Part shown: one piece after another, positions 1 through 64,000 of the stretch
How positions within the stretch are numbered: position 1 is the stretch's first letter
Layout: every line of letters starts with the position of its first letter
Virus record (IMG/VR): IMGVR_UViG_3300035698_013060
Location: 124,001-188,000 of that record
Direction: 5' to 3' (one strand)
Length of the DNA stretch: 64,000 nt
The notes under the pieces: model-generated
The model's input: the letters and a program-made list of their open reading frames with translations, nothing else
What the model was told of the DNA's origin: nothing
The model's database searches: none
Program-made: the position numbers and the translations under genes

Positions 1-37
1 CCACATTCGAGACACACATTTTTCATTTTCATCTACT

Positions 38-69
38 AAAAAGGGTTTAGCTCCTTTCTAGGAGCTGAG
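38..69 (-). terminator. intrinsic terminator
   Basis: agctcct-ttct-aggagct stem, followed on the minus strand by cccttttt. Confidence 0.6.
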
Positions 70-381
70 TCAATGATCCCATCCGTGATACTTTGCGACA
101 TCGAGTACCACTTTATGCGGAGCTTTCTGCATTGCATCAAAGGCCTTCTTCGCCTTTCTTCTCAACACATTGGCTTTGGATTTCCATCCTCTCGTTGAGG
201 AGAAAAGCTGCCAGTGTTCCGGTTTAACTACCGGAAAATCTTTCCCTTCTACAGCCTTCCGCATAAGAGCTTCAAAGAAGTGGTCAGGTTCAGTATCACA
301 AGCACCCCAGTCTGAGTACTTGGTCTGAGCTTCCTCAAACTCATCAATGATTTGTCTCAGTTTCAATTCTGCACTAGCCAC
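70..381 (-). CDS. hypothetical protein (103 aa)
   Basis: ORF overlapping the upstream gene's stop; last gene of a minus-strand run, followed by a hairpin. Confidence 0.7.
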   Translation of the reverse strand: MASAELKLRQIIDEFEEAQTKYSDWGACDTEPDHFFEALMRKAVEGKDFPVVKPEHWQLFSSTRGWKSKANVLRRKAKKAFDAMQKAPHKVVLDVAKYHGWDH

Positions 382-1003
382 GCTTTTCCTCCTTGGTTAT
401 CTCATCAAATGGTACTTCTTTCTCAGTAGTCCAGGTCAAGGAGCATATTTCGTTGTCATCGATCCCGATGAATCTGAACCGAACTTGGTTCAGCTCTCCA
501 TTGGGACCGACTCTCATCCTGACCAAATCCCATGGGCCGAAGATCGTGTCCCATCTCTCTTTCATCTCATCGTACAGGGGACCACAAGGACTGCTGTTCT
601 GCATTCCTCCGATCATTCCCTTGACAGCCATGAAGTAGGCTCTTCGGATTCCAGTAGCCAGGAAGAACCGGGCATGCCTGAGAGCCGTCTCATCGTCAGG
701 AAACTTCCCACACAAATCACACTTCTGGATCTCCAAGCCACGAATGTCGCTGTCGAAGATTCCCCATCCAAGACCCTGACATTCTTCACAGTCGTCAGGA
801 TCTAAGAGCTTAAGTTCAAGAAGCTCCATCCTGTTGTGGATGGAGTTGATCACTTTCTCTCTGTGGGCTGCCGAGTATGTGAATATCTCATGACCACCAG
901 AAATCCTGAGTGATCCCATGGTGGTAGCGAGGAGAATCTGTAATTCTGCATATGAAACGTGCATGTAGTACCTCTTTCTAGATCCGTCCAGTTTCCCAGG
1001 CAT
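374..1003 (-). CDS. hypothetical protein with Cys4 Zn finger
   Basis: CEEC-QGLGW...QKCDLC motif; overlaps neighbouring genes. Confidence 0.7.
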   Translation of the reverse strand: MPGKLDGSRKRYYMHVSYAELQILLATTMGSLRISGGHEIFTYSAAHREKVINSIHNRMELLELKLLDPDDCEECQGLGWGIFDSDIRGLEIQKCDLCGKFPDDETALRHARFFLATGIRRAYFMAVKGMIGGMQNSSPCGPLYDEMKERWDTIFGPWDLVRMRVGPNGELNQVRFRFIGIDDNEICSLTWTTEKEVPFDEITKEEKRG

Positions 1004-1385
1004 GGATTATGCATTCTTTATGTCTTTCGTCCATGGTGTCAACGTCAGAAAAAGGGACCTCCGTTCCATGGTGAACAGCGTCGGCGTTACATACCAGCTT
1101 CTTAGCTAGTGTTTTATCATCCTCTCTTCTTCTTTTAATCTGGAAGTCATTGACCATCTTAGCCACTTTGTTCTTACCAAACTTGGGAAGTTTAGACCAT
1201 TCATTACCAAGAGTACAACGAGCAATCGCAATCTCGATACTGTTTCCAGCACCGAGTTCTTCGTTGTCTTTGTTTCGTCTGACGCGCCACCAGCCACTAA
1301 TGACGGTAGCCCGACAAGTATCAGGATTCCTTCCAACAGCAATAGCTGCTGCTCTAACCATCAATGTGGCTGTGTCTACATTCAT
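978..1385 (-). CDS. hypothetical protein (135 aa)
   Basis: AGGAG SD upstream of ATG. Confidence 0.7.
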   Translation of the reverse strand: MNVDTATLMVRAAAIAVGRNPDTCRATVISGWWRVRRNKDNEELGAGNSIEIAIARCTLGNEWSKLPKFGKNKVAKMVNDFQIKRRREDDKTLAKKLVCNADAVHHGTEVPFSDVDTMDERHKECIIHAWETGRI

Positions 1386-1419
1386 ACTACTCTCCTAGTC
1401 GAACTCGTCCTTTTGGTTG

Positions 1420-2637
1420 TTACCTCTTACTCAAGTCCACATCCTGTTTGGTCTTCTTACACCAAACACATCTGTTGCCTCGAAGCCACCGATGTTTACC
1501 AGAAGGGTGTTCCTTACATTCTTCAGTTCGGCGTACTGGAGTCGATCTTGGTTCCTTTGGCTTTTTCATACTACAATGAAGTATGATAGATGGAACTTTC
1601 ATTCCATCTAGAGAGACGACGACCACTAGATCTTCACCCTCGATGGAAACAGTCATCTTGTGCAAGATAACCCCTACGCGACTCAAGAAGGTAGAAAGCC
1701 TATTCCTAACCCATTGGGTATACTTGAGATCATGGATCTCTGCAAAGCTTTCCTTCCAGATCTCCTTCATCTTATTTTCCAAGGCTTGTCTGACCTTGGG
1801 AAACTTTGTCCTAAGTTTCAATTTATCCAAGTTGTCAGTGAATTGTGGAGAATCATCAGGAATATCGTCCACCGGATCCAGAAAACTCTGAGCATCTTCG
1901 ATCTTTTCTTTGTCCACTTCTAGAATGGGTGCATGCGTATTACACAAATTCCTTCGGTGCTTGATTCCAACAGCGTCTAGCTGTCTTTCCAGCCATAACA
2001 ACTTAGGACCGTTCGCATACCTGGTGAAACACTTCCACTCTGTATCTTCGTTCGTCTCACTCTTGTTAATCACATTCAATGCCCACTCATGATAGCCCAT
2101 AGTGGTATCATTAAAAGCGACTTCAGCCTTCCAGTCAACTCTCGGAGCTCTTGGGTCGTCAGTCCAGATATCGGCTGGCATGTGTTTAGAAGACAGCATT
2201 TTCTGTTGCAACACACTCATAGACCCTTCAAACCCAGAAAGTTTCGCCCAGTCAGGAATTTCTCCTGTCTCTATGATGAACCTACCAGTTTCAGACATCT
2301 CCGAGAGAGACTTGCTGACAAACTCCTCGATCTCTTTGTGGGTACTGTTCCTAGCCATGATCGAGATGTTGGCAAGATACATCATCCCCATCATACACTG
2401 GACTAGATTTCCAATGTTGACTCTTTGATGCATTGTGATTGGGCTGAGGGTAACACCCCCTCCGGAGATCCCAGAAGAGAGTTGGACAATCAGCTCATAG
2501 AGGCTTGGAATCTTCATGATTTCCAACCAGCTCTCTCCGTTCCAGGCATTGACTGTACCCGTTTTCCACTCAATGTAGGCTGATCCCGGTTTGGGATCGG
2601 CTGGAGGCTCGGTCTTCGTCATTCTTAGTTCTTTCAT
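1420..2637 (-). CDS. hypothetical multi-module protein (405 aa)
   Basis: long ORF; PRVDWKAEV..DT.MGYHEW module, DUF2007-like LDAVGIKH..ILEV module, C-terminal C/H cluster. Confidence 0.75.
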   Translation of the reverse strand: MKELRMTKTEPPADPKPGSAYIEWKTGTVNAWNGESWLEIMKIPSLYELIVQLSSGISGGGVTLSPITMHQRVNIGNLVQCMMGMMYLANISIMARNSTHKEIEEFVSKSLSEMSETGRFIIETGEIPDWAKLSGFEGSMSVLQQKMLSSKHMPADIWTDDPRAPRVDWKAEVAFNDTTMGYHEWALNVINKSETNEDTEWKCFTRYANGPKLLWLERQLDAVGIKHRRNLCNTHAPILEVDKEKIEDAQSFLDPVDDIPDDSPQFTDNLDKLKLRTKFPKVRQALENKMKEIWKESFAEIHDLKYTQWVRNRLSTFLSRVGVILHKMTVSIEGEDLVVVVSLDGMKVPSIILHCSMKKPKEPRSTPVRRTEECKEHPSGKHRWLRGNRCVWCKKTKQDVDLSKR

Positions 2638-2644
2638 CTTTCCC

Positions 2645-3406
2645 CTAGACTAACGCCGCTATCAACGGCACTAGAAAGTTGCTGTAGTTGTAGATTGGAT
2701 CCATATTTTCCCAACCCGGGAAAATGTCGGAGTAAAACTCATGTCCTGCTAATATCATCTTCATTCGGAATCTGGAGACCCTATTCATCTCCCTGTAACA
2801 CTCTTCATCCAGATCCAGAGAAACATACTTTCCTCTGATTCTCTGAAGTATTCCCATCAAACCTTCATACGGGGCCTCTTCGGCCGATCGCATGATGTTC
2901 TCAAGCACTGCGAGGAAGTACTGAGAGTGTGCCTGTTCCACTGTACTCCCTAGCCCCTTCACCGTGAGCTTGTTGCTCCAGGACGACCAGTAGAACTCGA
3001 CTCCGTTCAAGTTGTAGAACGACGAGTACCTAGCAGCAAGCCTGAACTTCAGGTGTTCACCGATTTTCAATTTCGAGGCCTGGATCGTAGAGAATACTGC
3101 ATCTCTCTTGACGGAGACGATGTCATCCGATGAGATACCATTCTCTCTACAGAAGAGCCTCACGGCTCTCTTGGTTCCTTCCTCGACCCCTTCTAAAATC
3201 TTGTCATCGTCTCTGCACATCAACCCGACACGAACCAACCTTTCTTCTTTAGGAAGAGCGGCAATGGAAGCGGCCTTATCCGCTGAGATAAGGCCTTCTT
3301 CCATTATCACTGATAATCCTGCCGCCGAAAGGTCGTACTCGCGTATGACGAAGTCCCGGACACACGGGGCTTCGGTAGTCCAGCTCTGTCTGTCCGGGAA
3401 CGCCAT
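2645..3406 (-). CDS. stand-alone DNA polymerase palm-like protein (jumbo phage type)
   Basis: IREYDLSAAG (motif A-like) and IVSVKRDAVF (motif C-like); 253 aa, no exonuclease domain. Confidence 0.6.
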   Translation of the reverse strand: MAFPDRQSWTTEAPCVRDFVIREYDLSAAGLSVIMEEGLISADKAASIAALPKEERLVRVGLMCRDDDKILEGVEEGTKRAVRLFCRENGISSDDIVSVKRDAVFSTIQASKLKIGEHLKFRLAARYSSFYNLNGVEFYWSSWSNKLTVKGLGSTVEQAHSQYFLAVLENIMRSAEEAPYEGLMGILQRIRGKYVSLDLDEECYREMNRVSRFRMKMILAGHEFYSDIFPGWENMDPIYNYSNFLVPLIAALV

Positions 3407-3409
3407 TAC

Positions 3410-3673
3410 TTAATCCTCCAGAAGGCCCTTCAACACATCAGTCACGCCCTTGACGACCGGATCCTTTCTGTACGCCCTGATCAACGACTTCCCAGCAGCA
3501 ATTGCCGCTTCGGTCGCTGCTTCAGCGTGATCCATATTCGTCATTTCTTCGAAGGGCACCATAGCTCTCTTGTTCTTCTTACCCTTCTTTTTCTTCTTCC
3601 GTTTCCTACCCTCTTCAAGAGGGAGTTCTTTAGGGGGAATTCGTCCCCCTTTCGATCTGCGCTGGATTGTCAC
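3410..3673 (-). CDS. small basic hypothetical protein
   Basis: GAAGGAGG SD, GTG start, poly-Lys tract. Confidence 0.65.
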   Translation of the reverse strand: MTIQRRSKGGRIPPKELPLEEGRKRKKKKKGKKNKRAMVPFEEMTNMDHAEAATEAAIAAGKSLIRAYRKDPVVKGVTDVLKGLLED

Positions 3674-3688
3674 TTCTTCCTCCTTCTA

Positions 3689-3919
3689 CTAGGGTTCTGC
3701 CCGATACACTGGACTCGGTCTGTCCACGAACAAGGGACCGATATGAAGCTGCCTTACTCCGTCGCTCATGGATTGGTTTTCCGGAGTCCCGATTGCGCTT
3801 CGGGACTGATCAACCATTCTTAATCGAATAAGAGTCTCGACTTGTGCTTCGGTTAATCACTCCGGGATCATCATCTCCATGTGTACCGTCATCTTCTGAG
3901 TTCCGCCCTGATCGATCAT
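3689..3919 (-). pseudogene. 76-codon ORF interrupted by an in-frame TGA (3857-3859)
   Basis: MIDQGGTQKMTVHMEMMIPE*LTEAQVETLIRLRM...YRAEP fills the gap between RNase H and the next gene; AGGA SD. Confidence 0.5.
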
Positions 3920-3953
3920 CTGTCCTAATCCTTTCTCTTCTCCTAAGGCTAAT

Positions 3954-4493
3954 CTATCTTACTTCTGACTGTGCCAACTTGTCTGCTAGCTCGTTTAGTG
4001 GTATTCCTTGATGACCACGGCAATGCTGCCAGATCACTTCAGGACAACACTGGTGTTCCAAGAGTTTTATCAGCTCCTTCCATAAGTCTTGGTTCTTCAC
4101 CGGCTTTCCCTCTCGGGTCTGCCATCCGTTTTTCTGCCACTTGATCAGGTAGTCCTTAGCACTGTTAATGGCGTAGGCTGAGTCCGATACAACCATTATC
4201 CTGTAGGAACCTGGATCCTCATAGTCTTGCACAAAATTCTTCAAGCCTTCGATGATGGCTCTGAGTTCCATTCGGTTGTTTGTGACCTGAGTCGGACACA
4301 TAACCCGAGTTGGACCTTTGTAGCACTTGCTGAATTTGTGGAGAACCGCTTCCTCGTTTGCTAATACTACTCCGATTCCTCCAGTAGCGTTATCTTCTCG
4401 CTGACCGGCTATGGAGCCGTCTGCGAATATAAAGAGCAAGTCTTTATACAGAGGGGCAAACTCTCTACCGTCCCATCCTTCTACTTTTTCCAT
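3954..4493 (-). CDS. rnhA: ribonuclease HI
   Basis: FADGS, TNNRMELRA, SDSAY, W.KNGW, VKNQDLW, HCRGHQG, NELADKLA motifs. Confidence 0.95.
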   Translation of the reverse strand: MEKVEGWDGREFAPLYKDLLFIFADGSIAGQREDNATGGIGVVLANEEAVLHKFSKCYKGPTRVMCPTQVTNNRMELRAIIEGLKNFVQDYEDPGSYRIMVVSDSAYAINSAKDYLIKWQKNGWQTREGKPVKNQDLWKELIKLLEHQCCPEVIWQHCRGHQGIPLNELADKLAQSEVR

Positions 4494-4522
4494 AGATTTT
4501 TCTCCAGCTTGTTTATTGTCAT

Positions 4523-4534
4523 TAAGGGGATGTT
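4523..4534 (-). promoter_or_regulatory. late (nvRNAP-type) promoter AACA-TCCCCT-TA
   Basis: matches AACA-N6-TR; about 30 nt upstream of rnhA. Confidence 0.6.
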
Positions 4535-4546
4535 CCCTTTGTTGAG

Positions 4547-4573
4547 AAACCCCCAGCCCGTGAGGACTGGGGG
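4547..4573 (-). terminator. terminator hairpin
   Basis: cccccag..ctggggg stem followed by tttct on the minus strand. Confidence 0.6.
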
Positions 4574-4584
4574 ATCGTCTTGTA

Positions 4585-4596
4585 CGTAATATGAGT
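4585..4596 (-). promoter_or_regulatory. early-type motif ACTCATATTACG
   Basis: ATATTA core shared with 7 other sites. Confidence 0.4.
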
Positions 4597-4602
4597 TTGG
4601 GT

Positions 4603-5187
4603 CTAGCCGATGCGTTTCTGCCAATCCCGACTATCGTGGATCTTTTCGATTTTGGGATGATGTAGGAGATCGTCAGCTAGGATTGGCTTACCTGGTGTTG
4701 ATGATCCAAGGAATTCATACCATGCTTCCCAGCACAACTCAAAGCAATAGATTTCCTCGTTACCGGACTTGAACTCGAAGTCGTATTCAGTACCTTCAAC
4801 ATTGAGGGCCTTCTGAACAGCCTCCGTACAGTTCTTCTTCTTAGTCCCGGTCATTCGAGCTAGAGCGATCCGGTCTGTCCTGAAGAACGTCAGAATATCT
4901 TCTTTAACGACGTCATGAGTTGTGGCGTGAATGATTGTCTTGTCGTCAACTATCAGGGCAGCATGGCTGAAGTACCCTGGAATGAAGATAGAGTTGATGT
5001 AGCCGTCATATCGCCTGAAGATCATATCCCCGGGCTTCATGATATTGATGACATGTCGTTGTTCAGGTCCTCTCACCTTGTACTTGGTGTTGCCAAACGA
5101 CATCCAGAACGGATACTTGTGGAACTGGATACTACCAAACAACTTGATAGCGAGCTTGGTGGCTCTGTACTTCAAGGATCGTGCCAT
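4603..5187 (-). CDS. permuted NlpC/P60 (YiiX/YebB-like) papain-fold amidase
   Basis: KPGDMIF, GYFSHAAL, IIHA, YDF, IYCFEL motifs (His precedes Cys). Confidence 0.85.
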   Translation of the reverse strand: MARSLKYRATKLAIKLFGSIQFHKYPFWMSFGNTKYKVRGPEQRHVINIMKPGDMIFRRYDGYINSIFIPGYFSHAALIVDDKTIIHATTHDVVKEDILTFFRTDRIALARMTGTKKKNCTEAVQKALNVEGTEYDFEFKSGNEEIYCFELCWEAWYEFLGSSTPGKPILADDLLHHPKIEKIHDSRDWQKRIG

Positions 5188-5245
5188 TGTTCTATCCTCC
5201 TTATTGGAAGAACTGAAAAGGTAAGGGCCGGTCTCCCGGCCCTCT

Positions 5246-5257
5246 CAATGGCATGTT
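5246..5257 (-). promoter_or_regulatory. late promoter AACA-TGCCAT-TG
   Basis: AACA-N6-TG in the intergenic gap. Confidence 0.7.
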
Positions 5258-5263
5258 CTACTC

Positions 5264-5722
5264 TCAATCGTCCTTGGGGAAGCTGATTACCTCACCCCTG
5301 AGCTCAATGGGTTGATGGACTCCCCTGACCTTTCTGATCATGGTAATTTTTCCATCTACTACTCCATAGACCTCTTTCCAAACCTCGTCTGGTGCAGACT
5401 TGGAAGGGATAGAGCAAAATACCATGTCACTTCTGATCCGCCTGATAATCTCGATCTCGTTGGAGCCTTCGAGAAGTTTCACTGATACGATAGATTCTCT
5501 TTCATTTGAGATGAGTGATGCTGCCATGGTAGCAGCGTGTCTTGGCTCAACTTTAACGACACCTTCCTGAGTTTCTGTTTTCATAATTCTTAGGTTCTCC
5601 CTTGCGATTTCTCCCACCGTACTACGTTTTATCCTTTCCACAAGCTGGACGTATCCGTCCATGCTGAGTTCATCACCTGAGTTGTGGTAGGTATCAAAGC
5701 TGACGGTAAGTCTTTCTTTCAT
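5264..5722 (-). CDS. hypothetical protein (152 aa)
   Basis: ATGA overlap with the primase stop. Confidence 0.7.
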   Translation of the reverse strand: MKERLTVSFDTYHNSGDELSMDGYVQLVERIKRSTVGEIARENLRIMKTETQEGVVKVEPRHAATMAASLISNERESIVSVKLLEGSNEIEIIRRIRSDMVFCSIPSKSAPDEVWKEVYGVVDGKITMIRKVRGVHQPIELRGEVISFPKDD

Positions 5723-6741
5723 ACGATTGCTCTTCTGAGCTTGATCTCTTCTCGCTTCATACCGAAGTCCTTTCCGATCGAGTTGTAGTTAACCTCGATC
5801 TTTTCGTGTTTCAAGAGAGAGTCTTCTCTCTTGAGCCACCTGAAGAACGGTAGTCCAACCTCAGCGTCCGCGTAGAAGCGAACGTCTAGATTAAGGAAGC
5901 CCCTTGTCCTAACGGCTTTCAAGGCCGAAGCAAAGTACTTCCCACCGGCTGCTGCGAAGATTACGTCCCTTCTCTCCGCTAGATCGGGGAGTATGTGATA
6001 GGACACTCCGAGCAAATCCATGGCACCTTCAGTCATCACTAATATAACTCGTTCGGTCATGGCTTCAACCTCTTTTGGAACGGCAAAGAGGCTGTTGGAA
6101 AAGGGATCCTCACCATACAACATGCAGGCGTAGTATCTCTTCTTCCAATTTCCGGTTGTATCCCTGATTGCTAACTGTGAATGGTCTGATGAGAGGAATC
6201 CTATTCCTTCTCGAGCCAAACGCTTTATGGTTTTAGGTTCCTCCTCAAGTTTAAGCCCGTTCACCTTGATGAACCAGCCGATATCTGCGATTATACTGTA
6301 GTTCAGCCCTGCCTTGGATGGTGGAATACTGATACCTAACCTGTCCTCTACGTAGCCTAGCCTCCGGCAAGCGTCCCGATCCAGATGGATCGGGAGCTTT
6401 AACCGATGGAACCCTCCTCCAGTCTTCGGACGGAACTTTTTCCTAGCCCTAGATAGGTTGGCATGAGCCATCCTAAGGGCACCGTCATCGAAGCACCTGA
6501 GGTCTCTAACGAAGTCGGGGCTTACTGCCCCCTTCGCCTCACACCTCACGCACCTCCATATGAGGAACTCCGGGTTCTTCAACCGGATATTGAGGTGCGC
6601 ACTCATGGGGTTCTTCTGAGAATCCCCGCAATACGGGCATCTCACCGACGCGTTTCTACCACGCCGGTCCACATAGAGGACGTCGATCCTTTCTTTCAGC
6701 CTCTCCACGAAGCCATCGACGTCTTTTTGTTCCACGGTCAC
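5719..6741 (-). CDS. DNA primase (T4 gp61-like, Zn ribbon plus TOPRIM)
   Basis: RCPYCGDS...H...RCVRC; TEGAMD; YADAE; KDFG. Confidence 0.85.
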   Translation of the reverse strand: MTVEQKDVDGFVERLKERIDVLYVDRRGRNASVRCPYCGDSQKNPMSAHLNIRLKNPEFLIWRCVRCEAKGAVSPDFVRDLRCFDDGALRMAHANLSRARKKFRPKTGGGFHRLKLPIHLDRDACRRLGYVEDRLGISIPPSKAGLNYSIIADIGWFIKVNGLKLEEEPKTIKRLAREGIGFLSSDHSQLAIRDTTGNWKKRYYACMLYGEDPFSNSLFAVPKEVEAMTERVILVMTEGAMDLLGVSYHILPDLAERRDVIFAAAGGKYFASALKAVRTRGFLNLDVRFYADAEVGLPFFRWLKREDSLLKHEKIEVNYNSIGKDFGMKREEIKLRRAIV

Positions 6742-6751
6742 TCCTCGCGCT

Positions 6752-6763
6752 CAATGTCATGTT
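6752..6763 (-). promoter_or_regulatory. late/middle promoter AACA-TGACAT-TG
   Basis: AACA-N6-TG in the 25-nt gap directly before the primase SD. Confidence 0.7.
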
Positions 6764-6766
6764 CGC

Positions 6767-8248
6767 TCAGATGCTTTCCACCAGCTTGAGTACCTCATCC
6801 GTTATCCGGTTTATGGGGTAAGTATTGATATCTTTCGCCGGAACTTCAATCTCGCCCATCTCTTGCTCGTAGCTGGGTAACTCGACCGATGTGTTCACGA
6901 AGATAGTCGAAATAAGCTTGGCCAACACATTGTTACGCGACAGGTTCCCTAACGCATAACGGTACTTGACCTCTGAGAGGTACTTATACGATTGGGAACC
7001 TAAAAGACCGTTCACGAAGTCCTTCGTAGAAACGATTCGGCGCTCCAGGTCTATACCATCCGGGAACGTCGTAGTAACCCACCGGGACAGGAACTCGAAC
7101 CCGTTCGCTCGAAGCCACTTCTTAAAGAACACCAACAGAATGGCATACTCGCCGAACCTAAGGTTATACATGGAGTGGTATCGTCCGACCCTCTTCGCAA
7201 AGAACAGGAACATCAGGTTTGTCTGGACGGTGTTAACCTGGACACCATCCTTGTAATACTCCACTTCTTCTTGGGTGATCTGGATCTTAGGGTGCCTGAG
7301 ACACGATACGATCAAGTCTGACAGTCTGGCTTCCGTGACCAGAGATGCGCTTTCATCAAGCCGGGCCAGTTGGAACTCAAGTCTCTCGAAGTTCGTAAGG
7401 CGTTCGTTCTGTGGGTCCGTTACCTCATACAGATTCTGAGGACGGTAGGTCAGGGCAAAGTTCGCCTTGAACTGATACTGTAGAAGGTTTTTCAACGTCA
7501 CGTGGAGATAACTCACCACAGGCCGCGTCGGTTCTAACTTCGGAATGATGTCGATCATCAACTTCCTGAAGAACTGCGAACTAATGATGTTGGGATCCAC
7601 TGCCATGTTCAACAGTAGGTTCCACATCGTCTTGTCAGAGTACCTTGTAGTACGAACCCGAGAAGACACGATCTTGAAGATCTTGTCCTTGATGTTGACC
7701 CCATCACGGTCTACAGCCTCAAAGCATGGTTCGAAGCACAGTAAGAAGAGTCGATCGTTGCGCCCGTGGCCCCTCTTGGACAGATACTCCGTGATCAACG
7801 GAACCAAAACCTTCATTAGGAAAGAGGCTTTCAGAACGATCTTCGAGTGTTCATCAGTAAACTGAAGCTCGACATTCGCCTTCTTCCTCTTTCTAGTCCC
7901 TTCGCCAGCCGGGACATAGACTTTGTCAATGAACTCTTCAGCTGCATCCTTGCACTCCCATACAAGTTTCCGGCAGTCCCGAGCTAGATCTTCTTCAGAG
8001 TACTCCGGATAACTTTCAATCCGGTGACGAATGCACATGAATTCAATGCCCGCCATCTCCGACTTGTCAAACGATACCTGTATGGATTCCTTGATTCTTC
8101 CTGCACACTCAGGCTTGGCGTATGACCTCTTCTTAGTGAGGCTCATGGTGTCAAACCGATCATCCCCCAACTTATGAATCTCGTTAAAGTTAATGAGAAT
8201 TGATTTCGCATCCTCATCTAATTCGCATACTAGTTTCATACCCTTCAT
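6767..8248 (-). CDS. non-virion RNA polymerase promoter-specificity (sigma-like) subunit, AR9 gp226 / phiKZ gp68 family (493 aa)
   Basis: blocks KKRSY, KKANVELQFTD..KIVLKASFLMKVLVP, KIFKIVSSRV..TRYSD..W, IIPKL...VVSYL, EVLKLV are collinear with AR9 gp226 as I recall it; start moved to ATG 8248 (GGAG/AAGGA SD). Confidence 0.85.
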   Translation of the reverse strand: MKGMKLVCELDEDAKSILINFNEIHKLGDDRFDTMSLTKKRSYAKPECAGRIKESIQVSFDKSEMAGIEFMCIRHRIESYPEYSEEDLARDCRKLVWECKDAAEEFIDKVYVPAGEGTRKRKKANVELQFTDEHSKIVLKASFLMKVLVPLITEYLSKRGHGRNDRLFLLCFEPCFEAVDRDGVNIKDKIFKIVSSRVRTTRYSDKTMWNLLLNMAVDPNIISSQFFRKLMIDIIPKLEPTRPVVSYLHVTLKNLLQYQFKANFALTYRPQNLYEVTDPQNERLTNFERLEFQLARLDESASLVTEARLSDLIVSCLRHPKIQITQEEVEYYKDGVQVNTVQTNLMFLFFAKRVGRYHSMYNLRFGEYAILLVFFKKWLRANGFEFLSRWVTTTFPDGIDLERRIVSTKDFVNGLLGSQSYKYLSEVKYRYALGNLSRNNVLAKLISTIFVNTSVELPSYEQEMGEIEVPAKDINTYPINRITDEVLKLVESI

Positions 8249-8305
8249 ATCCTTCTCTCCCTTCTGCGTTCGGTTATTGTCAAGGGCAATGCTGCCGCTA
8301 GCCCC

Positions 8306-8317
8306 TAATATATGCTC
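8306..8317 (-). promoter_or_regulatory. early promoter GAGCATATATTA
   Basis: TATATTA core about 60 nt upstream of the gp226 homologue. Confidence 0.7.
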
Positions 8318-9095
8318 ACCTACTCCGACGTTTCCCTGTTGAAGATTTAGCCTTCCTCGTAGATTTAGCTTTCCTCGTAGTTGACTTTGACACTCGCTTG
8401 GCAGGCCGAGCCGCCTTAGCCCTCTTTGCAGTCCCAGAAGGTCTTTCCCTTTGGATTCGTTTCTTAGCAGCCTCCCGATCCTTCGTTTTCTTTCTCTCAG
8501 CTGCCTCAATCTTGACCACTCGTTCGTACTTCCTGAAGATTGTCTCGAAGTCTTCTACAGTCTTCGAGACCTCCTTCTCTTTCAGTTCTTGTTTATCCTC
8601 ATGTTTGATAGTGTGAAGCCTGGCATGGAGAATGTACGTAGCAGCGAAGAAGAATGATTTATCAAAACCAAAGATTGCACTCGGGTTTGCAACAACTGGC
8701 TTCTGCTCGTACATCTCCTTGTCGAACTTGTCCTTCAACCACTCGATCAAGAACCAGCCTTTGTTAGCCACATAAGCGTGACCACTAAAGACAAAGGCGG
8801 GGTTGTTGCTAAAGAGTCTCACGTCAGAGTCCATGAGGGACTTCTTGGTTCCGGTTGCCCGAGCCTCGATTAGAACGTCCCACCAGAACCGCTTCTTCTC
8901 CAGAGTCTCAGAAGGGACTTGGATATAGAAGAGGGTAAGATCATCTGTCCTATAGACAGCAGCTCTGAACCTTTTACCAACCTTGATCATCTCCCCGAAC
9001 CGTCGGTTCAGATCATCAATGATTCGGTACCGAGCTGCCGTATGAGCAGTCCCCGGCCCGGTTGGGTTGGTCATGAGCTCTTTCAGCGTAGGCAT
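8316..9095 (-). CDS. conserved jumbo-phage hypothetical protein with Lys/Arg-rich tail
   Basis: GGAG SD; lies between gp226-like and chaperonin genes; tail STTRKAKSTRKAKS encoded by an 18-nt duplication. Confidence 0.8.
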   Translation of the reverse strand: MPTLKELMTNPTGPGTAHTAARYRIIDDLNRRFGEMIKVGKRFRAAVYRTDDLTLFYIQVPSETLEKKRFWWDVLIEARATGTKKSLMDSDVRLFSNNPAFVFSGHAYVANKGWFLIEWLKDKFDKEMYEQKPVVANPSAIFGFDKSFFFAATYILHARLHTIKHEDKQELKEKEVSKTVEDFETIFRKYERVVKIEAAERKKTKDREAAKKRIQRERPSGTAKRAKAARPAKRVSKSTTRKAKSTRKAKSSTGKRRSR

Positions 9096-9114
9096 CTCTA
9101 GCCTCCATGTCTAG

Positions 9115-10821
9115 TCAGAAAGGTCCAGCATTTCCGACAGTTCCTACGAACGATCCTGAGGACATGAACCGAGTACTTCCGGCCAGGAGACCGACAATAC
9201 TGACAGCCGTTCTCAGAGTCTCTATGTCTGCTTCGGTCGAACTGACGACCTTCGTTTCGTTGGCGGGTTCGAAATCCCCAGTGACCACGTTGTAAACCTC
9301 TTCGGAGTCAGTACACCTCTTGATGATCTCAGTACACTCAATTTCTCCGATTCCAGCATTCGCCATGATTCTGGCCACAACCTTGGTATAGGCTGTACCA
9401 ATAGCATGAAGGATTGAAGGACTACATCCTTTCTGGATTTCAGATTCAGGGACTTTGTCACCATCGCCGTAGATTCTGCTGATAATCTGCAGGACTCCCA
9501 TGCAGCAACCTGGAACGATCCCGCTCCGAGCAGCACTTTGCACTGCGAAGACAGCGTCCTCTACCAGGAAGGACGTAGTCCGACGCTCCTGAGGAGAATC
9601 TCCACCGACGAAGATGGTGATCATACCACTCTCACTCAGTCCAGAGAATCGGCGTTTGAGTCTCACCAGCTCTTCGATATTGTCCTTGACTTGATCTTCC
9701 TCGATATCCTTCAAAGCTTCCAAGATGAGAGCATGCCTCTCTTTGGCTGCATCGAAAGACTCAGGGGACATCCCGGAGAACAGAGATTTGTTCTCTTCGA
9801 TAGTGACCTCACCGACAACTCCCAAGAGCATATCGATCGTCTCGACGCTTTGGAATAGATCTTGAAGAGTAGCGTGTTCGTTGATGTCGAACGGAGTCGA
9901 TGACGTAAAAGCTACGAGATCATCGAACACCTCTCTGGCGTGGGGAGACTCGACAGCGATGTCCAACGGACAGATCACCAGCTTTTCCTGGAACTGAGCT
10001 TTGTTCTTGTATAGAAATGAGAAGAACATCTCGTCAAAAGCTGGAGCCATAATGACAAGGGCTTGGTTGGAAGCCATGCAGTGCTGCAAGAGTGGGCTGA
10101 ACATCCGAACATCGTCAGCCGTGAGCTTCTCTCTCGACATAAAGATACGGACGGCTCCGGCCGCTTTAAACTTCTCGCGGTTCTGATCGTTGGCGAAAGA
10201 GTGATGCATCATACCCCTGGGATGCTCGATACCACTCGACTCCTTGATAGAAGAGGATGGACCTGTAGCCTCCTTGACTGTGATAACTCCATGCCCACCA
10301 GACTTACTGAAGGCATCAGCAACGATAGTTCCGATTACCGGGTCGTTGTTGGCAGAGATCGTAGCAACATCCTTCAGGATTTCCTGGAATACTACGTCAG
10401 TGTATTCCCCTTTGGTGTTGTGCAGATTCACGATCTCGGAACACAGAAACTCCGAGGTCTGTTTCATCTCCCGTAGAGTGGCAGCATTGCAACCACCACT
10501 TTCAAGAAGGCTCTTGAGTAGATCAGCGGCTACCAAGACTGCTGTCGTTGTCCCATCTCCGACTGTCCTATTCAACCTGGAGGAAACCCTCTGAAGGAAA
10601 CCGAGGATTGTCCGGTCCAGCTCATTGTTGAACGCCATCTTACTCAGAACGGTATACCCGTCCTTGGTGCAGAAGTGCTGAAGCATTTGGTCCTGAATCA
10701 GGACATTACCACCACCCGGGCCGAGAGTTGCCCCTACTGCATCAGTCACATCATTCAGGACCATCACGATCCTCTCGGCTGTCTCTTCCTGCCCCAGCAG
10801 GTTGCTGTTTTTCTCTGGCAT
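9115..10821 (-). CDS. groEL: phage GroEL-like chaperonin
   Basis: TLGPGG, TKDGYTV, GDGTTT, ISANND, VGG, VEDA..A..GIVPG; no GGM tail. Confidence 0.93.
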   Translation of the reverse strand: MPEKNSNLLGQEETAERIVMVLNDVTDAVGATLGPGGGNVLIQDQMLQHFCTKDGYTVLSKMAFNNELDRTILGFLQRVSSRLNRTVGDGTTTAVLVAADLLKSLLESGGCNAATLREMKQTSEFLCSEIVNLHNTKGEYTDVVFQEILKDVATISANNDPVIGTIVADAFSKSGGHGVITVKEATGPSSSIKESSGIEHPRGMMHHSFANDQNREKFKAAGAVRIFMSREKLTADDVRMFSPLLQHCMASNQALVIMAPAFDEMFFSFLYKNKAQFQEKLVICPLDIAVESPHAREVFDDLVAFTSSTPFDINEHATLQDLFQSVETIDMLLGVVGEVTIEENKSLFSGMSPESFDAAKERHALILEALKDIEEDQVKDNIEELVRLKRRFSGLSESGMITIFVGGDSPQERRTTSFLVEDAVFAVQSAARSGIVPGCCMGVLQIISRIYGDGDKVPESEIQKGCSPSILHAIGTAYTKVVARIMANAGIGEIECTEIIKRCTDSEEVYNVVTGDFEPANETKVVSSTEADIETLRTAVSIVGLLAGSTRFMSSGSFVGTVGNAGPF

Positions 10822-10842
10822 CTCTTCTTTTCTCCTCGTTTG

Positions 10843-11304
10843 TTACGCAATGTCGAAGTCAGTCTCTTCCACGAGAGGATCCTCGTGCCCGGTGATCTTG
10901 ATCAGGAAGTATCCCGTGTCTATATCCAAGACTACACTCCTGATTCTCGCCTTGCTCTTAAAATTCTCTATCTGAGTCTGGATCCACTCAACGATTAGAG
11001 AAGATTCCATCACTGGGATGGTGAAGATCAAGTTTTTGAATTCATGACTTTCAGCGTCATAAGGGTCTAGGTCGACTTCTTCATGAAGTCTTAGACTCTT
11101 GAATCCTTCTCCCACTTCTACTTCCCCGTGTTCCAAGCCCAGCGACTCCTCGATCCATACGAGGAACTCGCTGAGCACTTGGTAGTTCCTGTAGAACTCC
11201 AGACTGTCAGAATAGTTTTGGAGGTCCAGTTCTGGATCCTCTCCGTCAGATACATCAGTCAACTTCTTCAGGTATGGCATTCTTTCCTGGTGAGTCGTCC
11301 CCAT
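10843..11304 (-). CDS. acidic hypothetical protein
   Basis: GGGAG SD before ATG 11304. Confidence 0.7.
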   Translation of the reverse strand: MGTTHQERMPYLKKLTDVSDGEDPELDLQNYSDSLEFYRNYQVLSEFLVWIEESLGLEHGEVEVGEGFKSLRLHEEVDLDPYDAESHEFKNLIFTIPVMESSLIVEWIQTQIENFKSKARIRSVVLDIDTGYFLIKITGHEDPLVEETDFDIA

Positions 11305-11422
11305 TACAAACCTTTCTCCCTTCTGCTTTAAGGAGAGAGACCAGCTCTGAGAGCTGGCCCCTCGCAAGTTTTAGTAGGCCCCTACATTTAGCGAGCCGGA
11401 CCCTACCACGACGGAGGCGGCG

Positions 11423-11626
11423 TTACCTCCTCTGCTTCCTAGCGTTAGCGGCTTCTTGCCGCTTACGCTCGCGTTCCTGATCTTCCATGATCTCACGCCG
11501 CCTCTTGTCCTTCTCTTCAAGCAACCGAGATCGGGCCTCTCCTAGCCGCTGGAGAGTTCCGATCTCATAGCGTTCAAAGACGTCTTCGAGACTAAGCTGC
11601 CCCTCGAAGACGTCCATATAGAACAC
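11423..11626 (-). CDS. gpT-like downstream frame of a tail/baseplate assembly chaperone
   Basis: -1 frame relative to the upstream gene, open from just before GGTTTTT; no SD of its own. Confidence 0.6.
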   Translation of the reverse strand: MFYMDVFEGQLSLEDVFERYEIGTLQRLGEARSRLLEEKDKRRREIMEDQERERKRQEAANARKQRR

Positions 11627-13161
11627 TACGTCGTCTGATTGTCGCTTGTTGAAGGCGTCGAGGTCTGCTCCATCCGAAAAACCAATAGCCGCTCAATGTC
11701 GATATTGATGTCTCCGATGTCCTCTTTACACGAAGGACATGGCATAGCCTTGAGACGGTGAGAAACTGAGTACTCACTTTCCTTCTCGTTGATGCATCTG
11801 TTCAATTCATCAGCATCTTCGGAAGGAAGATCACAGACAACCCTGAACTTCTCAGCCCAGTCTTCGAGAGGGGCGAACACGGGTTTTCCGGTCCTCCTGA
11901 TTGCTTCGATGTTGGGCAGGAACACGTCCTTAATATATATCATCGAACCAAAGGTCTCCCTCTGGCCTTTGATATTACTTGCACTGGTGTAGAAGCCAAG
12001 CATGTTCAAGTGGTCTTGAAGACTGGCCGTACGGACATCGATGACCACTTTGGACTTCGGGAGGATGATTCTTTTCGTCCTGTGGACCAGTGAACGCCCA
12101 AGGAGTTCCATGGGCTTGATCTGGGACTTAATGACCTCATCGATCCACGCAAAGATGGCATCGTCATGTACTTTGATGAACGACGCGGGTTTGACCTTCA
12201 CTTGCACCGGCCTGTGACACTTACCACATGTTACTGTGAATTCAGTGTCGCCTGGATAGGTCTGACAGAAGATGCCAAAGAGAAGCGTATCGAGGTCATC
12301 GAAGGCCGTGACCTTCAAGAACTCAGTAAACGTCATTTCACCAACACTGCAAGGGCCGATCTTGTCATGGACGGTGGAGTAGAACCGCTTCCGCTCATTG
12401 AGTGGGTCAGCACTACTGTTTCGTAGGACATCCTTGTCTTTGAACGTCAACCCTTTCATTCCAGCTGAGTAAGCCGAACGCAGAGCGATCACTTGGTATG
12501 TTGCATCGGTTTCGAGAGCGGTCTGAGCAAACTTGTTCCGTTGAATCAGGTTCGCTTCCTGGATGTCCAGCTGACTCAGATCTACTACGAGAGAATCGAG
12601 GATTTCTCTGTCAGGATTCGGGATAGAATCCCCACCTGATTTCTTTTCAGAGTCCTTCTTCTCTTGGGCTTGTTGATTGGCTGTATCGTATGCAGCTTCC
12701 AAGAAGTTAGGAGTCCCTTCCGGAGCCTTAACGATCTTTTCAGGCTCGGGTGCCAATTCCAGTACCGGAGTAGTATCTTTCAGTCTTTCATCGGATTTAA
12801 CTACCACTTCTGGCTCTCCCTTTTTCGGTTCGATTTTTGTCCCTGGACCAGTCTCTACATCAATCACTGGACCAGTCTCTACAGTAGTCTCTATACCGGT
12901 CTCTACGACAGTTCCTGATTCCGGAAGGTCTTCAACCACTGAATCTCTCAGAGATGCTTCAGCCCGGGCCCTCGCAGTTTCCATCGGGTTGACAGCAGCC
13001 TCTCCATCTTCAGGGTACTGTACTGTACTCGAAGATTCGGCTCTGGCCTTAACCTCTAATTCCTTGCGCGTCTTCTCGAGTTTCTTCCGATCAACCGGAG
13101 GCTTGCGTCTCATTGGGGCTTCTTCGGAGGATCCTTGAGTGTTACTTGCTTCGTTTGCCAT
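11626..13161 (-). CDS. baseplate hub/tail assembly chaperone (T4 gp26/gp51-like or gpG-like)
   Basis: GLTFKD..L, D.D.LLFGI, VTCGKC and CPSC Zn ribbons; long acidic N-terminus; GGGAG SD at ATG 13161. Confidence 0.65.
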   Translation of the reverse strand: MANEASNTQGSSEEAPMRRKPPVDRKKLEKTRKELEVKARAESSSTVQYPEDGEAAVNPMETARARAEASLRDSVVEDLPESGTVVETGIETTVETGPVIDVETGPGTKIEPKKGEPEVVVKSDERLKDTTPVLELAPEPEKIVKAPEGTPNFLEAAYDTANQQAQEKKDSEKKSGGDSIPNPDREILDSLVVDLSQLDIQEANLIQRNKFAQTALETDATYQVIALRSAYSAGMKGLTFKDKDVLRNSSADPLNERKRFYSTVHDKIGPCSVGEMTFTEFLKVTAFDDLDTLLFGIFCQTYPGDTEFTVTCGKCHRPVQVKVKPASFIKVHDDAIFAWIDEVIKSQIKPMELLGRSLVHRTKRIILPKSKVVIDVRTASLQDHLNMLGFYTSASNIKGQRETFGSMIYIKDVFLPNIEAIRRTGKPVFAPLEDWAEKFRVVCDLPSEDADELNRCINEKESEYSVSHRLKAMPCPSCKEDIGDINIDIERLLVFRMEQTSTPSTSDNQTT

Positions 13162-13197
13162 GTCGGAGTATCTCCCGTTTTTCAGTTGGATTCTTCG

Positions 13198-13210
13198 CAA
13201 TTACCATGTT
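13198..13210 (-). promoter_or_regulatory. late promoter variant AACA-TGGTAAT-TG
   Basis: N7 spacing variant upstream of ATG 13161. Confidence 0.45.
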
Positions 13211-13228
13211 CCGCGTGGGATTTCCGCG

Positions 13229-13660
13229 CTAAACGAAGAACTCACCGTGAGTCGTTCCGTCGTCTTCTTTGAAGACTTGGTATATGATCGCCTTTACGCC
13301 ATCGAGGGCTTTCTGTAAAGTTATCACTACATTAAGGACGCTGGTGGCTCTCTCGATTGTCTCAGCCTCAGCCTTCGCTACCGTTACCTTTTCGATGAGG
13401 ATATCAGGTAGATATTCTCTCAACTGAGTCGAGATCCTAAGCTCAAGCCTAGCGATGAGTCCGTCGTCTAAGATCTCGAATAGGTAAGTTCCAATACCAA
13501 CCCCCATGTCGAAATTATCGACACAAGTTCCTGGTTCCATCAGCAATAGCACTTGAGCTCTGGCTGCTATAGCCTGAAGCCCACTGTGATATGCACTTCG
13601 CCTGAAGCTGTCGATTGACAATCTCAGCTCCGGCATGACTTTCGTCCTGTCTCCGGCCAT
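13229..13660 (-). CDS. baseplate wedge protein, gp25-like
   Basis: LLLMEPG..V...DMGVGIGTYLFE...I..QL..YLP pattern. Confidence 0.75.
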   Translation of the reverse strand: MAGDRTKVMPELRLSIDSFRRSAYHSGLQAIAARAQVLLLMEPGTCVDNFDMGVGIGTYLFEILDDGLIARLELRISTQLREYLPDILIEKVTVAKAEAETIERATSVLNVVITLQKALDGVKAIIYQVFKEDDGTTHGEFFV

Positions 13661-13701
13661 GTCACTTGGCTCCTTTTGAATAATTCCCGGATCTATGTTG
13701 C

Positions 13702-13713
13702 CAATGTTCTGTT
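13702..13713 (-). promoter_or_regulatory. late promoter AACA-GAACAT-TG
   Basis: leftward member of a divergent pair. Confidence 0.65.
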
Positions 13714-13783
13714 ACCCGCATGCGAGAAAGCTCCGGAATGAGGGCCTGGTCTCAGCGAAGAAACGCCATTCCATAGAGTCAGC

Positions 13784-13795
13784 AACAACCCATTA
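13784..13795 (+). promoter_or_regulatory. late promoter AACA-ACCCAT-TA
   Basis: rightward member of a divergent pair. Confidence 0.65.
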
Positions 13796-13848
13796 ACGAT
13801 CCAGGGTGAAAGCCCATCCCGGAAAGAGATATACGGAGGCGCAAGCCC

Positions 13849-14580
13849 ATGAGTAGACCTAGAAAATGCCCACTTTGTCGTTCGAAGTTTGTGTCGCAAT
13901 CGACCCTGGAAGGGCACCTCCGAAAGCATCACGAAAAAGAGCTTGGAGGAATGAGCCCCGCTAGGTACATCTTCAATATCAGGAATAACAAGACCCGTGG
14001 TACCTGCATCATCTGTGGTAAAGAGTCAGAATTCAACGAACATACCAAGAAGTACAATAGGCTCTGTAACAGACCGATGTGCCGAGAGCGGTACATCAAG
14101 ATGTTCCGTGAGAGAATGCAACGGAAGTACGGGAAGACCCATCTTTTGGACGATCCTGATGTTCAGAAGAAGATGCTAGCTCGCAGAGGAATTTCTGGTG
14201 AGTATGGTTGGAGTGACGGAACTCCAATGACATTTACTGGACAGTATGAAGAGGAGTTTCTCAAGTACTGTGATATCTTCCTGAACCTTCCGAGTGCTGA
14301 CGTCATCGCCCCATGTCCCTTCCCTGTGGAGTACAACCACGGCGGGAAGAAGCATATCTACCTTGCTGACTTCTTCTTTCCTTCTCTTGATCTGGTCATC
14401 GAAATCAAGGCCACTGATAACAAGGGATACAGAGAGAGGGACATTGAAACTGAGAGGGTTAAAGACAAAGCCATGGTCATGAGCAATCACCATTACTTGA
14501 AAGTGGCTGACAAGAACTATGACGAGTTCTTAGAGGGTCTTATAGAAGGGCGTTGGACTAAGAAGAAATTCAAGAAGTAG
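13849..14580 (+). CDS. C2H2 zinc finger plus PD-(D/E)XK nuclease (TnsA-N / T4 gp4 head-completion-like)
   Basis: CPLC..F.....L..H...H; CIIC..C..C; YLADFF...VIEIK. Confidence 0.8.
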   Translation: MSRPRKCPLCRSKFVSQSTLEGHLRKHHEKELGGMSPARYIFNIRNNKTRGTCIICGKESEFNEHTKKYNRLCNRPMCRERYIKMFRERMQRKYGKTHLLDDPDVQKKMLARRGISGEYGWSDGTPMTFTGQYEEEFLKYCDIFLNLPSADVIAPCPFPVEYNHGGKKHIYLADFFFPSLDLVIEIKATDNKGYRERDIETERVKDKAMVMSNHHYLKVADKNYDEFLEGLIEGRWTKKKFKK

Positions 14581-14600
14581 AAGAAAGATTGCCGAAATCT

Positions 14601-14613
14601 AGACATATATTAC
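14601..14613 (+). promoter_or_regulatory. early promoter AGACATATATTAC
   Basis: contains TATATTAC, the phiKZ early motif as I recall it. Confidence 0.6.
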
Positions 14614-14619
14614 ATCGAC

Positions 14620-14650
14620 AAAGGGATTCCGCTTTAGCGGAATCCCTTTT
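14620..14650. terminator. bidirectional terminator
   Basis: aaagggattccgc-ttta-gcggaatcccttt. Confidence 0.85.
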
Positions 14651-14676
14651 ACTTATCACCGAAACAACAGGACGAA

Positions 14677-14688
14677 AACACTAGATAG
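14677..14688 (+). promoter_or_regulatory. late promoter variant AACA-CTAGAT-AG
   Basis: directly before the AAGGAG SD. Confidence 0.55.
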
Positions 14689-14702
14689 AAGGAGATAACA
14701 CC

Positions 14703-15806
14703 ATGTCAGTTCTAGCTCCCATACTCATATCCAAAATGATCAAGTACGAGAGACTCTCGGAGATTCTGTACCCCTACGGTGACGTTACCGGAGAGGTCAA
14801 TCTGTTCATAGACGTTAGAAGTATCGTTGGTCCACTCTTTACGGAACGATTCAAAGATCTTGGCGAAGTCCTTGATAGAGACGAAGGTCCTTTGTTGTGT
14901 TCTCAGCTCGTCAACCTGTGTGGTCACTACAGAAATTACTTCTGGACCAGACAAGGAGCTAAGACTAACGTTATCATGTTCTACTCGAACCAGGTAAGCG
15001 ACCGATGTCTCAAGCTCGAGCCAACGTACAAAGCCGATTTCAGAGATAGTCGTAACCCTGAAGGAGAGTACTCAGCTACATCAATCTACGTCAATACGAA
15101 TCTGGACCTGCTTAAGTCCATATCTGAAAGGATACCATACGTCTACCTATTGGATACAGGCCAAATGGATCCAGTTGCTCTCCCGTACATGATCCTTTCT
15201 GAGAGGCCCTTCACAGGACATCCTTCTTTGTTGTTGAGTAACAACAAGGTCTACATGCAGTACATTGGGCTCGGACTGGACTGTCACATTCTGACCCTCA
15301 AAGGAGATCACTCTAGGGTTGTTACCAAACTGGATGTATTTAACTACCTGACAGATGGGAAGCACGACGGTGGACCTCTTGGGGTTTCTATGATCCTTCC
15401 AGCTCTGTCCATAGCTGGAACCGCTAACAAGACAGGACTGAGAGGTTGGAGCAGATTTGGTCTGTTGAAAGCGGTGAAGTACCTGGAGAAACTGGCCAAT
15501 GAGCGAGTGATCGTCCAGGGGACTCCGTACGACGCAGCATCATTCTGTAAGGAGTTGGAGAAACTTACCATTAAGGAGCCAGGTAGGATCTCCAAGTTGA
15601 GACGGGAGTGGGAGGCTATCGATGCCACCCGCAATCTGGAGGACGCTGGACCAGCCCTGGCTGAGGCCATCAGAAACCAGATAGTCAACAAGGAGGATAC
15701 TGACTCCCTCTACGCGGCCAACCACAGACATTTCAGCGAGAACCCAATGAAACTCTCTCACCTCTTTGGAGGAGAAGAGAGGACGTACCGTAGAAGGAAG
15801 GCTTAA
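14703..15806 (+). CDS. 5'-3' exonuclease/FEN (PIN)-fold protein, active site apparently degenerate
   Basis: LFID, YKADFR, HhH-like GLRGW.RFG..KA.K; EADD and SxDxD positions appear replaced by MDP and LSNN. Confidence 0.55.
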   Translation: MSVLAPILISKMIKYERLSEILYPYGDVTGEVNLFIDVRSIVGPLFTERFKDLGEVLDRDEGPLLCSQLVNLCGHYRNYFWTRQGAKTNVIMFYSNQVSDRCLKLEPTYKADFRDSRNPEGEYSATSIYVNTNLDLLKSISERIPYVYLLDTGQMDPVALPYMILSERPFTGHPSLLLSNNKVYMQYIGLGLDCHILTLKGDHSRVVTKLDVFNYLTDGKHDGGPLGVSMILPALSIAGTANKTGLRGWSRFGLLKAVKYLEKLANERVIVQGTPYDAASFCKELEKLTIKEPGRISKLRREWEAIDATRNLEDAGPALAEAIRNQIVNKEDTDSLYAANHRHFSENPMKLSHLFGGEERTYRRRKA

Positions 15807-15808
15807 AC

Positions 15809-17134
15809 ATGGCCATTATAGGTAAAGAGAACGTCAGAGAAGCTGATGCCAATATCACTACGGCGTGGAATCAGTATGGTGTAAAGTTTCAGGCCGTTAT
15901 CCAAGGGGATGAAGAACCCTTGGACTTGACTGATCGCTTTGTAACGGTAGTCATGCACTACAACTTCTCTGAAGCAGTCTTTGCATACTTGATGGTGGAA
16001 CTTCGTCTAACAAAGGCGGAACACCTCCGACTTCAGGAACACTCAGACGACGTTCTCTTTACCATAGGAATAAACAAGTTCGATCCGACCGGTGAAACCC
16101 CCGAAGAGTACCATCTCAACTACTATGACGGGGTCTTGCTGAAGCCCATCGACATCTCTAAGGAAGTTATAGAACCTACCGATGAGCTAAATGCGGACGA
16201 TAGCTCGGACCAAGCTGATTCGATGCCACAGTATCCAATGAAGCTCTTTCTCTTCAAGAGAGAACATCTGTATTTCAATAAGACGCTGTGCAGTGGAATC
16301 TTCGCGGAGACTACGCTGTACGACGTCATGTTGTATATGATCAACCAGAACTTCGCTCGGACGGAGATGGACTTTCACATAGGGTCCTTCCATAACCAGA
16401 AGATCTACGAGCAGATCATAGTACCGCCGACAACGTTTGTAGGAGCTGTCAGGTACCTACAGAAAGCCTACGGGATCTACAATAACGGGATCGATCTCTT
16501 CTTCGATTTCAAGGACGTCTGGATCTTGGATAGGAACGCTGTAATTGGGGGAGCTCCGGTCAGTGGTATAACTACAAATGTAGTTATAGAACTGTATTCG
16601 GAGAAAGAGGGAGACAGATCAGCGCTTCCTTCTAGACAGATGACATTCTATGACGCTAAAGCGGATTCCTACGTCGTCAGAACGATCTCCACACCTGGAC
16701 TATCCAGGCCCCATAACTCCCAGAAGGAGATCTACGGGGAAAGGGCAATCGTCAGGAGTAGCACGCAGAAGACTGATGTTGAAAAGAACTTCTTGGATCT
16801 TACATTCGGAACAACTCCGAATGACAACAGACGTCTCAAAGAAGCTGTGTATTGGAACCCGTTCTCACATCCGCAACTAGAGTCCGAGTTCAAGGTAGAG
16901 GCATCTAAGAACTTTCAGACGATCGAATTAGTCATAAGAGACGCCGATCTGGAGGTCTTCGCACTGAACCGTAAATACACCATAATAGACAAAAACGACT
17001 CTTTCGACATGGACCTGGGAGGGGAGTACCGAATAGCAGACCTGGAGTTCATCCTTAACCCAAGGGGAGGTGGACGCGGGACTATCGGAGCGTACGCCCG
17101 TATCAGGCTTCGGAGGATCATACAAACAGAGTAG
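15809..17134 (+). CDS. virion structural protein, probable baseplate hub (gp27-like)
   Basis: YEQIIVPP...AVRYLQ..YGIY..G..LFFD; C-terminal GEYRI...EF. Confidence 0.55.
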   Translation: MAIIGKENVREADANITTAWNQYGVKFQAVIQGDEEPLDLTDRFVTVVMHYNFSEAVFAYLMVELRLTKAEHLRLQEHSDDVLFTIGINKFDPTGETPEEYHLNYYDGVLLKPIDISKEVIEPTDELNADDSSDQADSMPQYPMKLFLFKREHLYFNKTLCSGIFAETTLYDVMLYMINQNFARTEMDFHIGSFHNQKIYEQIIVPPTTFVGAVRYLQKAYGIYNNGIDLFFDFKDVWILDRNAVIGGAPVSGITTNVVIELYSEKEGDRSALPSRQMTFYDAKADSYVVRTISTPGLSRPHNSQKEIYGERAIVRSSTQKTDVEKNFLDLTFGTTPNDNRRLKEAVYWNPFSHPQLESEFKVEASKNFQTIELVIRDADLEVFALNRKYTIIDKNDSFDMDLGGEYRIADLEFILNPRGGGRGTIGAYARIRLRRIIQTE

Positions 17135-17142
17135 GAAACAAT

Positions 17143-17430
17143 ATGAAGAACGATCACTTTGCTCAGCTGGTTAAACAGCTACAGGCTGAGGAGGATGGAG
17201 AGCCTCTTTCAGTTAAGGATATATTCGAAGCCATGGGAATGATGGACCCAGTGGTCGGCATATACTCCGAGCTCTACGACTCCGGAGTCATTGGCATCGA
17301 AGAAGCCCTCCTTAGGTCCATCTCCCACCTGTCGTTAATTGCCAAGCAAGGTGCCCAACAGAACGCCTACCTGTGTGATAAGATACGGATGATCCATGAT
17401 TCTGGGTTGAGAGTGATCAATGTGAACTGA
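17143..17430 (+). CDS. hypothetical protein (95 aa)
   Basis: AGGA SD; operon context. Confidence 0.65.
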   Translation: MKNDHFAQLVKQLQAEEDGEPLSVKDIFEAMGMMDPVVGIYSELYDSGVIGIEEALLRSISHLSLIAKQGAQQNAYLCDKIRMIHDSGLRVINVN

Positions 17431-17447
17431 TGTTTCCATCTGGAAAC

Positions 17448-17483
17448 TTTATGTCTCAACGCCATTGGCGTTGAGGCGTAAAT
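17448..17483. terminator. hairpin / terminator
   Basis: tttatgtctcaacgcc-att-ggcgttgaggcgtaaa. Confidence 0.6.
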
Positions 17484-17495
17484 ACTGTCTCTTTC

Positions 17496-17507
17496 AACAC
17501 ATATTAT
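17496..17507 (+). promoter_or_regulatory. early promoter AACACATATTAT
   Basis: ATATTA core after a terminator, before a stand-alone gene. Confidence 0.6.
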
Positions 17508-17584
17508 GTACGTACATCGGAAACCTTCTGGTGTAATCGGGCGGAACCGATCAAACTACCAATTCCAAGAGGAGTATCATCATC

Positions 17585-18130
17585 ATGGAAGTCATGGACA
17601 AAATTCGTAAAGCCATCGACCCGTTCTACACCCCCTCAGGTGTCACCCCCCATCCGTACGTACGTACAGGAACTCCAGCGCATGCGGAATTCGTGACGGA
17701 ACGGAACGAGGCGGAAGTGGGGCTGAAAGGCCTCATGGACGAATCCCTTCCCACAGTCGAGGCCTTCGCCAAAGCCGAGGCCTTCGCCAAAGCCGCAGCT
17801 GCAGCTTTCGACTCAATGCCCAGCAGAAAATCGTTGGAAGGAAAGGTAAAGGAAGCCAAAGCCAAAGCCGAGACCATTCCAGTCACCGCAACCGAAACTG
17901 CCAAGACCACCGCCACCCAAGCGGTAGTTGCAGCCGAAGCAGCTATCGTGGCGTTCACGGACAGTGAGAAAGCGTTGATCGAGGCAGATAAGGCAGTCGT
18001 CGATTCCGAGAAGGCTAACGAGCCGTTCTTGAAGGCCATCAGGATCCAAGAAGCGTACATCGTATCTCGGTTCGGGAGCAGCGAGGTTGACTCGCCGATC
18101 CTGGCCGAACTGGAAATCCTCGGAATCTAA
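17585..18130 (+). CDS. Ala-rich helical early protein (181 aa)
   Basis: GAGGAG SD; C/G-ending codons; EAFAKA tandem duplication. Confidence 0.8.
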   Translation: MEVMDKIRKAIDPFYTPSGVTPHPYVRTGTPAHAEFVTERNEAEVGLKGLMDESLPTVEAFAKAEAFAKAAAAAFDSMPSRKSLEGKVKEAKAKAETIPVTATETAKTTATQAVVAAEAAIVAFTDSEKALIEADKAVVDSEKANEPFLKAIRIQEAYIVSRFGSSEVDSPILAELEILGI

Positions 18131-18156
18131 ACCTTCCGCCCCCAAAGCAGTACGAA

Positions 18157-18184
18157 GGCCTCACCCGCTCGAGCGGGTGAGGCC
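18157..18184. terminator. palindromic hairpin between convergent genes
   Basis: perfect 28-nt palindrome ggcctcacccgctcgagcgggtgaggcc. Confidence 0.75.
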
Positions 18185-18223
18185 AACGTCTGTCTTCGTC
18201 TTCTTCAACAGGACGGGAACGAC

Positions 18224-19138
18224 TTACTTGTCGTCCTTGGCGCCCTTCTTACTTGCCGAAAGCAGCATTCGACCGGCCGTCGAAGCCTGGGAGATGGCGG
18301 TGCTGTAGGCACTCACAACGGCACCAGCAACACGCTGTTTCCCGGCCAGCGACTTCTTCAGACCTTCGATTTCGGTCTTGGCTTTGGCAGCATCATCGCC
18401 GCCCTTGGCTGCCGAGGAAGCACCGGCCTTGGCCAGGCGCTGTCCGTTCTTGGCGTCGGTACCAGCCGAAGCAACGATGTTCTTGACATGCGCCAAGTAC
18501 TTCGTCGAGCCACTGAGGACGATGGAAACGCCCTGGTCGGTGAACTCTTGTTCGCCTTCAGCACCAAGGATCTTGGCCTTGATCTGGCCAGCAGTCTGGG
18601 ACTCAGCGTCGGGAGCGCCGATGGTATCGATGCTTTTGACAGCGGCGATGAGTTCGTTCGCGACGTTGTTACCGTCTGCGACGTTTGCATTGCCGTTCAT
18701 CTTGATGGACTTCACAGTCACATCGCCACGCACACCGTTCCACCACTTCTCTTGATTGCCGAACTTGGAGAAGAGCTTGGCGACGGTCTTCTTGAACCAA
18801 CCGCTGATGGCGTTCCAGATCTTCATGAAGAAATCGCCGATCGACTTGAAGACTTCTTTCACGCCTTCATCCAAGATCGACTGGTCTTCGTTCACGATCG
18901 CCTGATGCTCAAGGCTCGCGGCGTCGTTAATGATGGCACCCCAGGCAGTCTCCATCTCGAGTGCGACTTCGAGGATACCTTCGGCTCCTTCGCCGAACAC
19001 ATCGTAGTCTTCCTCGCGGATGCCCATTTCCTCAGAGATGTCAGTCATCTCCTTGAAAATCGGATCCTTCAGCATTTCGTCGAGGTTCACAGCGAGTCCG
19101 CCGCCACCGTTGCTTTTTGATTCGTTCAAGAACAGCAT
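18224..19138 (-). CDS. internal head (ejection) protein with acidic propeptide
   Basis: MLFLNE start; acidic N-terminal region with LNE/ISE/ALE/SLE/LDE sites, then the amphipathic F.KIW.AI..WF helix typical of jumbo-phage head proteins. Confidence 0.7.
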   Translation of the reverse strand: MLFLNESKSNGGGGLAVNLDEMLKDPIFKEMTDISEEMGIREEDYDVFGEGAEGILEVALEMETAWGAIINDAASLEHQAIVNEDQSILDEGVKEVFKSIGDFFMKIWNAISGWFKKTVAKLFSKFGNQEKWWNGVRGDVTVKSIKMNGNANVADGNNVANELIAAVKSIDTIGAPDAESQTAGQIKAKILGAEGEQEFTDQGVSIVLSGSTKYLAHVKNIVASAGTDAKNGQRLAKAGASSAAKGGDDAAKAKTEIEGLKKSLAGKQRVAGAVVSAYSTAISQASTAGRMLLSASKKGAKDDK

Positions 19139-19325
19139 GGTCTTTTCTCCGTATCAAGGGTTCAGTAGAAAGTATACCCCCTAGCGGGTCCTCAGGCCTT
19201 TACCGGCCGGTGAACGCGTCTAGGGGGCTCTCGCCAAAAAATCTGTCAAGGAGAGCCAGGGTGCGAGTAGTGTCCCGGGGCTCCTGTGCGCGACTTTCAT
19301 CCGATGCCAGATCCGGTGTCAGTCG

Positions 19326-19364
19326 CATTGTCATGTTGGCCTCTCAAAAACCTAATTTGATGTT
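19326..19364 (-). promoter_or_regulatory. tandem late promoters AACA-TCAAAT-TA (19353-19364) and AACA-TGACAA-TG (19326-19337)
   Basis: two strict AACA-N6-TR matches. Confidence 0.65.
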
Positions 19365-19389
19365 AGTTCTTGGAGGTGGGATTCTTGTG

Positions 19390-20484
19390 TCAGATTAGGG
19401 GGGAGCCACCGGCCGATGCAGGGACGCTATCTTTCGGAACGTGTTCTGTGTTGACCTCTCTCCGTACTGTATCCTTTGAGGTCTTCTCTGCGATATCATT
19501 CTTCACAGAAATGTTGTCAGACAGTTTGGCCATCTGTTTTGCCAACTTAATCTGCTTCTGTTTTACGCCTCCACTCTTCTTAGTGGCAGCGTTGATTTCC
19601 AGAAATTGGGAGACGATCATGAACTCCCTACTGAAATGTCTCCGAAGATTGTAGAAGAAGATGATACTCTTGCGAACAAGATAGATGACGAAGAAGAATG
19701 CTGCAATCGCTGCAACGGTAACTCCGAGAATGGTTCCGAAGTCTTCGTTGACAGACTTCTGGTTCTCTTCATCATCGACCTCTTCACCAATTCCTCTGAG
19801 TTTTATCGGAGCCACCTTTATTGGCTCAACCATCATAGGATCAGTGCCGTCACCAAAAAGGGCTTTCTTACCCTTCTTCCCGGTCTTGATGAACTCAGCA
19901 ATCTTTCCAGACCTGAAAGCCTGGTTATAGTGATGAATGTCTTGGATGACATAGTTGGCCATCAGCCCCCTGTCTTCCATATAGGCAATCGTCATTCCAC
20001 TCTGATCGAGTTGAGTTCTCACTGAAGTAGAGATCGCCAAAACCGTTCCATAGAACAGACTCATGACCATCGATTGGTACAACCAGATTGCTAAGAGATT
20101 GTTCTCTCTGTAGGCCTTCTGGAAGTCGCTCGTATACTCCCTCATCTTTCCTTTCAGCATACTGAGCTCCATCAAGACCTGAGCCTGTCTCCTGGTGAGA
20201 TTCGTCATCGCATTGAGAGCGTCTTCTACGTTGTAGTAGTCCGGGACCTTGGTGATATCACCCTTGGATTTGTCAATCGATCTGGTATCGATGAGATCCT
20301 GCTTCGGAGCCGTTGTGGAAATCATCTTCCGAATCAGCATGTTCATCTGAGTGGTCTTGACTTCCTCGTCCAAGGCCACCAGTTTGTGCCTCTCATGAGG
20401 GCCTTCGCAAAGAAAGAACTCGAGAGACTCGTCTCTCGATGGGTTCTCTGGGAGGGTATATTCGTTTCCTGTAAGTCTGCTCAT
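19390..20484 (-). CDS. virion (head) protein with hydrophobic helix
   Basis: SKGDITK; SVNE followed by FGTILGVTVAAIAAFFFVIYLVR. Confidence 0.6.
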   Translation of the reverse strand: MSRLTGNEYTLPENPSRDESLEFFLCEGPHERHKLVALDEEVKTTQMNMLIRKMISTTAPKQDLIDTRSIDKSKGDITKVPDYYNVEDALNAMTNLTRRQAQVLMELSMLKGKMREYTSDFQKAYRENNLLAIWLYQSMVMSLFYGTVLAISTSVRTQLDQSGMTIAYMEDRGLMANYVIQDIHHYNQAFRSGKIAEFIKTGKKGKKALFGDGTDPMMVEPIKVAPIKLRGIGEEVDDEENQKSVNEDFGTILGVTVAAIAAFFFVIYLVRKSIIFFYNLRRHFSREFMIVSQFLEINAATKKSGGVKQKQIKLAKQMAKLSDNISVKNDIAEKTSKDTVRREVNTEHVPKDSVPASAGGSPLI

Positions 20485-20503
20485 TTTTCTATGCTCCCGT
20501 GCG

Positions 20504-21961
20504 TTACTTGGTCACCGCGAGGATGGTTTTGAGGAGGTCGCCTTGAGTAAGCTCCCTATCCTCCTTCTTGATGCCATCAATGCTCTTCACATCGAAGTCA
20601 GAGTCAGCCTCATCGTACCACCAGATCCTGTCATTTACTTCATCGATGATAACGAGGTTGAGAAGACTCAAGCTTTCGACAACTCCCTTAGCAGTACTAC
20701 TCTTGGAGAGATCGAACTTACCGTCAGTCTCCCGAAGCATTTCCTCGACGTCTTCCATGGAAACCGCCAAGGTGGCTGTGGACATGACGTCTCCACCAAT
20801 CATTCGTCTCATGCTGTTGTCAGACGTCAGGCGTTTCAGTTTGGCATACCAACCGTCTTTTCCAGCTTTCTCTTTACGGAAGCTATCTTTCACTTCCTTA
20901 AGGTTGAAGACGAAATCCTTGAAGAACTTGGTCTCACCAGTCCATAGACGGGCCAGTTTGATCAAGAAGCTCATATCGAACTTGGCCTTCGGGAGGAACT
21001 TCGTCATCTCAGTAGAGGGAACGATGTGGATCACGGTCTTGACCCCAAGAGTGAACTTGGTATTCTTGATGAAGCCGGGAGTATGGTACTCCACGTCGAC
21101 AGAGATCTTCAAGGGCTCAGCCTTGTTAGTTTTCTTTTCGACGTTAGCCCATGATGTCCCAATCTCACCTTTCACTCTAGCCATCTCAGCTCTGACGGCC
21201 TTCTCTTCGGCATCAGCTTCTGCTTCATCTCTCTCGACATTTTTCTTGGTGATTTCGATAGCGACTCTATCAGCAAGATAGGTATTGAGGAAATCGATGT
21301 CACGTTCGAGATTTACCTTCTTAGCCGGAGTGGTAGCGCGTGAATAAGATGCTTCCATCTTCAAGACCTCACGGCGAAGGACAGTCTCTGCAGTCTCTCC
21401 TTTTGGAAGCCTTGCTGCCTTTCCACCGGGTGTAGAAGGGATACCGATCATTTTCTCAATGTCAGCATATGTCAAAGGGGCTGCTTCAACGATGAGGATA
21501 TTTCCATCAATGTCGGTACAGTTGAGGCCGTTTCCGATCTCTTCTGAGAGATCAAATACGCCATCTCCATCAAGTAGAGACCTGAGTTCAGGAACATTCT
21601 CCCATCCCTCCAACTCGTCTCTGAGCATATCGAAGCCAGAGATCTTACTGATAAGCCCTTCTTTACTTTCACCTGTTTCAAGGTTGATGATACCGATTCG
21701 CTCGATCACCATTTTCACCAAGACTGCACTGCGATATTCGATTGCAGTGGCCAAAGCCGATGCCATCTCAAAATCACAGCTATCACTGATGATGAGAGGG
21801 AAGTGCATGATAGACTTCTTAGCGAGCCGACTGATACTTCGTCCCTCACCCTTGATACGCCTTCTCAGCGTATCGAGATTGACGTCAGGCTGCCAGACTT
21901 TATCCTTGAAGTGACCAGCCAGCTTCACAATATCGTTGATTATTCCGCCGTCGACTGCCAT
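20504..21961 (-). CDS. virion (head) structural protein
   Basis: SI..LAK.SIMHFP.IISD; GVKT.IH.V; TGE.KFFKDF; under a late promoter. Confidence 0.6.
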   Translation of the reverse strand: MAVDGGIINDIVKLAGHFKDKVWQPDVNLDTLRRRIKGEGRSISRLAKKSIMHFPLIISDSCDFEMASALATAIEYRSAVLVKMVIERIGIINLETGESKEGLISKISGFDMLRDELEGWENVPELRSLLDGDGVFDLSEEIGNGLNCTDIDGNILIVEAAPLTYADIEKMIGIPSTPGGKAARLPKGETAETVLRREVLKMEASYSRATTPAKKVNLERDIDFLNTYLADRVAIEITKKNVERDEAEADAEEKAVRAEMARVKGEIGTSWANVEKKTNKAEPLKISVDVEYHTPGFIKNTKFTLGVKTVIHIVPSTEMTKFLPKAKFDMSFLIKLARLWTGETKFFKDFVFNLKEVKDSFRKEKAGKDGWYAKLKRLTSDNSMRRMIGGDVMSTATLAVSMEDVEEMLRETDGKFDLSKSSTAKGVVESLSLLNLVIIDEVNDRIWWYDEADSDFDVKSIDGIKKEDRELTQGDLLKTILAVTK

Positions 21962-22008
21962 GATTTAATCTCTCCGATGTTTATATCCCAAGTATAGAGT
22001 TCTCATTG

Positions 22009-22020
22009 CAATAAGATGTT
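22009..22020 (-). promoter_or_regulatory. late promoter AACA-TCTTAT-TG
   Basis: strict match. Confidence 0.7.
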
Positions 22021-22035
22021 CTACCAGTTCGGAAG

Positions 22036-22081
22036 AAAAAAGAGGACTGATGGGGGAGGAGTGACCCTCCCCCACCGTCCT
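22036..22081 (-). terminator. terminator
   Basis: ggggagg..cctcccc stem followed by a U tract on the minus strand. Confidence 0.65.
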
Positions 22082-22230
22082 AGAATTCCTTGTCCCTAGC
22101 CCCCATTGGAACTGCGGCAGTTGATTGTATATCGGGCTCGGTCATAGACTGGCCCTTTGGGATGTTGTCTACCTCTCCTTCAGGGGGATTCGGGTCTTCC
22201 GGGATTTCGGCTCCCGTTGCCACGAACGAG

Positions 22231-22439
22231 TTACATTCTTCGACTGGATGCGAATCCCTCCTCTGATACTTCCCTGAAAGCAAATTTCAGGTGATCCGAT
22301 AGTGAGGGGCGCTTTTTCTCAATCCGAGAATGAAACTTGCGGTCGATCTCTTCTAATCTTTTTCCTTGCCTGAAGACGTTGAACATCTTCCTGGTGGCAG
22401 GGTCAGAATCGAAGTCGATTACCGCCTCCTTTCAGACAT
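22231..22439 (-). pseudogene. small early gene with a one-base frameshift near codon 3
   Basis: AAGGAGG SD plus ATG TCT GAA stops after 6 codons; the -1 frame reads KEAVIDFDSDPATRKMF...RRM. Confidence 0.45.
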
Positions 22440-22508
22440 GATCAGGGCCCTCCTTTGTTAGATCTTTTTGAACTGTCTAGGTAAGACTTAAACCCGTAAG
22501 CTATGACC

Positions 22509-22520
22509 TAATATATGTCT
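22509..22520 (-). promoter_or_regulatory. early promoter AGACATATATTA
   Basis: 12/12 identical to 14601-14612. Confidence 0.7.
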
Positions 22521-22550
22521 CTGTCACTTTTTGTCGTAGATCCATTCCGA

Positions 22551-22562
22551 AACAATCAATAG
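22551..22562 (+). promoter_or_regulatory. late promoter variant AACA-ATCAAT-AG
   Basis: upstream of the baseplate operon. Confidence 0.55.
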
Positions 22563-22602
22563 ACGGAGCTATAAAGAATGAACCGAGACAGGAGACCCAC
22601 CG

Positions 22603-23793
22603 ATGGCTGACGCGAATATCCATACCGGAACGGGTACCGTCAGGGGCGGGATTCAGCAGGACTCCCCGATAAAAGATTCGATGGACCCATCCCGGGTGTT
22701 AGACCCATTCAATGTATACAACAGGACTAGGACCCGTGGGGCCTGGAGAGAACCTGCTACCGGTCCAGTATGGTACGTTTTCATGACAGCTCCTAGCTGT
22801 AACCTGGCCGGACAGAACTTGAAAAACTACCGATACTTCCAGAAACTCTGGGAGGAACACGTAGAAGGGACTGTTACGTCTAGAGGTCGGGCTATCATAG
22901 AGGCTCTCTCGTTCGGTATCGAGGGAAAAGGCGTGTCCAGCATGATCAAACTGCTGACTAACACTGCCATGGGTTTCACTCCTGTAGATACAACCTCAAA
23001 TCCTCACACAATCGCTGAGACTTGGAACAAGCTCAAACATCAATATGCTGGTAATGATAACGACAGTAGGAGTGGTGGGTCATTCAGCATCGAGTATGAA
23101 GAGCTTCAAGGACTTCCCGTTCTGAATCTACACAAGTGCTGGTATGAATACATTCAGAAGGTGAAGAGTGGTAAGGTTCTCCCAGCTGAGTTCTTCCGGA
23201 CCAACCGGATCATAGACTACCAAACGTCTCTTTACTATTTCTTGATAGGACCAGATGGTGAATCCATTGAATTTTGGTCTAAGTTCACTGGGGTCTTTCC
23301 AACGGCGATGCCGTATAGTGCTATGGCCACAGGAGATGGTTCTCCTATCAAAATTTCAATCCCGTATGCCTTTGTGTACAAGGAAGACCTTGAGCCTGAG
23401 ATTTTAACAGACTTCAATGATTCCATCAAAGCCCAATCGGACAGGAATACGGTCTACGATGCTATCGTCTGGCCTGGAGTGTCTGTAGGGAACTTTGTTA
23501 AGGGATCAGGAAAGCTGGCATCTCGAGCAAAGGGAGAGACTTGGGATTGGATAACTGGTCTATTTGGAGCTGGAACAGAGTCATTCACTGATGAAACTTG
23601 GATCAAGCTGAGAGGAATCCAGCATAACGAGTATTCAGGTAGTGGTGGAACTGCTAAAGTTAGAGATGATGTCTTCGGCGCGAGCGCGGTGAAGGTGATC
23701 ATGAAGTCAAGGAACGGAGGCCCGGAAAGGCCCTGTTTAGTCTTCGACAATGTTGGGGATCCGAGCGAGAGTTCTGTACCCGCAATCATATGA
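22603..23793 (+). CDS. tail tube-fold baseplate protein (gp54-like)
   Basis: YVFMTAP.CNL, FSIEY.E, HK.W.EYI, IDY..S.YYF, K.TGVFP. Confidence 0.65.
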   Translation: MADANIHTGTGTVRGGIQQDSPIKDSMDPSRVLDPFNVYNRTRTRGAWREPATGPVWYVFMTAPSCNLAGQNLKNYRYFQKLWEEHVEGTVTSRGRAIIEALSFGIEGKGVSSMIKLLTNTAMGFTPVDTTSNPHTIAETWNKLKHQYAGNDNDSRSGGSFSIEYEELQGLPVLNLHKCWYEYIQKVKSGKVLPAEFFRTNRIIDYQTSLYYFLIGPDGESIEFWSKFTGVFPTAMPYSAMATGDGSPIKISIPYAFVYKEDLEPEILTDFNDSIKAQSDRNTVYDAIVWPGVSVGNFVKGSGKLASRAKGETWDWITGLFGAGTESFTDETWIKLRGIQHNEYSGSGGTAKVRDDVFGASAVKVIMKSRNGGPERPCLVFDNVGDPSESSVPAII

Positions 23794-23805
23794 ACGAGGT
23801 GAGAG

Positions 23806-26721
23806 ATGGCGACGACAACTGACACGACCCCAGTCGTCAGAGACGACACCTACGGGGTAGAAGAAGACCTCCTCAGCCTCGCGAAGACATTCTTCTTCGA
23901 CGAGAATGAGGATATTGCGATATCGACGTTGAAGCCTAGTATCTTTGGCTTCTTCGCACAAGCGGCGTCGACGATTGTAAAGACTGGAGTCTTCCACAGA
24001 AATGTTTTCTACGATGAGTTCTTTTTGAACACAGCTTCAATGGACTCCAGTATCTACAACTTTGCCAAGCTATACAATTACGAGGTGGCGAACGCCTTCT
24101 CGTCCAAAGTATATCTGTCCATGGCAATACGTGAGAGTGAGATACTGAAGTATAGTAATTTGAATCCCGATGACGACGGAGCAACAAGGCTGTTCAAAAT
24201 CAACAAGGCCACGAAGTTCGTCTTCGGTGAGTTTGAGTTCTTACTTCCATGCTCAGTTTTCGTCACCATCTCCAGGATGGATGAGTCTGTTCCCATTTCT
24301 GACTTCGCCAACAACAGATGGGTATTCCAGGCTCGTTACGACTTGAATGATTACAATCTCCAAGAGTACAAAACTACTAACCCGTACATCAAGATGTACA
24401 GCAATGTCATCGGCGGGGAGAAATGGTATATCTTCAAGCTCGAAGCTTGGCAGATGACCCTGAACGAGTACGTATTTGATGTACTCACTAGTGACGTTGA
24501 CCAACTTGTCTCGTACACGACAGAATTCGAAGACCAGTTGGCAGGATTCAAAGTAGAGGTCCAGGATCCAACAAGATCAACACCTGACTCTCAATACATG
24601 GAGATCTCTAAGGAATTCAATAACGCCGTTGCATTTACTGAGGATGGAGAACCTATCTCAGCAGCGGAAGAGGAAACCCTTACCGGGGACTACTACGACT
24701 GGACCAGACTGAGTTACTTCGCTTATCCGGCTGAAGAGTCCGTTCAGGTCTACTTCCCAACCCTCTCAGCAGAGAGACCTGGTTTTGGCTCGTCCGTTAG
24801 AATTAGAGTGTTCACTACCAAGGGCGTACTCGGTAATTTTCAGTATGATGGCAACATCGGCATTCAATTCGTGAGGGAAGAAGGAGATCCTAACTCTACT
24901 AGTGAGAAGGATAAGTCTGCGATGGAGGTCGTAGTCTCTAACCTATCAGATGCTGCTGGTGGTAAAGACAGACTCGGGGTTCTAGAGCTGAAACGGGAGC
25001 TGATTAAGAAAATCCTGGTCCGAAATAACTTGATCACTGAGAAAGACTTGGAGTATTTCTTCGAGAATCTCGTCGAGACCAGTTCGATCAATCAGGGTAA
25101 GTTAATGTTCGTCAAACAGAGAGACGACATTCTACGAAGGCTCTTCACAGTCTTCTTACTTCTAAGAGATGGTGATGGTAGGGTGGTCCCTACTAACACA
25201 GTGGACTTGAAGGCTGACTATGAATGGATCTCGTCCCGGGACTTTGTCATTAGACCCGGGGAGATCGTCGTATACGATCCGGACAGAGCTGGCTACAGAT
25301 TCCTACAGGAAGGAGAGTTTCCAGAGGCATATCTCGGAGACTCGAGATCCTTTGTCTATTCGATTCCTCATCTCATGTATGTGAAGCTAGACCCATTCCC
25401 ACGTATTGTCTATTATAGAACAACCGTGGCTAATGGGATTACTGTGGAGTTTGACCAGTACTCAGACTTCCGCTTCCCATTCGAAGTTATCGTCAACACT
25501 GTTAACGCTAGGCGTAACGGACTGTATGATAACTTCTACACGTTCTACTTGGACATGGCGACGAATATCGACGAAGACGAGAACTATCATCCCAATAACG
25601 CTGATATCTTGAAGTCCTCCAACATGAGAGTCGTGTTGGCCCTGAGAGATCGCTCCAGCAATGAAATCATCTGCTATGTCGCCCTTGGGAAAAAGAAAGG
25701 AAGCGACACTGAGTGGTTTGTCAAGATCGAGACTGAGGATGTTATCGTCAACGACACAGCTGGTGAAGGCCGGTTACAACTGGTTAATCCTTCTCTGACA
25801 GGAAATCTTCTGGACTCGGCTGGAAATCCATTAGCCTTGATCAATGTTCCAGAAGAGTTTGATATCGAAACTCTCGTACTGTATGATCCGTACGAAGTCG
25901 AGACTGTCGATAACGAGAGGGTGATGATCAACAAAGCCCAAGACAGTCGGAAGAACAGAGAAGACTATTTGGAACTAATGGAAGGTCTGTCGGACTCCAA
26001 ATGGTCTTGGAATGGAACCGAATGGTATTGGGATGGTAGTCCTTGGAACGGAGTTGATAGCGGGAGCTTCTTTGGGATGGTTGCAGTGTTTGTACACGCT
26101 AGCTCTGACTACTTCACTCTACATCAACCACTGGCCAATCTGATCTTGTCTGACATTCTACTCAACAGCGATGGTACGTTGGTCCTTAGGAGCGTCCCGA
26201 TTATCGGGACAAAGTACTTCTCAGACTACGATGCCAGTGTTGATGTCCATGAGACTCTTCAACAATATGAGGATATCCTTCGTTCTAACATGGCTCTATT
26301 GGAGAACAATACGCAAGTTAGCATGAAGTTCTTCAATACCTATGGAGTGGCGAGGCATCACAGTACAACCTCTTCCAACATCTTCATGGAGATCAAAATC
26401 AGGTTGGTTGGAACAGACACAAGCATCGACAGTGATATCATCGCAGCCATTGCGGCACATGTCGAGTCGTCCAATGATATCGGCGTACTCTCTATGTCGA
26501 ACGTTGTCACCATGTTGGAAACCACCTTCCCAGAGGTCAGGTTCATTAATGTGGTGGGGATGAATCAGTTGGGTCAACAGTCTATCGAGAGGACGAGCCC
26601 TGACGACCTATCTGAGATGACAAAGGAGGAGTTGGTGGCATACGTGCCTGAGTTCCTTAACTTGAATACCGAAGTGGTTGACAACAGACTGGCATACTCG
26701 GTGAAAATCGAACACATCTAG
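23806..26721 (+). CDS. baseplate wedge subunit (gp6-like)
   Basis: E.FLNTA...SIYN.AK, TTKG..GN, A.GGKD, LITE.DL. Confidence 0.8.
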   Translation: MATTTDTTPVVRDDTYGVEEDLLSLAKTFFFDENEDIAISTLKPSIFGFFAQAASTIVKTGVFHRNVFYDEFFLNTASMDSSIYNFAKLYNYEVANAFSSKVYLSMAIRESEILKYSNLNPDDDGATRLFKINKATKFVFGEFEFLLPCSVFVTISRMDESVPISDFANNRWVFQARYDLNDYNLQEYKTTNPYIKMYSNVIGGEKWYIFKLEAWQMTLNEYVFDVLTSDVDQLVSYTTEFEDQLAGFKVEVQDPTRSTPDSQYMEISKEFNNAVAFTEDGEPISAAEEETLTGDYYDWTRLSYFAYPAEESVQVYFPTLSAERPGFGSSVRIRVFTTKGVLGNFQYDGNIGIQFVREEGDPNSTSEKDKSAMEVVVSNLSDAAGGKDRLGVLELKRELIKKILVRNNLITEKDLEYFFENLVETSSINQGKLMFVKQRDDILRRLFTVFLLLRDGDGRVVPTNTVDLKADYEWISSRDFVIRPGEIVVYDPDRAGYRFLQEGEFPEAYLGDSRSFVYSIPHLMYVKLDPFPRIVYYRTTVANGITVEFDQYSDFRFPFEVIVNTVNARRNGLYDNFYTFYLDMATNIDEDENYHPNNADILKSSNMRVVLALRDRSSNEIICYVALGKKKGSDTEWFVKIETEDVIVNDTAGEGRLQLVNPSLTGNLLDSAGNPLALINVPEEFDIETLVLYDPYEVETVDNERVMINKAQDSRKNREDYLELMEGLSDSKWSWNGTEWYWDGSPWNGVDSGSFFGMVAVFVHASSDYFTLHQPLANLILSDILLNSDGTLVLRSVPIIGTKYFSDYDASVDVHETLQQYEDILRSNMALLENNTQVSMKFFNTYGVARHHSTTSSNIFMEIKIRLVGTDTSIDSDIIAAIAAHVESSNDIGVLSMSNVVTMLETTFPEVRFINVVGMNQLGQQSIERTSPDDLSEMTKEELVAYVPEFLNLNTEVVDNRLAYSVKIEHI

Positions 26722-26733
26722 GCCATCGACAGT

Positions 26734-26745
26734 AACATAGAATTA
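26734..26745 (+). promoter_or_regulatory. late promoter AACA-TAGAAT-TA
   Basis: strict match. Confidence 0.7.
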
Positions 26746-26804
26746 AACGTACTAAATCACCTGCCGTGGCGCGGGCTGTGAAGAAAAGAAAGAGGAACAC
26801 TGAA

Positions 26805-27662
26805 ATGAGTATACTCAAAGACATGCTGCGGCCAGACCGAACTTCGAGACGCCGGGCTGAGCAAAGATCCAAGGCCGAACAGGTTTTGGCTGAACAGGCA
26901 GTCAAGAATCAGAACGAATTTGGTCCCAATGCTACGGCTATCGCCGCTGGTAAGAAGGCCCAGGTGTTGTCTGAGGAAGGGACCTGTGCCCTGTCCAGTA
27001 AGTCTACCGCGAAGACAAAGAGGCTTCGTGAGAGGGACAAAAAGACGACCGAGGCTAGGACCGTAGTGGCTGAGATGGTTGCTGGTGTTGTGATTCGGGG
27101 TCTCCCGCTTGATGAGTCAGCCATTGATCAGTTTGGCGAGAGAATCAAAGACAATACCGTCAGCTTCGTGACCGGACTTCTCGAGGATGGTACACTGAAG
27201 TTGCGGGACTTCACTGAGAGCGAATCTCAGGTTGTCAAGGACCTCGTGGCTTGCTCCTTCTTGGAGCCCAATAACAATCTTGCCATCAGAGAAGCTGGAG
27301 ACCAGATCTCTGAGATGGTCAAAGAGAAGGCCAAGAAAGCAATCAAGGCTGAGATTCGTGCCGCCAAGGTCCAGAAGAAGATGGAAGAAGACATCGACGG
27401 TGAGACACCTGCAAAGGCTGATGCAGGCCTTGGAGAAGGCATGGAACTCTATCGGAGTAAGAGGATCAAACCCGGCGAGAGGACCTTCATGTCCAAGATC
27501 TTGCGGGAGACTTCGAAGACTCTGGTGAGAGCTGAAGGCGAGCTCGATATGGACAGAGCTGTCGGTGAAGCATCGGTACAGTTCTGCATCGTCGAGACCC
27601 TCAATACCATGAATCTGGTCAAGGACTTGGACAATATGGTGGAGAGAGTCCTAGCCTGCTAG
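26805..27662 (+). CDS. probable head/core structural protein
   Basis: GAGGA SD at ATG 26805; late promoter; several L/I-x-E sites; C-terminal ETLNTM.L. Confidence 0.6.
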   Translation: MSILKDMLRPDRTSRRRAEQRSKAEQVLAEQAVKNQNEFGPNATAIAAGKKAQVLSEEGTCALSSKSTAKTKRLRERDKKTTEARTVVAEMVAGVVIRGLPLDESAIDQFGERIKDNTVSFVTGLLEDGTLKLRDFTESESQVVKDLVACSFLEPNNNLAIREAGDQISEMVKEKAKKAIKAEIRAAKVQKKMEEDIDGETPAKADAGLGEGMELYRSKRIKPGERTFMSKILRETSKTLVRAEGELDMDRAVGEASVQFCIVETLNTMNLVKDLDNMVERVLAC

Positions 27663-27682
27663 GATTGGTCCAGAAACGATTA

Positions 27683-27718
27683 CAAAGGGGCTAACGGCAA
27701 TGCCGTTAGCCTCCTTTG
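27683..27718. terminator. bidirectional terminator
   Basis: ggctaacggca-a-tgccgttagcc between convergent genes. Confidence 0.8.
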
Positions 27719-27737
27719 CTTCCTCGACGAGAGCTTC

Positions 27738-28241
27738 TTAGCTCTTCTTTTTCTTCTTGGTCTTGGGCTTATCATCAGAGATCCGAGGTTCAGGAGAATC
27801 GGTTTCCTCGACGGTCTCGGGAACAGGAGTTACCGGAGTTTCGACTACACCAGCCCCAGGAGGAACCGTGATATTCGCCTGGTCTTGAACGTCTGCCTTG
27901 TCCTCGACCTTCTTCGGAGCGGGGATCTGAGCCATCTTCTGTTGCTGCTGAAGCTGCGCGGCCGGGACTGTAACCAGCTTGTGGTGGTCGATGAGATTGT
28001 CCACCATCGTTCTGGCAAAGCTCATGACGTCCATCGTCGTGCGCATCAACCAGTTGTACTTGATGTACATGTCAGCGTTCCGCTTCTCCAGGTGAGGAGC
28101 GATGAACAACAGGTGTGCAGTTCCCTTGTCCTCTTCCTTTGAGTCTTCTACCCTTCCGGCGCAGATGACGTAGTCGAGACCGAATTCTTCGCAGAGTTCG
28201 ATAAGCTTCTTACGGGCTACGGTGACCTGTTCTGCCTTCAT
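27738..28241 (-). CDS. hypothetical protein (167 aa)
   Basis: AAGGAG SD. Confidence 0.75.
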   Translation of the reverse strand: MKAEQVTVARKKLIELCEEFGLDYVICAGRVEDSKEEDKGTAHLLFIAPHLEKRNADMYIKYNWLMRTTMDVMSFARTMVDNLIDHHKLVTVPAAQLQQQQKMAQIPAPKKVEDKADVQDQANITVPPGAGVVETPVTPVPETVEETDSPEPRISDDKPKTKKKKKS

Positions 28242-28270
28242 TCCGATTTGTCTCCTTCGTTTTTCTTTCT

Positions 28271-28849
28271 TTACGGGACGTATTCCATGATAACGAGATC
28301 TCCCTTGACGCTCTCTACCAACACCTTGAAAATGTTGGGAATGAGGAAACGTCCAAGATCCTCTTCATCTGGGAGGGTTTTGAAAACTTCTTCTCTTTCA
28401 ACAGAGAGAGTCTCATCCTCTTCACTGAGTCTGTTAACCTTCTCAAGTAAGAGGGTGAGAAGAGGGTCCATCACTTCATAGTGAAGAACCGTAAGTTTGA
28501 AAGCAGTTGCCGCCTCTAGATGTGGGGCACTCTCAACTTTCAACCCTTTCGTCATCATTCTTTCCAGTCTTCCATCAGGATAAGCCTTTAGGGCTTCATC
28601 AGTAATGGGGACCTTGAGACGGAAGACAGGCTGATCGTCACTGATAAATTTTCTGGCCCTGGAATTGAAGAAATCAACGTAAGAAGATTCTTCCACCAGT
28701 CCCACTATCAGGTTCTTGATGTACCCTATCTCGAAAGACTTTGTAAGCTTGTTCCGGAAACTAAGCAGTTTTCGAAGCGCTTTCTCATGCTCTGGAGAGA
28801 ATCTCCCGTCGAGCTTTTTGATGATTCTATCTATTCTTCTATCGGCCAT
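28271..28849 (-). CDS. hypothetical protein (192 aa)
   Basis: AAGGA SD; late promoter upstream. Confidence 0.75.
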   Translation of the reverse strand: MADRRIDRIIKKLDGRFSPEHEKALRKLLSFRNKLTKSFEIGYIKNLIVGLVEESSYVDFFNSRARKFISDDQPVFRLKVPITDEALKAYPDGRLERMMTKGLKVESAPHLEAATAFKLTVLHYEVMDPLLTLLLEKVNRLSEEDETLSVEREEVFKTLPDEEDLGRFLIPNIFKVLVESVKGDLVIMEYVP

Positions 28850-28889
28850 GACCGTTTTTCCTTTTTTCGTTCATGGTGGAGCTGCCACT

Positions 28890-28901
28890 CATTAAGATGT
28901 T
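28890..28901 (-). promoter_or_regulatory. late promoter AACA-TCTTAA-TG
   Basis: strict match. Confidence 0.7.
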
Positions 28902-28933
28902 TCTCTAACGAATACAGAAAGATGGTCGGACCA

Positions 28934-29677
28934 CTAGGTCCAAACAACAGACAAGTCGTTGTCGGATCCAAGGGCATCTGGTTCGATAGCTAATCCTCTT
29001 ATCTGGTGCCCGTCGATCTCATATGGAACCGTAACATGGACATACGACTTCATTCTGATGATTCCTCCGAAGTCCACCCCAATCAAGCCGTCAGCTATGT
29101 CTCGGAAAAGTTGTTCTACACTGACACCGAGGATCCTGAAATCTACAGCTCTGCCAACAACATGCTGACTTGCCATGTGTCCTGAAATAGAACTCACCAC
29201 ATTCTCTTGAGATGAAAGTCCGTTAACGATAACCAGTCTACAACCATTCTCTGCGGGACCGTAGAACTGGACTACTGGTGTAAGGATAGTATCGTATACC
29301 TCTCTGAGTTTCGACACCCTCTCAGGGGTAACTACCATCCTGTCTGCGTTAGATACAAAATGGTTAAGATCGAAACTATCTTCGGGACAAGTTCTATAAG
29401 TACCCTCAGCCGTCCCGATGATAGCGCTGTTTCTGGATTCTTCTTCAATTATCTCTTGAATCTCTAGATCAGTGAGAGGTCTCGATAAATACTCAGCTCT
29501 TTCAGCGACAGCCGCCTTGACAGCCTTCTGAATGTCGGCGTCTGGTCCTCCGTCTGCAGGAGATCCTAATTCAACCATAGCTTTCTCAGCAAGTTCTACT
29601 GATTCGTTGATACTGACCACATCTGGGCCTGAAGTATGAACGAAGTCCTCTTCTCTCAAGTACGTTCCACTGGTCAT
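28934..29677 (-). CDS. peptidase M15 (LAS) family peptidoglycan peptidase
   Basis: F.L..F..S, SQH..G.AVDF, YVHV. Confidence 0.8.
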   Translation of the reverse strand: MTSGTYLREEDFVHTSGPDVVSINESVELAEKAMVELGSPADGGPDADIQKAVKAAVAERAEYLSRPLTDLEIQEIIEEESRNSAIIGTAEGTYRTCPEDSFDLNHFVSNADRMVVTPERVSKLREVYDTILTPVVQFYGPAENGCRLVIVNGLSSQENVVSSISGHMASQHVVGRAVDFRILGVSVEQLFRDIADGLIGVDFGGIIRMKSYVHVTVPYEIDGHQIRGLAIEPDALGSDNDLSVVWT

Positions 29678-29940
29678 AGTATAATCCTCCCCTTCAACCC
29701 GCCGGACGACGTATAGTTCCGAGACGTCAGCCCTTCAGCATCAAAGGCAAAGTACTTGATGAGGAGTTTTCTCTTAAGAAAGGTTACTCTGTCGACAGTC
29801 TTGATGGCGGTACCTTCAGGAGTAAAGGACTCCCCGGACATCTTGTCCACAGCCTCTCTAAGATCTCCAAAATGTCCCTCTAGTAGACCTGAGAGTCTCT
29901 TAATCAAAGCAGGTATCTTGGTTACTTCTTCGATAGCCAT
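29674..29940 (-). CDS. hypothetical protein (88 aa)
   Basis: tight operon packing. Confidence 0.65.
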   Translation of the reverse strand: MAIEEVTKIPALIKRLSGLLEGHFGDLREAVDKMSGESFTPEGTAIKTVDRVTFLKRKLLIKYFAFDAEGLTSRNYTSSGGLKGRIIL

Positions 29941-29942
29941 GT

Positions 29943-30935
29943 TCAGATCCTGATTACCCTGAACTTCCCGAGGACATTAGTAGTCCTGAGAAAGTTGACG
30001 GCGTTGGTTTCAGATACCACGAAGGACTCACTCTCGAAGCTATCTTCTAGTCCACCCTCTCTAGTTTCAACAATCTCAGAGACGTACTTACTCCTAATAC
30101 GTCTCGTCGTTAGTTCAGTACGACTATACCCCCACTCCACAAAATACCTATCACCATCTCCCCATGTCACAGGAAGTATGAGGTCGATCACGGAATCTTC
30201 AGTGACGTACTTACCACCCATGAATGAAGGAGTAAATACCCATTTCTCATCCGGATATTTGGGAGGAGTTATCTCAGGTTCCCATTCATCAGTAGTAACT
30301 GTGAATAGATCTTCATAAGTATCATCTGCTTCAAGAAAGTAGAATAGGTCCACTCTACCAACGGCTTCCTCTGAGGCAGTCCAATCCACATACGCTAAAG
30401 GCTCTCCTTCGGCACGAGCCATGGCATCTGCTACTCCCTCGACAGAGGTGGCAGCTGGAACGTAGTGATTAGGTACCGGAGGTGAGTAGGTACTTATAGC
30501 AGTCTCCCACATCTCCCGAAGTATCTTCTGATTTCTAGTCTCTATTTCCTGAGAGATGGATAGCTTGGTGCGGAAGGGCTTTAGTGAAGTAGTGATCTTA
30601 TCAGGATATTCACGAAAAGTTCCAGCAGCTAGATTGGTTAGAATCTCTGTCAAAGGTCTCTTGTTTTCCAATTCACCAAGAGCTACGAACCTGAATAGTC
30701 CCAATGACTTGTCCCTGGAAAGAGCTTGGAGTTCTCCTACATACTTTAGTCCAAGAATCTCAGCTGCCTCTTCTATTCTTCCACCCGTCGTTACTTCTCC
30801 CGTCCCCTCTTCAGGGAGAAGTAGAGCATTGACCGCATCGAACGCGATCTTATGGGCGGCGACCCTTGTGGAATCGACGCCCCTGGACAGCCTCTCCAAG
30901 GAAAGGCCATCTACGGTGAAATCTCTGACGGGCAT
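29943..30935 (-). CDS. hypothetical protein, probably virion-associated (330 aa)
   Basis: AAGGA SD; operon context. Confidence 0.7.
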   Translation of the reverse strand: MPVRDFTVDGLSLERLSRGVDSTRVAAHKIAFDAVNALLLPEEGTGEVTTGGRIEEAAEILGLKYVGELQALSRDKSLGLFRFVALGELENKRPLTEILTNLAAGTFREYPDKITTSLKPFRTKLSISQEIETRNQKILREMWETAISTYSPPVPNHYVPAATSVEGVADAMARAEGEPLAYVDWTASEEAVGRVDLFYFLEADDTYEDLFTVTTDEWEPEITPPKYPDEKWVFTPSFMGGKYVTEDSVIDLILPVTWGDGDRYFVEWGYSRTELTTRRIRSKYVSEIVETREGGLEDSFESESFVVSETNAVNFLRTTNVLGKFRVIRI

Positions 30936-30944
30936 GTCTATTCC

Positions 30945-31340
30945 TTACTTGAAATCCAACTGTTCTTTTACTAGCCCCTTTTTCAGGCCAGCAACTATAG
31001 CGGCTTTCTTGCCCTTCGCATCTGCGATCTGGTACAGACGGAATTCATCTGTGAAGACAACGAACTCCTCACCACTATCATCCTTCCGGAGGACAAAGTA
31101 GTAAGGAACTTCCTTACTGTCCGGATCTTCAGTGCACTCTTTGAAAAACTCTGCGACTGTCTCGGTGGTGACAGCCTTTTTCGTTGCAACCACAGCTATC
31201 CACGGATCATCATCATCGAGATCTTCAGTGACCTTCAAGTCAAACTTCTTCTTAGCTTTTTCAGGAGAGGAAAAGCAGCCGAGAACAGCTCCAAAGATAT
31301 GGTACTTGACGGGTTCTTCAGCTTTTTCGTAGAAGATCAT
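30945..31340 (-). CDS. hypothetical protein with MIFYE leader
   Basis: AGGA SD. Confidence 0.75.
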   Translation of the reverse strand: MIFYEKAEEPVKYHIFGAVLGCFSSPEKAKKKFDLKVTEDLDDDDPWIAVVATKKAVTTETVAEFFKECTEDPDSKEVPYYFVLRKDDSGEEFVVFTDEFRLYQIADAKGKKAAIVAGLKKGLVKEQLDFK

Positions 31341-31349
31341 GTCTGTTTC

Positions 31350-31889
31350 CTATATGTCCAGTCTGTCCTGTCGGTACTCCATGTAAACCTCTACTCGGGG
31401 CTTTTGGCTGTAAAACTTCTCACAACTCTCAAGAGTACACTGGTTGTCATCAACCCAGACCACCCCTTTCATCGCATCCAGTATGGACTTGACGTAGTTG
31501 TCGGTATCGGGGGTCTTCTCTGGTTGGAGATGACCTCTCTCCATGAGAACAAGTCTCGATCTAGCTGTGCCTTTCGGTGGCATCTTGAAGACCTCAGCCC
31601 ATACCCTGATCTGTCCCTGGATTGGTATGTAGTCCTCCGGGAGCTCTCTCCTGAGATAGTTCTGGAGTCCAGTCTGCCACTTTTCCAAGTCCTTGTCAAC
31701 GTACTTCCATCTAGCCCCATCCTTGTGCCTTTTGTACTGGACACACGGTCCAATGAGGACAAAGTCAAACGAGAACCAAGGGTTGTTCTCCTCCCAGTCG
31801 GTCCACATCTTGTCAGCCCGCGCCACGTCCTTATGATCGAACGTTGCCAGGACGGTTTTTCTTATAGCCGCGCCCTGTTCTGTCAACAT
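31350..31889 (-). CDS. rusA: RusA-family Holliday junction resolvase
   Basis: KTPDTDNYVKSILDAM..V.W.DDNQ, K.Y...PRVEV. Confidence 0.9.
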   Translation of the reverse strand: MLTEQGAAIRKTVLATFDHKDVARADKMWTDWEENNPWFSFDFVLIGPCVQYKRHKDGARWKYVDKDLEKWQTGLQNYLRRELPEDYIPIQGQIRVWAEVFKMPPKGTARSRLVLMERGHLQPEKTPDTDNYVKSILDAMKGVVWVDDNQCTLESCEKFYSQKPRVEVYMEYRQDRLDI

Positions 31890-31893
31890 TAGC

Positions 31894-32106
31894 TTACTCC
31901 TCGTTATCGTCAGTTTCTTCCTTCCGAGTCATCATTGTGCCGCACTTCGGACACTTCTTATCGGTACAGGGTTCTGTCCTATCGTGGTCCTCTGTATGAC
32001 CACACTTCGGACAAACACAAGTTCCACCAGGTCCAGCTGCGGCTTTTCCACCCATCCGACCACGACCCTTGGCCTCTTCAATGATGTCACTGTTGTAGAA
32101 TAACAT
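31894..32106 (-). CDS. small Zn-ribbon protein (GRGRMGG..AGPGG.CVCP.CG...PC...CPKCG) with MLFY leader
   Basis: AAGGAG SD; two CPKCG motifs. Confidence 0.8.
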   Translation of the reverse strand: MLFYNSDIIEEAKGRGRMGGKAAAGPGGTCVCPKCGHTEDHDRTEPCTDKKCPKCGTMMTRKEETDDNEE

Positions 32107-32118
32107 TACGTCTCTCCT

Positions 32119-33483
32119 TTAAAATATCCTATCTGCGATGTGTTCGACGACGTCCTTAGCACTGGTCACAGCAGAATCTGCCGCTCCAGTAAAAAGCGAG
32201 ACTTTGCCCATGATGGTTGCCCTGAGAGAGTCAGCGATATGTGCTTCCATCACATTAAGCCCGCACATGTTGTCCAGGAACGTCGAGAGTCCGATGTTCT
32301 GGCGAAGTAGGGCTTGGTTGGTGGCCACAGCCATGGACGGATACATGTCGGTTACAGTGGCCGTTACATCGATAACTCGGGGTAGTCCATTCGCCGCCCA
32401 ACTATTACTAGCTCCACCCCTAACAAAGCTAAAGCTGGTAAACATCCCCATGTCACAGCTCATTAAACCTGGAGAGTCCAGACGCACCAGCATTGGGGCC
32501 TTGAATGAATCAGGCTTGACCTGCCTGGGGAGAGCGAACGTCAGAAGCATCAAGAACGGGAGGTACACGAATTCGAAGATGGATTGAGGGTCTCCATACG
32601 GAGTCTCGAACTTGAAGCTCAGGTTATAGCTCTTCTCGAACTGAGAGCTCTTCCACATCTTCGGATAGATGATCTGCTCACCTTTCGAAGCCGCATCTTT
32701 CATCGTAGCATTAAGGCCAGTGATTACAGCTCCGATATCTTGAGAGGCGGCAGCAGCGGCTCCCATAGCACTCTGAGCCCTCTGAGCCATCGCTACTGCG
32801 CTGGCTCCAAAGTTACTTCCACCTTGTTCCAGTTCTCCAGTAGATCTTCTGAAGGCGAATCCTCGACTAAATGCCACTTCACGGGCTTTAGCTTGGATCT
32901 CTTTGGTAGACTGTGCCAACGAAGATTCGCTGACTTCATTACTGGCTGATTCCGACACAGTAGTAGCAGCTTCACAAAAGAAGTGAAGTCCATCGTTATG
33001 CCAGTTAGTCGTATCCAGAAAGGCCTCGATGTTATGTCCGAGAGAAAATCCAGCCAGTTTGGCTCCAATTTCGTTCAGGAGAACGTTGATGATTCGGCGG
33101 TACTCTGAAAAGTCCACATCAAAAGAATAGAACCTAACATCTCTCTCTTCATATTCCTTGTCGATTTTACCAGAATCCTCATCCTTGTAATAATCGACAT
33201 TCATTTTCGGAACCGGTTGTCCGTCATTCCCAAATGAACCTGTTTTCCAAAGACCGTCCATGTCACCATTAGGCTCGTTGCGAATCAGCTCCATCAAGGC
33301 TTTATACTTGGCATCCCTGATCGTTCCATCGTTAAAGCCAGGTCTTCCTGGGATGATATTGATTATGTTAGCGTTCTGGATAAACGTCTTGGCAAATACC
33401 CGGTAGTTGGGATCCGTAACTTGGGTGAATCCCAAGGGGAGCCCAACTATCGACCTATTAAGCCTCATTGGTGTCGTAGCCAT
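32119..33483 (-). CDS. baseplate/tube initiator protein (gp48-like)
   Basis: follows the tape measure gene; IIYPK.W..S.F..SY...FKF..PYGD, ALPRQ. Confidence 0.65.
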   Translation of the reverse strand: MATTPMRLNRSIVGLPLGFTQVTDPNYRVFAKTFIQNANIINIIPGRPGFNDGTIRDAKYKALMELIRNEPNGDMDGLWKTGSFGNDGQPVPKMNVDYYKDEDSGKIDKEYEERDVRFYSFDVDFSEYRRIINVLLNEIGAKLAGFSLGHNIEAFLDTTNWHNDGLHFFCEAATTVSESASNEVSESSLAQSTKEIQAKAREVAFSRGFAFRRSTGELEQGGSNFGASAVAMAQRAQSAMGAAAAASQDIGAVITGLNATMKDAASKGEQIIYPKMWKSSQFEKSYNLSFKFETPYGDPQSIFEFVYLPFLMLLTFALPRQVKPDSFKAPMLVRLDSPGLMSCDMGMFTSFSFVRGGASNSWAANGLPRVIDVTATVTDMYPSMAVATNQALLRQNIGLSTFLDNMCGLNVMEAHIADSLRATIMGKVSLFTGAADSAVTSAKDVVEHIADRIF

Positions 33484-33538
33484 GGAGTACTCTCCGGTTC
33501 GTTTCTTCTTTCGTCAATCCTAAGTTGGCCTAACCGGA

Positions 33539-36500
33539 TCATCCTTTCGCGATTCTGAGTATGGTCCCAGGAACTGCGAGGGAAGCGTTAGCTGTTTTAT
33601 CCCGACCTTCAGCATCTGATTGGCCCGGACCTTGTCCTCCGACAAACATATTGGGTCCAGACGACATAGAGCTATCTGTACTTCTCTTTTCACTCCCAGC
33701 CTCTGAGCTAGTTACCTTCAGGTTAACCGGGATTCCACTCTCGATGTTATCTGCCGTCCTATTGGTGTTGCTGGCGATAGCTTCAAGGAGTGTCAGCATC
33801 TTACTCTGATCGCCAACTATTGAGCTAGCGAGCATCTTAGTCTTGATGTCTTCCTTACGACTGAACATTTCTCTCGGAGACATCTCTACCGTTGGCCTGT
33901 TTGCCGTCGTCGGCATTTTAACAACCGAGACAGGAGTGGCTGTCGGAGAACGCTTCGGGATAGGTCCACCAGATGTACTAAGCTTCGATGACCCTAACAA
34001 CATATCCGGTTTTATCATACCCGGAGTCTTGTCCATGACAGGCTCGATCTCAGAGGCCTCTTCAGGACTCTCTGGCATACCCATCTTCCCAAAACCAGAC
34101 TGCATCTTGTTCCACTTAGCGTCCTTTTCAGCCTTGTGTTTCCTAAAGGTCTCTTCATCGACTGAAACGCCGTTGATTATGAAGGTTTTGCTGACCCTGC
34201 GCTTAACTCCATTTTCTGAAAGACCTCTGGTCTCAGGTTTAGCAACTGACTCAGAAGCACCTGTCGCCTGTTCATCGCTCTTCGGACCTGATCCCTTGAG
34301 CCTAGCAACGGACTCATTGAAGGCGGCAGTATCTTCTTCTCCGCCCTCTTCTTTACCAAACAGCTTGTTCCAGATGCCCTTGATAGCATTCTTAATTGCA
34401 TCCTTCAACATGCCGGGGATTTTAATGAAGAAGTCTTTGATCTTGCCCATGAACCCAAAGAACTTCTCCTTGATGTTAGCAACGAAGTCCTTGCCCATAT
34501 TCCAGATAGCTTTACCCCAGTCCTTGAATGCCCCGAGAATCTCTCCAGGAGCCTTGGCTATATTGCTGACCAGATTTTTTCCTGAGTCGAGTAGACCCTT
34601 TCCAAAACCTTTGATGAAAGCCCCAGCTGCAGCAGACTTCTGTTTGGTCATGTCCCAGGCTTTGCCGACAGCTTCCTTAGACTTGGTAAGTGCGGCCGAA
34701 GCCTTGTCCTTGATCTTATCGATCCCAGTCTTGTCATCTTCACGCTCTTCCTTATCGATCGTCTTACCAGCAGCCTTGGCTATGAGGTCGATCCTTCTCT
34801 TAGAGTAACTACTGATCTTCGAAGACTGTTGCAAGAGCCTGAGCTTATCCGGAGGAAGCTTACCGATGGCATCCCAATCCAAGACTTTCCACTTGCCCCA
34901 CCCGAAGGTATTCTTGAGTACTCCGACTTTCTCCAGTCCAACAGCAAGAGCATCACCCTCTTCTTCACTCTTAGAACCAGTAAGCCAACCATAAAGTTCA
35001 GAAATACCGTAAGTTGGTATTGCAGCACTACCAACGATACGAATAGCTTTGAAATCATCGGACTCTTTATCCTTGGCATCTTTATCGGCCTTTATAGCCT
35101 CTTTGGACTTGTCTTCTTCTTCCTTCTCTACGGTGCCCTTGGATTTGGCGATAGCTGCCATTTTCTCTTTGGTGGCCTTACCAAACTTACTCGACTTCGA
35201 GAGGAGATCTAGTTTATCTCCAGGTAGATTGCCGATAGCGTCCCAATCAGTGACTTTCCACTTTCCCCACCCAAGCGGATCTTTAACGACCCCTTCAGTA
35301 GTCAGAGCCTTAGCTAGTGCATCAGCTTCCCTGGTTTCCTTACCTCTGAAAAGCCACTTACCTATACTCGGAACTATCGACATAATGGATTTCCCAGCCA
35401 TCCATGCCAGCTTGAGACCAGCAATCGGGCTAAAGACTGCCTTGGCGAGCTTTTTACCGATACTTTCCTCTTCATCGAGGATAGCTTGTTCTCTCTCTTC
35501 TTCTTTGACAAATTCCCCAAACCCACGCTTCTTAGCGATATCTTTGAACTTATCTTTAGTCCTACCACTGAATAGGTTCGACCTAGTAAGCTCCATCAGA
35601 TTCGCTGGAGGCATCATCGCTACTGAATCCCAGTCCATGACCTTGTATTTGCCTGGGCCGAACGGATCTCTAACGACACCGCGTTCTTTCAGAGCTAGTA
35701 CAAGTGTATTGGCCTTGATCACTGATTCATCTGGAGCCATCACGAGTTTCCGAGCCTGCATTATCCCGCCGATTCCAGCGCCGACAGCAGCTCCTGCGGC
35801 AGTACCGGCTCCAGGGATGATCGATCCCAAAGTAGCACCGATCATAGCTCCTCGACCAGTAGATCCGACCATTCCAGCAGCCGCTTCACCAACCCCACCC
35901 TCTTTAGTACGAAAAACCTTTGCCAGAGTGCCTCTCTTCTTAGCACTCCCAGTCAACATTCCAGATATCATCCCCTCAACTTCACCAACTCCAGCTTCTT
36001 CAGAACCCCTGTGTCCTGTGAATCCACCTCTGGCGAGTTCTACACCAGCAAGAATCGCAGACAGAGCAGCTCCACCGCCAACCTTAGTGAGACCCTTACC
36101 CATGGTCTTAATGCCACCCTTACCAAACATCTTAAGTAGAGCACGCTCACCAGCCCGTTTGGCTCCATACTTCATTATACTTCGGCCTGCTCGCCAAACA
36201 GCTTTCCCCTTCCGACCAATGTTCCTGATTCTTCCACCTTTCCTCTGAGCTGGAACGCCAACGGTATCTAATACATCATCGTCAGCATCATCGTCAGCGG
36301 CAGTCATTCCCCCTATAGCTGCAGTGTCAGCTAAGTCTCCACTATCAGTAACATCTCTCTCTTCCTTGACCTTATCACGACGTTTAGCAACTCTAGCTGC
36401 CCTTGCAGCTTTTCTGTCCTTGAGCTTGGCGTCCATCCTAGTACTATCACGATCTCTGTCAGCCTCTTCAGCAATAGCCTTTCTCTCACTAGACTCTGCC

Positions 36501-39500
36501 TTTTGGTCCATAGTCTCGTCTTTTTCGTCAGCTGCTCGCTCTGTATCAGCCGTCCTGGTAACTAACGTTACTGATCTGACGATCTCAACCTGTTGGACTG
36601 AAGTAGCTTCTGCTTTTGTCGGGGTAGAAGTCTCTCTTGGAGAAGGATTGGTCATAGACGCAGAACCGCCAAACACGGCGCTAGCTCCTTCAGAGATCGC
36701 AGATGCAGTTCCTCTGACAGCCCTTCCTATGAAACCTCCGATTCTTCCCAAGACCCCCGGACCACTAGAACCAGCTGAGACTTCATCTTCACTCAAATCT
36801 CCCAAGCCAGGTCCTTCAACTCCGTACATCGGAATGGCTACTGAACCTATAATCTTAACCAGCTGGACTTTACCCCCGCTAGCAAGACCGCTTACAGCAT
36901 CAGCTCCTATTCCAAAGATACTACCAATACCTCGACCGAGGGCTTTGACACCATCCCAGAGTCCGTTAACGACCTTAGTCACACCGCTCCATAGGGCTGG
37001 AATGACATCATCCTTCAAAGCACCCCATAGACCTGTAGTAACAGCCTTTACACCATTCCAGAGTTCCGGAACTATAGCTTGGGCTGCACTCCACATCGTC
37101 TTAGTAACAGACACACCAGCATCCCAGAGACCCTTAGCGGCTATTTCAGCACCCTTCCAAAGAGTCTTCGTTATGGCAGTGACACCTTTCCATAGCTCAG
37201 GTACTACAGTTTGGACAGCCTTCCAAGCTTCTCCCGTCACCGTCTTGGTGACGTCCCATACTTCTGTCGCGATGGCCTTGACCCCTTCCCAAATATCCTG
37301 AGCTCTGTCCTTGATCCATGAGAATGAATCAGTAACGATGTCTTTAATCTTGTTCATCAGACGCTTCGGAGCATCCAGGACAGCCTGAATTCCATCCTTG
37401 AGCTTTCGTCCAATATCCTTGAACGGAGAAGTCAGCTTATCGAACATTCGACCGAAGAAGCCCCGATGCTTCCCAAGGGCACTCTCATCGACTTCATCCT
37501 TGTCAATGCCAAGCTTCTTAACGAGCCTAGCGAGATTCTTTCCAGTACCTGACAAGTGATCCTTCATGAAGTTGAGCATATCTTTGGTGTGACGCTCAGT
37601 CTCCACCATAGAACCAAAACCTTGAGCAGGACTTGCAGTTGTTCCGGATGCAGAAGCTGAAGTAGCACTTGCAAGAGCCGGAGCTTGAGCAGCAGGAGAA
37701 GCTTTAAGAGATGCTTCCTTTCTAGCTTGTCTAGCATCAGCTTTTTCTTTGAGTTTGATATCCAAATCTGCATCTCTAGTGGCTCTCGATGTCCTACGCC
37801 TCTCATCTCTATCCACTCTAGAAGTGCGACGATCTCTAGCAGCAGCATCTCTTTCAGTTATCCTAGCAGCAGCTATCGAAGCTCGCTCCTTAGACTGGGA
37901 ATCAATACCCGTCTTTTCTACAGTGGAAGTAGTGCTAGTATCTTGTTTTTCTGTCGGGATGGGTGGAGGCTTGGCGGATTCAGTAGCAGTAACTTCAGCA
38001 GTAGGTTCGTTTACTGTTCCATCCTTAGAAGTGACTTTTCCAGCCAACTTATCAGGAACACCCATACGCTTCTGCCATTCAGATTGAGCTTCTTCCGTTC
38101 TAGTTTCCGTCAGCTTAGGAGCAGCCTTCTCAGTTGAGGTACCACCGACTCCCATATGCTTCTGCCATGCTGTCTGAGTTTCCGTCCCTTCAGGTTTAAG
38201 AGACGTAGCAGCTCTAGCAGCAGCACCCTTTCTAGCGGCCTGTTTCTCTCTAAGGGCTGCAGCCTTCTCTTGTAAGAAGGAAACCCCCCTCTTCATTATT
38301 CCTCCAAGCCCTTTACCAAGCCAGTCCCGGAAGCTTTTTATATGGGCCCCGAAAGGCTCTAGGAAGTTCTCTTTGATCATCTCTCCGAACGGCTTACCGA
38401 AACTAGTTTCGAACATGGTACCCATGAACTCACTAACGGCACTCATCCCTTCCTTGATACCGTTTTTCACGATATCTGTCAGAGAGTTGAATCCTGCCTT
38501 CATCTCCTCCATGAATGGGTCAAAGACCCCCTTCATCGGATCAATGACGTTCTTACGAGTCCAGTCGGCGGTAGCTGTCCATGTCTCTGTAAAGAAAGTC
38601 CTGGCGGGATCTATGATATTCTCACCTACCCAGACGTTCAGAGCATCGAATTTTCCACCCTCACCGAATAGACCACCATCACCAGTCTTTTCGTTACCGA
38701 AGAGGTAATCAGTGGCCTTGGTGTAAATGGCTGTGATCTTTCCTTCTTCACCAAAGAGGTAATCTTGGACCTTCTGACTTCCAAGAGCATAACCGGCCCC
38801 GGCTCCAATGATCATGCCGACCGGACCAAATCCAGCCAGACTTGCACCGATACCGCCCAGGCCTGCGCCCCACAATTCTCCCTCATGATCCTTCATCCAG
38901 ATCTTAGCTTTACCAATAACTCCAGGATCACCTTCTTCGTCTGGATTACCGAAGAGCCAATTCTGGACTTTGTCAGTCTGTAAGGCATAGCCCGCACCAG
39001 CCCCGACAATCATACCAACAGGACCACCGAACATATACCCGGCAGTACCGCCGCCAAGCATTTTAGCGTTACCTTGAACCCAGTCTCCAGCCTTCTTGAT
39101 AATCCCTGGATCTCCATCATCACCCTCTTTACCGAACAGCCAGTTCTTAACCTTGTCAGTAGTCAAGGCATAGCCCGCACCAGCTCCAACGATCATGCCA
39201 ATGGGACCTCCGATGATACCAAGAGAAGCACCTCCACCAAAGGTAGCAGCTACTTTACCCATGTGCGGTTGGGCTTTCTTCCAAAACTTGTTAAGAGCCC
39301 CTTCCTTCCCAAAGAGAGACTCTCTAACGTTAGTCAGAGCTGTACCAGTTTGTTTCAAAGCTCTTGAGGCGAAGTTACTAACTGGATCTAGGACTTTGTC
39401 CTTCATCCAAGCTTTAATACCCCCACCTTCTTTGTCACCAGACCACAGTTCACTGAGTCCTTTACTAACGCCTTCGAAACTTCTTTGTGCGAAACCCTTG

Positions 39501-42208
39501 ATTGGATCCCATACTTGGGTCTGAAGAGAGTCTTTGAGACCACCTTTCTTAGACCAGAAGTCAGTGATAGGTTTGAAAGCCCCAATCACTGCATCAGCAC
39601 CACCACCGTCCTGAGACCACCAACTCTTGATCCCATCGACCATACCAGTCCACTTATTCTTAATCCAATCAAAAGCAATCCGGACAGGTTTAGTCATCCT
39701 ATCCATCAAGGAACCACCCTCTGGAGCATCAGGTTTGCCGAAGAACCATCTACCAACTTGATCTCCAACTCTATCAGTCATGTCAGCAATGGCTTGAATT
39801 GGATGCAAGAGCATCTCTTTGATGGACATCCTGTCGGCTTCTCGACGATCTTCTTGTTCCGTGTACTCTTCGTTAGGACCGATGGCTTCAGCAGCCTTAT
39901 TAACAGACGTTACTCTATCTAGTACTTCTTGTGCGTCTTTACCGTCCTTGAAACGCTTGTCGATCTCTCCAGACTTAGTCTTACGGATCTCACCGGTTTC
40001 AAGCTTGGCTTGGATTTCTTTCGCCTTCTCCATATCAGCCTTCTGATCTTGGAAGAAGGAGAGTAATGGATCTGGAGGAGGCTCTGGAAGAGCAGCGATA
40101 GAGGCTTCAGAGGCCCTATTGATCCTACCCTCTCTAGCAGCAGCTGAGACATCAATCCTCATCGCTCGACCATTTTTATCTCTGATCGTCGGCTCACCGC
40201 CATTTGCGCGGACAATATCCCTGAGAAGTCCGGGGATAGTATGGATGATAGCGCTTCTAACGTCGGCATCAAACGGAACTGGCTTGACTCTCCCGACGGC
40301 TTGCGCTGAAGAGACACTTCCCCCGACTTCGTAGGCCTGGATGTCACGGGAAGACCTGATGCTAGATATTTCTTGCTCCAGATCCCTGGACTCTCGGACA
40401 ATCTTTTTCTCGTCTTTGTCAAGCCCACCCTTAGCTTGTCTCTTCCTAAATTTGTCTTCCCCAGTCTGCCTTCTGATATCGTCCAATCGTCTCTGGGCTT
40501 CGATCTCCCTGGAAGAGACCATACTGGAGTCAGACATTACTTGTCTGAAAGCAGAGCCCTTGATATCACTTCCAACCTTATCACCGAATTCTGCACCGCT
40601 AGCCCTGAAGGCAAGTTTCTCTTTTTGTAACTGTGTCAGTCCGGAGACCCCAAGGCCCTTAACAGACTTGTTCCAAGCATCTACGAGCTCGACATTCAAG
40701 CCCGGAGCTGAAAGATCCCCGACAGACTTACCACTAGCAGCCATCTCAGCGCTACGAATCTTTTCCAGTTCTTTTTCAGCTACTTTTCTCTGTTCTGGAT
40801 TGAATTTGAAGGAATCCAGGACATTCCTACTCATATCTGTAGTAAAGCCTACACCACGTGTGGCGGCACTTCTCTCAACATTTAGTTGATCGACGACCTC
40901 TGTTCGAGTCCTCATCTTCCCGGTACCGTAGTCGAAGATCTGTTCATCTCCCTCAGTACCACCATTAATGGCATTGAGAATAAGGGAGAGGTACTTCGGG
41001 ATCACCTCAGTGATCGCCTTTTTGGTATGGGCATCGAACGGAACAGCTTTATCCAGAGTCCCCAATCTAGCGTCTACCCTGGTGTCGTCTCTGTCCATCC
41101 CGAGAAACCTACCAGCACCCCTCTTCAGAGTGTTGAGTACGCCATCATCAGTGATATTAGCCCACTCTTCAAGCTGAAGCATAAGTGTGGCCGGGAGTCC
41201 ACCGATGATGTTATCCATCCTCTGGAATGACTTCTGTAGACTTTCCGGGAAGAATTTCTCAGCGAGGGAGTCCATTGCCAACTCGAGAGGATTCGTGAGC
41301 ATGTCCTTGAACATGTTCATATCTTCGAGTGTAGTCTTGATCCTATCACTGACAGTCCTGACATAGTTTTCCGGACTGAAACCACCGTACTCAGTAAAGA
41401 TCTTATCATACTTGGTTTCAATACCATCACTAGCTCTGCCATCAACAGTCAAGCCAAGTGCCCCTAGATGGGCCTGAGATGCCCTATTGATCTCCTGAAG
41501 CTGGACTGCCATCTCGGAGATACCCGTCATAAGGGAACTCCGGTGCGAATCCAAACCAGTCTGATGGTTGTAGCCCGCTATTACTGCATGTTTCTGTTCT
41601 TGAATCAGACTCCGGATATTGTCCAAGATCGTATTGGTTGCAGTGATTCCTCTACCAAGAGCTCTACTGCTACCAATGACGGCGGAGGCTTGTACTGTAC
41701 CAGCAGCACCGATAGCCGTACCGACCTTACTTCCAAGTGAGGAAGCTTCCGATGAGATGGAAAACTTGTTGGAGACGTTAGTCACTCTGTTATCAGAGAC
41801 TTGAACTGGAGTAGAAGAATCTCCTCCGAAGTCTCCCATATCAATGTCGCTGTCACCCCCGTCGTCGCCTCTACCTACCATATCAGAAGTATCAAAATCT
41901 GACATCATATCGTCGTCGAAACCGAGAGCGGAAGCCATAGCGGCTCCCTTTTCCTCTTCCGACCTATAGAACTTCCCAGTACGAACGGCCTCCGTGGTGT
42001 TCTTCACCATGGCAGCCCCTACGTCCTTGACGACGTTCTCTTTGATCAGGCTTGTGACTTCGGATGCGACCTCTTTGACACTATCGCCCGAGGAGAAGAC
42101 CTCCTCGATCAGCTCGGCTGTTTGACCGAACATTTGAGTCTTGATCGCCCCGGCGGCCGCAAAGCCCAAACTTTTAGCAGCGTTCTTTGTAAAGCTGAAC
42201 GCACCCAT
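33539..42208 (-). CDS. tape measure protein (2889 aa)
   Basis: very long, Ala/Gly-rich; FD..T...I...IP..L motif twice, Gly-zipper repeats, 11-residue Trp repeats. Confidence 0.85.
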   Translation of the reverse strand: MGAFSFTKNAAKSLGFAAAGAIKTQMFGQTAELIEEVFSSGDSVKEVASEVTSLIKENVVKDVGAAMVKNTTEAVRTGKFYRSEEEKGAAMASALGFDDDMMSDFDTSDMVGRGDDGGDSDIDMGDFGGDSSTPVQVSDNRVTNVSNKFSISSEASSLGSKVGTAIGAAGTVQASAVIGSSRALGRGITATNTILDNIRSLIQEQKHAVIAGYNHQTGLDSHRSSLMTGISEMAVQLQEINRASQAHLGALGLTVDGRASDGIETKYDKIFTEYGGFSPENYVRTVSDRIKTTLEDMNMFKDMLTNPLELAMDSLAEKFFPESLQKSFQRMDNIIGGLPATLMLQLEEWANITDDGVLNTLKRGAGRFLGMDRDDTRVDARLGTLDKAVPFDAHTKKAITEVIPKYLSLILNAINGGTEGDEQIFDYGTGKMRTRTEVVDQLNVERSAATRGVGFTTDMSRNVLDSFKFNPEQRKVAEKELEKIRSAEMAASGKSVGDLSAPGLNVELVDAWNKSVKGLGVSGLTQLQKEKLAFRASGAEFGDKVGSDIKGSAFRQVMSDSSMVSSREIEAQRRLDDIRRQTGEDKFRKRQAKGGLDKDEKKIVRESRDLEQEISSIRSSRDIQAYEVGGSVSSAQAVGRVKPVPFDADVRSAIIHTIPGLLRDIVRANGGEPTIRDKNGRAMRIDVSAAAREGRINRASEASIAALPEPPPDPLLSFFQDQKADMEKAKEIQAKLETGEIRKTKSGEIDKRFKDGKDAQEVLDRVTSVNKAAEAIGPNEEYTEQEDRREADRMSIKEMLLHPIQAIADMTDRVGDQVGRWFFGKPDAPEGGSLMDRMTKPVRIAFDWIKNKWTGMVDGIKSWWSQDGGGADAVIGAFKPITDFWSKKGGLKDSLQTQVWDPIKGFAQRSFEGVSKGLSELWSGDKEGGGIKAWMKDKVLDPVSNFASRALKQTGTALTNVRESLFGKEGALNKFWKKAQPHMGKVAATFGGGASLGIIGGPIGMIVGAGAGYALTTDKVKNWLFGKEGDDGDPGIIKKAGDWVQGNAKMLGGGTAGYMFGGPVGMIVGAGAGYALQTDKVQNWLFGNPDEEGDPGVIGKAKIWMKDHEGELWGAGLGGIGASLAGFGPVGMIIGAGAGYALGSQKVQDYLFGEEGKITAIYTKATDYLFGNEKTGDGGLFGEGGKFDALNVWVGENIIDPARTFFTETWTATADWTRKNVIDPMKGVFDPFMEEMKAGFNSLTDIVKNGIKEGMSAVSEFMGTMFETSFGKPFGEMIKENFLEPFGAHIKSFRDWLGKGLGGIMKRGVSFLQEKAAALREKQAARKGAAARAATSLKPEGTETQTAWQKHMGVGGTSTEKAAPKLTETRTEEAQSEWQKRMGVPDKLAGKVTSKDGTVNEPTAEVTATESAKPPPIPTEKQDTSTTSTVEKTGIDSQSKERASIAAARITERDAAARDRRTSRVDRDERRRTSRATRDADLDIKLKEKADARQARKEASLKASPAAQAPALASATSASASGTTASPAQGFGSMVETERHTKDMLNFMKDHLSGTGKNLARLVKKLGIDKDEVDESALGKHRGFFGRMFDKLTSPFKDIGRKLKDGIQAVLDAPKRLMNKIKDIVTDSFSWIKDRAQDIWEGVKAIATEVWDVTKTVTGEAWKAVQTVVPELWKGVTAITKTLWKGAEIAAKGLWDAGVSVTKTMWSAAQAIVPELWNGVKAVTTGLWGALKDDVIPALWSGVTKVVNGLWDGVKALGRGIGSIFGIGADAVSGLASGGKVQLVKIIGSVAIPMYGVEGPGLGDLSEDEVSAGSSGPGVLGRIGGFIGRAVRGTASAISEGASAVFGGSASMTNPSPRETSTPTKAEATSVQQVEIVRSVTLVTRTADTERAADEKDETMDQKAESSERKAIAEEADRDRDSTRMDAKLKDRKAARAARVAKRRDKVKEERDVTDSGDLADTAAIGGMTAADDDADDDVLDTVGVPAQRKGGRIRNIGRKGKAVWRAGRSIMKYGAKRAGERALLKMFGKGGIKTMGKGLTKVGGGAALSAILAGVELARGGFTGHRGSEEAGVGEVEGMISGMLTGSAKKRGTLAKVFRTKEGGVGEAAAGMVGSTGRGAMIGATLGSIIPGAGTAAGAAVGAGIGGIMQARKLVMAPDESVIKANTLVLALKERGVVRDPFGPGKYKVMDWDSVAMMPPANLMELTRSNLFSGRTKDKFKDIAKKRGFGEFVKEEEREQAILDEEESIGKKLAKAVFSPIAGLKLAWMAGKSIMSIVPSIGKWLFRGKETREADALAKALTTEGVVKDPLGWGKWKVTDWDAIGNLPGDKLDLLSKSSKFGKATKEKMAAIAKSKGTVEKEEEDKSKEAIKADKDAKDKESDDFKAIRIVGSAAIPTYGISELYGWLTGSKSEEEGDALAVGLEKVGVLKNTFGWGKWKVLDWDAIGKLPPDKLRLLQQSSKISSYSKRRIDLIAKAAGKTIDKEEREDDKTGIDKIKDKASAALTKSKEAVGKAWDMTKQKSAAAGAFIKGFGKGLLDSGKNLVSNIAKAPGEILGAFKDWGKAIWNMGKDFVANIKEKFFGFMGKIKDFFIKIPGMLKDAIKNAIKGIWNKLFGKEEGGEEDTAAFNESVARLKGSGPKSDEQATGASESVAKPETRGLSENGVKRRVSKTFIINGVSVDEETFRKHKAEKDAKWNKMQSGFGKMGMPESPEEASEIEPVMDKTPGMIKPDMLLGSSKLSTSGGPIPKRSPTATPVSVVKMPTTANRPTVEMSPREMFSRKEDIKTKMLASSIVGDQSKMLTLLEAIASNTNRTADNIESGIPVNLKVTSSEAGSEKRSTDSSMSSGPNMFVGGQGPGQSDAEGRDKTANASLAVPGTILRIAKG

Positions 42209-42252
42209 GGACGTTATCTCCAGGATTGGTTCTCAAAAAGTGGTAGAGTTTT

Positions 42253-42264
42253 CAATAGGATGTT
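42253..42264 (-). promoter_or_regulatory. late promoter AACA-TCCTAT-TG (tape measure)
   Basis: strict match; back-to-back with 42275. Confidence 0.75.
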
Positions 42265-42274
42265 CTTTGATCGG

Positions 42275-42286
42275 AACAACTCATTG
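42275..42286 (+). promoter_or_regulatory. late promoter AACA-ACTCAT-TG
   Basis: strict match; divergent partner. Confidence 0.75.
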
Positions 42287-42319
42287 AGAGTCCTATACGA
42301 TAGCTAACGAAGAGATACT

Positions 42320-43072
42320 ATGGCTTACCTACCAGAACAGGACATACTGACCAAAGTTCTCCATAAGGCCCAAGAAATCGCGGGCGCACGTGAGGACAGG
42401 ACCGGCGACATTATCAATGTAGCAACCTCCCAGATTTCGGAGGTAGTTCCTGATATCGCAGGTTCGCTGATAGATTGCGGATTCTTAGATCTTAGCAAGA
42501 TAGGCGAGATCTGCGATCTCTTGGCTGAGATCTCCACAGTCTCGTTTGCATTAAAGGATGGAGTTCTTTTTCATGTGGACCAAAGTGAGGATCTGTTGGG
42601 AGGAACTGAACTAGAATTGGACGGCGGAGCTGACATAGACGTAGATTTCCTTTCCGGAATGGCTGAGAAACTTACGGGAGCTTCCAAGAGCTTAGCCTAC
42701 ATTCCTAATCTATTTGAAGATTGCATGAACATCCCGACTTTCGATCCCATATCAGGGATACTAGGAGACCTTACTGGACTACTCTCAGATATCATCGGTC
42801 TGAAAAGTCTAGGTGACATCGGATTATCTGGAAAGGAAGACTCCATCAGGTCCATGCTCTTAAGTCGGGTTCAATCTATCCTAAGTTCTTGCAATCTGAT
42901 TCATGGTTCCATCAACTCAGAGATAGCTAATGGTCTACGGGCTCTTGCTATGGTTGGAGATCTATGCTCCGGTTCTCTGGTCAATCCAGAAGTAGATGGG
43001 AGTCCAATACAGGTAGAGGGTATCCCAGACATAGACTACGACATCCTCGATCGAGTAAGTAGGACGGTGTGA
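42320..43072 (+). CDS. acidic late hypothetical protein
   Basis: ORF under a late promoter. Confidence 0.7.
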   Translation: MAYLPEQDILTKVLHKAQEIAGAREDRTGDIINVATSQISEVVPDIAGSLIDCGFLDLSKIGEICDLLAEISTVSFALKDGVLFHVDQSEDLLGGTELELDGGADIDVDFLSGMAEKLTGASKSLAYIPNLFEDCMNIPTFDPISGILGDLTGLLSDIIGLKSLGDIGLSGKEDSIRSMLLSRVQSILSSCNLIHGSINSEIANGLRALAMVGDLCSGSLVNPEVDGSPIQVEGIPDIDYDILDRVSRTV

Positions 43073-43073
43073 T

Positions 43074-43907
43074 ATGAAGACCATCAGAGAGTATGACGAG
43101 TGGAGCACCGAGGTAGACTCTCTCATGCTCCTTAGAGAAGAAGATAAGGAGGCCTACTTTAGGTCAGTCCTGTCTAATGACTTCAAGCTCTCGTGTGAGA
43201 TCCTAGGAAGAACATTCTTCTCCGGGATTTACTCACTGAGCATTCTATATGAAAAGTCAAGAGAAATTCTGGATATGTCTAGGAGGTTGGCTGTATCCCC
43301 GGCTACCCTTCCCAGTCTACCCATAGAATCGTACGTGACTTCTAGTGAGACGAGAGCCATTGGCGGAAGATGTGAAATCGCCAGGTTCTTTGATGGGATG
43401 GACTCAGAGATAGTCTTCCCAGGAATGTCAGCATCAGTCGCCATACTAGAGACTAGCGAATTCTTCGAGAGAACATCAGTGTTATTCTTGGAGTGGTTTT
43501 TACCTCTTGGAAGGAGAAAAAAGATTACAGTTATCAGAGATGCTGTAGCTTTTGTATCTAAATCCAAGAAGGATATGAATATTCCAGCTCATGCTGTTAC
43601 TATCAGATTATCATCCACTGGAGTATTCGCTATACTCAAGGGGATTAGAGATGGTGTCGTGACTGAAGCTCCTGGGGGATGGTACGAAGAAGTTGTTGGT
43701 TCTATAGAATACGTTCTAGAGCGCGAGTCTCTAGTCGACGCTGGTCTTACAGTTGTCTCTGATACATGGAATGCGCTGTTTAGAGACGAAGCTTATCCAA
43801 CTTTGTCTATTCTAAAAGGAGGTGGAAACGAAGAGTTCACTACCTTCATAAACTCTTTGATACCCCATTTTGGAACGGGGGTCGCCAACGCACTAGCGTT
43901 AGCGTAA
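43074..43907 (+). CDS. late hypothetical protein
   Basis: 1-nt gap after the previous gene. Confidence 0.7.
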   Translation: MKTIREYDEWSTEVDSLMLLREEDKEAYFRSVLSNDFKLSCEILGRTFFSGIYSLSILYEKSREILDMSRRLAVSPATLPSLPIESYVTSSETRAIGGRCEIARFFDGMDSEIVFPGMSASVAILETSEFFERTSVLFLEWFLPLGRRKKITVIRDAVAFVSKSKKDMNIPAHAVTIRLSSTGVFAILKGIRDGVVTEAPGGWYEEVVGSIEYVLERESLVDAGLTVVSDTWNALFRDEAYPTLSILKGGGNEEFTTFINSLIPHFGTGVANALALA

Positions 43908-43928
43908 TCTAAGAGAAAGAAGAAAAAG

Positions 43929-43962
43929 AGACGGGAACTTGGCCGAAGCCAGGTTCCCGTCT
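43929..43962. terminator. terminator between convergent genes
   Basis: agacgggaacttggc-cgaa-gccaggttcccgtct with flanking A tract. Confidence 0.8.
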
Positions 43963-43996
43963 TGGGTATTAAAACCCCTGAAACATCGAGATGGGA

Positions 43997-44851
43997 CTAG
44001 TCTTCGGGAACGAAATCCCCGTCTTCATCTATCTCACCGCGAACAGACTCCACGCCTTCGATGTTCCGGTCGTACTTGGAACGACAATGAGCGGGCATCA
44101 GGCTGCTGGATGCGCCATCGATGATACTGCCGAAGAAACGCTCTTGGATGAATACCCGACGGAACATGGCGTCCATGAACTTGAGCGAGTAGTCGCCGGT
44201 CACGGCGATCAGAGTGTCTTCGATCAGAGTCACGAGGTCAGCTGTGATCTTCTTGGACTCAGGAGCGCCGAGGTCGGAAGTCTCGAGGTATTCGTGCACG
44301 ATGCTCATCAACGTGTCACGCGGAATCCGGCTTCCCTCTTCGGGGAGCTCACCGGGGACCGTCAACTCGATGTCATTGACAGTGAACTTAAAAGACTTCT
44401 TGCCAGCCGAACGGCCGCCCAGAACAATACCACGGCGTTTCCCGGCCGTCTTCTTGGCAGCGGGCTTTGCAGTAGTCTTCTTCGTGGCAGGCTTGCCCTT
44501 CTTGGTCGGAGGAGCCTTCTTGACAGGCTTCTTCTTCCCAACGACCTTCTTGATCACGAGCTTCTTCTCGATGACCTTCTTCTTCTTCTTCGGGGGAGGA
44601 GCTTCCTCGACCTCTTCCTCGACTTCCTCGACCTCTTCCTCGACTTCTTCGACCTCTTCCTCGACCTCTTCGGTCTCTTCCTCGACTTCTTCGACCTCTT
44701 CCTCGACCTCTTCGGTCTCTTCCTCGACTTCTTCGACCTCTTCGACTTCCTCAGGCGGAGCCGCAGCGACCTTCTTGCGAGGAACGATTTTCTTCTTCGG
44801 AGCGGAACCGGATTTCGTTCCGACTACTTTTTTCTTGGGACGGATGGCCAT
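43997..44851 (-). CDS. histone-like protein: Lys-rich / poly-Glu / Lys-rich / HU-like domain
   Basis: KKK-rich arms, (EEV/T)n tract, C-terminal RDTLMSIVHE...SKKITADLV..IEDTL.......LKF....F resembling HU/IHF; AAGGA SD at ATG 44851. Confidence 0.65.
   Translation of the reverse strand: MAIRPKKKVVGTKSGSAPKKKIVPRKKVAAAPPEEVEEVEEVEEETEEVEEEVEEVEEETEEVEEEVEEVEEEVEEVEEEVEEAPPPKKKKKVIEKKLVIKKVVGKKKPVKKAPPTKKGKPATKKTTAKPAAKKTAGKRRGIVLGGRSAGKKSFKFTVNDIELTVPGELPEEGSRIPRDTLMSIVHEYLETSDLGAPESKKITADLVTLIEDTLIAVTGDYSLKFMDAMFRRVFIQERFFGSIIDGASSSLMPAHCRSKYDRNIEGVESVRGEIDEDGDFVPED
44601..44752. repeat. imperfect tandem coding repeat (9/12-nt units, EEV/EEEV/EEET)
   Basis: cttcctcgac/ctcttcctcgac units in tandem. 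Confidence 0.9.
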
Positions 44852-45050
44852 GTGATGCATTCCTTGTTTTTCTGATAGGTCATGGCATTTAGATCGAAAG
44901 GGTGCCACCCTCTCTCTTCGTAAGGACTGTCATACAAACTTGGCTTAGTTTGCAAAAAGCTGCCTCTTCTCTCAGATTCTCCTTTCATTTCATAGATCAT
45001 TATTTGGCCGGGTTGGAAATTAACGGGTAAGCCTACAACCGTGCAATCCC

Positions 45051-45063
45051 ATTATATATGTCT
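45051..45063 (-). promoter_or_regulatory. early promoter AGACATATATAAT
   Basis: shares AGACATATAT with the 14601 and 22509 sites. Confidence 0.65.
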
Positions 45064-45254
45064 AATCAAGAAGTTCCCAGTTGGTATGCGACTGAGATCC
45101 GCGCGTCACCATTTGCTTGTTAGCTTCACCTGCGTCAAAAAATTTCCTCAAGAAAAAAAGAAATTATAACCCATAAAGGCGAATGGAAGCTTTCGGACCC
45201 CTCTTTATATCAAGGACCTCCTTAGTTTCTCTTGAGTACTCTTATTTTCTTGTC

Positions 45255-45293
45255 AAAAAGAAAAGAGACGATACGGCGGTATGCCGTATCGTC
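45255..45293 (-). terminator. intrinsic terminator of the fibre operon
   Basis: gacgatacggc..gccgtatcgtc plus U tract. Confidence 0.85.
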
Positions 45294-45322
45294 CCTAAAA
45301 CTCAAGATTTCTGTGTTCCTGA

Positions 45323-46480
45323 TTAGGTCAACTGTATGCCTACATGTGTAGTACCATCAGCCTTCTTAGCGACCAAGAATAGGTTGTCACTATCATCCTG
45401 CCAGAACGCTGCCCTTTCACCAGAGGCAGCCAAATCAGGAATCAGAGTCTGGTCGTACATGTTAATGGAAAGCTTGATGGCATCCCTGACGGCCTTTTCT
45501 GTAGCAGACTGCGTGTCATCAGCAGCACCATCAGCCCTGATAGAAGTGGTGGAAAACAGACGTCCAGTATCCATCCTCGCAATGGCTGTTCCTGAAATCG
45601 CTGAATCAGTCTTGATAGAACCGATGACAGTCGGAGCTGAACCAGTAGCGATCGTTCCTCCGATGACGACGACACCGTTGATGGAGTTCGGAAGAGGATT
45701 CCCCGTTGTGTTCTGTAGAGTGATACCTCCGCCGGATCCGGAGTTCACTACCATCAAGTCGAAGAGACTCGCGAAACCAGCCGTAAGACCAATCACCGGA
45801 GCGGAGTCTGAATCCACCAGTAGGTGACCATCATTGATCGCGAGTACTCCAACTCCGGAGATTGTCCCGGCCCCGGAGTAGTTCAGGTTGGTACATACCA
45901 GATTCATACCACTGTAGAGGATGATATTCGCTTCCTCAACGTTCACATGGTCAAGGTATGTACTTCCCTTGATATCGATCCTGGCACAAGACAACCGACT
46001 GAACTGAACGTATGAGTTCCTCAAGTCGAGGTAGGTGTCAGCCGTGATCCAGATATCACGCAGATAACAAGTTGTCTGGAAAGCACACTGACCTGCAAAA
46101 GTGAGATGAGCATCATTTCCGTTGATAGTCATCCCAATGTGATTCCAGTCCACACCTGCTGGGTGACTGAGCTCACACCCAGGCTGAAGATTCACAACGA
46201 GATCAGGGACGTCGTCGGGTGGAACGGAATCGAGGGCTTGGATAAACGTAACCAGCTCGGTCAGAGTATCGAGATAGGTCGGATCCTGTCCAGGAACGAT
46301 GACCTCGATATTTCCAGCCCATACGGGTGAGGACGCTACGTCCTCTACATCGTTAATACCCATCCCCACCCCAGTGGTGACTAGCTTTCTTCCAGCCGGA
46401 AGGTTTCCTCCAGCAGGAACGGGCAAGCTCGGCCTCTTGGGGAGCTCTGTATTGACAAACTGTTCGAATTGTGTAGCCAT
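45323..46480 (-). CDS. tail fibre / tailspike-like protein
   Basis: FEQFVNTELPKR N-terminus; beta-helix-like G/I/T-rich body. Confidence 0.65.
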   Translation of the reverse strand: MATQFEQFVNTELPKRPSLPVPAGGNLPAGRKLVTTGVGMGINDVEDVASSPVWAGNIEVIVPGQDPTYLDTLTELVTFIQALDSVPPDDVPDLVVNLQPGCELSHPAGVDWNHIGMTINGNDAHLTFAGQCAFQTTCYLRDIWITADTYLDLRNSYVQFSRLSCARIDIKGSTYLDHVNVEEANIILYSGMNLVCTNLNYSGAGTISGVGVLAINDGHLLVDSDSAPVIGLTAGFASLFDLMVVNSGSGGGITLQNTTGNPLPNSINGVVVIGGTIATGSAPTVIGSIKTDSAISGTAIARMDTGRLFSTTSIRADGAADDTQSATEKAVRDAIKLSINMYDQTLIPDLAASGERAAFWQDDSDNLFLVAKKADGTTHVGIQLT

Positions 46481-46503
46481 GTCAGTATCTCCTAGGTAAT
46501 CTC

Positions 46504-48168
46504 TTAGATTACTTCTTCGAGCTCGGCCTGCATCGTCCCTGCCGTGTTAGACACGGCATTAGGAAGATCACAGTTGTACCATACGGTTCCCTGAGGATCG
46601 ACCGATCCACCAAGGCCATCCAAGATGGTGTACTCATCCAGAGTATCATCCTGATCAGCCCTGTGATCGAAGTTGAGAGAACCAGAAGGACTCTTCGAGA
46701 GGTTCGTACATTCCAACTTCATTACATCCAAGACGGAGGTCTCTATGGCAACCTCTCTGTTAGGCCATGCTGAGATGGTGAGCGTCCTAAGGACGAATCC
46801 TCCGATGATGTAGTTCACACCATTGGTAGGAACGTTGATGACCTTTCCAGCCAGGTTGACGGCATCGAAGCTCCCCCACGCGTGGGATCCCTTCACGTCG
46901 TCATCATGGACCTGAAGATCTCTTGTCCAGACCATCGGTCCCCCTGCGAAAGCTGCTCCTTGGAACGTCCCAGACGGAGCGACCATTGTGGGAGGCTGGA
47001 GGAATTCCTGATTTCCAGTGACGGTGATGATATGATCTTGTGCGACAGTACCAGCATTACCACCACTTCTGAGTCTGGCAGCCGGAACGGCGATATCTAC
47101 CGTCATGTCAACATGTGCAATCTGGATGATGACATTTTCCACGGTGGATGCATCGTTAGCTGTTCTTGTCGCAGTGGCTCTGAGATTGTCAACGGAAACA
47201 TTGTAGTTTCCGGAGATTCTCTCAACTGTCTTGCTCGCTTCCACGACTGAAGGATTGGTAATGAGTAGCTCTGCACTGGGCGAGTCGAATAGTACAACAT
47301 CCAGATCTGAGGTGGTGATTACCACTGAAGCCGTCTCAGAGTCCTTGAGGGCTTCCTGTGCTCCGGGGTATGTGGTAATCCCGAATGAGACCGTTGGATG
47401 CAGATTGTTGAGCGGAAGGGTGTTCCCTGTTTCAAAGGCTGCCCCAAGGCTTCCACTGGCGTCTACGGCTTGAATCCGTGCAGTGAGGTTTTGTAGCGTC
47501 GTCCCTCTGTTGGCGATCGTAACCTGAATAGTCGTGTTCGTCGTTGATGCAAAGCTGTGTGAGGATGCTTGGCATGCACCAAAGCCTTCGACCTCGATCC
47601 CTATCATGGGCTCAACAGAATCGATGACGAGGTTGACTACGTCTCCTTCCTTGAGTTCTGTCTGAGTTCCAGGAAGTGCTCCAAACAGAGCTCCTGATAC
47701 TTCAGGTCCAACTTGGATGGTAACGTCACACGCGTTGATCGGACCATCAGAATGGATGGCTGTTACATCTCCGGAAGCTCCAAGAGTGATGTCCACTGTA
47801 CCAGCCCACATCGGTTGATCCGGGAGCTGAGTAAGTGTCACTGAGATACCGTTGACCGTGACTGAAGGTAACAGAGTTGTTCCTCCACTGATAGCCATGA
47901 CGCTAACGGCAATTTCACCGTCGTCAGAGGTACAAGAGATAAGCTCCAATCCGTCTGATCTGGTGACCTTTGAGCCAACATTTCCACCTGCTGCAGGAGC
48001 GATGTCTGTGATGAATATCCCACCAGAGATTCCACCAGCCGTCAGTCCTGCCATGATGGCGTCAATGGACCTAACGGCGTTGTTGAGAATCTGTCCCCAG
48101 TTGTCACTGTCGCCACCAATGTCTGGGAGCTCGATATCGTAATTCGGCGTGTGTTCGTTCTGTGCCAT
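46504..48168 (-). CDS. tail fibre / Ig-like beta-rich structural protein
   Basis: TPNY.I.LP.....W...LN anchor; YPG.Q.ALK..E; T/V/S-rich. Confidence 0.7.
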   Translation of the reverse strand: MAQNEHTPNYDIELPDIGGDSDNWGQILNNAVRSIDAIMAGLTAGGISGGIFITDIAPAAGGNVGSKVTRSDGLELISCTSDDGEIAVSVMAISGGTTLLPSVTVNGISVTLTQLPDQPMWAGTVDITLGASGDVTAIHSDGPINACDVTIQVGPEVSGALFGALPGTQTELKEGDVVNLVIDSVEPMIGIEVEGFGACQASSHSFASTTNTTIQVTIANRGTTLQNLTARIQAVDASGSLGAAFETGNTLPLNNLHPTVSFGITTYPGAQEALKDSETASVVITTSDLDVVLFDSPSAELLITNPSVVEASKTVERISGNYNVSVDNLRATATRTANDASTVENVIIQIAHVDMTVDIAVPAARLRSGGNAGTVAQDHIITVTGNQEFLQPPTMVAPSGTFQGAAFAGGPMVWTRDLQVHDDDVKGSHAWGSFDAVNLAGKVINVPTNGVNYIIGGFVLRTLTISAWPNREVAIETSVLDVMKLECTNLSKSPSGSLNFDHRADQDDTLDEYTILDGLGGSVDPQGTVWYNCDLPNAVSNTAGTMQAELEEVI

Positions 48169-48195
48169 TTCTTTACTCCTTTACGTCGATAAAAC

Positions 48196-48345
48196 TTATG
48201 CTCCGAAGTTCTTGGAGGCAAAACTGGGTGAGTCGGAGCCGTCGTCTCCGTAGTGGAGCTCGTTTCCGCTTACTCCAATGATACTCTGCCAATCAGCTCC
48301 AGGTTGGTTCACATCAGGAATTTCTGTGGTATAACTCGGAGGCAT
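48196..48345 (-). CDS. 49-aa mini-protein MPPSYTTEIPD...GNELHYGDDGSDSPSFASKNFGA (not in ORF track)
   Basis: AAGGAG SD; paralogous to the adjacent 44-aa ORF. Confidence 0.75.
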   Translation of the reverse strand: MPPSYTTEIPDVNQPGADWQSIIGVSGNELHYGDDGSDSPSFASKNFGA

Positions 48346-48369
48346 AATAACGACTCCTTCTTACGGGTC

Positions 48370-48504
48370 TTAGCCCCCGAAGTTTTTGTCCTTGAAACTC
48401 TCTTCGTCGGAACCATTGACTCCTCCATGGAGCTCAGTTCCCTCAATAGTATGATCAGTCTTGTATTGCTCGAGGTATTCTGATCTGGTGACGTCGTCAG
48501 CCAT
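48370..48504 (-). CDS. 44-aa mini-protein MADDVTRSEY...GTELHGGVNGSDEESFKDKNFGG (not in ORF track)
   Basis: AAGGAG SD; paralogous to the adjacent 49-aa ORF. Confidence 0.75.
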   Translation of the reverse strand: MADDVTRSEYLEQYKTDHTIEGTELHGGVNGSDEESFKDKNFGG

Positions 48505-48515
48505 TTCGTCTCTCC

Positions 48516-50336
48516 TTACAATCCAACGACGAAGCGTTCGGCCACGACTTCGCTGCTGTCATAGTTGCCTTCGTCCAGGTTCTCGCCAGACGCTTTGATT
48601 CTGAATATCTGGGACTCAGGATTACCGTAATTCCTGGTCTCATCGTAAAGATCATTTCCGACGTTGTGTTCATACAGGTCAGTCGGAGTGAACGCCCCTG
48701 TCGCTTTCACGGTAAAGTCATCGGCGTGTAGATCATTGATTGAGAAGATACCAGGTATCGTGGTCGGATCAACGTAGAAACCAATCAAGTACAGGTACTT
48801 CTCAAGGTCAGACCTGTAATAATCAGAGTTCAGGTTCATCTCTTTAGTGATACCGTTCTTCGGCACCGTGTACTTGACGTACAAGTACTCGTTCGACGGG
48901 AAGTTAGTAATCCTGAAAGCACCATCGGAGATGTTTTCCAGCTTGCCTTTGTCGACATACTGGTTGTTCATCACGACGTCGGTGTAGGTAACCCCCACTG
49001 GGAAATTCTCATGTCTGAGAAGGGTGATGATTCCATCTGTCGGAGTAGTGGTCACCTTGGTCTCGGTCATGAACCAGTTACTCGGCTCCTGCTTGATAAT
49101 CCTGACCTTTGATCCTATCGGCAGAGTGCCGTTGATCAGTCTGAGCTGAACTGGACTACCTGAACTACCAGTGTTCTCAATGAGATTGAAATCCCATCCA
49201 GGAACGAGTCTGTAACCGGCTGGAGAAGCTCCTGGTACGTGGATCGTTACCGCAATTTCACTCTCACTTTCAACTGGGAGCGGCATCTTGTCGATCATGG
49301 CCTGAGACCCGCTCGGGTCCAGGTCATTAAAATCAGTAGTGTCTCTGCCAGTGAATACGTCCGGATCCCCGGTAGGATCTCGCTCGTATCCCTCTGAGAT
49401 CAAGTCGAAATCCGTCTGACCACCTGAAGTGGTCTCGACATCGATGATCCAACCTGCTGAATTCGGGACAATGAAGACTTCATCACCAAAAGCAATGCCA
49501 TGACCTGTACTAAAGGTCAGTACTAATTGCTTGGCAACGGCACCGTCTTCTCTGGCAGTGTAGAAACTCCGGCTAAGTCTCTTGAAATAGGTCTCCCCAG
49601 AATGCCTGACATAGACGAGAAAATCGCCAAGGTCGTCAGCAGACTCATCATAGCAGTAGGGATAACCAATCTTGTCGATCTCAGTAAGCATGAAAGGATC
49701 GATTTCGTTCCATCCAGCACCGACGGTCAATCTATGCCACTTGGGAATATTCCAATGCCGTCTCATTTCGATCGAGATGACGTCATCATCGTCAACCTCT
49801 TCGATCGGTACGAACAGCGAATACCCAATTCCCTGACTGTGCAGATCGAAAGCGTCTGTTGGGAGCGGTCTACCGTTTTTGTAGACGAGCGTGTAGTAAT
49901 CCCCTTCTTCGAGCCTTTTGGCTCCATGCATTTGAAAGAAGACCACATCCGCCGCCGTCGGAAAGACGGAAGCCCAATCATATGCTGCACCATTCGCGTC
50001 AAAGACGCTGTCGTAAACGTATCCTGCAACACTGGGATACTGGAAATCTCTCTGGAAGTACGGATTGCAGAGGCTATTCAGATAATTCTGGATGTACCCT
50101 GGTACCCGTACCCCTGTTTCGTTGACATGGTTCTCAACTTGTTGCAACCGGTTCCAGACTTGTCCTAACCGATTGTTGATAACCAAATCGACCCAGTTGT
50201 TGAACGCCGTAGCGTCCTGTAGATCCAACTGACTGATTCCCTCGGCCTCTGGGACCATCGGGACGTAGCCGCTGTACATGTTCGTATCGAACAAGTCCCG
50301 GAGCAGCCTCTCTTGTCTTATCCAATTCGTGCTCAT
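48516..50336 (-). CDS. virion structural protein (baseplate/fibre-associated)
   Basis: acidic, beta-rich, VYKNGR-type repeats; late operon. Confidence 0.6.
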   Translation of the reverse strand: MSTNWIRQERLLRDLFDTNMYSGYVPMVPEAEGISQLDLQDATAFNNWVDLVINNRLGQVWNRLQQVENHVNETGVRVPGYIQNYLNSLCNPYFQRDFQYPSVAGYVYDSVFDANGAAYDWASVFPTAADVVFFQMHGAKRLEEGDYYTLVYKNGRPLPTDAFDLHSQGIGYSLFVPIEEVDDDDVISIEMRRHWNIPKWHRLTVGAGWNEIDPFMLTEIDKIGYPYCYDESADDLGDFLVYVRHSGETYFKRLSRSFYTAREDGAVAKQLVLTFSTGHGIAFGDEVFIVPNSAGWIIDVETTSGGQTDFDLISEGYERDPTGDPDVFTGRDTTDFNDLDPSGSQAMIDKMPLPVESESEIAVTIHVPGASPAGYRLVPGWDFNLIENTGSSGSPVQLRLINGTLPIGSKVRIIKQEPSNWFMTETKVTTTPTDGIITLLRHENFPVGVTYTDVVMNNQYVDKGKLENISDGAFRITNFPSNEYLYVKYTVPKNGITKEMNLNSDYYRSDLEKYLYLIGFYVDPTTIPGIFSINDLHADDFTVKATGAFTPTDLYEHNVGNDLYDETRNYGNPESQIFRIKASGENLDEGNYDSSEVVAERFVVGL

Positions 50337-50351
50337 CGGCGCGCTCCCGCT

Positions 50352-51296
50352 TTACTTTGTGAGCCTGAAGAACTCGAGGAAAGAGGCCTGGACCTGCTTG
50401 TCCGCGAGATTGTTGATCAACACTTCCGAATTGACACCTGAAAGGGTGGCAGCCCAGAAGACATTAACCACGAAGTAATGGAACGACTCAACGGCCAAAA
50501 GCGCCGACGGGCCGAACATTTTGGTCCATGCCTCGGTCAGAGATCTCAACGTAAGATGCTGGATCTTATCAACCGTTCCAGCAAGAGAGACGACGAAAGA
50601 TGAAAGGGAGTCATACTCCATAATCATCTCATCATCGGTCCTCTCGATGATACTCTTCGGGGTGTCATTCGGGATAATCCCGAAAGCAATCCCCTTGGTA
50701 GACGGGGTATCGGCTCGGCCCATCACACCAATCTGGAAGTACTTCGCTACGAGGTAATTTACCTTATCGGTCTGGAGTGGGTCTAGGTTAAGAGAATAGA
50801 GCCTATCCAAGCATCTGACGAACATTCTGGTGTAGACATGAGTCAAGTTCTTCACCAGATTAACGTTGTTTGTCAGCTTGTTCTCGTTGTGATAAATCCT
50901 CATCAGGACAAGCGCGGATTGGAGAAGCCCGAAGAGCTTCTTCGTATCGATGTCGAGTTCCTTCTCACCCTGTTTGGCATACGGAGAGAGATTAGAAACT
51001 GCTACTACTCGGTTCTTTTCGTTGTAAATCAACCACGACGGGATCGATGTCGGGATGATTGAACCGTTGTCGAAGACTGGAATTATCTCCGCTGAGCCAA
51101 CGGCCTCTATCACAGAAGGCCTTGACACATACTTGTATCTTCTCTGAATGATCCCCATGCCCTCACTGATCTTCTCCAGGGATACGGTAAAGTGCCCCAA
51201 CAGGAGATCGCCGGTCATGGCCTTGATGATGCTGTTCTTATAAGCTGAGGGGAAGCTATTGAACAGATCAAGTTCTGTCAGTTTCTTCAGGCTCAT
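50352..51296 (-). CDS. conserved jumbo-phage (virion) protein
   Basis: first gene after a late promoter; start uncertain (51296 or 51332). Confidence 0.65.
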   Translation of the reverse strand: MSLKKLTELDLFNSFPSAYKNSIIKAMTGDLLLGHFTVSLEKISEGMGIIQRRYKYVSRPSVIEAVGSAEIIPVFDNGSIIPTSIPSWLIYNEKNRVVAVSNLSPYAKQGEKELDIDTKKLFGLLQSALVLMRIYHNENKLTNNVNLVKNLTHVYTRMFVRCLDRLYSLNLDPLQTDKVNYLVAKYFQIGVMGRADTPSTKGIAFGIIPNDTPKSIIERTDDEMIMEYDSLSSFVVSLAGTVDKIQHLTLRSLTEAWTKMFGPSALLAVESFHYFVVNVFWAATLSGVNSEVLINNLADKQVQASFLEFFRLTK

Positions 51297-51351
51297 GGCT
51301 CTTCTCTCTTCTTTGTCTGGGTTGCTTGCCAACCATTTATTCTGTTCGGAT

Positions 51352-51363
51352 TAATTCCTTGTT
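51352..51363 (-). promoter_or_regulatory. late promoter AACA-AGGAAT-TA
   Basis: strict match. Confidence 0.7.
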
Positions 51364-51414
51364 CCGCCGACGTGCGTCCTTCATGTGCTCAGAGTCCTTA
51401 GTAACGTCCGTCAT

Positions 51415-51427
51415 AAACCAATATTAC
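51415..51427 (+). promoter_or_regulatory. early promoter variant AAACCAATATTAC
   Basis: ATATTAC core heading the replication operon. Confidence 0.5.
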
Positions 51428-51584
51428 GAGGGTGTATCGTAAGGCCTGGAATCTTCCTCCGGTAGTAAACAGCCGGTGGAGACGACTGGGATCAGATGGA
51501 CGGACTTGAAGCGGGTCCGGCCTAGTGGCCGAAGAGCTCGCCAAGAAACTAGGTATTGGCTAAAACCCGAGAAAGGAGGCGCTA

Positions 51585-52820
51585 ATGTTTTTGATTGCCA
51601 AGAATAGAAAAGATTTCGTCAAGACCTTGATAGCTGAGGTAGAGACCGCTAGGTCGGAGAGGAGCTTCGCTAAAAGAGTAAAGGGTCTTAAAAGGCTGGC
51701 ATTCCTGGACTTGAGTAAGTTTCGGGTGACCGGGACTGACAGGACAGAACCTTCATTCAAACGCATCCGTTTCAAGGTGACCCCTCAGAAGGTGGCGACT
51801 CATACAGTCAGCCTTGTGACAGGTCCGGAGACGTACAGATGTATCGCAGCCCATGGAATCGAAAGGATCGTCAGGGCTTTCTTTGTCGACCACCATATCA
51901 GAAAGGTCATTGAACTGATTGTGAAAGGTGATGAGGTCTTAGCAGAAGCCATCCGCCGAGGCCGATGTTACATGGACATGTGGGATCACAACTCAGAAGA
52001 TCTGGAAGATAACGATAGAGTCAGTCTACTCCCAGTGGACGTACTTGGTCCGGAAAACCAGATAATGATCACAGGAGAGATGCCCTCTACATACCTGAAG
52101 GATCTGAGCTTGTTGGCCGTATTCTACTCAGTAGTACACGGACGTCCACAGATACCTCTTGGAATTTACAAAGTAACCTCCACAGAGGCAGAGACTGCTG
52201 AGACTCCTCCTGAAGTTGATGCCAGAGGGTTTGTCCCGTTTATCATTGAGCCCAGACTCGAAACCTTCAAGCCGTTCGAGAAAGAAACTATACACGAGAA
52301 ACTGTTCAACGCAAGTCTAGGTAACACTTACTTTGCGAAGTCAGGACTGTTGTGTACGATCGGTAAGGTTATCATGGAAAACATCCAGAGTAGCGAAGTA
52401 CTTAAGAGAGTACTCATCCTGCTGTGCAGCCTTACTGGAACTCATGATGATGAGGATATTGTATTTGATCTGATAAGGAAGACCCTTGGATTCCTTGAAA
52501 GTACCCTAGACTATGAGATCAAGAATCTTACCTTCACAGGAAAGAGACGGATCACTAACAGGGTGTTCTACAACACCATGGCTGATTTGGAGGATGAAAC
52601 TCTGTTCTCTATAGCCAAGGATCCTGGGATGCTCCGAGTGGTGGATGAGTTCGGGGTAGAGAACCAGAATGTCCAACAGTACATCCTCCGGGAACAGATT
52701 CGAAGGTTCCGCAACCGCCCAGAGCTCGATGAAAATGTGAGACACCTGATGAACAGGCTTGACTTCGGAGGGAAGCAATCTCTAATGGAGTTAGCATTCC
52801 TAAAAGAAAGGAAGATATGA
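51585..52820 (+). CDS. hypothetical protein (411 aa)
   Basis: AAAGGAGG SD. Confidence 0.8.
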   Translation: MFLIAKNRKDFVKTLIAEVETARSERSFAKRVKGLKRLAFLDLSKFRVTGTDRTEPSFKRIRFKVTPQKVATHTVSLVTGPETYRCIAAHGIERIVRAFFVDHHIRKVIELIVKGDEVLAEAIRRGRCYMDMWDHNSEDLEDNDRVSLLPVDVLGPENQIMITGEMPSTYLKDLSLLAVFYSVVHGRPQIPLGIYKVTSTEAETAETPPEVDARGFVPFIIEPRLETFKPFEKETIHEKLFNASLGNTYFAKSGLLCTIGKVIMENIQSSEVLKRVLILLCSLTGTHDDEDIVFDLIRKTLGFLESTLDYEIKNLTFTGKRRITNRVFYNTMADLEDETLFSIAKDPGMLRVVDEFGVENQNVQQYILREQIRRFRNRPELDENVRHLMNRLDFGGKQSLMELAFLKERKI

Positions 52821-53023
52821 AGAAGTTGATCATTGCAACGATCGTGATTGTAGTGTCCTTGTGCGTAGTCCTTCCTCTCGCGACAGGCTTTTTACAGGCT
52901 GCCAGAGAAGAACAAACGTCATGGGATCGTTACGTAGCGGCAGCACTAACCAACGGTTAAAGTCCTGAGAAGGCGGCCATTATAGCCGACAAGACTTTAT
53001 CAGAAAAAAGGAGAAGATTCTAA
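52817..53023 (+). pseudogene. membrane-anchored small gene interrupted by an in-frame TAA (52958-52960)
   Basis: ATGA overlap at the start and TAATG overlap at the end; reads WDRYVAAALTNG*SPEKAAIIADKTLSEKRRRF. Confidence 0.65.
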
Positions 53024-53604
53024 TGAGTAAATTCCCTGAAGTTGAAGAAATGCTGAGACAGATGGTGTTCTTTGACACCGAAACGTCTGGCCTGTTGGAT
53101 TACAAGCACGAGATCATTCAGATCGGTGCTATATCCGGTAACAGTGAGTTCGAAGTCAAGTTACGCTTCGACATGGACAAGGCTGACCCGAAAGCCTTGG
53201 AGATGAATTGTTACAACGAGGATGTTTGGGCCGAGGAAGCCGTGGATCCCGAGGAAGCGATGAACGCATTCTCGGAGTTCCTGGAAGACTTCAAGTTTGT
53301 AGGAAAAGTCGGTAAGAAGTCCGGAAAGCCTTACAAAGTTGCTAGACTTGTAGGTCACAATGCATCTACGTTCGATAAGGGCTTCATGATGGCTCTCTAC
53401 AGAACTTATGATGCCTTTATGCCGTTCGAGTTCAAGATCTGGGATACTCAACAGTTGGCTATGTGGAGCCTTCCAGACGCTGAGCATCACAAGCTCGAGG
53501 TTCTGTGTGAGTACTACAACATTGACATCGGCAATGCTCATGACGCTCTAGCTGATGCGATCGCCACTCGACGGGTAGCTTGGTGTCTCATGACTGAGGA
53601 GTGA
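53023..53604 (+). CDS. DEDDh 3'-5' exonuclease (DnaQ-like)
   Basis: FFDTETSG, GHNA.FD, DT, AHDALADA. Confidence 0.93.
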   Translation: MSKFPEVEEMLRQMVFFDTETSGLLDYKHEIIQIGAISGNSEFEVKLRFDMDKADPKALEMNCYNEDVWAEEAVDPEEAMNAFSEFLEDFKFVGKVGKKSGKPYKVARLVGHNASTFDKGFMMALYRTYDAFMPFEFKIWDTQQLAMWSLPDAEHHKLEVLCEYYNIDIGNAHDALADAIATRRVAWCLMTEE

Positions 53605-53609
53605 GACGA

Positions 53610-53810
53610 GTGAAGACGTACATTATTTACCATGAAATGGGCCTCTGCCAAGATATTATCGTCAGTGACGAGTCGGAAGCTGATTCCGAAAAAAGACTGG
53701 CCTGAATCAAATCACGTTCTGACTTTCAAGTCATTGCCGTGATAAGAGGAATACTCATGGAAGGACATGAAGCATGCCTGAATCAACGAAAGACGACGGA
53801 CCCGTCATAG
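53610..53810 (+). pseudogene. small ORF with an in-frame TGA (53703-53705)
   Basis: GAGGAG SD plus GTG; MKTYIIYHE...EKRLA*IKSRSDFQVIAVIRG... Confidence 0.4.
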
Positions 53811-53983
53811 GGACGTTTGTAGTACATGCTCTCAAAAGTCGTGTGAGAACGCGAGATGAATTAAACGGGGATGGTAAAAGGTTCTGTGTTACCCCTCTTG
53901 AAGGGAAGCACCTGAAGCCATACTCCGAGTACTACGGCAACCTGGATCAATTCAAAAGTGTCTGGGGAGAACCCATAGACTAG
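53774..53983 (+). CDS. hypothetical protein (69 aa)
   Basis: AAGGA SD; operon context. Confidence 0.6.
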   Translation: MPESTKDDGPVIGTFVVHALKSRVRTRDELNGDGKRFCVTPLEGKHLKPYSEYYGNLDQFKSVWGEPID

Positions 53984-53993
53984 AGGAGAAACT

Positions 53994-55175
53994 ATGACAA
54001 ATGATGGAAAGATGTTGATATACATCGTGAGTGATATCCACTTTCACGACACGATTGCTAGAAGGCTCTATGAAGAGCTAGAGGGTAGCTTCCTGCATCA
54101 CTTGGAACAGGAAGCTCCGGAAGTCGATATGGTGGTAATTGCCGGAGACCTCTTTGACCGCAAGGTCATGTTCAACTCCGATGCTGCCATGTTGGCATTG
54201 AAGTTCGTAGGACGCATCGTTGACCTCATGCATGATGATCTCACTGATGGCCACAAGCCAGTCAGAATCCTCAAGGGTACCAGGACACACGACCACGACC
54301 TCTTAAACACGTTCAATTTCATGGACAAGGGAAAGAATGTTGAGGTAGTGAATACCATCACAGGTGAAGAAGTGGTCCCTCACTTCAACGTACTGTATAT
54401 CCCTGAGGAATATCCTGTCGATTGGCAGGAGTACTATTCAGACTGGTTGGCCTGTACTGAGACGGAGATAGAAGCTGAGTCGGAGAGTCCGGCCTGGGAT
54501 GTGATCTTCCTTCACGGGATGATCGACTTTGAGGCCCACTCTTCGATCGTCATCGACTCGGAAAGGCCGGTCCACTCAGCCCCAGTGTTCCCCACTGACG
54601 TACTACTAGCCAGCGGCTACGTGACTATCGCAGGTCATGTCCATGTCCCTAGTTCCAGGCAGGACAGGATCTTCTATTGCGGTTCGTACACGCGCTTCGC
54701 CTATGGTGAAGATCACCCAAAAGGCTGGATTAGACTCGAGTACGACGCTGAAATTGGAGCATCCAAGGTTCTCAGGATCGAGAACACGGCTGCCCCTGAG
54801 TACAAGACTGTGCGTCTGTCTGAAGTCTATGATCCTGAAGCGGATGTGGATGAGAACGTTAAGTCCATCCAAGAAGTCGCCGAAGGTATCCATCTCAGGC
54901 TTGACGTTGACATGGAGCAGGGAGAAAAAGTGAGAAGCGACCTAGCTGTAGTCAGAGAGCGGTTTGCTGATGACGATAGGTTGAAATTGAAGATAGATAG
55001 GCGAGGAGTCCTCCCGAAACCGGAAGACTCAGAAGACCAGCGAACCGAGTTCCTAGCTAAGCCAGGTACCACGGTGGCAGAAGCTGTCCACGGCTACGTT
55101 GGAGTCACGTCGCCTGATGTGTCGATCACCCTGGACGAGGTCAAGCAAATCATCAGTCCTGAAAAGGAATCTTGA
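53994..55175 (+). CDS. SbcD/Mre11-like metallophosphoesterase nuclease
   Basis: SDIH, AGDLFD, GTRTHD, LHG, GHVH, YCGS. Confidence 0.9.
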   Translation: MTNDGKMLIYIVSDIHFHDTIARRLYEELEGSFLHHLEQEAPEVDMVVIAGDLFDRKVMFNSDAAMLALKFVGRIVDLMHDDLTDGHKPVRILKGTRTHDHDLLNTFNFMDKGKNVEVVNTITGEEVVPHFNVLYIPEEYPVDWQEYYSDWLACTETEIEAESESPAWDVIFLHGMIDFEAHSSIVIDSERPVHSAPVFPTDVLLASGYVTIAGHVHVPSSRQDRIFYCGSYTRFAYGEDHPKGWIRLEYDAEIGASKVLRIENTAAPEYKTVRLSEVYDPEADVDENVKSIQEVAEGIHLRLDVDMEQGEKVRSDLAVVRERFADDDRLKLKIDRRGVLPKPEDSEDQRTEFLAKPGTTVAEAVHGYVGVTSPDVSITLDEVKQIISPEKES

Positions 55176-55248
55176 AGCTGAGACGCTCCGACCAATAACC
55201 AAATGGGGCAAGAGAGTCTCAGATAGAATAATAAAGGAGAAGTTGCCT

Positions 55249-57000
55249 GTGGCGAAAAAACAAGACAGAAAACACCTCCAAATGGTAGCCGATAACCTGG
55301 CTGTTGGCTTCTTAGAGACCGTGGTGTTCTACTTGATGTCGAGCAACCTCTCAATCAACCGCCGGTCGATGAGGAGGGTTAAGGAGTTTTTCGAGCTCTT
55401 CGAGCCCGACGACTTCGCTCGAAGTAGAGATCGCGAGGTCAGGTTTCACCTAATCCAGAGGCTGGCAGCTGCCAGGGTCGATAAAAGACTGGATGATCCT
55501 AACAACATCCTCCAGGCATGCCTCGACGGATCTAGTTATGATGATGAAGTCAACGCAGTCTTCGACGAGTTTGACGAGATCGGGGAGATTGGTAACGATG
55601 ACGTCAACTTTGTCGATGAGACGATAGCGGCGAGATTGAAGTTCGCTAACTTCTCTAACGTGGCTGGGAGACTGCAGGACGTAGTAATTAGGTACCAGAA
55701 TAACGAATTCCGGAACTTGATGACGTTCATGGAAGAAGAATTGAGTCCAGTAGTAGCTGAAGCAAATGCTGAGCTCAGACGAGTACAGGTATCTGGTAAA
55801 GAATCTGCACTGGACTTCGACATGAGTCGTGAGAGTCTCATGAATATCTATACTCACACGATTGATGTTAGGAATCGTGGAGGCTCCTGTATCACAACTG
55901 GAGTCCAGATGCTCAATGAAATGCTTGGTGGAAATGGTTTTGAAGCTCCAAGAGTTTATACAGCTCTAGGTGCTAGTGGAAAATGGAAGTCTGGATTCCT
56001 CTTCAATGCGTCGATGTGGTCCAAGAAGTACAACGCTAATACAGAATGCATGGATCCGACGAAGAAGCCCTGTACTCTATTCATGAATCTGGAGAATGAC
56101 AATCCGGAGACGGCTGAACGGATGCTATCATACGTCGTGAACGACGGTGATATGCAACATGCAGACGTAAGAGAATGGGATGCTTCAGATCTGGTGGACC
56201 AGATCGTTGACGAAGGGGTCGGTCACGAGGATGATAGTGAAGACTACCAGATATTCTACCGCTACAAATCCAACAGATCGATTGACGCCAATGACATCGA
56301 GGGAATAATTGAAGAACTTGCTGAAGATGGATATGAGGTCAGATTCCTGATCATTGACTATCTACGCAGGCTCAACTCCGTGACCAGAGAGACAGAGGAA
56401 AGATTCAGGTTGGCATCAATCGTTGATCAACTGAAAACCCTTGCTATTGCACATTGCATCCCTGTGCTCACAGCAGCTCAGTTGAATCGGACGGCTATGG
56501 CCATCATCGAGGAGATGTCCGAGAAAGGACATGGTAACATCGGACAGAAACTCATGAGCAGCCAGATCGGAGAGGCCTGGGGTATCATGGAGAACTCCGA
56601 TATGTGCATCATTGGAAATCCTGAGACGGTCATAACTGGTAGGAAGGAGATTAAGTACTACACGTTCAAGCGATGTAAGATGCGCGGGAGAGAGAAAGGT
56701 CCAAGCTATTTCGCGCATCCATACGTCTCGGGGAACGATATGCGCCTGATAGAGGATATCGATGAGGCTAAACCGCTTTCTGAGATGAATCTAAAGGACA
56801 GTTTCCCTGATGCCGCTTCACTTCCATCAGACGACGCCTCTGACCCGAGTAGCAACATAGTCAGTCGTAAAAAGAACAAGATGGTGAAGGGAAGAGAACA
56901 GAAGGAGAAACCTCCAAAGAAAAAGAAAGAACAGAATGGAGTCGTTGACGGGTTCCTGGGTGAAAATGAAGGAAAGTTTTTACTACCTGAAGAGAAATGA
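55249..57000 (+). CDS. DnaB-like replicative helicase
   Basis: TGV..LN.MLGG.G, Walker A GASGKWKS, LEN, IIDYL, TAAQLNR, K.R; start set at GTG after AAGGAG. Confidence 0.9.
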   Translation: MAKKQDRKHLQMVADNLAVGFLETVVFYLMSSNLSINRRSMRRVKEFFELFEPDDFARSRDREVRFHLIQRLAAARVDKRLDDPNNILQACLDGSSYDDEVNAVFDEFDEIGEIGNDDVNFVDETIAARLKFANFSNVAGRLQDVVIRYQNNEFRNLMTFMEEELSPVVAEANAELRRVQVSGKESALDFDMSRESLMNIYTHTIDVRNRGGSCITTGVQMLNEMLGGNGFEAPRVYTALGASGKWKSGFLFNASMWSKKYNANTECMDPTKKPCTLFMNLENDNPETAERMLSYVVNDGDMQHADVREWDASDLVDQIVDEGVGHEDDSEDYQIFYRYKSNRSIDANDIEGIIEELAEDGYEVRFLIIDYLRRLNSVTRETEERFRLASIVDQLKTLAIAHCIPVLTAAQLNRTAMAIIEEMSEKGHGNIGQKLMSSQIGEAWGIMENSDMCIIGNPETVITGRKEIKYYTFKRCKMRGREKGPSYFAHPYVSGNDMRLIEDIDEAKPLSEMNLKDSFPDAASLPSDDASDPSSNIVSRKKNKMVKGREQKEKPPKKKKEQNGVVDGFLGENEGKFLLPEEK

Positions 57001-57045
57001 GACAAGCCCCATACGCTTCGGCGTATGGGGCTTGTCGTCTTTTTC
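57001..57045. terminator. terminator with cUUCGg tetraloop
   Basis: gacaagccccatacgc-ttcg-gcgtatggggcttgtc plus T tract. Confidence 0.9.
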
Positions 57046-57051
57046 TTCTCT

Positions 57052-57522
57052 TTACAGGTCGACGTCGATCGGAGTCAAGGTCCTATCAGATACGTCAGTA
57101 GGAGTTTTTCGGCTAACCTCGATCTCTTCTCTAGCCTTATTCACTGATCTCAAGAAGTTACCAACGAACCTAGGAGGTACCACTTTGATAGTACCAACAA
57201 CGAGTTCTGTTGGCCTGAACATGTTGTTGCCCCTAAGAACCATGTACCATAGGTCAGGTGTACCATAAAGAGCCTCAGAGACAGATTCAGGTCTGTATTG
57301 GAGTGTCTCATCCACCTCAAAATCGTCCATAAAAGCAAAGAGTGTCCGCATCTCTTCATGAAGAATACCGTGGGGTTCGCTCATTACGAAAAGCCCCTTG
57401 AAGAAGATCTTCATTGAAGTATTATTCAACGCCAAAGTATTGTCTTTGGAGTGGTCGACACTATCAGCGATGTCGGTGAATCGCCCCGAGTTAAATCTCG
57501 GGTTACTAGGTATATCTGCCAT
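57052..57522 (-). CDS. baseplate wedge protein, gp53/LysM-like
   Basis: YRPE.VS..LYGTPDLWY.VL..N. Confidence 0.8.
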   Translation of the reverse strand: MADIPSNPRFNSGRFTDIADSVDHSKDNTLALNNTSMKIFFKGLFVMSEPHGILHEEMRTLFAFMDDFEVDETLQYRPESVSEALYGTPDLWYMVLRGNNMFRPTELVVGTIKVVPPRFVGNFLRSVNKAREEIEVSRKTPTDVSDRTLTPIDVDL

Positions 57523-57525
57523 TCA

Positions 57526-58119
57526 TCACCTCTTCAGGTATTCCTTGACATGAGACTCCATTTGATGGTGGTCCCAGTAGCGGCTCTCCTCAAGGATAAA
57601 CCGCCTCAGTTGATTCTTATTCTCCAAAGCTTTCTCAGCAGCATTTGGAGCTAAGGCATCATCAAAGAACCTCACTCGGTTCACTGCCATACCATATTCT
57701 CTCATCATCGGAGTTATCAAGAAATTGGCAATTCCTTGGAGCATCCTCCTATCAGGAACACCCTCCCTAAAGTCATCATTCAAGACGATCAGTATGTCGT
57801 CCTTTCTACCATGCGGGATAGCTCCAGTGGCAGCTAGTTCATAGAGAAACCAAGAGACTTGGCTCCTTCCTATCCCGGAAAAGAAAACATAATCATCTTC
57901 AAGAAACTCAACGTAAAAATGGCAAGGAGGTTGACTAGCTTGAAGGTCTTCGTAGAAGTACCGTTGGTACTTGCCCCACGAATATCTATAGGAACTCCGG
58001 AGCATCCTAGGCTCCCAAACTGTTCCTCTGACCATGAGGTTGTGGAGCGGGACCAGAAGAATCCCAGTAGGCTCTCTGACCCGCTTCCACTTCTTGTCGT
58101 TGAGTATCGTGTTTCTCAC
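57526..58119 (-). CDS. amidase_2-like fold protein (likely non-catalytic)
   Basis: PPCHFYV and I.I.L..DF....P pattern; Zn ligands incomplete. Confidence 0.45.
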   Translation of the reverse strand: MRNTILNDKKWKRVREPTGILLVPLHNLMVRGTVWEPRMLRSSYRYSWGKYQRYFYEDLQASQPPCHFYVEFLEDDYVFFSGIGRSQVSWFLYELAATGAIPHGRKDDILIVLNDDFREGVPDRRMLQGIANFLITPMMREYGMAVNRVRFFDDALAPNAAEKALENKNQLRRFILEESRYWDHHQMESHVKEYLKR

Positions 58120-58120
58120 G

Positions 58121-58672
58121 TTATCCCTTGATGGACTGGTAGAACTGTTCCTTCATGGCAGCCACTTCGGCCTTGCGCTTCGGATCCTTGGTCGCTTTCT
58201 CGAGGTCATCCAAAGCTCTTTCTGCTTTCTTGACCTGCTTCGTGGCGTCCTTGCTGGCGAAGAAAGCTGCAGTCCCTACTCCAACGAGCGCGATCATGTT
58301 CAAGGTCAGACCGTAAATGGAGTAGAAGAAAGCGAGAACGAGAGCAGCTTGGAGAGCACCGATGGTAGCCAGAATGGCGACCATGATATATACTCCAACC
58401 GGAACGAGAAGCAAAGCGATTGTCGCCTTTTGAACTCCATCAGCTGTCTTATTGGCCTTCTTAGCCTTCGACATAAAGTCGTAGACCTTCGCTCCGAGGA
58501 CGTCGATGGATTCTTCGGTGAGAACTCCATTCTCGACAATGAGCGAACCCTTTTCAAAGGGCTCCAACTCAGCATCTTCCATAAGAGTTCTACCCTCTTC
58601 TGATTCGAAGAAGACCACACACTCTTCAATGGACAGATTGGCTTCACCGGCAGTTCCTTGGTAAAACAGCAT
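58121..58672 (-). CDS. head/ejection protein with MLFY leader, acidic propeptide and hydrophobic helices
   Basis: AGGAG SD; SIEE/LME/IVE/LTEE sites; roughly 60-aa hydrophobic segment. Confidence 0.65.
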   Translation of the reverse strand: MLFYQGTAGEANLSIEECVVFFESEEGRTLMEDAELEPFEKGSLIVENGVLTEESIDVLGAKVYDFMSKAKKANKTADGVQKATIALLLVPVGVYIMVAILATIGALQAALVLAFFYSIYGLTLNMIALVGVGTAAFFASKDATKQVKKAERALDDLEKATKDPKRKAEVAAMKEQFYQSIKG

Positions 58673-58693
58673 CTCGACATCTCCTGATTTTCG

Positions 58694-60289
58694 TTACACC
58701 CACTCGTCGCAATACTCTACGAGAGTACTTGTGTAGTTCACCTTCTGATTCAGTCTGTCAGCTAAGGCATCAAGCATGTCTGCCTCCATATCGGGAAGGT
58801 CAGCATTTGCCATAGATTCCAGTGGGACTCTAGTGCCGATCTGCGACACATTATCCTCTCGAAGGCGGTTGATGTTCACTAATCTACTGTTTAGCTCCAG
58901 GAAACGCTGCCTGCTCATGAGGACGTCGCCGTTAGCATCATACCCATCGTACTTGTCGTACTCTGTTCCAGGCAAATCTGGAAGATTCATAAGGGTCTTA
59001 CCGAGAGTAAGCGAGCTTACTAAGGTATACCCTGGATCAGAGTCTGGTACCACATTGACTACGGAGAAGTAGACGTATTCCCAAAAACGAGAACCGTCAT
59101 CTTCGTTCGACGGATCTCTGACAGGAAGATCTCTACTATCAGCTGTAATATGATCAATATCCAGTTGTCCGATGAAATTAGGATGGATCATGTTGTTGGT
59201 CAAAATGACGTTGGTTGGATAGCTAACAGTAGCAGCAGCAGGTAAGACCAGATTACCGACGTTAGTCTCCACGATTTGCATAGCGTAGCTAGCTTCAGCT
59301 GCCGGGAGCTCTGGATCTAGAACGGGATAGAAGAAACCTCCATCATTAAGGATGAGTCCCATATGTGAAGGATCATCAGCAATCATGACAACGTTGTGTC
59401 TACGCAGCATGACATTGGTGATAACAGCGTCGTACCACGAGTCACCACCCCATGGTGGTCCTATCGGATCTGGATTACCGGGCTGGTCTGGTTCGTCGAT
59501 GATAGAGTCAGAAATACAATCCGTTATGGCTATCCATATCTCGTCCCAGTATCGGACCATTTCTCTGACATAGTTGATATCTTTATCTGCTTTCGCAACC
59601 TCTCCGGAAGCTAGTATCTTGTCATACATGTACTCTGTGGGAGTCTGTGCTCCTGGGGTCGGTTCACTGATACTATCCAACGGGTTGCCGTCATCATCAT
59701 GAATCATATTTTGTATACTCTGGTCCTGGGATTTAGACAGGTGGTCCACTGCATATCCAGTAATGAGAGATGTGATGTCGAAAGCGGAAGCGAACCCGTT
59801 CTGTACCATCAGCGAGTGATATAGTGTGTACAAGTCGGCGAAATCCTGGGTTGAGAGCCGGGTGATCCTGGACATGTAGTCCTGCTCCCAGTCGAGGTAG
59901 AGTTCGTCGTTCTCAGGGTCATCCGGATACTTGGGCGTAATAATCCACGCCTTAAAGGCTATTATTCTATCCCCCACTAATTCTTCGTAGTTCCTTTCAA
60001 TGATGACATCTTCGTCATTCTTCTGAAGTTGATCATCTTGCGTTCTGATATACCTATCAAGGAATACCAGTTCGTTCTGTACCCAAGCCCAGTGATTTCT
60101 TGGGACCGTTACATCAGGATCTGTCTCTCCGTCAGCTTCTTCCGTAGGAGAGAACTGTCCATCCAGAGACCAGAGCTTCATCTTGAGGTAGTTAGCATCT
60201 TCTTCGTCAGAGTAGTCCCTCACGAGGAGTTGTTCCTCGATCCATTGTCTGGGATTGATGAAGTTGTCATTGTCTCTGATATTGGCCAT
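58694..60289 (-). CDS. acidic virion structural protein
   Basis: GGAG SD; heads a baseplate-gene run. Confidence 0.65.
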   Translation of the reverse strand: MANIRDNDNFINPRQWIEEQLLVRDYSDEEDANYLKMKLWSLDGQFSPTEEADGETDPDVTVPRNHWAWVQNELVFLDRYIRTQDDQLQKNDEDVIIERNYEELVGDRIIAFKAWIITPKYPDDPENDELYLDWEQDYMSRITRLSTQDFADLYTLYHSLMVQNGFASAFDITSLITGYAVDHLSKSQDQSIQNMIHDDDGNPLDSISEPTPGAQTPTEYMYDKILASGEVAKADKDINYVREMVRYWDEIWIAITDCISDSIIDEPDQPGNPDPIGPPWGGDSWYDAVITNVMLRRHNVVMIADDPSHMGLILNDGGFFYPVLDPELPAAEASYAMQIVETNVGNLVLPAAATVSYPTNVILTNNMIHPNFIGQLDIDHITADSRDLPVRDPSNEDDGSRFWEYVYFSVVNVVPDSDPGYTLVSSLTLGKTLMNLPDLPGTEYDKYDGYDANGDVLMSRQRFLELNSRLVNINRLREDNVSQIGTRVPLESMANADLPDMEADMLDALADRLNQKVNYTSTLVEYCDEWV

Positions 60290-60318
60290 AAGAGTTCTCC
60301 GTAAATAACAGCTTTTTC

Positions 60319-60330
60319 ATCACATATTAA
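60319..60330 (+). promoter_or_regulatory. early promoter ATCACATATTAA
   Basis: CACATATTA identical to the 17498-17506 site. Confidence 0.6.
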
Positions 60331-60370
60331 AGCGATGTATGATACGAAATCCACAACAAGGAGAATAGAA

Positions 60371-60604
60371 ATGTTCACAGGATCACTCGCAAATGTCACT
60401 AATGATTTGGTCCATGTCAACGACGTGGCCGAAGCAGCCGTGGCTCAGAGAAGAGACATGCTGCGCGGTACTCTGCTCGAGGGAGATCCCCGGATTGAGC
60501 AGATGAATCAGAATGCTCTCGCCGGGATTCGCAAGGCTACTGAGAAGATCTTCATGGCTGAAGCTTCAGCCAGGACACCCAGGGATCGGAAATCTACCTG
60601 GTAG
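60371..60604 (+). CDS. early hypothetical protein
   Basis: AAGGAG SD before ATG 60371. Confidence 0.7.
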   Translation: MFTGSLANVTNDLVHVNDVAEAAVAQRRDMLRGTLLEGDPRIEQMNQNALAGIRKATEKIFMAEASARTPRDRKSTW

Positions 60605-60705
60605 AAGATTAGGGGGAGCTCTGGCTCCCGGGGAGGCTTTGCCTTCTTCCCGTGAATACATCCTAAATGAGACTGATATTAGTGATCTATCAAGGGAGGT
60701 GTTCC

Positions 60706-60870
60706 ATGAAGATACAGACTCCAGGCACGATGACCCTCGTAGTGATTGCTATCCTGTGGATTGATGTTCTGATCATCTGGAAGCTTGGCTTCTGGGCGTT
60801 CTGTGGCATCACCCTCGCTGGCAACACGTTCAATCACTGGCTCAGAACCAGGAAAGGAAGTGGATCATGA
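60706..60870 (+). CDS. small membrane protein
   Basis: GGGAGG SD; hydrophobic. Confidence 0.6.
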   Translation: MKIQTPGTMTLVVIAILWIDVLIIWKLGFWAFCGITLAGNTFNHWLRTRKGSGS

Positions 60871-61055
60871 TGGACTTGGGAGAAGCCGCCGAGGCTATAA
60901 ACCGGGAGACGGAGAGGATGACGAAGGAATTCGCCATCAAACGTTCCGCAAGGAAGATCAACGTTGAACGAGCCTGCAAGCTGATGTGTCAGCTCACAGC
61001 TGGTGAGATCAACGGTGAAGACTTCCAAACCAGGCTGAATGAGATCTCAGCCTGA
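60867..61055 (+). CDS. hypothetical protein (62 aa)
   Basis: ATGA overlap. Confidence 0.65.
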   Translation: MMDLGEAAEAINRETERMTKEFAIKRSARKINVERACKLMCQLTAGEINGEDFQTRLNEISA

Positions 61056-61095
61056 TGAAAATGAACTTGAAAAGGAGGCGTCTAATGCTTCTTCT

Positions 61096-61395
61096 CTATC
61101 CTCCAGTAATTACAGTTCCAGCTCCTGTTACTACGTTGCCGATGAAACACCCTACGAAGAGATCTCCTATTCGACAAACGTTACTCCCTTCAGCTATGAC
61201 TGTAGAAGAGCCGGTGACCATGATCCCGACATGCCCACAGAATCCGAGCATAACATCTCCGATCCTAGATGTAGGCATCCCCTCAGCAATCACTGTTCCA
61301 GCTCCAGTTACGAGCACACCGACCATCCCTATGCAGCTCTTATGACAGCAGCAGACGCCGACACCGAGATCGGATATTCTTGCCGTTGGTGGCAT
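61096..61395 (-). CDS. PAAR-repeat spike-tip protein (gp5.4-like)
   Basis: three repeats PTARISD / PTSRIGD / VCRIGD with TG..TV..EG; Cys/His metal site. Confidence 0.9.
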   Translation of the reverse strand: MPPTARISDLGVGVCCCHKSCIGMVGVLVTGAGTVIAEGMPTSRIGDVMLGFCGHVGIMVTGSSTVIAEGSNVCRIGDLFVGCFIGNVVTGAGTVITGG

Positions 61396-62555
61396 CAGTT
61401 ATCCTCTTTTTCTTCAGTGTTTACAACGCAGAACCTTATCTCCCCCTTCTTCCTTCCACTTTTCTCGAAATTCAGTATTCTATTGACTACTGTTTCATAA
61501 CCCCAAGTTCCAATCCCAGTCTCTCTACTGACCTTCCCGATCTCATCTAGGGTTCTCTTAGCAGCGTCTAGAGTTTTTGGAGTCCATCCGTCACCACACG
61601 GATCCAACCTTCCGAGACCGTTTTCTTCGAGCCACGGACCTCTGTAAGGTGCAAAGCACACTGACTTCATTCCGTTCTTAGCACCCCACCTCATAAGGTC
61701 TGGCCCATCCGTCAACGTCTCGGTTGTGATAAGACTTCCAAGAAAGATCCCGTGATTGGGGTCCCTGCGAAAGATTTCTTCCAGATTCCCCTTGACTATA
61801 CTAAGATCTTTCAGTCTGTGAGTCTTGTAATGTTCAGGGTCTACGGTATCAAGACTCACGGATATCCTTGTTAGAGGACCATTCCTCACCCATTTCTCCC
61901 ACTTCTCTGGAGTCATCCCGATCCCATTAGTAATCGTCATTATCTCGGTCCCCGGATTGGGAAGATCCAAGACTTTTTTGATATAGGAGTCAGGATGAGC
62001 AAAGAGGTCCCCACCCATGAACTGTGTGTACCTCACATTCTTGAATACCGGTTTCAGCTTCTCAAAGTTCTTATCGTTCAGTTGATTCTTGACGTTAGGA
62101 ATGTAAGTGGACCAACAGAAAGGACACGCTGTGTTACACTTGCGTCCTATGAAAAGGAAAACCATGAGAGGCTGTGTATCGATCTTTGATTTTCCAGAGA
62201 GAATACTCTTCTCTATCTCATCGATCTCTGGACAATTTTTAAATCTCTTACGAAGTAAGTCCATTTGCTCTTTGACCGTTTGTCCGTTACCTCTACATAT
62301 CGGACAAGACATCTCAACAGGACAGGCTTTCTTGTATCCAACTGCCAACATCTTCTCACGAAACTTGACGAACCCTTCACAATTCCATTGTACTTCACCG
62401 CTGTACGGACCACCCTCTAGGTATTCGTGCTTAACTAGATCAGGAACGTAACAGCAGGGACTGACTCCCCATCCACCAATTCCAAGATATGTCCATGGGT
62501 CAACACAGATGTCTCTCCTCAAACTGAGATCTTCAGTACTTGCTTCGTTAATCAT
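61395..62555 (-). CDS. radical SAM enzyme with N-terminal SPASM/twitch-like domain
   Basis: CNTACPFC, MGGD, TNG, ISVSLD; N-terminal CVDPW...VSPCC...WN...FR...C....CPIC. Confidence 0.9.
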   Translation of the reverse strand: MINEASTEDLSLRRDICVDPWTYLGIGGWGVSPCCYVPDLVKHEYLEGGPYSGEVQWNCEGFVKFREKMLAVGYKKACPVEMSCPICRGNGQTVKEQMDLLRKRFKNCPEIDEIEKSILSGKSKIDTQPLMVFLFIGRKCNTACPFCWSTYIPNVKNQLNDKNFEKLKPVFKNVRYTQFMGGDLFAHPDSYIKKVLDLPNPGTEIMTITNGIGMTPEKWEKWVRNGPLTRISVSLDTVDPEHYKTHRLKDLSIVKGNLEEIFRRDPNHGIFLGSLITTETLTDGPDLMRWGAKNGMKSVCFAPYRGPWLEENGLGRLDPCGDGWTPKTLDAAKRTLDEIGKVSRETGIGTWGYETVVNRILNFEKSGRKKGEIRFCVVNTEEKEDN

Positions 62556-62917
62556 TTTATTTCATGACTTTTATCGTAGTCTTCTTTGCACACTGGAAGC
62601 ATGTCTACAGTCTTCCCAGCGAATTTATGAGTACAGTCGCTAAGAAACCTGACCTTCCCATTCTCGATGAAGCAGTGACACCTCATCAACTCTTCTCCCC
62701 TGGATTGGCTCAAGAGAGAAGGACTGAGTGTCGGCTTATCAAGAGACTCATTCCAAAACCAACACGGTCCTTTGCTCTCTTTCTTTCCAGTATGGAAAGG
62801 TACCACGCACAATCCGACCCATCCCTGAAGACGGATCCTGATATGAGATGCCTCTGGAATAGGGCACTCTACATATGCATGGTCTAGCAGTTTTACAGGC
62901 TGTGCTAATTTGATCAT
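62552..62917 (-). CDS. DUF6527-like protein
   Basis: W.WN...DKPTLSPS.L...CH.FI.NG.V.FLSDCTH..AG.TVD. Confidence 0.75.
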   Translation of the reverse strand: MIKLAQPVKLLDHAYVECPIPEASHIRIRLQGWVGLCVVPFHTGKKESKGPCWFWNESLDKPTLSPSLLSQSRGEELMRCHCFIENGKVRFLSDCTHKFAGKTVDMLPVCKEDYDKSHEIK

Positions 62918-62926
62918 GGTTTTCTC

Positions 62927-63292
62927 TTAGACGGGTAATATCGGAGAAAAGTAAACTCCTTCAGAGTAGAGTTTCTCTCTAATCTCCTCAGAGACGGCTT
63001 GAAGTTCTTTACAAACCTTGTCAGCTTCCCCAAGATTCATGCCTGCGGTAAAGGTCATCGTAGGATGCCCATGTTGAGTAAACTGTATCAACCTGATCTT
63101 GAAGGTTGGCTTGCCTAAAAACCTCTTACCGGAGCAATCATAGACTGGATGATAGTAGAACGCCTCTTTGTAGACCTGTTGGTGAGGATCCCGCGTCTCT
63201 CTCATGAGTTTTTCCATGGCTTCTCTTCCACTCAAAGCCTTCGGGAAAACTCGACGAAAGAGAGCTATCATCTTTTTCAACTTACTCATCAT
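62927..63292 (-). CDS. hypothetical protein (121 aa)
   Basis: GGGGG SD; directly after the spike gene. Confidence 0.7.
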   Translation of the reverse strand: MMSKLKKMIALFRRVFPKALSGREAMEKLMRETRDPHQQVYKEAFYYHPVYDCSGKRFLGKPTFKIRLIQFTQHGHPTMTFTAGMNLGEADKVCKELQAVSEEIREKLYSEGVYFSPILPV

Positions 63293-63297
63293 TCCCC

Positions 63298-64000
63298 CTA
63301 GCTGTTCAAGTAGATCATTCCAGCCGTCTGTCTGATAGTGGCTCCAGCCTGTACGTCCACAGCAGAGCCAGCCTTGACATTGACCTGACTTCCAGATTCT
63401 ACGTTAACGGTAGATCCAGTCTTAATGTTGATCACAGTACCCTGGTTAAGCTCGATCAGTGATCCGCTGTACGTGTAGATATGCACGAGATCCGCCACAT
63501 CATCCATGAGCATGTAGTGGCCTTTGACTGTCCTGACGTGGATCTTCTCGTATCCAGCGTTGTCATCCATCGTAATGAAATGACCGGCGCTAGTCTCGAG
63601 CTTCACAAAGGTCCCGTGGTTCACTCCGTCTTCGTCGTTGGCATCCAACGGGTTATCATCGCCCACAGCCGACGACTTGTCGACCAACTTCAACTGATGC
63701 CCGCTCTGAGTATTCAAGGTCACGACTGAAGAGTCCGCATTGAACTCCAACTTGAGCCTATGACCGTTGGCGAACTTCAGGATGAAAGTGTTTCTATCGT
63801 TGTTAGTGTCAGCATACAGAACGTTCCCATTCTGCCACTCTCTTAGGACGTGGATGTTGACCTTCGTCTGCATGGTGTCCCTATTAGCGAACGATTCTAC
63901 GTTAGCCATCGGAGTCACCTCACCATACAGTGTGGGTGAGAAGGGAAGGAAGTAGCACTTCTGCGGATCTCCGTCCTCGAATAGGACGAACACCGTAGAT
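63298..64000 (-). CDS. baseplate central spike (gp5/VgrG-like), 5' end outside the window
   Basis: end of OB fold V.F..GDP; repeated T..GH.I.MDD; 8-residue beta-helix repeats. Confidence 0.8.
   Translation of the reverse strand, partial: STVFVLFEDGDPQKCYFLPFSPTLYGEVTPMANVESFANRDTMQTKVNIHVLREWQNGNVLYADTNNDRNTFILKFANGHRLKLEFNADSSVVTLNTQSGHQLKLVDKSSAVGDDNPLDANDEDGVNHGTFVKLETSAGHFITMDDNAGYEKIHVRTVKGHYMLMDDVADLVHIYTYSGSLIELNQGTVINIKTGSTVNVESGSQVNVKAGSAVDVQAGATIRQTAGMIYLNS

What the first reader, a model, noticed from the sequence alone, without database searches (positions are those of the whole stretch)
31894..32106. Host-type Zn-ribbon peptide apparently captured and fitted with the putative packaging leader
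Seen: MLFYNSDIIEE followed by AKGRGRMGGKAAAGPGGTCVCPKCGHTEDHDRTEPCTDKKCPKCGTMMTR. Established (pattern recall): GRGRMGG..AGPGG.C.CP.CG....H....PC....CPKCG..M.R is a small cellular family common in anaerobic bacteria and archaea, often beside or fused to NifB/NifX-like and DUF134 proteins. Inference: a cellular metal-binding peptide has been repurposed as an injected virion protein (decoy or regulator), which also hints at an anaerobic host.
Basis: partly seen in the sequence, partly recalled or inferred. Interest (0 to 1): 0.65.

Follow-up and report, generated by a model that had tools for sequence, protein, structure and literature searches.

The report
Leader-tagged metal-binding peptide in jumbo phage
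A giant phage carries a 70-residue six-cysteine metal-binding peptide of a type otherwise typical of anaerobic bacteria and archaea, refitted with an 11-residue N-terminal tag that at least 15 unrelated proteins of the same phage share and that resembles the tag phage T4 uses to load proteins into its head.

Summary
Window 31894-32106 (-) is a 70-aa ORF with a strong ribosome-binding site, lying in a tail/virion operon of a complete 241-kb jumbo phage. Residues 12-61 belong to an uncharacterised Cys6/His zinc-ribbon family with no Pfam model. It occurs in at least 247 species genomes, mostly anaerobes and DPANN archaea, either alone or fused to DUF134, NifX-like, cation-efflux or ferredoxin domains. 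None of 166 cellular or metagenomic homologues has the MLFY start or the acidic tail.

The MLFY start is real. Eleven to fourteen ORFs begin with it against 0.03 expected, with varied synonymous codons, on proteins unrelated to each other. It is usually followed by [LI]xE within 22 residues.

The only known relative of the phage (66% GC against 48%) keeps a leader-bearing, tandemly duplicated version in the same slot.

It occurs on 107 IMG/VR contigs, mostly as a sister subtype embedded in capsid, prohead-protease and portal-MuF proteins.

Capture of a cellular-type module and the fitting of the leader are well supported. Loading into the virion, cleavage of the leader, injection and an anaerobic host remain inference.

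The parts
31894..32106 (-). 70-aa ORF: leader, Cys6/His zinc-ribbon module, acidic tail and stop codon
32074..32106 (-). Codons 1-11, MLFYNSDIIEE: the shared N-terminal leader, ending in IIE/IEE before Ala12
31924..32073 (-). Codons 12-61: type-A module AKGRGRMGG..AAGPGG-CxCxxC-x5-H-x5-C-x4-CxxC-G..M.R. The six invariant Cys are C30, C32, C35, C47, C52 and C55; H41 is nearly invariant.
31897..31923 (-). Codons 62-70, KEETDDNEE: an acidic tail absent from the cellular stand-alone forms and longer in the related phage
32112..32119 (-). Ribosome-binding site AAGGAGAG, overlapping the stop of the upstream gene
32119..33483 (-). Upstream gene in the same operon: 454-aa virion structural protein (phrog_20401, 2e-78). 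This was the anchor used to find the related phage.
33539..42208 (-). 2889-aa tape measure protein, heading the same co-directional gene block
31350..31889 (-). Downstream gene: RusA-like Holliday-junction resolvase. Its start lies 4 nt after the stop of the Zn-ribbon gene.
30945..31340 (-). 131-aa ORF that begins MIFYEKAEE, a leader variant. In the related phage the same slot holds a non-homologous 153-aa ORF beginning MTLFYDGDLLGEA.
18224..19138 (-). 304-aa leader-variant ORF (MLFLNESK..NLDE) matching a PHROG annotated as virion structural protein
58121..58672 (-). 183-aa leader ORF (MLFYQGTAGEANLSIEE) with three predicted membrane segments, next to baseplate genes

Best explanation
The gene encodes a small metal-binding protein. 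Its core (residues 12-61) is a Cys6/His zinc-ribbon module of the subtype that normally occurs in cellular genomes. There it stands alone or is fused to DUF134 regulators, NifX-like proteins, cation-efflux transporters or ferredoxins.

An ancestor of this jumbo-phage lineage acquired the module. It lost the cellular glycine-rich N-terminus (MPRGDGTGP...) and gained two phage-specific parts:
- an 11-residue N-terminal leader (MLFYNSDIIEE) that at least 15 otherwise unrelated proteins of the phage share;
- an acidic C-terminal tail.

These steps are shown by sequence comparison.

The following is inferred. The leader works like the capsid targeting sequence of the T4 internal proteins: it docks the protein into the assembling virion, and the maturation protease removes it after the [LI]-x-E site, here between Glu11 and Ala12. 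The roughly 59-residue metal-loaded peptide then travels in the particle and enters the host with the DNA.

What it does there is the weakest step. Candidate roles are binding metal, binding DNA, or interfering with host regulators that use the same module.
For: A real, conserved gene:
- Ribosome-binding site and tight operon packing.
- 74 homologues with six invariant Cys.
- AF2 core pLDDT of 83-90 with a zinc-ribbon topology.
- A syntenic orthologue in L173 despite 66% GC against 48%.

A cellular-type module:
- At least 247 species genomes carry it.
- Pfam confirms fusions to DUF134, Nitro_FeMo-Co, Cation_efflux+ZT_dimer and Fer4.
- An archaeal operon reads DUF134, peptide, CbiA/Fer4 twice, then NifX-like.
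- The module scores 79.8 bits on the cellular profile (cellular members' median 80.8) against 57.0 on the phage-fusion profile.
- After its own orthologue, its nearest neighbours are cellular or metagenomic peptides.

A portable, protein-level leader:
- 11-14 MLFY starts plus MLFL and MIFY variants, against 0.034 expected.
- Synonymous codons vary and the upstream DNA is not conserved.
- The cargo proteins are not paralogues.
- It is absent from all 166 cellular or metagenomic homologues.
- In the related phage the orthologue starts MSIFYDGKMLEE|AGG, and a non-homologous gene in the neighbouring slot starts MTLFYDGDLLGE|A.

Resemblance to the T4 CTS:
- [LI]xE lies within residues 5-22 in 10 of 15 leader proteins against 45 of 301 others (Fisher 1.8e-5).
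- T4 IPII and IPIII start MKTYQEFIAE|A.
- The T4 CTS is a 10-20-residue propeptide that loads proteins into the prohead and is then cut off (PMC5694885).
- In L173 both tandem modules are preceded by xxE|AGGRGRMGG.

Link to the virion:
- The gene lies in the operon with the tape measure, a virion structural protein and an M15 peptidase.
- Two leader-variant proteins match PHROGs annotated as virion structural protein.
- Other cargo looks effector-like: a DUF676-type hydrolase, a PrsW-like protease and membrane proteins.
- In other phages, homologous modules sit inside major capsid, prohead-protease and portal-MuF proteins.
Against: - There is no proteomic, transcript or structural evidence that the protein is in the virion or that the leader is cut.
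- The gene lies among tail genes and next to a RusA resolvase, not among head genes.
- No T4-type prohead protease was detected (PF03420), and three candidate ORFs gave nothing. The supposed cleavage specificity is therefore unanchored.
- phiKZ-type giant phages cleave at S/A/G-x-E and use much longer propeptides (PMC5694885).
- Five of 15 leader proteins lack [LI]xE. The leader region is generally rich in Glu and Asp, which inflates such motifs.
- Three leader proteins are membrane proteins.
- Other leader genes lie beside DNA-polymerase and RNA-polymerase genes.
- The nearest cultured relative, BpSp, shows no such leader in the 146 kb examined.
- Most head-protein fusions belong to the sister subtype B, not the subtype found here.
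- Only one related phage fragment exists, so conservation of the leader rests on two genomes.
Confidence: 0.45

Rival explanations
1. The peptide is an intracellular phage protein that is not packaged. It would be an auxiliary metal-binding or regulatory factor acting in the infected cell. The MLFY leader would then serve another purpose common to a set of phage proteins, such as controlled turnover, docking to a phage chaperone or compartment, or translation efficiency.
For: - Cellular relatives are tied to metal handling and regulation.
- Leader genes are scattered, some beside DNA-polymerase and RNA-polymerase genes.
- Some cargo proteins are membrane proteins.
- The phage encodes its own Cpn60-type chaperonin.
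- No protease or virion evidence was found.
Against: - The leader is selected at the protein level, not the RNA level.
- It ends in a protease-like [LI]xE site far more often than other N-termini do.
- All four leader genes in the window lie in virion modules.
- Two leader variants match virion-protein PHROGs.
Confidence: 0.3
2. The peptide is a tail-associated component or a tail assembly factor, for example a small metal-binding piece of the baseplate or tail tip, or a chaperone of the tape measure, rather than a protein inside the head.
For: It lies directly downstream of the tape measure gene and a virion structural gene, in a block with an M15 peptidase and near baseplate and sheath genes. 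This order is conserved in the related phage.
Against: - Homologous modules in other phages are attached to head proteins, not tail proteins.
- A RusA gene and variable cargo genes sit in the same block, so position says little about function.
- The leader is shared with genes far from the tail genes.
Confidence: 0.12
3. The peptide is a zinc-ribbon DNA-binding accessory of the adjacent RusA resolvase.
For: The genes are 4 nt apart and adjacent in both phages. The module has an Arg/Gly-rich arm, and cellular versions are fused to the DNA-binding DUF134 domain.
Against: - The whole block is syntenic, so adjacency carries little weight.
- RusA acts without such a partner in other systems (established knowledge).
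- This reading gives no reason for the shared leader or for the tandem duplication.
- No complex prediction was run.
Confidence: 0.07
4. The ORF is not a gene.
For: It is short, and no Pfam family reaches its cut-off.
Against: - A strong ribosome-binding site.
- Family E-values down to 4e-15 with six invariant Cys.
- A conserved syntenic orthologue at a very different GC content.
Confidence: 0.01

Closest known systems
Capsid targeting sequence (CTS) of the phage T4 internal proteins IPI/IPII/IPIII and Alt
   Same: - Both are short N-terminal peptides of about 10-20 residues, shared by different proteins of one phage.
- Both have an aromatic residue at position 4, then polar or acidic residues, two hydrophobic residues, and a Glu followed by a small residue. 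T4 has MKTYQEFIAE|A. This peptide has MLFYNSDIIEE|A, and its orthologue has MSIFYDGKMLEE|A.
- Both end in the [LI]-x-E pattern that the T4 prohead protease cuts (PMC5694885 and established knowledge).
   Different: - The resemblance is one of pattern only; no homology can be demonstrated.
- The phage is not T4-like, and no gp21-type protease was detected.
- The number of cargo proteins is larger and they are more diverse, including membrane proteins.
- Neither cleavage nor packaging has been shown.
Cellular GRMGG/AGPGG Cys6-His zinc-ribbon peptides. They have no Pfam model, are often auto-named 'ferredoxin', and their N-terminal part sometimes gives a faint DUF5320 match.
   Same: - The same module with every invariant residue.
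- A profile score equal to that of cellular members.
- A similar size.
   Different: - The phage copy lacks the MPRGDGTGP glycine-rich N-terminus.
- It has the leader and an acidic tail, which no cellular form has.
- Its neighbours are phage tail genes and RusA, not DUF134, NifX-like, CbiA-Fer4 or cation-efflux genes.
Subtype-B zinc-ribbon module (RGEGxGVGGxRQGDGGA-CVCPKCG...M.GK) embedded in phage head-assembly proteins
   Same: It is a homologous Cys6/His core. It shows that phages repeatedly place this module in proteins that work inside the procapsid: the N-terminal regions of major capsid proteins, XkdF/S78 prohead proteases, DUF2213, and portal-MuF fusions.
   Different: - It is a different subtype: the window module scores 57 bits on its profile against 80 on the cellular profile.
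- It is a domain within large proteins, not a stand-alone leader-tagged peptide.
Propeptides of head and ejection proteins in phiKZ-like giant phages (SPN3US, phiKZ, 201phi2-1)
   Same: They are giant-phage proteins that are loaded into the head, trimmed after Glu by the prohead protease, and ejected into the host (PMC5694885).
   Different: - Those propeptides are mostly 80-160 residues long and not a shared tetrapeptide-led tag.
- Their cleavage motif is S/A/G-x-E (PMC5694885).
- This phage is only distantly related to them, at about 30% identity in one virion protein to AR9/PBS1/phiR1-37-type phages.

Membership tests
Type-A GRMGG/AGPGG Cys6-His zinc-ribbon peptide family (unnamed) | Core pattern G-R-M-G-G ... 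A-G-P-G-G-x-CxCxxC-x5-H-x5-C-x4-CxxC-G-x2-M-x-R, with six invariant Cys | tested here: met
   In the alignment of 75 sequences all invariant and nearly invariant columns are present in the window protein.
Type-A GRMGG/AGPGG Cys6-His zinc-ribbon peptide family (unnamed) | A profile score in the range of bona fide cellular members and above the score on the sister subtype's profile | tested here: met
   79.8 bits against a cellular median of 80.8. On the subtype-B profile it scores 57.0, where cellular members have a median of 55.2.
Type-A GRMGG/AGPGG Cys6-His zinc-ribbon peptide family (unnamed) | Genomic association or fusion with DUF134, NifX-like, CbiA-Fer4 or cation-efflux genes | tested here: not met
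   The neighbours are the tape measure, a virion structural protein and RusA. The cellular context was confirmed elsewhere.
Type-A GRMGG/AGPGG Cys6-His zinc-ribbon peptide family (unnamed) | Binds metal through the six Cys and the His | not testable with these tools
   The model gives only a zinc-ribbon or rubredoxin-like topology. No solved relative exists.
T4-type capsid targeting sequence | A short N-terminal peptide shared by otherwise unrelated proteins of one phage | tested here: met
   11-14 MLFY starts plus variants, against 0.034 expected. The cargo proteins are not paralogous. The leader is also present in the related phage.
T4-type capsid targeting sequence | Ends at a prohead-protease site, [LI]-x-E followed by a small residue | tested here: met
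   IIE/IEE at residues 8-11, followed by Ala12. The motif is enriched in leader proteins, 10 of 15 against 45 of 301.
T4-type capsid targeting sequence | The phage encodes a gp21-type prohead protease that removes the leader | tested here: inconclusive
   PF03420 was not found in the genome, and three candidate ORFs had no PDB relatives. Giant-phage proteases are known to be too divergent for such searches (PMC5694885).
T4-type capsid targeting sequence | The cargo is present in the virion in processed form | not testable with these tools
   Support is indirect only: the operon context and two PHROG matches to virion structural proteins.
Pfam zinc-ribbon families (Zn_ribbon_3, Zn_Ribbon_1, Zn_Tnp_IS91 and others) and DUF5320 | A score above the curated gathering cut-off | tested here: not met
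   The best score is 18.9 bits against cut-offs of 25-27. There is no DUF5320 hit, and all NCBIfam scores are far below their cut-offs.

The most novel reading that the evidence does not exclude
The MLFY...[IL][IL]xE leader is a general loading tag of an uncultivated jumbo-phage lineage. It lets the phage plug arbitrary captured genes into the particle and inject them. Its cargo includes a cellular metal-binding peptide, a hydrolase, a protease, membrane proteins and, in the sister phage, a different gene in the same slot. On this reading, the injected Zn-ribbon peptide targets host metal or Fe-S regulatory circuits that use the same module (DUF134, NifX-like, cation efflux).
Probability: 0.2. 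Interest if true: 0.8.

Novelty: new variant of a known kind. Interest (0 to 1): 0.55.

Why it matters
If the leader is a loading tag, this phage would be the first giant phage outside the T4 group with a short, recognisable, transferable tag for loading proteins into the virion. The tag would mark a ready-made list of about 15-19 candidate injected proteins. The two related phages already show different cargo in the same genomic slot.

The Zn-ribbon peptide is the clearest case of a foreign, cellular-type domain placed behind that tag. That makes it the natural test object for the tag's function.

Separately, the work shows that one uncharacterised Cys6/His module links three settings:
- metal-related cellular proteins: DUF134 regulators, NifX-like proteins and cation-efflux transporters;
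- the interior proteins of many phage capsids;
- this jumbo phage.

None of this is described in the literature that was searched.

Tried and rejected
- Pfam, NCBIfam and PHROGs on the peptide gave only generic zinc-ribbon noise below the cut-offs.
- The PDB sequence search and Foldseek gave no specific relative.
- tblastn against 50,697 phage records found no match for the peptide.
- The closest cultured relatives share only about 30% identity in a virion protein.
- A search for close relatives in IMG/VR using the 454-aa protein found none.
- Word searches with the 304-aa leader protein and with RusA found only the phage itself and the single relative.
- Bacillus phage BpSp showed no N-terminal motif enrichment in the 146 kb examined. 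Only gp272 has a loosely similar start, MKSLFFED.
- The idea that the leader is a DNA or RNA cassette was rejected because synonymous codons vary and the upstream DNA differs.
- The idea that the leader proteins are paralogues was rejected: only one weak pair was found.
- The prohead protease was not found.
- The sigma-70 promoter and terminator scans gave counts no different from shuffled sequence.
- Literature searches for MLFY, DUF5320 and DUF134 with zinc found nothing relevant.
- The large representative-protein search was not used because the word search had already settled the family.

Full report
**Observation.** An AAGGAGAG ribosome-binding site lies five bases before the ATG and overlaps the stop of the upstream gene. 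The next gene starts four bases after this gene's stop.

The window is bases 124001-188000 of a single 241,176-bp virus record that has direct terminal repeats and is rated complete. The record is a jumbo phage, only distantly related to cultured phages. It shares about 30% identity in one virion protein with the AR9, PBS1, phiR1-37, BpSp and Staphylococcus S6-type phages.

**Surroundings.** The gene sits in a long co-directional block on the minus strand:
- a 2889-aa tape measure protein;
- a 454-aa virion structural protein (phrog_20401, 2e-78);
- the Zn-ribbon gene;
- a RusA resolvase;
- a 131-aa ORF;
- a 330-aa ORF;
- an 88-aa ORF;
- a 247-aa M15 peptidase.

Sheath and baseplate genes lie nearby. 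This is therefore a tail or virion module, not a head module. Sigma-70 promoter and terminator scans gave counts no different from shuffled sequence.

**The family.** No Pfam, NCBIfam or PHROG model reaches its cut-off, and no solved structure is related. The word search found 74 homologues of 49-120 residues with E-values down to 4e-15. Their shared core is GRMGG..AAGPGG-CxCxxC-x5-H-x5-C-x4-CxxC-G..M.R, with six invariant cysteines and a nearly invariant histidine.

AlphaFold models residues 29-61 with a pLDDT of 83-90 as a zinc-ribbon. The leader, the glycine-rich arm and the tail come out disordered.

A scan of one genome per prokaryotic species found at least 247 genomes with the module. 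They include:
- DPANN archaea, Thermoplasmatales and methanogens;
- Anaerolineae, Acidobacteriota, sulfate reducers and syntrophs;
- Thermotogae, Atribacterota and Clostridia.

In these genomes the module either stands alone, typically starting MPRGDGTGP, or forms the C-terminus of another protein. The fusion partners are DUF134, NifX-like (Nitro_FeMo-Co), cation-efflux and ferredoxin proteins. One archaeal contig shows the operon DUF134, peptide, two CbiA/Fer4 ATPases and a NifX-like gene. The closest metagenomic hit lies in a bacterial context next to rubrerythrin.

The module is also common in viruses. 107 IMG/VR contigs encode it, and 61 of the 80 ORFs examined are larger than 130 residues. 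Of 20 such proteins scanned:
- five carry an XkdF-type prohead protease domain;
- one carries an S78 prohead protease;
- one carries DUF2213;
- two are major capsid proteins with the module in their N-terminal region;
- one is a Mu-type portal fused to MuF.

The others carry a DNA methyltransferase, a ligase, ChaB or DUF6582. Most of these viral modules form a distinct subtype, RGEGxGVGGxRQGDGGA-CVCPKCG...M.GK.

Profiles built from the cellular set and from this viral subtype separate the two cleanly. The window module scores 79.8 bits on the cellular profile, where cellular members have a median of 80.8, and 57.0 on the viral profile. Its nearest neighbours after its own orthologue are cellular or metagenomic peptides. 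So the phage copy is of the cellular subtype. A minority of that subtype also occurs on viral contigs, some inside head proteins (L008, L018, L032). The donor and the direction of transfer are therefore not resolved.

**The leader.** Across the genome, 11 ORFs of a crude 316-gene call begin with MLFY. The count is 14 if three further MLFY ORFs are included: one that the crude call started at a later codon, and two that have an in-frame start codon upstream of the MLFY codon. Two more begin MLFL and two or three begin MIFY. From amino-acid composition, 0.034 MLFY starts are expected (Poisson 2e-24). Internal LFY tripeptides occur at the expected rate.

Four observations point to a portable signal that acts at the protein level:
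- Leucine, phenylalanine and tyrosine codons vary among the copies, and the upstream DNA is not conserved.
- Beyond the first 25 residues the proteins are unrelated, apart from one weak pair.
- [LI]xE occurs within residues 5-22 in 10 of 15 leader proteins against 45 of 301 others (Fisher 1.8e-5). The region is also generally acidic, which weakens this figure.
- None of 92 cellular ORFs and none of 74 metagenomic homologues has a leader-like start, and none of 47 cellular stand-alone forms has an acidic tail.

**The related phage.** A metagenome scan with the 454-aa protein found the same phage again, plus one 3.3-kb fragment of a relative, L173. That relative shows 67% identity in the 454-aa protein and has 66% GC against 48% here. 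Gene order is the same.

Its Zn-ribbon gene encodes 143 residues with two tandem modules and starts MSIFYDGKMLEE followed by AGGRGRMGG. The second module is again preceded by a Glu-Ala junction (SSVNE, then AGGRGRMGG), and the protein ends in a long poly-Glu tail.

The spacing from Phe-Tyr to Glu-Glu-Ala is identical in the two phages. The slot after RusA holds non-homologous genes in the two phages, 131 aa against 153 aa. Both begin with the leader: MIFYEKAEE and MTLFYDGDLLGEA.

Three conclusions follow:
- The leader is conserved across large nucleotide divergence.
- The leader-plus-module fusion predates the split of the two phages.
- The leader accompanies changing cargo.

Word searches found no further relatives.

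**How it most likely works.** T4 IPII and IPIII begin MKTYQEFIAE followed by Ala. This is the capsid targeting sequence, a 10-20-residue propeptide that loads proteins into the prohead and is then cut off by the prohead protease (PMC5694885). That the cut follows [LI]-x-E is established knowledge.

The leader here has the same length and the same layout: an aromatic residue at position 4, polar or acidic residues, two hydrophobic residues, Glu, and then a small residue.

Five lines of evidence bear on its function:
- this resemblance to the T4 sequence;
- the virion-operon context;
- two leader-variant proteins that match PHROGs annotated as virion structural protein;
- the effector-like nature of other cargo;
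- the recurrent placement of the homologous module in procapsid-interior proteins of other phages.

Taken together, the best reading is a virion-loaded peptide that is trimmed by the protease. I put this at a little under one half.

The evidence against this reading:
- There are no proteomic data.
- No protease was identified.
- The gene lies in a tail neighbourhood rather than a head neighbourhood.
- Giant phages of the phiKZ type use long propeptides and a different cleavage motif (PMC5694885).
- Three leader proteins are membrane proteins.
- Some leader genes lie beside polymerase genes.
- BpSp shows no such leader in the 146 kb examined.

What the mature peptide does is not known. Its cellular partners point to binding of a metal or metal cluster and to regulation.

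**Comparison and novelty.** The peptide is a member of the unnamed cellular-type Zn-ribbon family by sequence, but not by genomic context. It differs from every cellular member in having the leader and the acidic tail. The leader works like a T4 CTS on paper, but membership cannot be claimed. I found no description of either feature in the literature searched. I rate the finding a new variant of known kinds and moderately interesting. The capture and the refitting are solid; the packaging and injection story is a testable hypothesis.

**Limits.** No alternative genetic code was needed.

Noticed in passing
Whole genome (G000). In the window: 18224-19138(-), 30945-31340(-), 31894-32106(-) and 58121-58672(-): About 15-19 ORFs of the phage start with MLFY, MLFL or MIFY, followed by an acidic stretch and usually [LI]xE. 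The cargo proteins are mutually unrelated. They include a DUF676-like hydrolase, a PrsW-like protease and three membrane proteins.
   Followed up: yes
L173:2031-2492 compared with window 30945-31340(-): The slot between RusA and the 330-aa gene holds non-homologous genes in the two related phages, 153 aa against 131 aa. Both carry the leader, so the slot looks like an exchangeable cargo position.
   Followed up: partly
L173:1063-1494: The orthologue in the related phage has two tandem Zn-ribbon modules. Each is preceded by a Glu-Ala junction before GGRGRMGG, and the protein ends in a run of nine Glu.
   Followed up: partly
IMG/VR loci L008-L087, for example L014:9857-12493, L077:2141-4675, L018:8188-11109 and L024:6826-7818: A sister subtype of the module (RGEGxGVGGxRQGDGGA-CVCPKCG...) is embedded in major capsid proteins, XkdF/S78 prohead proteases, DUF2213 proteins and portal-MuF fusions on dozens of viral contigs. 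It appears to be an undescribed, widespread domain of the capsid interior.
   Followed up: partly
L011:9398-10153: One IMG/VR contig carries three consecutive stand-alone Zn-ribbon paralogues of 81, 79 and 73 aa.
   Followed up: no
Cellular loci L097, L098, L105, L113, L123 and L133: In DPANN archaea the module forms the C-terminus of both a cation-efflux transporter and the adjacent DUF134 protein. This suggests a metal-sensing pair made of a regulator and a transporter.
   Followed up: partly
window 33539-42208(-): A 2889-aa tape measure protein, very long even for a jumbo myovirus.
   Followed up: partly
window 9115-10821(-): A phage-encoded Cpn60/TCP-1-type chaperonin (Pfam 8e-29).
   Followed up: no
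Genome 47013-48563(+), 232901-233662(+) and 236607-238607(+), covered by L003 and L007: Split multisubunit RNA-polymerase beta-type genes, as in phiKZ/AR9-like phages. Several leader-bearing genes are interleaved with them.
   Followed up: no
L168:2992-4098 (Bacillus phage BpSp gp272): The distant homologue of the 304-aa leader-variant protein starts MKSLFFEDTEL, a loosely similar N-terminus. BpSp otherwise shows no enrichment of the motif in the 146 kb examined.
   Followed up: partly

What the first reader, a model, noticed from the sequence alone, without database searches (positions are those of the whole stretch)
43997..44851. Histone H1-like / poly-glutamate / HU-like fusion under its own early promoter
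Seen: a basic arm (KKKVVG..KKKIVPRKK), about 50 residues of (EEV/T)n, a second long PAKK-type basic arm, then a roughly 110-aa globular domain with HU/IHF-like helix-helix-beta spacing. Codons end strongly in C/G, and the leader after AGACATATATAAT is about 190 nt. Inference: an abundant phage nucleoid or chromatin protein with a built-in acidic DNA-mimic (autoinhibitory or chaperone) block. Such charge-block polyampholytes tend to phase-separate, so it could organise or shield replicating phage DNA.
Basis: partly seen in the sequence, partly recalled or inferred. Interest (0 to 1): 0.65.

Follow-up and report, generated by a model that had tools for sequence, protein, structure and literature searches.

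The report
Jumbo-phage HU-fold protein with charge-block tail
This gene of a salt-lake jumbo phage encodes a very divergent HU/IHF-type (bacterial "histone-like") dimer domain behind a long tail of alternating lysine-rich and glutamate-rich blocks; its relatives in two studied phages are among their most strongly transcribed genes, yet nobody has described what the family does.

Summary
Window 43997-44851 (minus strand) encodes a 284-aa protein with four parts: a basic arm, a 51-residue EEV/EET tract, a second Lys/Pro/Ala arm and a globular C-terminal domain. The gene lies between two terminator hairpins. Its GC3 is the third highest of 168 long ORFs, next to the capsid protein.

The C-terminal domain has an HU/IHF (DNABII) fold. 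An AF2 model (pLDDT 90) finds only HU, IHF, Hbb and ASFV pA104R at the top of two independent PDB searches. The family profile hits a bona fide phage HU (E 5e-5). A homodimer prediction passes its controls. Pfam's HU model does not reach this protein.

The phage belongs to the AR9/PBS1/phiR1-37 clade, whose studied members have uracil DNA and two multisubunit RNA polymerases; no chimallin was found here. Family members include AR9 g200 and phiR1-37 g101, both unannotated.
- AR9 g200 has a mapped early promoter and a mapped late promoter. It ranks about 10th to 17th of about 292 genes at all times.
- phiR1-37 g101 is a late, very highly expressed gene and was found in virions.

Best reading: an abundant phage nucleoid-type protein. 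DNA binding, DNA mimicry by the acidic tract and phase separation are untested. It is a new variant of a known kind.

The parts
43997..44851 (-). CDS of the 284-aa protein (P0001), stop codon included
   Evidence: the start is supported by the N-terminal motif shared with relatives; AAGGA ribosome-binding site at 44861-44865, 9 nt before the ATG
44759..44851 (-). Basic arm 1 (aa 1-31), with the family-conserved N-terminal M-A-I-K/R-P-K-K motif
44603..44755 (-). Acidic tract (aa 33-83), (EEV/EET)n, encoded by a 21-nt tandem repeat; copy number uncertain
   Evidence: contigs break here in all runs; a 270-aa variant exists
44396..44599 (-). Basic arm 2 (aa 85-152), Lys/Pro/Ala/Thr-rich; ends in a G-K/R-hydrophobic-G-G-K/R motif that recurs in relatives
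44000..44395 (-). Globular C-terminal domain (aa 153-284): N-terminal beta-hairpin, two helices, beta-sheet with arm, two extra C-terminal strands
   Evidence: AF2 model with pLDDT 90.3 and pTM 0.70; conserved in 22 aligned relatives
44039..44335 (-). HU/IHF (DNABII)-like core within the domain (aa 173-271); the invariant Arg238 aligns with HU Arg58
   Evidence: Foldseek and VIA-align top hits are all HU/IHF/Hbb/pA104R; hhalign to phage HUs; dimer interface
45051..45063 (-). Promoter-like AT-rich motif AGACATATATAAT, a degenerate copy of the genome-wide motif (A/G)AC-N-CATATTAC
   Evidence: the nearest orthologue's contig has a related ATATTAC-containing string upstream; AR9 g200 has a mapped early promoter with a similar ATATATATTAT core
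44852..45050 (-). 5' leader of about 190-200 nt, without a recognisable RNA family or unusual folding
   Evidence: no Rfam hit; z = +0.86
45264..45296 (-). Intrinsic terminator of the upstream gene (14-bp stem and T run); it isolates the gene from the upstream operon
43930..43961 (.). GC-rich hairpin (14-nt arms, 4-nt loop) 36 nt after the stop codon, followed on the minus strand by a T-rich run; it also lies after the convergent plus-strand ORF ending at 43907, so it may act in both directions
   Evidence: read directly from the sequence; not listed by the consensus scan

Best explanation
The gene encodes an abundant, phage-made nucleoid-associated ('chromatin-type') protein.

Proposed mechanism:
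- Two copies pair through a very divergent HU/IHF (DNABII) domain.
- Each copy carries a long disordered tail in which lysine-rich arms are interrupted by a poly-glutamate block.
- The lysine arms, and possibly the beta-arms of the HU-like core, bind DNA.
- The acidic block tempers or competes with that binding and gives the protein a blocky polyampholyte character.

The gene is its own transcription unit. By analogy with AR9 g200, it is probably switched on early by the injected virion RNA polymerase and driven further late.

Its likely job is to coat, compact or organise the phage genome in a clade of jumbo phages that lack a detectable chimallin. Some of the protein may travel with the DNA into the virion, since the phiR1-37 orthologue is recorded as a virion protein.

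Shown: architecture, fold, predicted dimer, family, synteny and the expression of the orthologues.
Inferred: DNA binding, the role of the acidic tract, and the target being phage rather than host DNA.
For: Fold:
- AF2 model on 22 relatives: pLDDT 90.3.
- Foldseek against the PDB: the top ~30 hits are all HU, IHF, Hbb or ASFV pA104R, prob ~1, target-normalised TM 0.55-0.68, but E only 0.03-0.5.
- VIA-align against 48,161 chains, independent of Foldseek: the top five are the same family, Z 5.1-6.6, 83-96 residues aligned of about 95.
- BFVD: four family members first, then about 40 phage HU/IHF proteins.

Sequence link to HU:
- The family profile hits phiR1-37 g131, an annotated HU, at E 5.2e-5.
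- 4 of 22 members hit Pfam PF00216, best E 5.7e-5; it is the only family hit by more than one member.
- hhalign against phage HUs: probability 67.6%, E 5e-5, 78 columns in the expected register.

Dimer:
- ipSAE 0.83 against a best control of 0.00.
- The mark was reached by 20 of 30 solved homodimers and 1 of 23 solved monomers.
- The runs agree in at least 97% of their contacts, and the partner's pLDDT is at least 86.
- HU dimers are solved, so this shows likeness rather than binding.

Abundance and timing:
- GC3 rank 3 of 168.
- AR9 g200 reaches 1250, 5708 and 8701 FPKM at 5, 20 and 40 min, against 3599 for the capsid gene at 40 min. It has a mapped early and a mapped late start site.
- phiR1-37 g101 is late, with counts of 2930, 21421 and 62946, and is a virion structural protein.

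Family-wide build: every member has both K-rich and D/E-rich blocks, although their order varies.

Clade:
- The capsid protein is 40% identical to AR9/PBS1 and 29% to phiR1-37.
- No chimallin was found.
Against: - No experiment shows DNA binding for any member.
- Pfam's HU model does not reach this protein at E<=10. Structural scores are middling (Z<8, Foldseek E>0.01).
- The globular part (aa 165-284) is net -13 in this copy, and whole proteins of the family run from +1 to -36. That is odd for a DNA coat.
- The intercalating tip proline of HU is not kept here.
- The phage already has a canonical HU, so the need for a second one is unexplained.
- AR9 g200 is not among the AR9 virion proteins, so packaging is not general.
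- The conserved place next to the tape-measure gene could point to a tail or ejection role instead.
Confidence: 0.55

Rival explanations
1. It is a packaged virion protein: an internal head, DNA-end or ejection protein. It is loaded with or beside the genome and delivered into the next cell, where it protects or positions the incoming DNA. The charge blocks act as counter-ions or spacers.
For: - phiR1-37 g101 is recorded as a phage structural protein, as is that phage's canonical HU g131.
- The gene sits in the tail and virion module, always just upstream of the tape-measure cluster, in this phage, AR9, PALS_2 and a 62-kb metagenomic contig.
- Its codon bias matches that of the major virion proteins.
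- The N-terminal motif is conserved and could be a targeting signal.
Against: - AR9 g200 is transcribed strongly at 5 min from a mapped early promoter, whereas 41 of 43 AR9 virion protein genes are late.
- It is not annotated as a virion protein in AR9.
- An abundant DNA-binding protein can co-purify with virions without being a built-in part.
Confidence: 0.2
2. It is a host-takeover or anti-defence decoy. The poly-glutamate tract mimics DNA and soaks up host DNA-binding proteins such as nucleoid proteins, restriction enzymes or uracil-DNA repair enzymes. Alternatively, the HU-like domain pairs with host HU and poisons it.
For: - AR9 g200 is expressed early.
- Whole proteins of the family are net neutral to strongly acidic, and the globular part is acidic in this copy.
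- The HU tip proline is missing.
- Studied members of the clade have uracil DNA, which needs protection from host repair (PMC7598289).
- Acidic DNA mimics are an established phage strategy (own knowledge: Ocr, Ugi, SPO1 Gp46).
Against: - The lysine arms and the Arg that aligns with HU Arg58 are conserved.
- Expression keeps rising to the end of infection.
- The acidic tract varies freely in length, sequence and position, as a bulk-charge element does and a shaped mimic does not.
Confidence: 0.12
3. It is a chaperone or loading factor for the phage's canonical HU, in the manner of nucleoplasmin. The acidic blocks hold the very abundant basic HU, and the HU-like domain docks on it or forms mixed dimers.
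For: - Each studied relative also encodes a canonical HU: this phage, phiR1-37 g131 and AR9 g103.
- AR9 g103 reaches 52,105 FPKM at 40 min.
- In phiR1-37 both proteins are recorded in virions.
- The two share a fold that dimerises.
Against: This is purely inferential. In AR9 the timing differs: g200 starts early, HU starts late.
Confidence: 0.08
4. It is not a functional gene: a low-complexity ORF created by a tandem repeat.
For: The middle of the ORF is a 21-nt tandem array. The opposite strand also has long open frames.
Against: - There are 23 relatives at E<=1e-3, with a conserved 120-aa domain that folds confidently.
- Orthologues are transcribed and detected in AR9 and phiR1-37.
- Synteny is conserved.
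Confidence: 0.01

Closest known systems
AR9 g200 (phrog_24291) and Yersinia phage phiR1-37 g101, uncharacterised proteins of uracil-DNA jumbo phages
   Same: - The C-terminal domain is homologous: profile E 8.5e-17 to AR9 g200, BLASTP 27% identity and E 5e-12 to g101.
- Both have K-rich and E/D-rich blocks.
- AR9 g200 shares the position upstream of the tape-measure gene.
- Both are their own transcription units with an AT-rich promoter.
   Different: - In this copy the acidic tract is one long, regular EEV repeat, and the domain is more acidic. The source is a salt lake.
- phiR1-37 g101 sits between RNA-polymerase genes rather than by the tape-measure gene.
- None of the family has an assigned function.
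Bacterial HU/IHF (DNABII, Pfam PF00216), including phage HUs such as SPO1 TF1
   Same: - Two helices followed by a beta-sheet with an arm, and a predicted intertwined dimer.
- The Arg that aligns with HU Arg58 is invariant.
- Own knowledge: TF1 is a phage HU that prefers the phage's own modified (hmU) DNA. That is a precedent for a base-specific phage HU.
   Different: - The Pfam model does not reach this protein.
- It has an extra N-terminal beta-hairpin and two extra C-terminal strands.
- There is no tip proline.
- The domain is acidic rather than basic.
- It carries a tail of about 150 residues.
Mycobacterial HupB/Hlp and Deinococcus HU (HU with Lys/Ala/Pro-rich 'H1-like' extensions); also phiR1-37 g131
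   Same: An HU-fold core is joined to PAKK-type basic repeats. phiR1-37 g131 shows the same on a canonical HU. The bacterial examples are from own knowledge.
   Different: Here the extension is N-terminal in most members and is interrupted by long acidic blocks. The bacterial proteins have no acidic tract.
HMGB1-type architecture (DNA-binding boxes, basic linkers, long acidic tail)
   Same: A DNA-binding fold is combined with basic segments and a long D/E tract. In HMGB1 that tract folds back and damps DNA binding (own knowledge). Several family members carry the acidic tract as a C-terminal tail (P0013-15, P0020-22).
   Different: The fold and origin are unrelated. Autoinhibition is not tested here.
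African swine fever virus pA104R
   Same: It is a virus-encoded HU-fold protein and appears among the structural matches. Own knowledge: it is late-expressed and packaged with the genome.
   Different: It is a eukaryotic virus protein of canonical length, without charge-block tails.

Membership tests
DNABII (HU/IHF), Pfam PF00216 | Fold: two-helix body followed by a three-stranded sheet with an extended beta-arm | tested here: met
   - AF2 model: pLDDT 90.3, helices at 39-52 and 61-81, then strands.
- The top PDB matches in Foldseek and in VIA-align are all HU/IHF/Hbb/pA104R and cover nearly the whole target chain.
- The same holds in BFVD.
- Scores are middling: Z 5.1-6.6, E 0.03-0.5.
DNABII (HU/IHF), Pfam PF00216 | Sequence reaches the curated Pfam profile threshold (22.4 bits) | tested here: not met
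   - No PF00216 hit for this protein at E<=10.
- The genome scan with PF00216 finds only the canonical HU.
- Remote signals exist: 4 of 22 relatives hit PF00216 (best E 5.7e-5), the family profile hits phiR1-37 HU g131 at 5.2e-5, and hhalign gives probability 67.6%.
DNABII (HU/IHF), Pfam PF00216 | Obligate intertwined dimer | tested here: met
   - Prediction only: ipSAE 0.83 against a best control of 0.00.
- The mark was reached by 20 of 30 solved homodimers and 1 of 23 solved monomers.
- Contacts agree in at least 97% of cases; pLDDT is at least 86.
- The interface runs through both helices and the last long strand.
- The result may reflect memory of solved HU dimers.
DNABII (HU/IHF), Pfam PF00216 | Conserved DNA-contacting arm residues (Arg55/58/61 and the intercalating tip Pro63) | tested here: inconclusive
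   - Arg238 (R99 of the domain piece) is invariant and aligns with HU Arg58.
- Other basic residues line the arm.
- The tip proline aligns with Ile in this protein. In relatives a proline lies 3-4 residues after the Arg, but not in a fixed place.
DNABII (HU/IHF), Pfam PF00216 | Binds and bends double-stranded DNA | not testable with these tools
   No experiment exists for any member. The globular part is net -13 here.
Linker histone H1/H5 | Winged-helix globular domain (Pfam Linker_histone) | tested here: not met
   No such Pfam hit. The structural matches are HU/IHF, not winged helix.
Linker histone H1/H5 | Lys/Ala/Pro-rich disordered tail | tested here: met
   aa 85-152 are K/P/A/T-rich. This is a likeness of composition only.
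AR9 g200 / phiR1-37 g101 family (phrog_24291) | Homologous C-terminal domain | tested here: met
   - tblastn to g101: E 5e-5; BLASTP: E 5e-12.
- The profile finds AR9 g200 at 8.5e-17, BpSp at 1.8e-9 and PALS2_175 at 1.4e-6.
- AR9 g200 is phrog_24291, which was the only weak PHROG hit of this domain.
AR9 g200 / phiR1-37 g101 family (phrog_24291) | Disordered part with both basic and acidic blocks | tested here: met
   All 20 full-length members examined have both kinds of block, and whole-protein net charge runs from +1 to -36.
AR9 g200 / phiR1-37 g101 family (phrog_24291) | Own transcription unit next to the tape-measure cluster in AR9-like jumbo phages | tested here: met
   - Terminators lie on both sides.
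- The tape-measure ORF is at 33539-42208.
- The same order is seen in AR9, PALS_2 and contig L035.
- It is not met in phiR1-37.
Packaged internal head or ejection proteins (T4 IPs, phiKZ inner body) | Present in purified virions in many copies | not testable with these tools
   The evidence from orthologues is mixed: phiR1-37 g101 is a virion protein, while AR9 g200 is not listed as one.

The most novel reading that the evidence does not exclude
This family is the main 'chromatin' of uracil-DNA jumbo phages that lack a chimallin nucleus. Dimers with blocky polyampholyte tails would condense the phage genome into a protein-DNA condensate. That condensate would serve as a membrane-less and shell-less replication compartment, keeping host nucleases and uracil repair away from the DNA. 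The protein might prefer uracil-containing DNA, as SPO1 TF1 prefers hmU DNA. It would then be a functional alternative to the phage nucleus.
Probability: 0.1. Interest if true: 0.85.

Novelty: new variant of a known kind. Interest (0 to 1): 0.58.

Why it matters
Jumbo phages of the phiKZ type protect their DNA inside a protein nucleus. The AR9/PBS1/phiR1-37 branch lacks a chimallin homologue, and in the papers searched here nothing describes how these phages organise or protect their DNA.

This family is conserved, among the most strongly transcribed genes in the two studied members, and unannotated: 'hypothetical protein' in AR9 and 'unknown function' in PHROGs. It can now be read as an HU-fold dimer with charge-block tails. 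That turns a 'hypothetical protein' into a direct, testable candidate for phage chromatin in two culturable systems, AR9 with Bacillus subtilis and phiR1-37 with Yersinia enterocolitica.

It also adds an unusual build to the DNABII family: a divergent HU-type core combined with an HMGB-like acidic tract and H1-like basic arms.

Tried and rejected
- Pfam, PHROGs and PDB sequence searches with the whole protein gave only low-complexity noise: coiled-coil families, and 'exonuclease' or 'minor head protein' matches confined to the E-rich tract. I rejected these as compositional.
- A PDB profile search with the family alignment gave only weak threonyl-tRNA-synthetase editing-domain hits (E 0.03). 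I rejected them because neither structure search supports them.
- The word-index protein search found only the near-identical 270-aa copy.
- Megablast of the region against phages gave no match.
- BLASTP of the two full-length proteins found nothing until the tails were cut off.
- A chimallin search with PhiPA3 gp53 found nothing.
- PhiPA3 and Listeria phage LPJP1 have no credible family member.
- The ESM Atlas search by features gave no usable hit, and its own whole-protein model is poor.
- The sigma-70 scan found no promoter for this gene.
- The leader has no Rfam match and no unusual folding.
- I looked for a motif shared by the upstream regions of the capsid, sheath and other virion genes, as a candidate late promoter, and saw none.
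- A paper search for the motif string was useless.
- Searches for AR9 gp200, and for HU-like or histone-like jumbo-phage proteins, found no description of this family.
[quoted passage not shown] I take it as a low-complexity artefact.
- No RNA runs hold this phage, so its own expression could not be checked.
Full report
**What is there.** The window is bases 124001-188000 of a complete 241,176-bp viral record with direct terminal repeats. On the minus strand, 44851 down to 43997 encodes a 284-aa protein. Its parts are:
- a basic arm, aa 1-31;
- a 51-residue tract made only of E, V and T, aa 33-83;
- a second Lys/Pro/Ala/Thr-rich arm, aa 85-152;
- a globular domain, aa 153-284.

The acidic tract is encoded by a 21-nt tandem array (6.8 copies, 89% matches). 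The gene is a unit of its own. A 14-bp terminator hairpin closes the upstream gene at 45296-45264. A GC-rich hairpin followed by a T-rich run on the minus strand lies 36 nt after the stop codon. GC3 is 0.688 against a genome mean of 0.539 (sd 0.07). That is third of 168 long ORFs, in the company of the major head protein (0.732), a virion protein next to the tail sheath (0.735) and another virion protein (0.711).

One caveat concerns the repeat. Contigs from four salt-lake metagenome runs all break inside the array, and a near-identical 270-aa version lacks 14 residues of it. The repeat number is therefore uncertain.

**Which phage.** The major head protein (G000 6048-7715) is 40% identical to that of Bacillus phages AR9 and PBS1, 33% to Staphylococcus phage PALS_2 and 29% to Yersinia phage phiR1-37. 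The genome carries a multisubunit RNA polymerase gene. PhiPA3 chimallin finds nothing in it. It has no ThyA or ThyX, but it has one dCMP-deaminase-family gene. The literature describes this branch as jumbo phages with two multisubunit RNA polymerases. AR9 and phiR1-37 are described as having uracil DNA (PMC7598289). PBS1, PALS_2 and phiR1-37 served as representatives that lack a chimallin homologue (PMC10299810). Uracil DNA in this particular phage is an inference from kinship and gene content, not a finding. The DNA occurs in salt-lake metagenomes from at least four studies.

**The family.** Standard libraries were blank or showed only compositional noise. tblastn of the C-terminal 145 residues against 50,697 phage records found only phiR1-37 g101 (27% identity, E 5e-5). 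That protein has the same alternation of K-rich and E/D-rich blocks before a related domain. HMMER against 1.84 billion representatives gave 23 hits at E<=1e-3. Nearly all are 250-380 aa with the same build, although in some the acidic tract is a C-terminal tail. A profile of 22 domains (A1) then found AR9 g200 (E 8.5e-17), a BpSp protein (1.8e-9) and PALS2_175 (1.4e-6). It found nothing credible in PhiPA3 or in Listeria phage LPJP1. AR9 g200 is 'hypothetical protein' and makes up phrog_24291, 'unknown function'. All 20 full-length members examined have both basic and acidic blocks, and whole-protein net charge runs from +1 to -36.

Gene order is conserved. The gene lies just upstream of the tape-measure cluster in this phage (the 2889-aa ORF at 33539-42208), in AR9, in PALS_2 and in a 62-kb metagenomic contig. 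That contig also keeps the two opposite-strand ORFs in between.

**The fold.** An AlphaFold2 model of aa 140-284 built on A1 has pLDDT 90.3 and pTM 0.70. It shows a beta-hairpin, two helices, a sheet with a long arm and two further strands.
- Foldseek against the PDB puts HU, IHF, Hbb and ASFV pA104R in about the first 30 places (prob ~1, target-normalised TM 0.55-0.68, rmsd 2.5-3 A for the best), though with E of only 0.03-0.5.
- VIA-align against 48,161 representative chains does not depend on Foldseek. Its first five places go to the same family (Z 5.1-6.6, 83-96 residues of about 95), and only helix-pair matches follow.
- In BFVD the four best matches are family members, followed by about 40 phage HU/IHF proteins.

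Sequence evidence agrees.
- The A1 profile hits phiR1-37 g131, an annotated 'histone family DNA-binding protein', at E 5.2e-5.
- 4 of 22 members hit Pfam PF00216 (best E 5.7e-5), the only family hit by more than one member.
- hhalign of A1 against two phage HUs gives probability 67.6% and E 5e-5 over 78 columns, in the register expected from the structures. The invariant Arg238 lies opposite HU Arg58.

A homodimer prediction scored ipSAE 0.83 against a best control of 0.00. The mark was reached by 20 of 30 proteins solved as homodimers and 1 of 23 solved as single chains. The runs agree in at least 97% of contacts and pLDDT is at least 86. The interface runs through both helices and the last long strand, as in HU. 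Because HU dimers are solved, this shows likeness rather than proof.

Against simple membership: Pfam's model does not reach this protein, the tip proline is not kept, and the globular part (aa 165-284) is net -13 in this copy. I therefore call it a very divergent HU/IHF-fold domain, not a canonical HU. The phage has a canonical HU elsewhere (G000 2614-2880).

**Expression.** This phage has no RNA data, so the evidence comes from orthologues.
- AR9 g200 has a mapped early start site (164233, 78-nt leader) behind the AR9 early consensus, and a mapped late start site (164186, 125-nt leader).
- Its FPKM values are 1250, 5708 and 8701 at 5, 20 and 40 min. By my count from the two parts of Table S4 that I read (g001-g289), that is about 17th, 10th and 13th of about 292 genes. 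The capsid gene reaches 3599 (PMC5312081).
- phiR1-37 g101 is classed as late, with counts of 2930, 21421 and 62946, and is listed as a virion structural protein (PMC4848604 Table S2).

In this genome one AT-rich motif recurs, (A/G)AC-N-CATATTAC. Thirteen of the 23 ATATTAC copies lie in the 11% of the genome that is intergenic, mostly 45-130 nt before an ORF. The contig of the closest orthologue has a related ATATTAC-containing string upstream of its gene. A review states that the only motif found bioinformatically in such phages is the early, virion-polymerase promoter, and that late promoters escape prediction (PMC7598289). So an early promoter is plausible. The orthologues suggest continuous expression that rises late, not early-only expression. 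The leader shows no Rfam match and no unusual folding.

**Interpretation.** The best-supported reading is an abundant phage nucleoid-type protein. It would be a dimeric HU-fold core with lysine arms that can hold DNA and an acidic block that tempers or competes with this. It would be made from the start of infection and in large amounts late. In phiR1-37 it may travel with the genome into the virion.
- Shown: architecture, fold, predicted dimer, family, synteny and expression of orthologues.
- Inferred: DNA binding, the role of the acidic tract, and the target.

The rivals are a packaged ejection protein, a decoy for host DNA-binding proteins, and a chaperone for the phage's own very abundant HU. 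They are listed with their tests. 'H1-like' holds for composition only. DNA mimicry and phase separation remain open.

**Novelty.** The held literature and the family libraries give this family no function and no fold. It is a new variant of a known kind: a DNABII fold with a blocky polyampholyte tail, found so far only in AR9/phiR1-37-like jumbo phages. Two culturable relatives make the question directly testable.

Noticed in passing
whole genome G000; in the window e.g. 4592 (-), 14607 (+), 17501 (+), 22514 (-), 51421 (+): A recurrent promoter-like motif, (A/G)AC-N-CATATTAC(G). Thirteen of 23 ATATTAC copies lie in the 11% of the genome that is intergenic, mostly 45-130 nt upstream of ORFs, including an RNA-polymerase beta-subunit gene. 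It resembles the AR9 early-promoter core, so it is probably the virion-RNAP early promoter of this phage.
   Followed up: partly
window 46504-48168 (-): PHROGs labels this ORF 'tail sheath'. It is in fact 44% identical to PhiPA3 gp165 and phiKZ gp145, and matches only Pseudomonas and Vibrio phiKZ-like phages, whereas the capsid is AR9-like. The genome's real sheath gene is at G000 21788-24694. This looks like a mosaic tail-fibre or baseplate module.
   Followed up: partly
window 33539-42208 (-): A 2889-aa tape-measure protein (several tape-measure PHROGs, best E 1.3e-27). The homologous position in a related 62-kb contig holds a protein of more than 2600 aa with a phage lysozyme domain.
   Followed up: partly
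window 42320-43072 (+) and 43074-43907 (+): Two ORFs of unknown function, convergent with the target gene, are conserved in the same place and orientation in contig L035 (27% identity with E 2e-22, and 26% with E 3e-6). They form a fixed block between the HU-like gene and the tape-measure gene.
   Followed up: partly
G000:C1:2614-2880 (-), outside the window (L003 1492-1773): The phage also encodes a canonical 93-aa HU (PF00216 at 93 bits, phrog_379). The relatives do too. phiR1-37 g131 has a PAKK-type C-terminal tail and is a virion protein. AR9 g103 is one of the most highly expressed late genes, at 52,105 FPKM at 40 min.
   Followed up: partly
whole genome G000: No thymidylate synthase (ThyA or ThyX) is found in a complete 241-kb jumbo phage, but there is a dCMP-deaminase-family gene at G000 33668-34015. 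PhiPA3 chimallin finds no match. This is consistent with, but does not prove, a uracil-DNA phage without a nucleus, like AR9 and phiR1-37.
   Followed up: partly
window 44633-44714: Short-read contigs from four salt-lake metagenome runs all end inside the acidic-tract repeat, and a 270-aa version of the protein exists on a 237.6-kb contig. The 42-nt difference may be real copy-number variation or an assembly artefact.
   Followed up: partly
N-termini of P0001, P0003-P0009, P0018-P0025, AR9 g200: Despite otherwise unalignable tails, most members start with a similar short motif, M-A-I-K/R-P-x-K-K or M-P-V-K-K. A second short motif, G-K/R-hydrophobic-x-hydrophobic-G-G-K/R, precedes the domain. 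Their roles are unknown; targeting or DNA contact are possibilities.
   Followed up: no
PMC4848604 Table S2, phiR1-37 g101: [quoted passage not shown] No search here supports that. It is probably a low-complexity artefact.
   Followed up: partly

What the first reader, a model, noticed from the sequence alone, without database searches (positions are those of the whole stretch)
61096..63292. Radical SAM plus DUF6527-like cassette inserted between the central spike and its PAAR tip, translationally coupled
Seen: gp5-like spike, 121-aa ORF, DUF6527-like, (ATGA overlap) radical SAM with N-terminal SPASM-like Cys cluster, (TGATG overlap) Cys-rich PAAR. Established: SPASM/twitch radical SAM enzymes often modify peptides or proteins. 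DUF6527 is recalled from bacterial ubiquitin-like conjugation (Bub-type) operons, and the related Bil defence conjugates a Ubl onto the phage central tail fibre/spike. Inference: a late co-expressed module that chemically modifies or protects the spike or tip, possibly counter-defence against Ubl conjugation. It may instead be cargo at an insertion hotspot, as between T4 genes 5 and 5.4.
Basis: partly seen in the sequence, partly recalled or inferred. Interest (0 to 1): 0.7.

Follow-up and report, generated by a model that had tools for sequence, protein, structure and literature searches.

The report
Cargo genes between spike and PAAR
In a 241-kb salt-lake jumbo phage, three accessory genes (an orphan ORF, a small DUF6527 peptidase and a radical SAM enzyme) do sit between the tail-spike gene and its PAAR tip gene. 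Related phages fill this slot with different genes, and the radical SAM enzyme's conserved partners elsewhere are sugar-transfer and methylation enzymes, not the spike.

Summary
On the minus strand lie spike (OB-fold plus beta-helix), a 121-aa orphan, DUF6527, a radical SAM with an N-terminal twitch-like Cys domain, and PAAR. The ATGA and TGATG overlaps are as described. Contigs from three further salt-lake samples bridge the junctions.

The main interpretation, a module that modifies or protects the spike or tip, is not supported.
- Five related phage loci keep the backbone helicase | spike ... p197-p156. Each has different content after the spike: PAAR directly abutting, a 233-aa ORF then PAAR, a 65-aa ORF, or a roughly 800-aa ORF. 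None has the rSAM or DUF6527.
- In 8 of 8 informative loci, the rSAM's relatives are fused or adjacent to glycosyltransferase and/or Methyltransf_24/TylF genes in phage contigs. None is near PAAR, spike or DUF6527.
- The conserved GT-A-like partner domain lies 6.4 kb away in this genome, next to a tail-fibre gene.
- DUF6527 homologues occur in 277 phage records in unrelated contexts.

DUF6527 keeps the BubE catalytic Ser and His. A stand-alone anti-Ubl deconjugase role therefore remains an untested possibility.

Best reading: lineage-specific cargo in a variable slot. The rSAM probably belongs to a dispersed glycan-tailoring set. Interest is modest.

The parts
63298..64000 (-). Central spike gene. 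It runs off the window; the full 376-aa gene ends at window-equivalent 64428 (G000 187298-188428). It has an OB-fold (gpV/VgrG-type) N-terminal part and a beta-helix-like repeat C-terminus, with no lysozyme domain.
   Evidence: PF04717 scores 26.4 bits, above the 23.8 cut-off. NF033848 VgrG_rel E = 8e-5. Relatives at 28-50% identity keep the same divergent helicase neighbour.
62927..63292 (-). orf121a, a 121-aa orphan ORF and first gene of the inserted cassette.
   Evidence: No hit in Pfam, PHROGs or NCBIfam. Atlas hits are under 0.9 and its model has pLDDT 0.53. No homologue in any related locus.
62552..62917 (-). DUF6527 (BubE-type) small Zn-ribbon Ser/His peptidase homologue, 121 aa. S67 and H81 are the predicted catalytic dyad. 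The CPGC knuckle is degenerate (only C18 kept) and there is a 16-aa lineage-specific insertion.
   Evidence: PF20137 scores 33.7 bits, above 23.6; phrog_3362 E = 1e-21. Alignment A2 has invariant S67, C80, H81, D94, C95 and H97. Motifs were compared with BubE sequences printed in the paper's supplement. It is the only copy in the genome.
61395..62555 (-). Radical SAM enzyme, 386 aa. It has an N-terminal twitch/SPASM-like auxiliary-cluster domain (C17, C34, C35, C78, C84) and a core CX3CX2C motif (C140, C144, C147). Its start overlaps the DUF6527 stop (ATGA) and its stop overlaps the PAAR start (TGATG).
   Evidence: PF04055 scores 52.8 bits. NF033640 scores 44.4 bits, below its cut-off of 170. 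Family alignment A1. The AF2 model has pLDDT 90.2.
61096..61395 (-). PAAR tip protein, 99 aa, last gene of the operon. It carries the Cys/His pattern CCCHxxC...CGH...GC.
   Evidence: PF05488 scores 23.6 bits (cut-off 27). phrog_281 E = 6e-9 and NF033420 E = 7e-5. It is 53% identical to the L026 PAAR and 41% to the L032 PAAR, and L026 keeps the same Cys pattern. It is the only PAAR in the genome.
61021..61062 (-). Hairpin just after the PAAR stop, between convergent genes. It is a possible operon end.
   Evidence: One search shows a stem of about 9 bp. The whole-region z-score is only -1.41, so the evidence is weak. The consensus terminator scan found nothing here.
58121..60289 (-). Second variable slot. 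It holds a 531-aa gene (58694-60289) and a 183-aa gene (58121-58672), lying between PAAR and the conserved p197 gene. Both are absent from related loci.
   Evidence: No family hits for the 531-aa protein. In L026 the PAAR is followed directly by the p197 homologue.
57052..58119 (-). Conserved backbone genes p197 (57526-58119) and p156 (57052-57522). They mark the downstream edge of the variable region.
   Evidence: Homologues lie downstream of the spike in L026, L027, L032 and L043 at 33-45% identity for p197.

Best explanation
The three genes between spike and PAAR are lineage-specific cargo in a variable slot of a conserved late tail-tip operon. They are not a conserved spike-maturation module.

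The backbone in this phage group is a divergent Dda/PIF1-like helicase, then spike, then optionally PAAR, then p197 and p156. In one relative the spike and PAAR genes abut with a 4-nt overlap.

In this phage, orf121a, DUF6527 and the rSAM were inserted between spike and PAAR and packed tightly. They are therefore most likely co-transcribed and co-translated late with spike and PAAR (inferred).

The two recognisable cargo genes appear functionally independent of each other.

1. The rSAM belongs to an uncharacterised, mostly viral family with an N-terminal twitch-type auxiliary Fe-S domain. Its conserved partners are a GT-A-like glycosyltransferase domain and Methyltransf_24/TylF-type methyltransferases. 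I infer that it performs a radical (5'-deoxyadenosyl) tailoring step on a sugar or glycan. That glycan would be built by the GT-A/methyltransferase protein encoded 6.4 kb away beside the tail-fibre gene, and possibly by the Methyltransf_24 gene elsewhere in the genome. Because these cassettes lie in tail modules, the most likely acceptor is a virion (tail) protein or a host envelope glycan.

2. DUF6527 is a stand-alone BubE-type Ser/His peptidase of a kind scattered through many phages.

Shown: the gene order, the overlaps, family membership, the variability of the slot, and the GT/MT linkage of the rSAM family. Inferred: late co-expression, the chemistry and the acceptor.
For: Slot variability:
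- L032: spike 36% identical, then PAAR overlapping by 4 nt, then a 314-aa ORF, then p197.
- L026: spike 49% identical, then an unrelated 233-aa ORF, then PAAR (53% identical), then p197.
- L027: spike 43% identical, then a 65-aa ORF, then p197 and p156.
- L043: spike 37% identical, then a roughly 800-aa ORF, then p197 and p156.
- None of these loci has an rSAM or DUF6527.
- In phages BCSR5 and X1 the nearest named PAAR homologues sit directly after the hub gene, inside baseplate clusters.
- Cassette GC is 0.45, against 0.51 for both spike and PAAR. That is the 6th percentile of genome windows.

rSAM linkage:
- The nearest relative, P0002 (39% identical), is a fusion of a GT-A-like domain and the rSAM.
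- In L011, L012, L016, L022, L023 and L024 the adjacent or overlapping gene is a large GT and/or TylF/Methyltransf_24 protein.
- In L015 and L016 the rSAM is near or fused to Methyltransf_24.
- These partner proteins match residues 350-640 of this genome's own 883-aa protein.
- The Atlas places that region with GT2/Glyco_transf_7C nucleotide-sugar transferases. Feature score is 0.94, and structural TM is 0.74-0.76 to viral GT clusters.
- Alignment A3 has an invariant DxD motif.
- tblastn and an HMM search find no PAAR, spike, orf121a or DUF6527 within 8-9 kb of any rSAM relative.
- 26 of 28 family members have N_Twi_rSAM as their shared best NCBIfam model.
- Radical SAM and glycosyltransferase cassettes in the hypervariable tail-fibre region of aquatic myophages have been described (PMC7029224).

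DUF6527:
- 277 phage records carry homologues.
- Their contexts include positions after topoisomerase II, after the portal gene, after the endolysin, between tail-tube and baseplate genes, and alone among hypothetical genes.
Against: - In this genome the rSAM is not next to a GT or methyltransferase. It is translationally coupled to DUF6527 and PAAR, which would fit a local function.
- The association is drawn from relatives only 25-39% identical.
- The GT-A call rests on weak HMM hits (Glycos_transf_2 E = 0.013; beta-1,4-GalT E = 3.6) plus language-model and structural similarity. My own AF2 model of that domain was poor, with pLDDT 47.
- Contigs L026, L027 and L043 are short (6-9 kb). Those phages could carry the rSAM or DUF6527 elsewhere in their genomes.
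- Being cargo does not exclude acting on the spike or PAAR.
- No expression data exist. No RNA run holds this sequence.
Confidence: 0.6

Rival explanations
1. orf121a, DUF6527 and the rSAM form one functional module that is co-expressed with the spike and PAAR. It chemically modifies or protects them, for example against host Ubl conjugation.
For: Tight packing and start/stop overlaps within one operon ending at PAAR. DUF6527 keeps the BubE Ser/His dyad. [quoted passage not shown]
Against: There is no co-occurrence of the three genes with each other, or with spike or PAAR, in any other locus examined. That covers 8 informative rSAM loci, 9 DUF6527 contexts and 5 spike-relative loci. The PAAR Cys/His pattern is the same in L026, whose spike-PAAR interval holds no rSAM. 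The phage encodes no E1, and the Bil target is a siphophage central fibre, not a myophage spike.
Confidence: 0.1
2. DUF6527 alone is a phage counter-defence enzyme. It would be a viral BubE-like deconjugase that cleaves host Ubl (Bub- or Bil-type) off phage or host proteins. Its place in the spike operon would only give it late expression, and the rSAM would be unrelated.
For: BubE removes BubA-target conjugates in cells, and this needs S92 and H102. Both residues align with the invariant S67 and H81 of the phage proteins. The family is widespread in phages that lack any E1, E2 or Ubl. Its scattered positions resemble those of mobile accessory genes, which fits an accessory or anti-defence gene.
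Against: No experiment exists on any phage DUF6527. BubE's in-vitro activity is very weak and specific for its own Ubl. In the window protein the Zn knuckle is degenerate, with only C18 of CPGC kept. Bub operons have not yet been shown to defend against phage. The host of this salt-lake phage, and whether it has Bub or Bil, is unknown.
Confidence: 0.2
3. The rSAM is a protein or peptide maturase for the Cys-rich PAAR, or for orf121a as a precursor. It would install thioether or other cross-links, as sactipeptide and ranthipeptide SPASM/twitch enzymes do.
For: The auxiliary-cluster domain and the core resemble SkfB, CteB, SuiB and AlbA in fold searches. The rSAM is translationally coupled to a 99-aa Cys-rich protein.
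Against: The fold matches are generic to the rSAM core, with TM of about 0.45. There is no RRE/PqqD-like domain hit. The family's partners elsewhere are GT and methyltransferase genes, not small Cys-rich ORFs. The PAAR Cys pattern is conserved in L026, whose spike-PAAR interval holds no rSAM, so it looks like the usual metal site of PAAR cones.
Confidence: 0.05

Closest known systems
Small accessory ORFs between T4 gene 5 (spike) and gene 5.4 (PAAR tip): 5.1 and 5.3. This comparison rests on my own knowledge of the T4 map, not on a tool result.
   Same: Accessory genes of no known structural role sit between the spike gene and its PAAR tip gene, within a late operon.
   Different: Here the inserted genes are larger and enzymatic (a radical SAM and a DUF6527 peptidase). 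The operon is detached from the baseplate wedge cluster: the gp25-like gene lies about 50 kb away. The spike has no lysozyme domain.
Hypervariable tail-fibre region cassettes of pelagimyophages and cyanomyophages, which carry glycosyltransferases and radical SAM genes (PMC7029224)
   Same: Aquatic myophages. GT and radical SAM cassettes come and go near tail genes between close relatives, and their function is unknown. That paper suggests host surface glycan modification.
   Different: In this genome the rSAM is separated from its GT partner and lies inside the spike-PAAR operon. I did not test whether those published rSAM genes belong to the same N-twitch family.
BubE (DUF6527) of bacterial Bub/6E ubiquitination-like operons (bioRxiv 10.1101/2024.11.21.623953)
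   Same: The Pfam family is the same, scoring above the gathering threshold. The Ser (LxPS) and His (C..H-aromatic-I/V..G) dyad positions are conserved. Both are small Cys-containing beta-rich proteins.
   Different: No E1, E2 or Ubl partners are present. There is no hydrophobic extension. Phage-type proteins carry an extra invariant FLSDCxH C-terminal motif. The window protein has lost part of the Zn knuckle.
NCBIfam NF033640 N_Twi_rSAM (twitch domain-containing radical SAM protein, auxiliary domain N-terminal)
   Same: The domain order is the same: a Cys-rich auxiliary domain before the CX3CX2C core. It is the best-scoring curated model for 26 of 28 family members.
   Different: The score is far below the family cut-off (44 bits against 170). 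The viral family is therefore a distant sister group, not a member. No function is attached to NF033640 in the data I could reach.
JAB/MPN DUB-like domains in siphophage tail-assembly proteins, which the discoverers of Bil speculated to be anti-Bil (bioRxiv 10.1101/2023.09.04.556158)
   Same: The idea is the same: a phage-encoded deconjugating peptidase expressed with tail-tip genes.
   Different: The fold and catalytic type differ (metalloprotease versus Ser/His). Both ideas are untested.

Membership tests
Radical SAM superfamily (PF04055) | CX3CX2C motif for the SAM-binding 4Fe-4S cluster, and a Pfam score above the gathering threshold | tested here: met
   C140/C144/C147 are conserved in alignment A1. 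PF04055 scores 52.8 bits against a cut-off of 29.5. The AF2 model has pLDDT 90 and matches the rSAM core.
SPASM/twitch subfamily (canonical, C-terminal auxiliary domain) | A Cys-rich auxiliary Fe-S domain located C-terminal to the barrel (PF13186) | tested here: not met
   The conserved Cys cluster (C17, C34, C35, C78, C84) is N-terminal. PF13186 is not hit in the window protein at E <= 0.1. It is hit N-terminal to the core in the relatives P0048 and P0049.
NF033640 N_Twi_rSAM | Score at or above the curated cut-off of 170 bits | tested here: not met
   The score is 44.4 bits, covering residues 15-299 of the protein and positions 3-305 of 398 in the model. The best E-value among 28 relatives is 2e-16.
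RiPP radical SAM maturases (sactipeptide or ranthipeptide type) | An RRE/PqqD-like leader-binding domain and an adjacent precursor peptide, conserved across relatives | tested here: not met
   No RRE/PqqD hit. The relatives' neighbours are GT and methyltransferase genes.
DUF6527 / BubE | PF20137 above the gathering threshold | tested here: met
   33.7 bits against a cut-off of 23.6, and 34.2 bits in the genome scan.
DUF6527 / BubE | Catalytic Ser-His dyad (S92/H102 in Citrobacter BubE, S65/H76 in E. coli BubE) | tested here: met
   S67 (in LSPS-L) and H81 (in C-H-C-F-I-x-x-G) are invariant in A2. They match the LHPS and C-R-S-H-F/Y-W-I-x-x-G motifs of the BubE sequences printed in the supplement. 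The motif comparison was made by eye, not by a program.
DUF6527 / BubE | C4 zinc site (a CxCxC knuckle plus one Cys before the His) | tested here: inconclusive
   Phage homologues have CPGC, C80 and C95. The window protein keeps C18, C80 and C95 but has P21 in place of the second knuckle Cys, plus a 16-aa insertion containing C37.
Bub operon (system membership) | Neighbouring E1, E2 and Ubl genes | tested here: not met
   The neighbours are orf121a, the rSAM, the spike and PAAR. There is no ThiF-family E1 anywhere in the 241-kb genome.
PAAR tip protein | PAAR repeats forming a cone, encoded with a spike gene, with family HMM support | tested here: met
   Three PAAR-like motifs are present: PTARISD, PTSRIGD and VCRIGD. 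phrog_281 E = 6e-9. It is 53% identical to the L026 protein that Pfam calls PAAR. Its own PF05488 score is 23.6 bits, just under the cut-off of 27.
gpV/VgrG/gp5-type central spike | An OB-fold injector domain followed by a beta-helix | tested here: met
   PF04717 scores 26.4 bits against 23.8. VgrG_rel matches residues 133-245. The beta-helix is inferred from the repetitive C-terminus. There is no lysozyme domain, so it is not of T4 gp5 architecture.
GT-A glycosyltransferase (partner domain, own 883-aa protein residues 350-640) | A DxD motif and the nucleotide-diphospho-sugar transferase fold | tested here: inconclusive
   A3 has an invariant D120-x-D122. Atlas feature score is 0.94 to GT2/GT7C clusters and TM is 0.74-0.76 to viral GT clusters. 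Pfam gives only weak hits (E = 0.013), and the AF2 model is poor.

The most novel reading that the evidence does not exclude
Phage DUF6527 proteins, found in at least 277 phage records and here placed inside the spike-PAAR operon, may be viral deconjugases. They would strip host ubiquitin-like tags (Bub- or Bil-type) from tail-tip or other virion proteins during assembly. That would be a widespread and so far unrecognised anti-defence family. In this phage it would be co-expressed with a glycan-tailoring radical SAM that also helps mask virion proteins.
Probability: 0.15. Interest if true: 0.75.

Novelty: new member of a known kind. Interest (0 to 1): 0.35.

Why it matters
If the best reading holds, the locus illustrates two general points.

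First, the spike-PAAR junction of this jumbo-phage group is a recurrent landing site for cargo genes. That makes it a useful place to look for accessory and anti-defence genes.

Second, there is a coherent, uncharacterised, mainly viral radical SAM family with an N-terminal twitch domain. It is physically fused or adjacent to GT-A and TylF-like methyltransferase genes. This points to radical chemistry in phage-encoded glycan decoration, for which no enzyme has been characterised in the sources I could reach.

Separately, BubE-type Ser/His peptidases are common in phages that lack any Ubl machinery. This gives a directly testable candidate for counter-defence against bacterial ubiquitin-like conjugation.

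Tried and rejected
- Single-protein scans of IMG/VR for the rSAM, DUF6527 and the spike found no relatives.
- tblastn of the rSAM against GenBank phages found nothing.
- The word-based protein search for the rSAM found only itself.
- Fold searches of the good rSAM model gave only generic radical SAM core matches, with TM of about 0.45. Hits included SkfB, BlsE, viperin, DesII, PqqE and MoaA, so no substrate assignment is possible.
- The AF2 model of the GT-like domain, built from a 5-sequence alignment, was poor (pLDDT 47). I did not use it for fold search.
- The predicted complex of rSAM plus PAAR returned 'no answer' (score 0.01). It counts neither for nor against binding.
- orf121a: no family, and the Atlas leads were too weak to use.
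- The genome of relative L032 could not be searched because the record is not held.
- No RNA sequencing run holds the region, so co-transcription could not be checked.
- Contigs from other samples showed no cassette-less joined form. Contigs drop rare variants, so this is not evidence that such a form is absent.
- The T4-type late promoter TATAAATA is absent from the genome, and consensus promoter and terminator scans were uninformative.
- The second weak rSAM-like ORF, the own Methyltransf_24 protein and the 883-aa protein gave no NCBIfam hits.
- Literature searches for an N-terminal twitch radical SAM, and for PAAR together with radical SAM, found nothing relevant.
Full report
**What the window is.** The window is bases 124001-188000 of a 241,176-bp virus record with direct terminal repeats, estimated to be complete. 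Public runs that hold the region are all salt-lake metagenomes.

**Observation.** Five tightly packed ORFs lie on the minus strand. The spike gene continues 428 nt past the window end.

| Gene | Window coordinates | Length | Main evidence |
|---|---|---|---|
| Spike | 63298 to past the end | 376 aa | Phage_base_V OB domain above Pfam's cut-off; weak VgrG-related match; repetitive beta-helix-like C-terminus; no lysozyme domain |
| orf121a | 62927-63292 | 121 aa | No family in three HMM libraries; no usable Atlas lead |
| DUF6527 | 62552-62917 | 121 aa | PF20137 at 33.7 bits, above the cut-off; phrog_3362 E = 1e-21 |
| Radical SAM | 61395-62555 | 386 aa | PF04055 at 52.8 bits |
| PAAR | 61096-61395 | 99 aa | Three PAAR-like motifs; PHROG 'PAAR' E = 6e-9; Pfam score just under its cut-off; 53% identical to a Pfam-called PAAR in a relative |

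The ATGA and TGATG overlaps are read directly from the sequence. The other two junctions are gaps of 5 and 9 nt. A modest hairpin follows the PAAR stop, where convergent plus-strand ORFs begin.

The arrangement is reproduced in an identical 107.8-kb contig. Contigs from three other samples bridge the junctions at 99% identity or more, with one SNP and no indels.

**The radical SAM enzyme.** It has no close relatives.
- An exhaustive HMMER search of 1.8 billion cluster representatives gave 495 hits at E <= 1e-3, but only 8 at E <= 1e-30.
- An alignment of 28 full-length relatives shows an N-terminal domain. C17, C34, C78 and C84 are invariant, and P20, W21 and C35 are nearly so. The CX3CX2C motif follows at C140/C144/C147.
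- The best curated model is NF033640, 'twitch domain-containing radical SAM protein'. The score is 44 bits against a cut-off of 170. That model is the shared best hit for 26 of the 28 relatives.
- Some relatives give Pfam SPASM hits N-terminal to the core.

The protein is a distant sister of N_Twi_rSAM, not a member.

The AlphaFold2 model is confident (pLDDT 90.2). It matches solved or Swiss-Prot structures only through the generic core, at TM of about 0.45. Peptide maturases, sugar-modifying enzymes, viperin and MoaA score alike. Structure therefore does not assign a substrate.

**Context of the rSAM family.** I looked at nine distinct relatives, eight of them on informative contigs.

| Locus | What lies with the rSAM |
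|---|---|
| L009 (P0002, 39% identical) | A 688-aa fusion: 330-aa N-terminal domain plus the rSAM; follows a tail-fibre-like gene |
| L011 | A 1030-aa TylF/Methyltransf_24 protein overlaps the rSAM start |
| L012 | A 961-aa Glycos_transf_1 protein overlaps the start; a Methyltransf_24 gene overlaps the end; lies near a tail-sheath-type gene |
| L015 | An rSAM-Methyltransf_24 protein within 1 kb |
| L016 | The rSAM is fused to Methyltransf_24 and preceded by a 557-aa protein |
| L022 | A block of GT2, GT1 and several methyltransferase genes |
| L023 | A 1029-aa TylF/Methyltransf_24 protein directly follows |
| L024 | An 899-aa Glycos_transf_2 protein overlaps the start; a terminase gene lies nearby |

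- In L009, the C-terminus of the preceding tail-fibre-like gene is 48% identical to that of this genome's 1337-aa fibre protein.
- BLAST shows that the large neighbours in L009, L011, L012, L016, L022 and L023 all share one domain. That domain matches residues 350-640 of this genome's own 883-aa protein at G000 192989-195640.
- The shared domain has an invariant DxD motif.
- The ESM Atlas places it with GT2/Glyco_transf_7C nucleotide-sugar transferases, by features (0.94, all ten best hits in one clan) and by structure (TM 0.74-0.76 to viral GT clusters).
- Direct HMM support is weak, and my own model of the domain was poor.
- In this genome the 883-aa gene lies 6.4 kb upstream of the rSAM on the same strand. 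It sits just after a 1337-aa protein with phage-tail-repeat and Laminin_G_3 domains.
- A Methyltransf_24 gene lies far away, at G000 13445-14080.
- tblastn with the window's spike, orf121a, DUF6527 and PAAR, and an HMM built from DUF6527 homologues, found none of these in any rSAM-relative locus.

**DUF6527.** The family is BubE of Bub (formerly 6E) operons. It has been shown to be a Ser/His protease with a C4 zinc site that removes BubA-target conjugates.
- BubE sequences printed in that paper's supplement let me place the catalytic Ser in the L-x-P-S motif (S67 here). The His falls in the C..H-aromatic-I/V-x-x-G motif (H81 here). I did this comparison by eye.
- Both residues are invariant among nine phage and metagenome homologues, together with a phage-specific FLSDCxH tail.
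- The window protein has lost the second Cys of the CPGC knuckle and carries a 16-aa insertion.
- tblastn finds homologues in 277 GenBank phage records. Most are Ackermannviridae; others include Erwinia and Klebsiella jumbo phages, 9NA, and Pseudomonas, Rhizobium and Acinetobacter phages.
- Their contexts are heterogeneous. They lie after the topoisomerase II genes, beside an internal head protein, alone on the opposite strand, and between tail-tube and baseplate genes next to an endonuclease. Others lie after the endolysin and after the portal gene.
- None of the nine records examined has an rSAM or a PAAR annotated beside it.
- The phage genome has no ThiF-type E1 and only one DUF6527 copy.

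**The slot itself.** Spike relatives and a profile scan gave five comparable loci. All keep a divergent Dda/PIF1-type helicase upstream and homologues of p197 and p156 downstream. They differ in what lies between.

| Locus | Spike identity | Content between spike and p197 |
|---|---|---|
| Own | 100% | orf121a, DUF6527, rSAM, PAAR, then 531-aa and 183-aa genes |
| L026 | 49% | Unrelated 233-aa ORF, then PAAR |
| L027 | 43% | 65-aa ORF only |
| L043 | 37% | One ORF of about 800 aa |
| L032 (253-kb phage) | 36% | PAAR overlapping the spike gene by 4 nt, then a 314-aa ORF |

- The closest named PAAR homologues, in Burkholderia phage BCSR5 and Xanthomonas phage X1, sit directly after the hub gene within baseplate clusters.
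- The L026 PAAR keeps the same CCCHxxC...CGH...GC pattern with no rSAM in its spike-PAAR interval. The Cys-richness therefore looks intrinsic to the tip.
- The cassette has lower GC (0.45) than both flanking genes (0.51). That is the 6th percentile of genome windows. This is mild support for a separate history.

**Interpretation.** This is a cargo slot, analogous to the interval between T4 genes 5 and 5.4 (that analogy is from my own knowledge).

For the rSAM I commit to a role in glycan tailoring with the GT-A/methyltransferase proteins.
- The basis is the fusion and adjacency evidence from eight loci.
- The chemistry (H-atom abstraction on a sugar), the acceptor (virion tail proteins or host envelope glycans) and late co-expression are inferences.
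- Radical SAM and GT cassettes in the hypervariable tail-fibre region of pelagimyophages have been described without a function (PMC7029224).

For DUF6527, an active BubE-type peptidase without Ubl machinery, widespread in phages, is a reasonable candidate for a viral deconjugase. The discoverers of Bil made a similar speculation for DUB domains in tail-assembly proteins. Nothing here tests the idea, and its position by the spike is not conserved.

**Limits.**
- The relatives are distant (25-50% identity), and three comparison contigs are short.
- No expression data exist.
- The predicted-complex job for rSAM plus PAAR returned no answer and is not used as evidence.
- Being cargo does not exclude a local function; only biochemistry can settle that.

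**Verdict.**
- The main interpretation is not supported, and the fallback is supported.
- Novelty: new members of known kinds, namely a divergent N-twitch radical SAM and a phage BubE-type peptidase in a cargo slot.
- Interest is modest (0.35). There is a lower-probability but more interesting anti-Ubl reading for DUF6527.

Noticed in passing
Outside the window: G000 192989-195640 (-), L002 6990-9641: An 883-aa multidomain protein. Residues 163-237 hit a GT PHROG, residues 350-640 are GT-A-like with a DxD motif, and the C-terminus is methyltransferase-like. It lies directly after a 1337-aa tail-fibre-like gene. It is the conserved partner of the rSAM family in other phages and is reminiscent of multidomain viral GT-methyltransferase enzymes.
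   Followed up: partly
window 58121-61055: A second variable slot lies between PAAR and the conserved p197 gene. It holds a 531-aa and a 183-aa minus-strand gene with no family hits, plus small convergent plus-strand ORFs (60335-60604 and 60867-61055). All are absent from related loci.
   Followed up: partly
L032 1097-2848: The 253-kb relative carries parts of a diversity-generating retroelement, a bAvd-like gene and an RVT_1 reverse transcriptase, about 8 kb from its spike operon.
   Followed up: no
L010 1-1418; P0036, P0047, P0048: Relatives of the rSAM occur as tandem paralogues (L010). They also occur as long proteins with two radical SAM domains, or with SPASM plus rSAM repeats.
   Followed up: no
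G000 222092-222982 (+), L007 1288-2178: A second, weak radical-SAM-like ORF in the same genome. PF04055 scores 26.4 bits, below the cut-off, and there is no NCBIfam hit.
   Followed up: partly
GenBank phage records (e.g. Erwinia phages Huxley and Machina, Klebsiella phage FBKp24): Phage DUF6527 genes are often annotated 'putative ammonia monooxygenase' or 'anaerobic dehydrogenase'. Given the BubE work, these labels look like misannotations.
   Followed up: no
L028 2830-5222 (Acinetobacter phage nACB2): Here the DUF6527 gene lies between 'tail tube' and 'baseplate' genes, next to an endonuclease gene. This is the one DUF6527 context found that is close to a baseplate, and it may be linked to homing-endonuclease mobility.
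   Followed up: no
window 59500-64000 in runs X1-X4: The phage is nearly clonal across four salt-lake samples. There is one SNP, at 60210, in 4.5 kb, and no indels.
   Followed up: yes
L023 135-5712: A phage-like contig carrying an rSAM relative also encodes sulfotransferases and a release-factor-like (PCRF/RF-1) protein.
   Followed up: no
window 13319-13585 (G000 137319-137585): The gp25-like baseplate wedge gene lies about 50 kb from the spike-PAAR operon. The tip genes are therefore detached from the baseplate cluster and sit among replication genes (Dda-like and DnaB-like helicases).
   Followed up: partly
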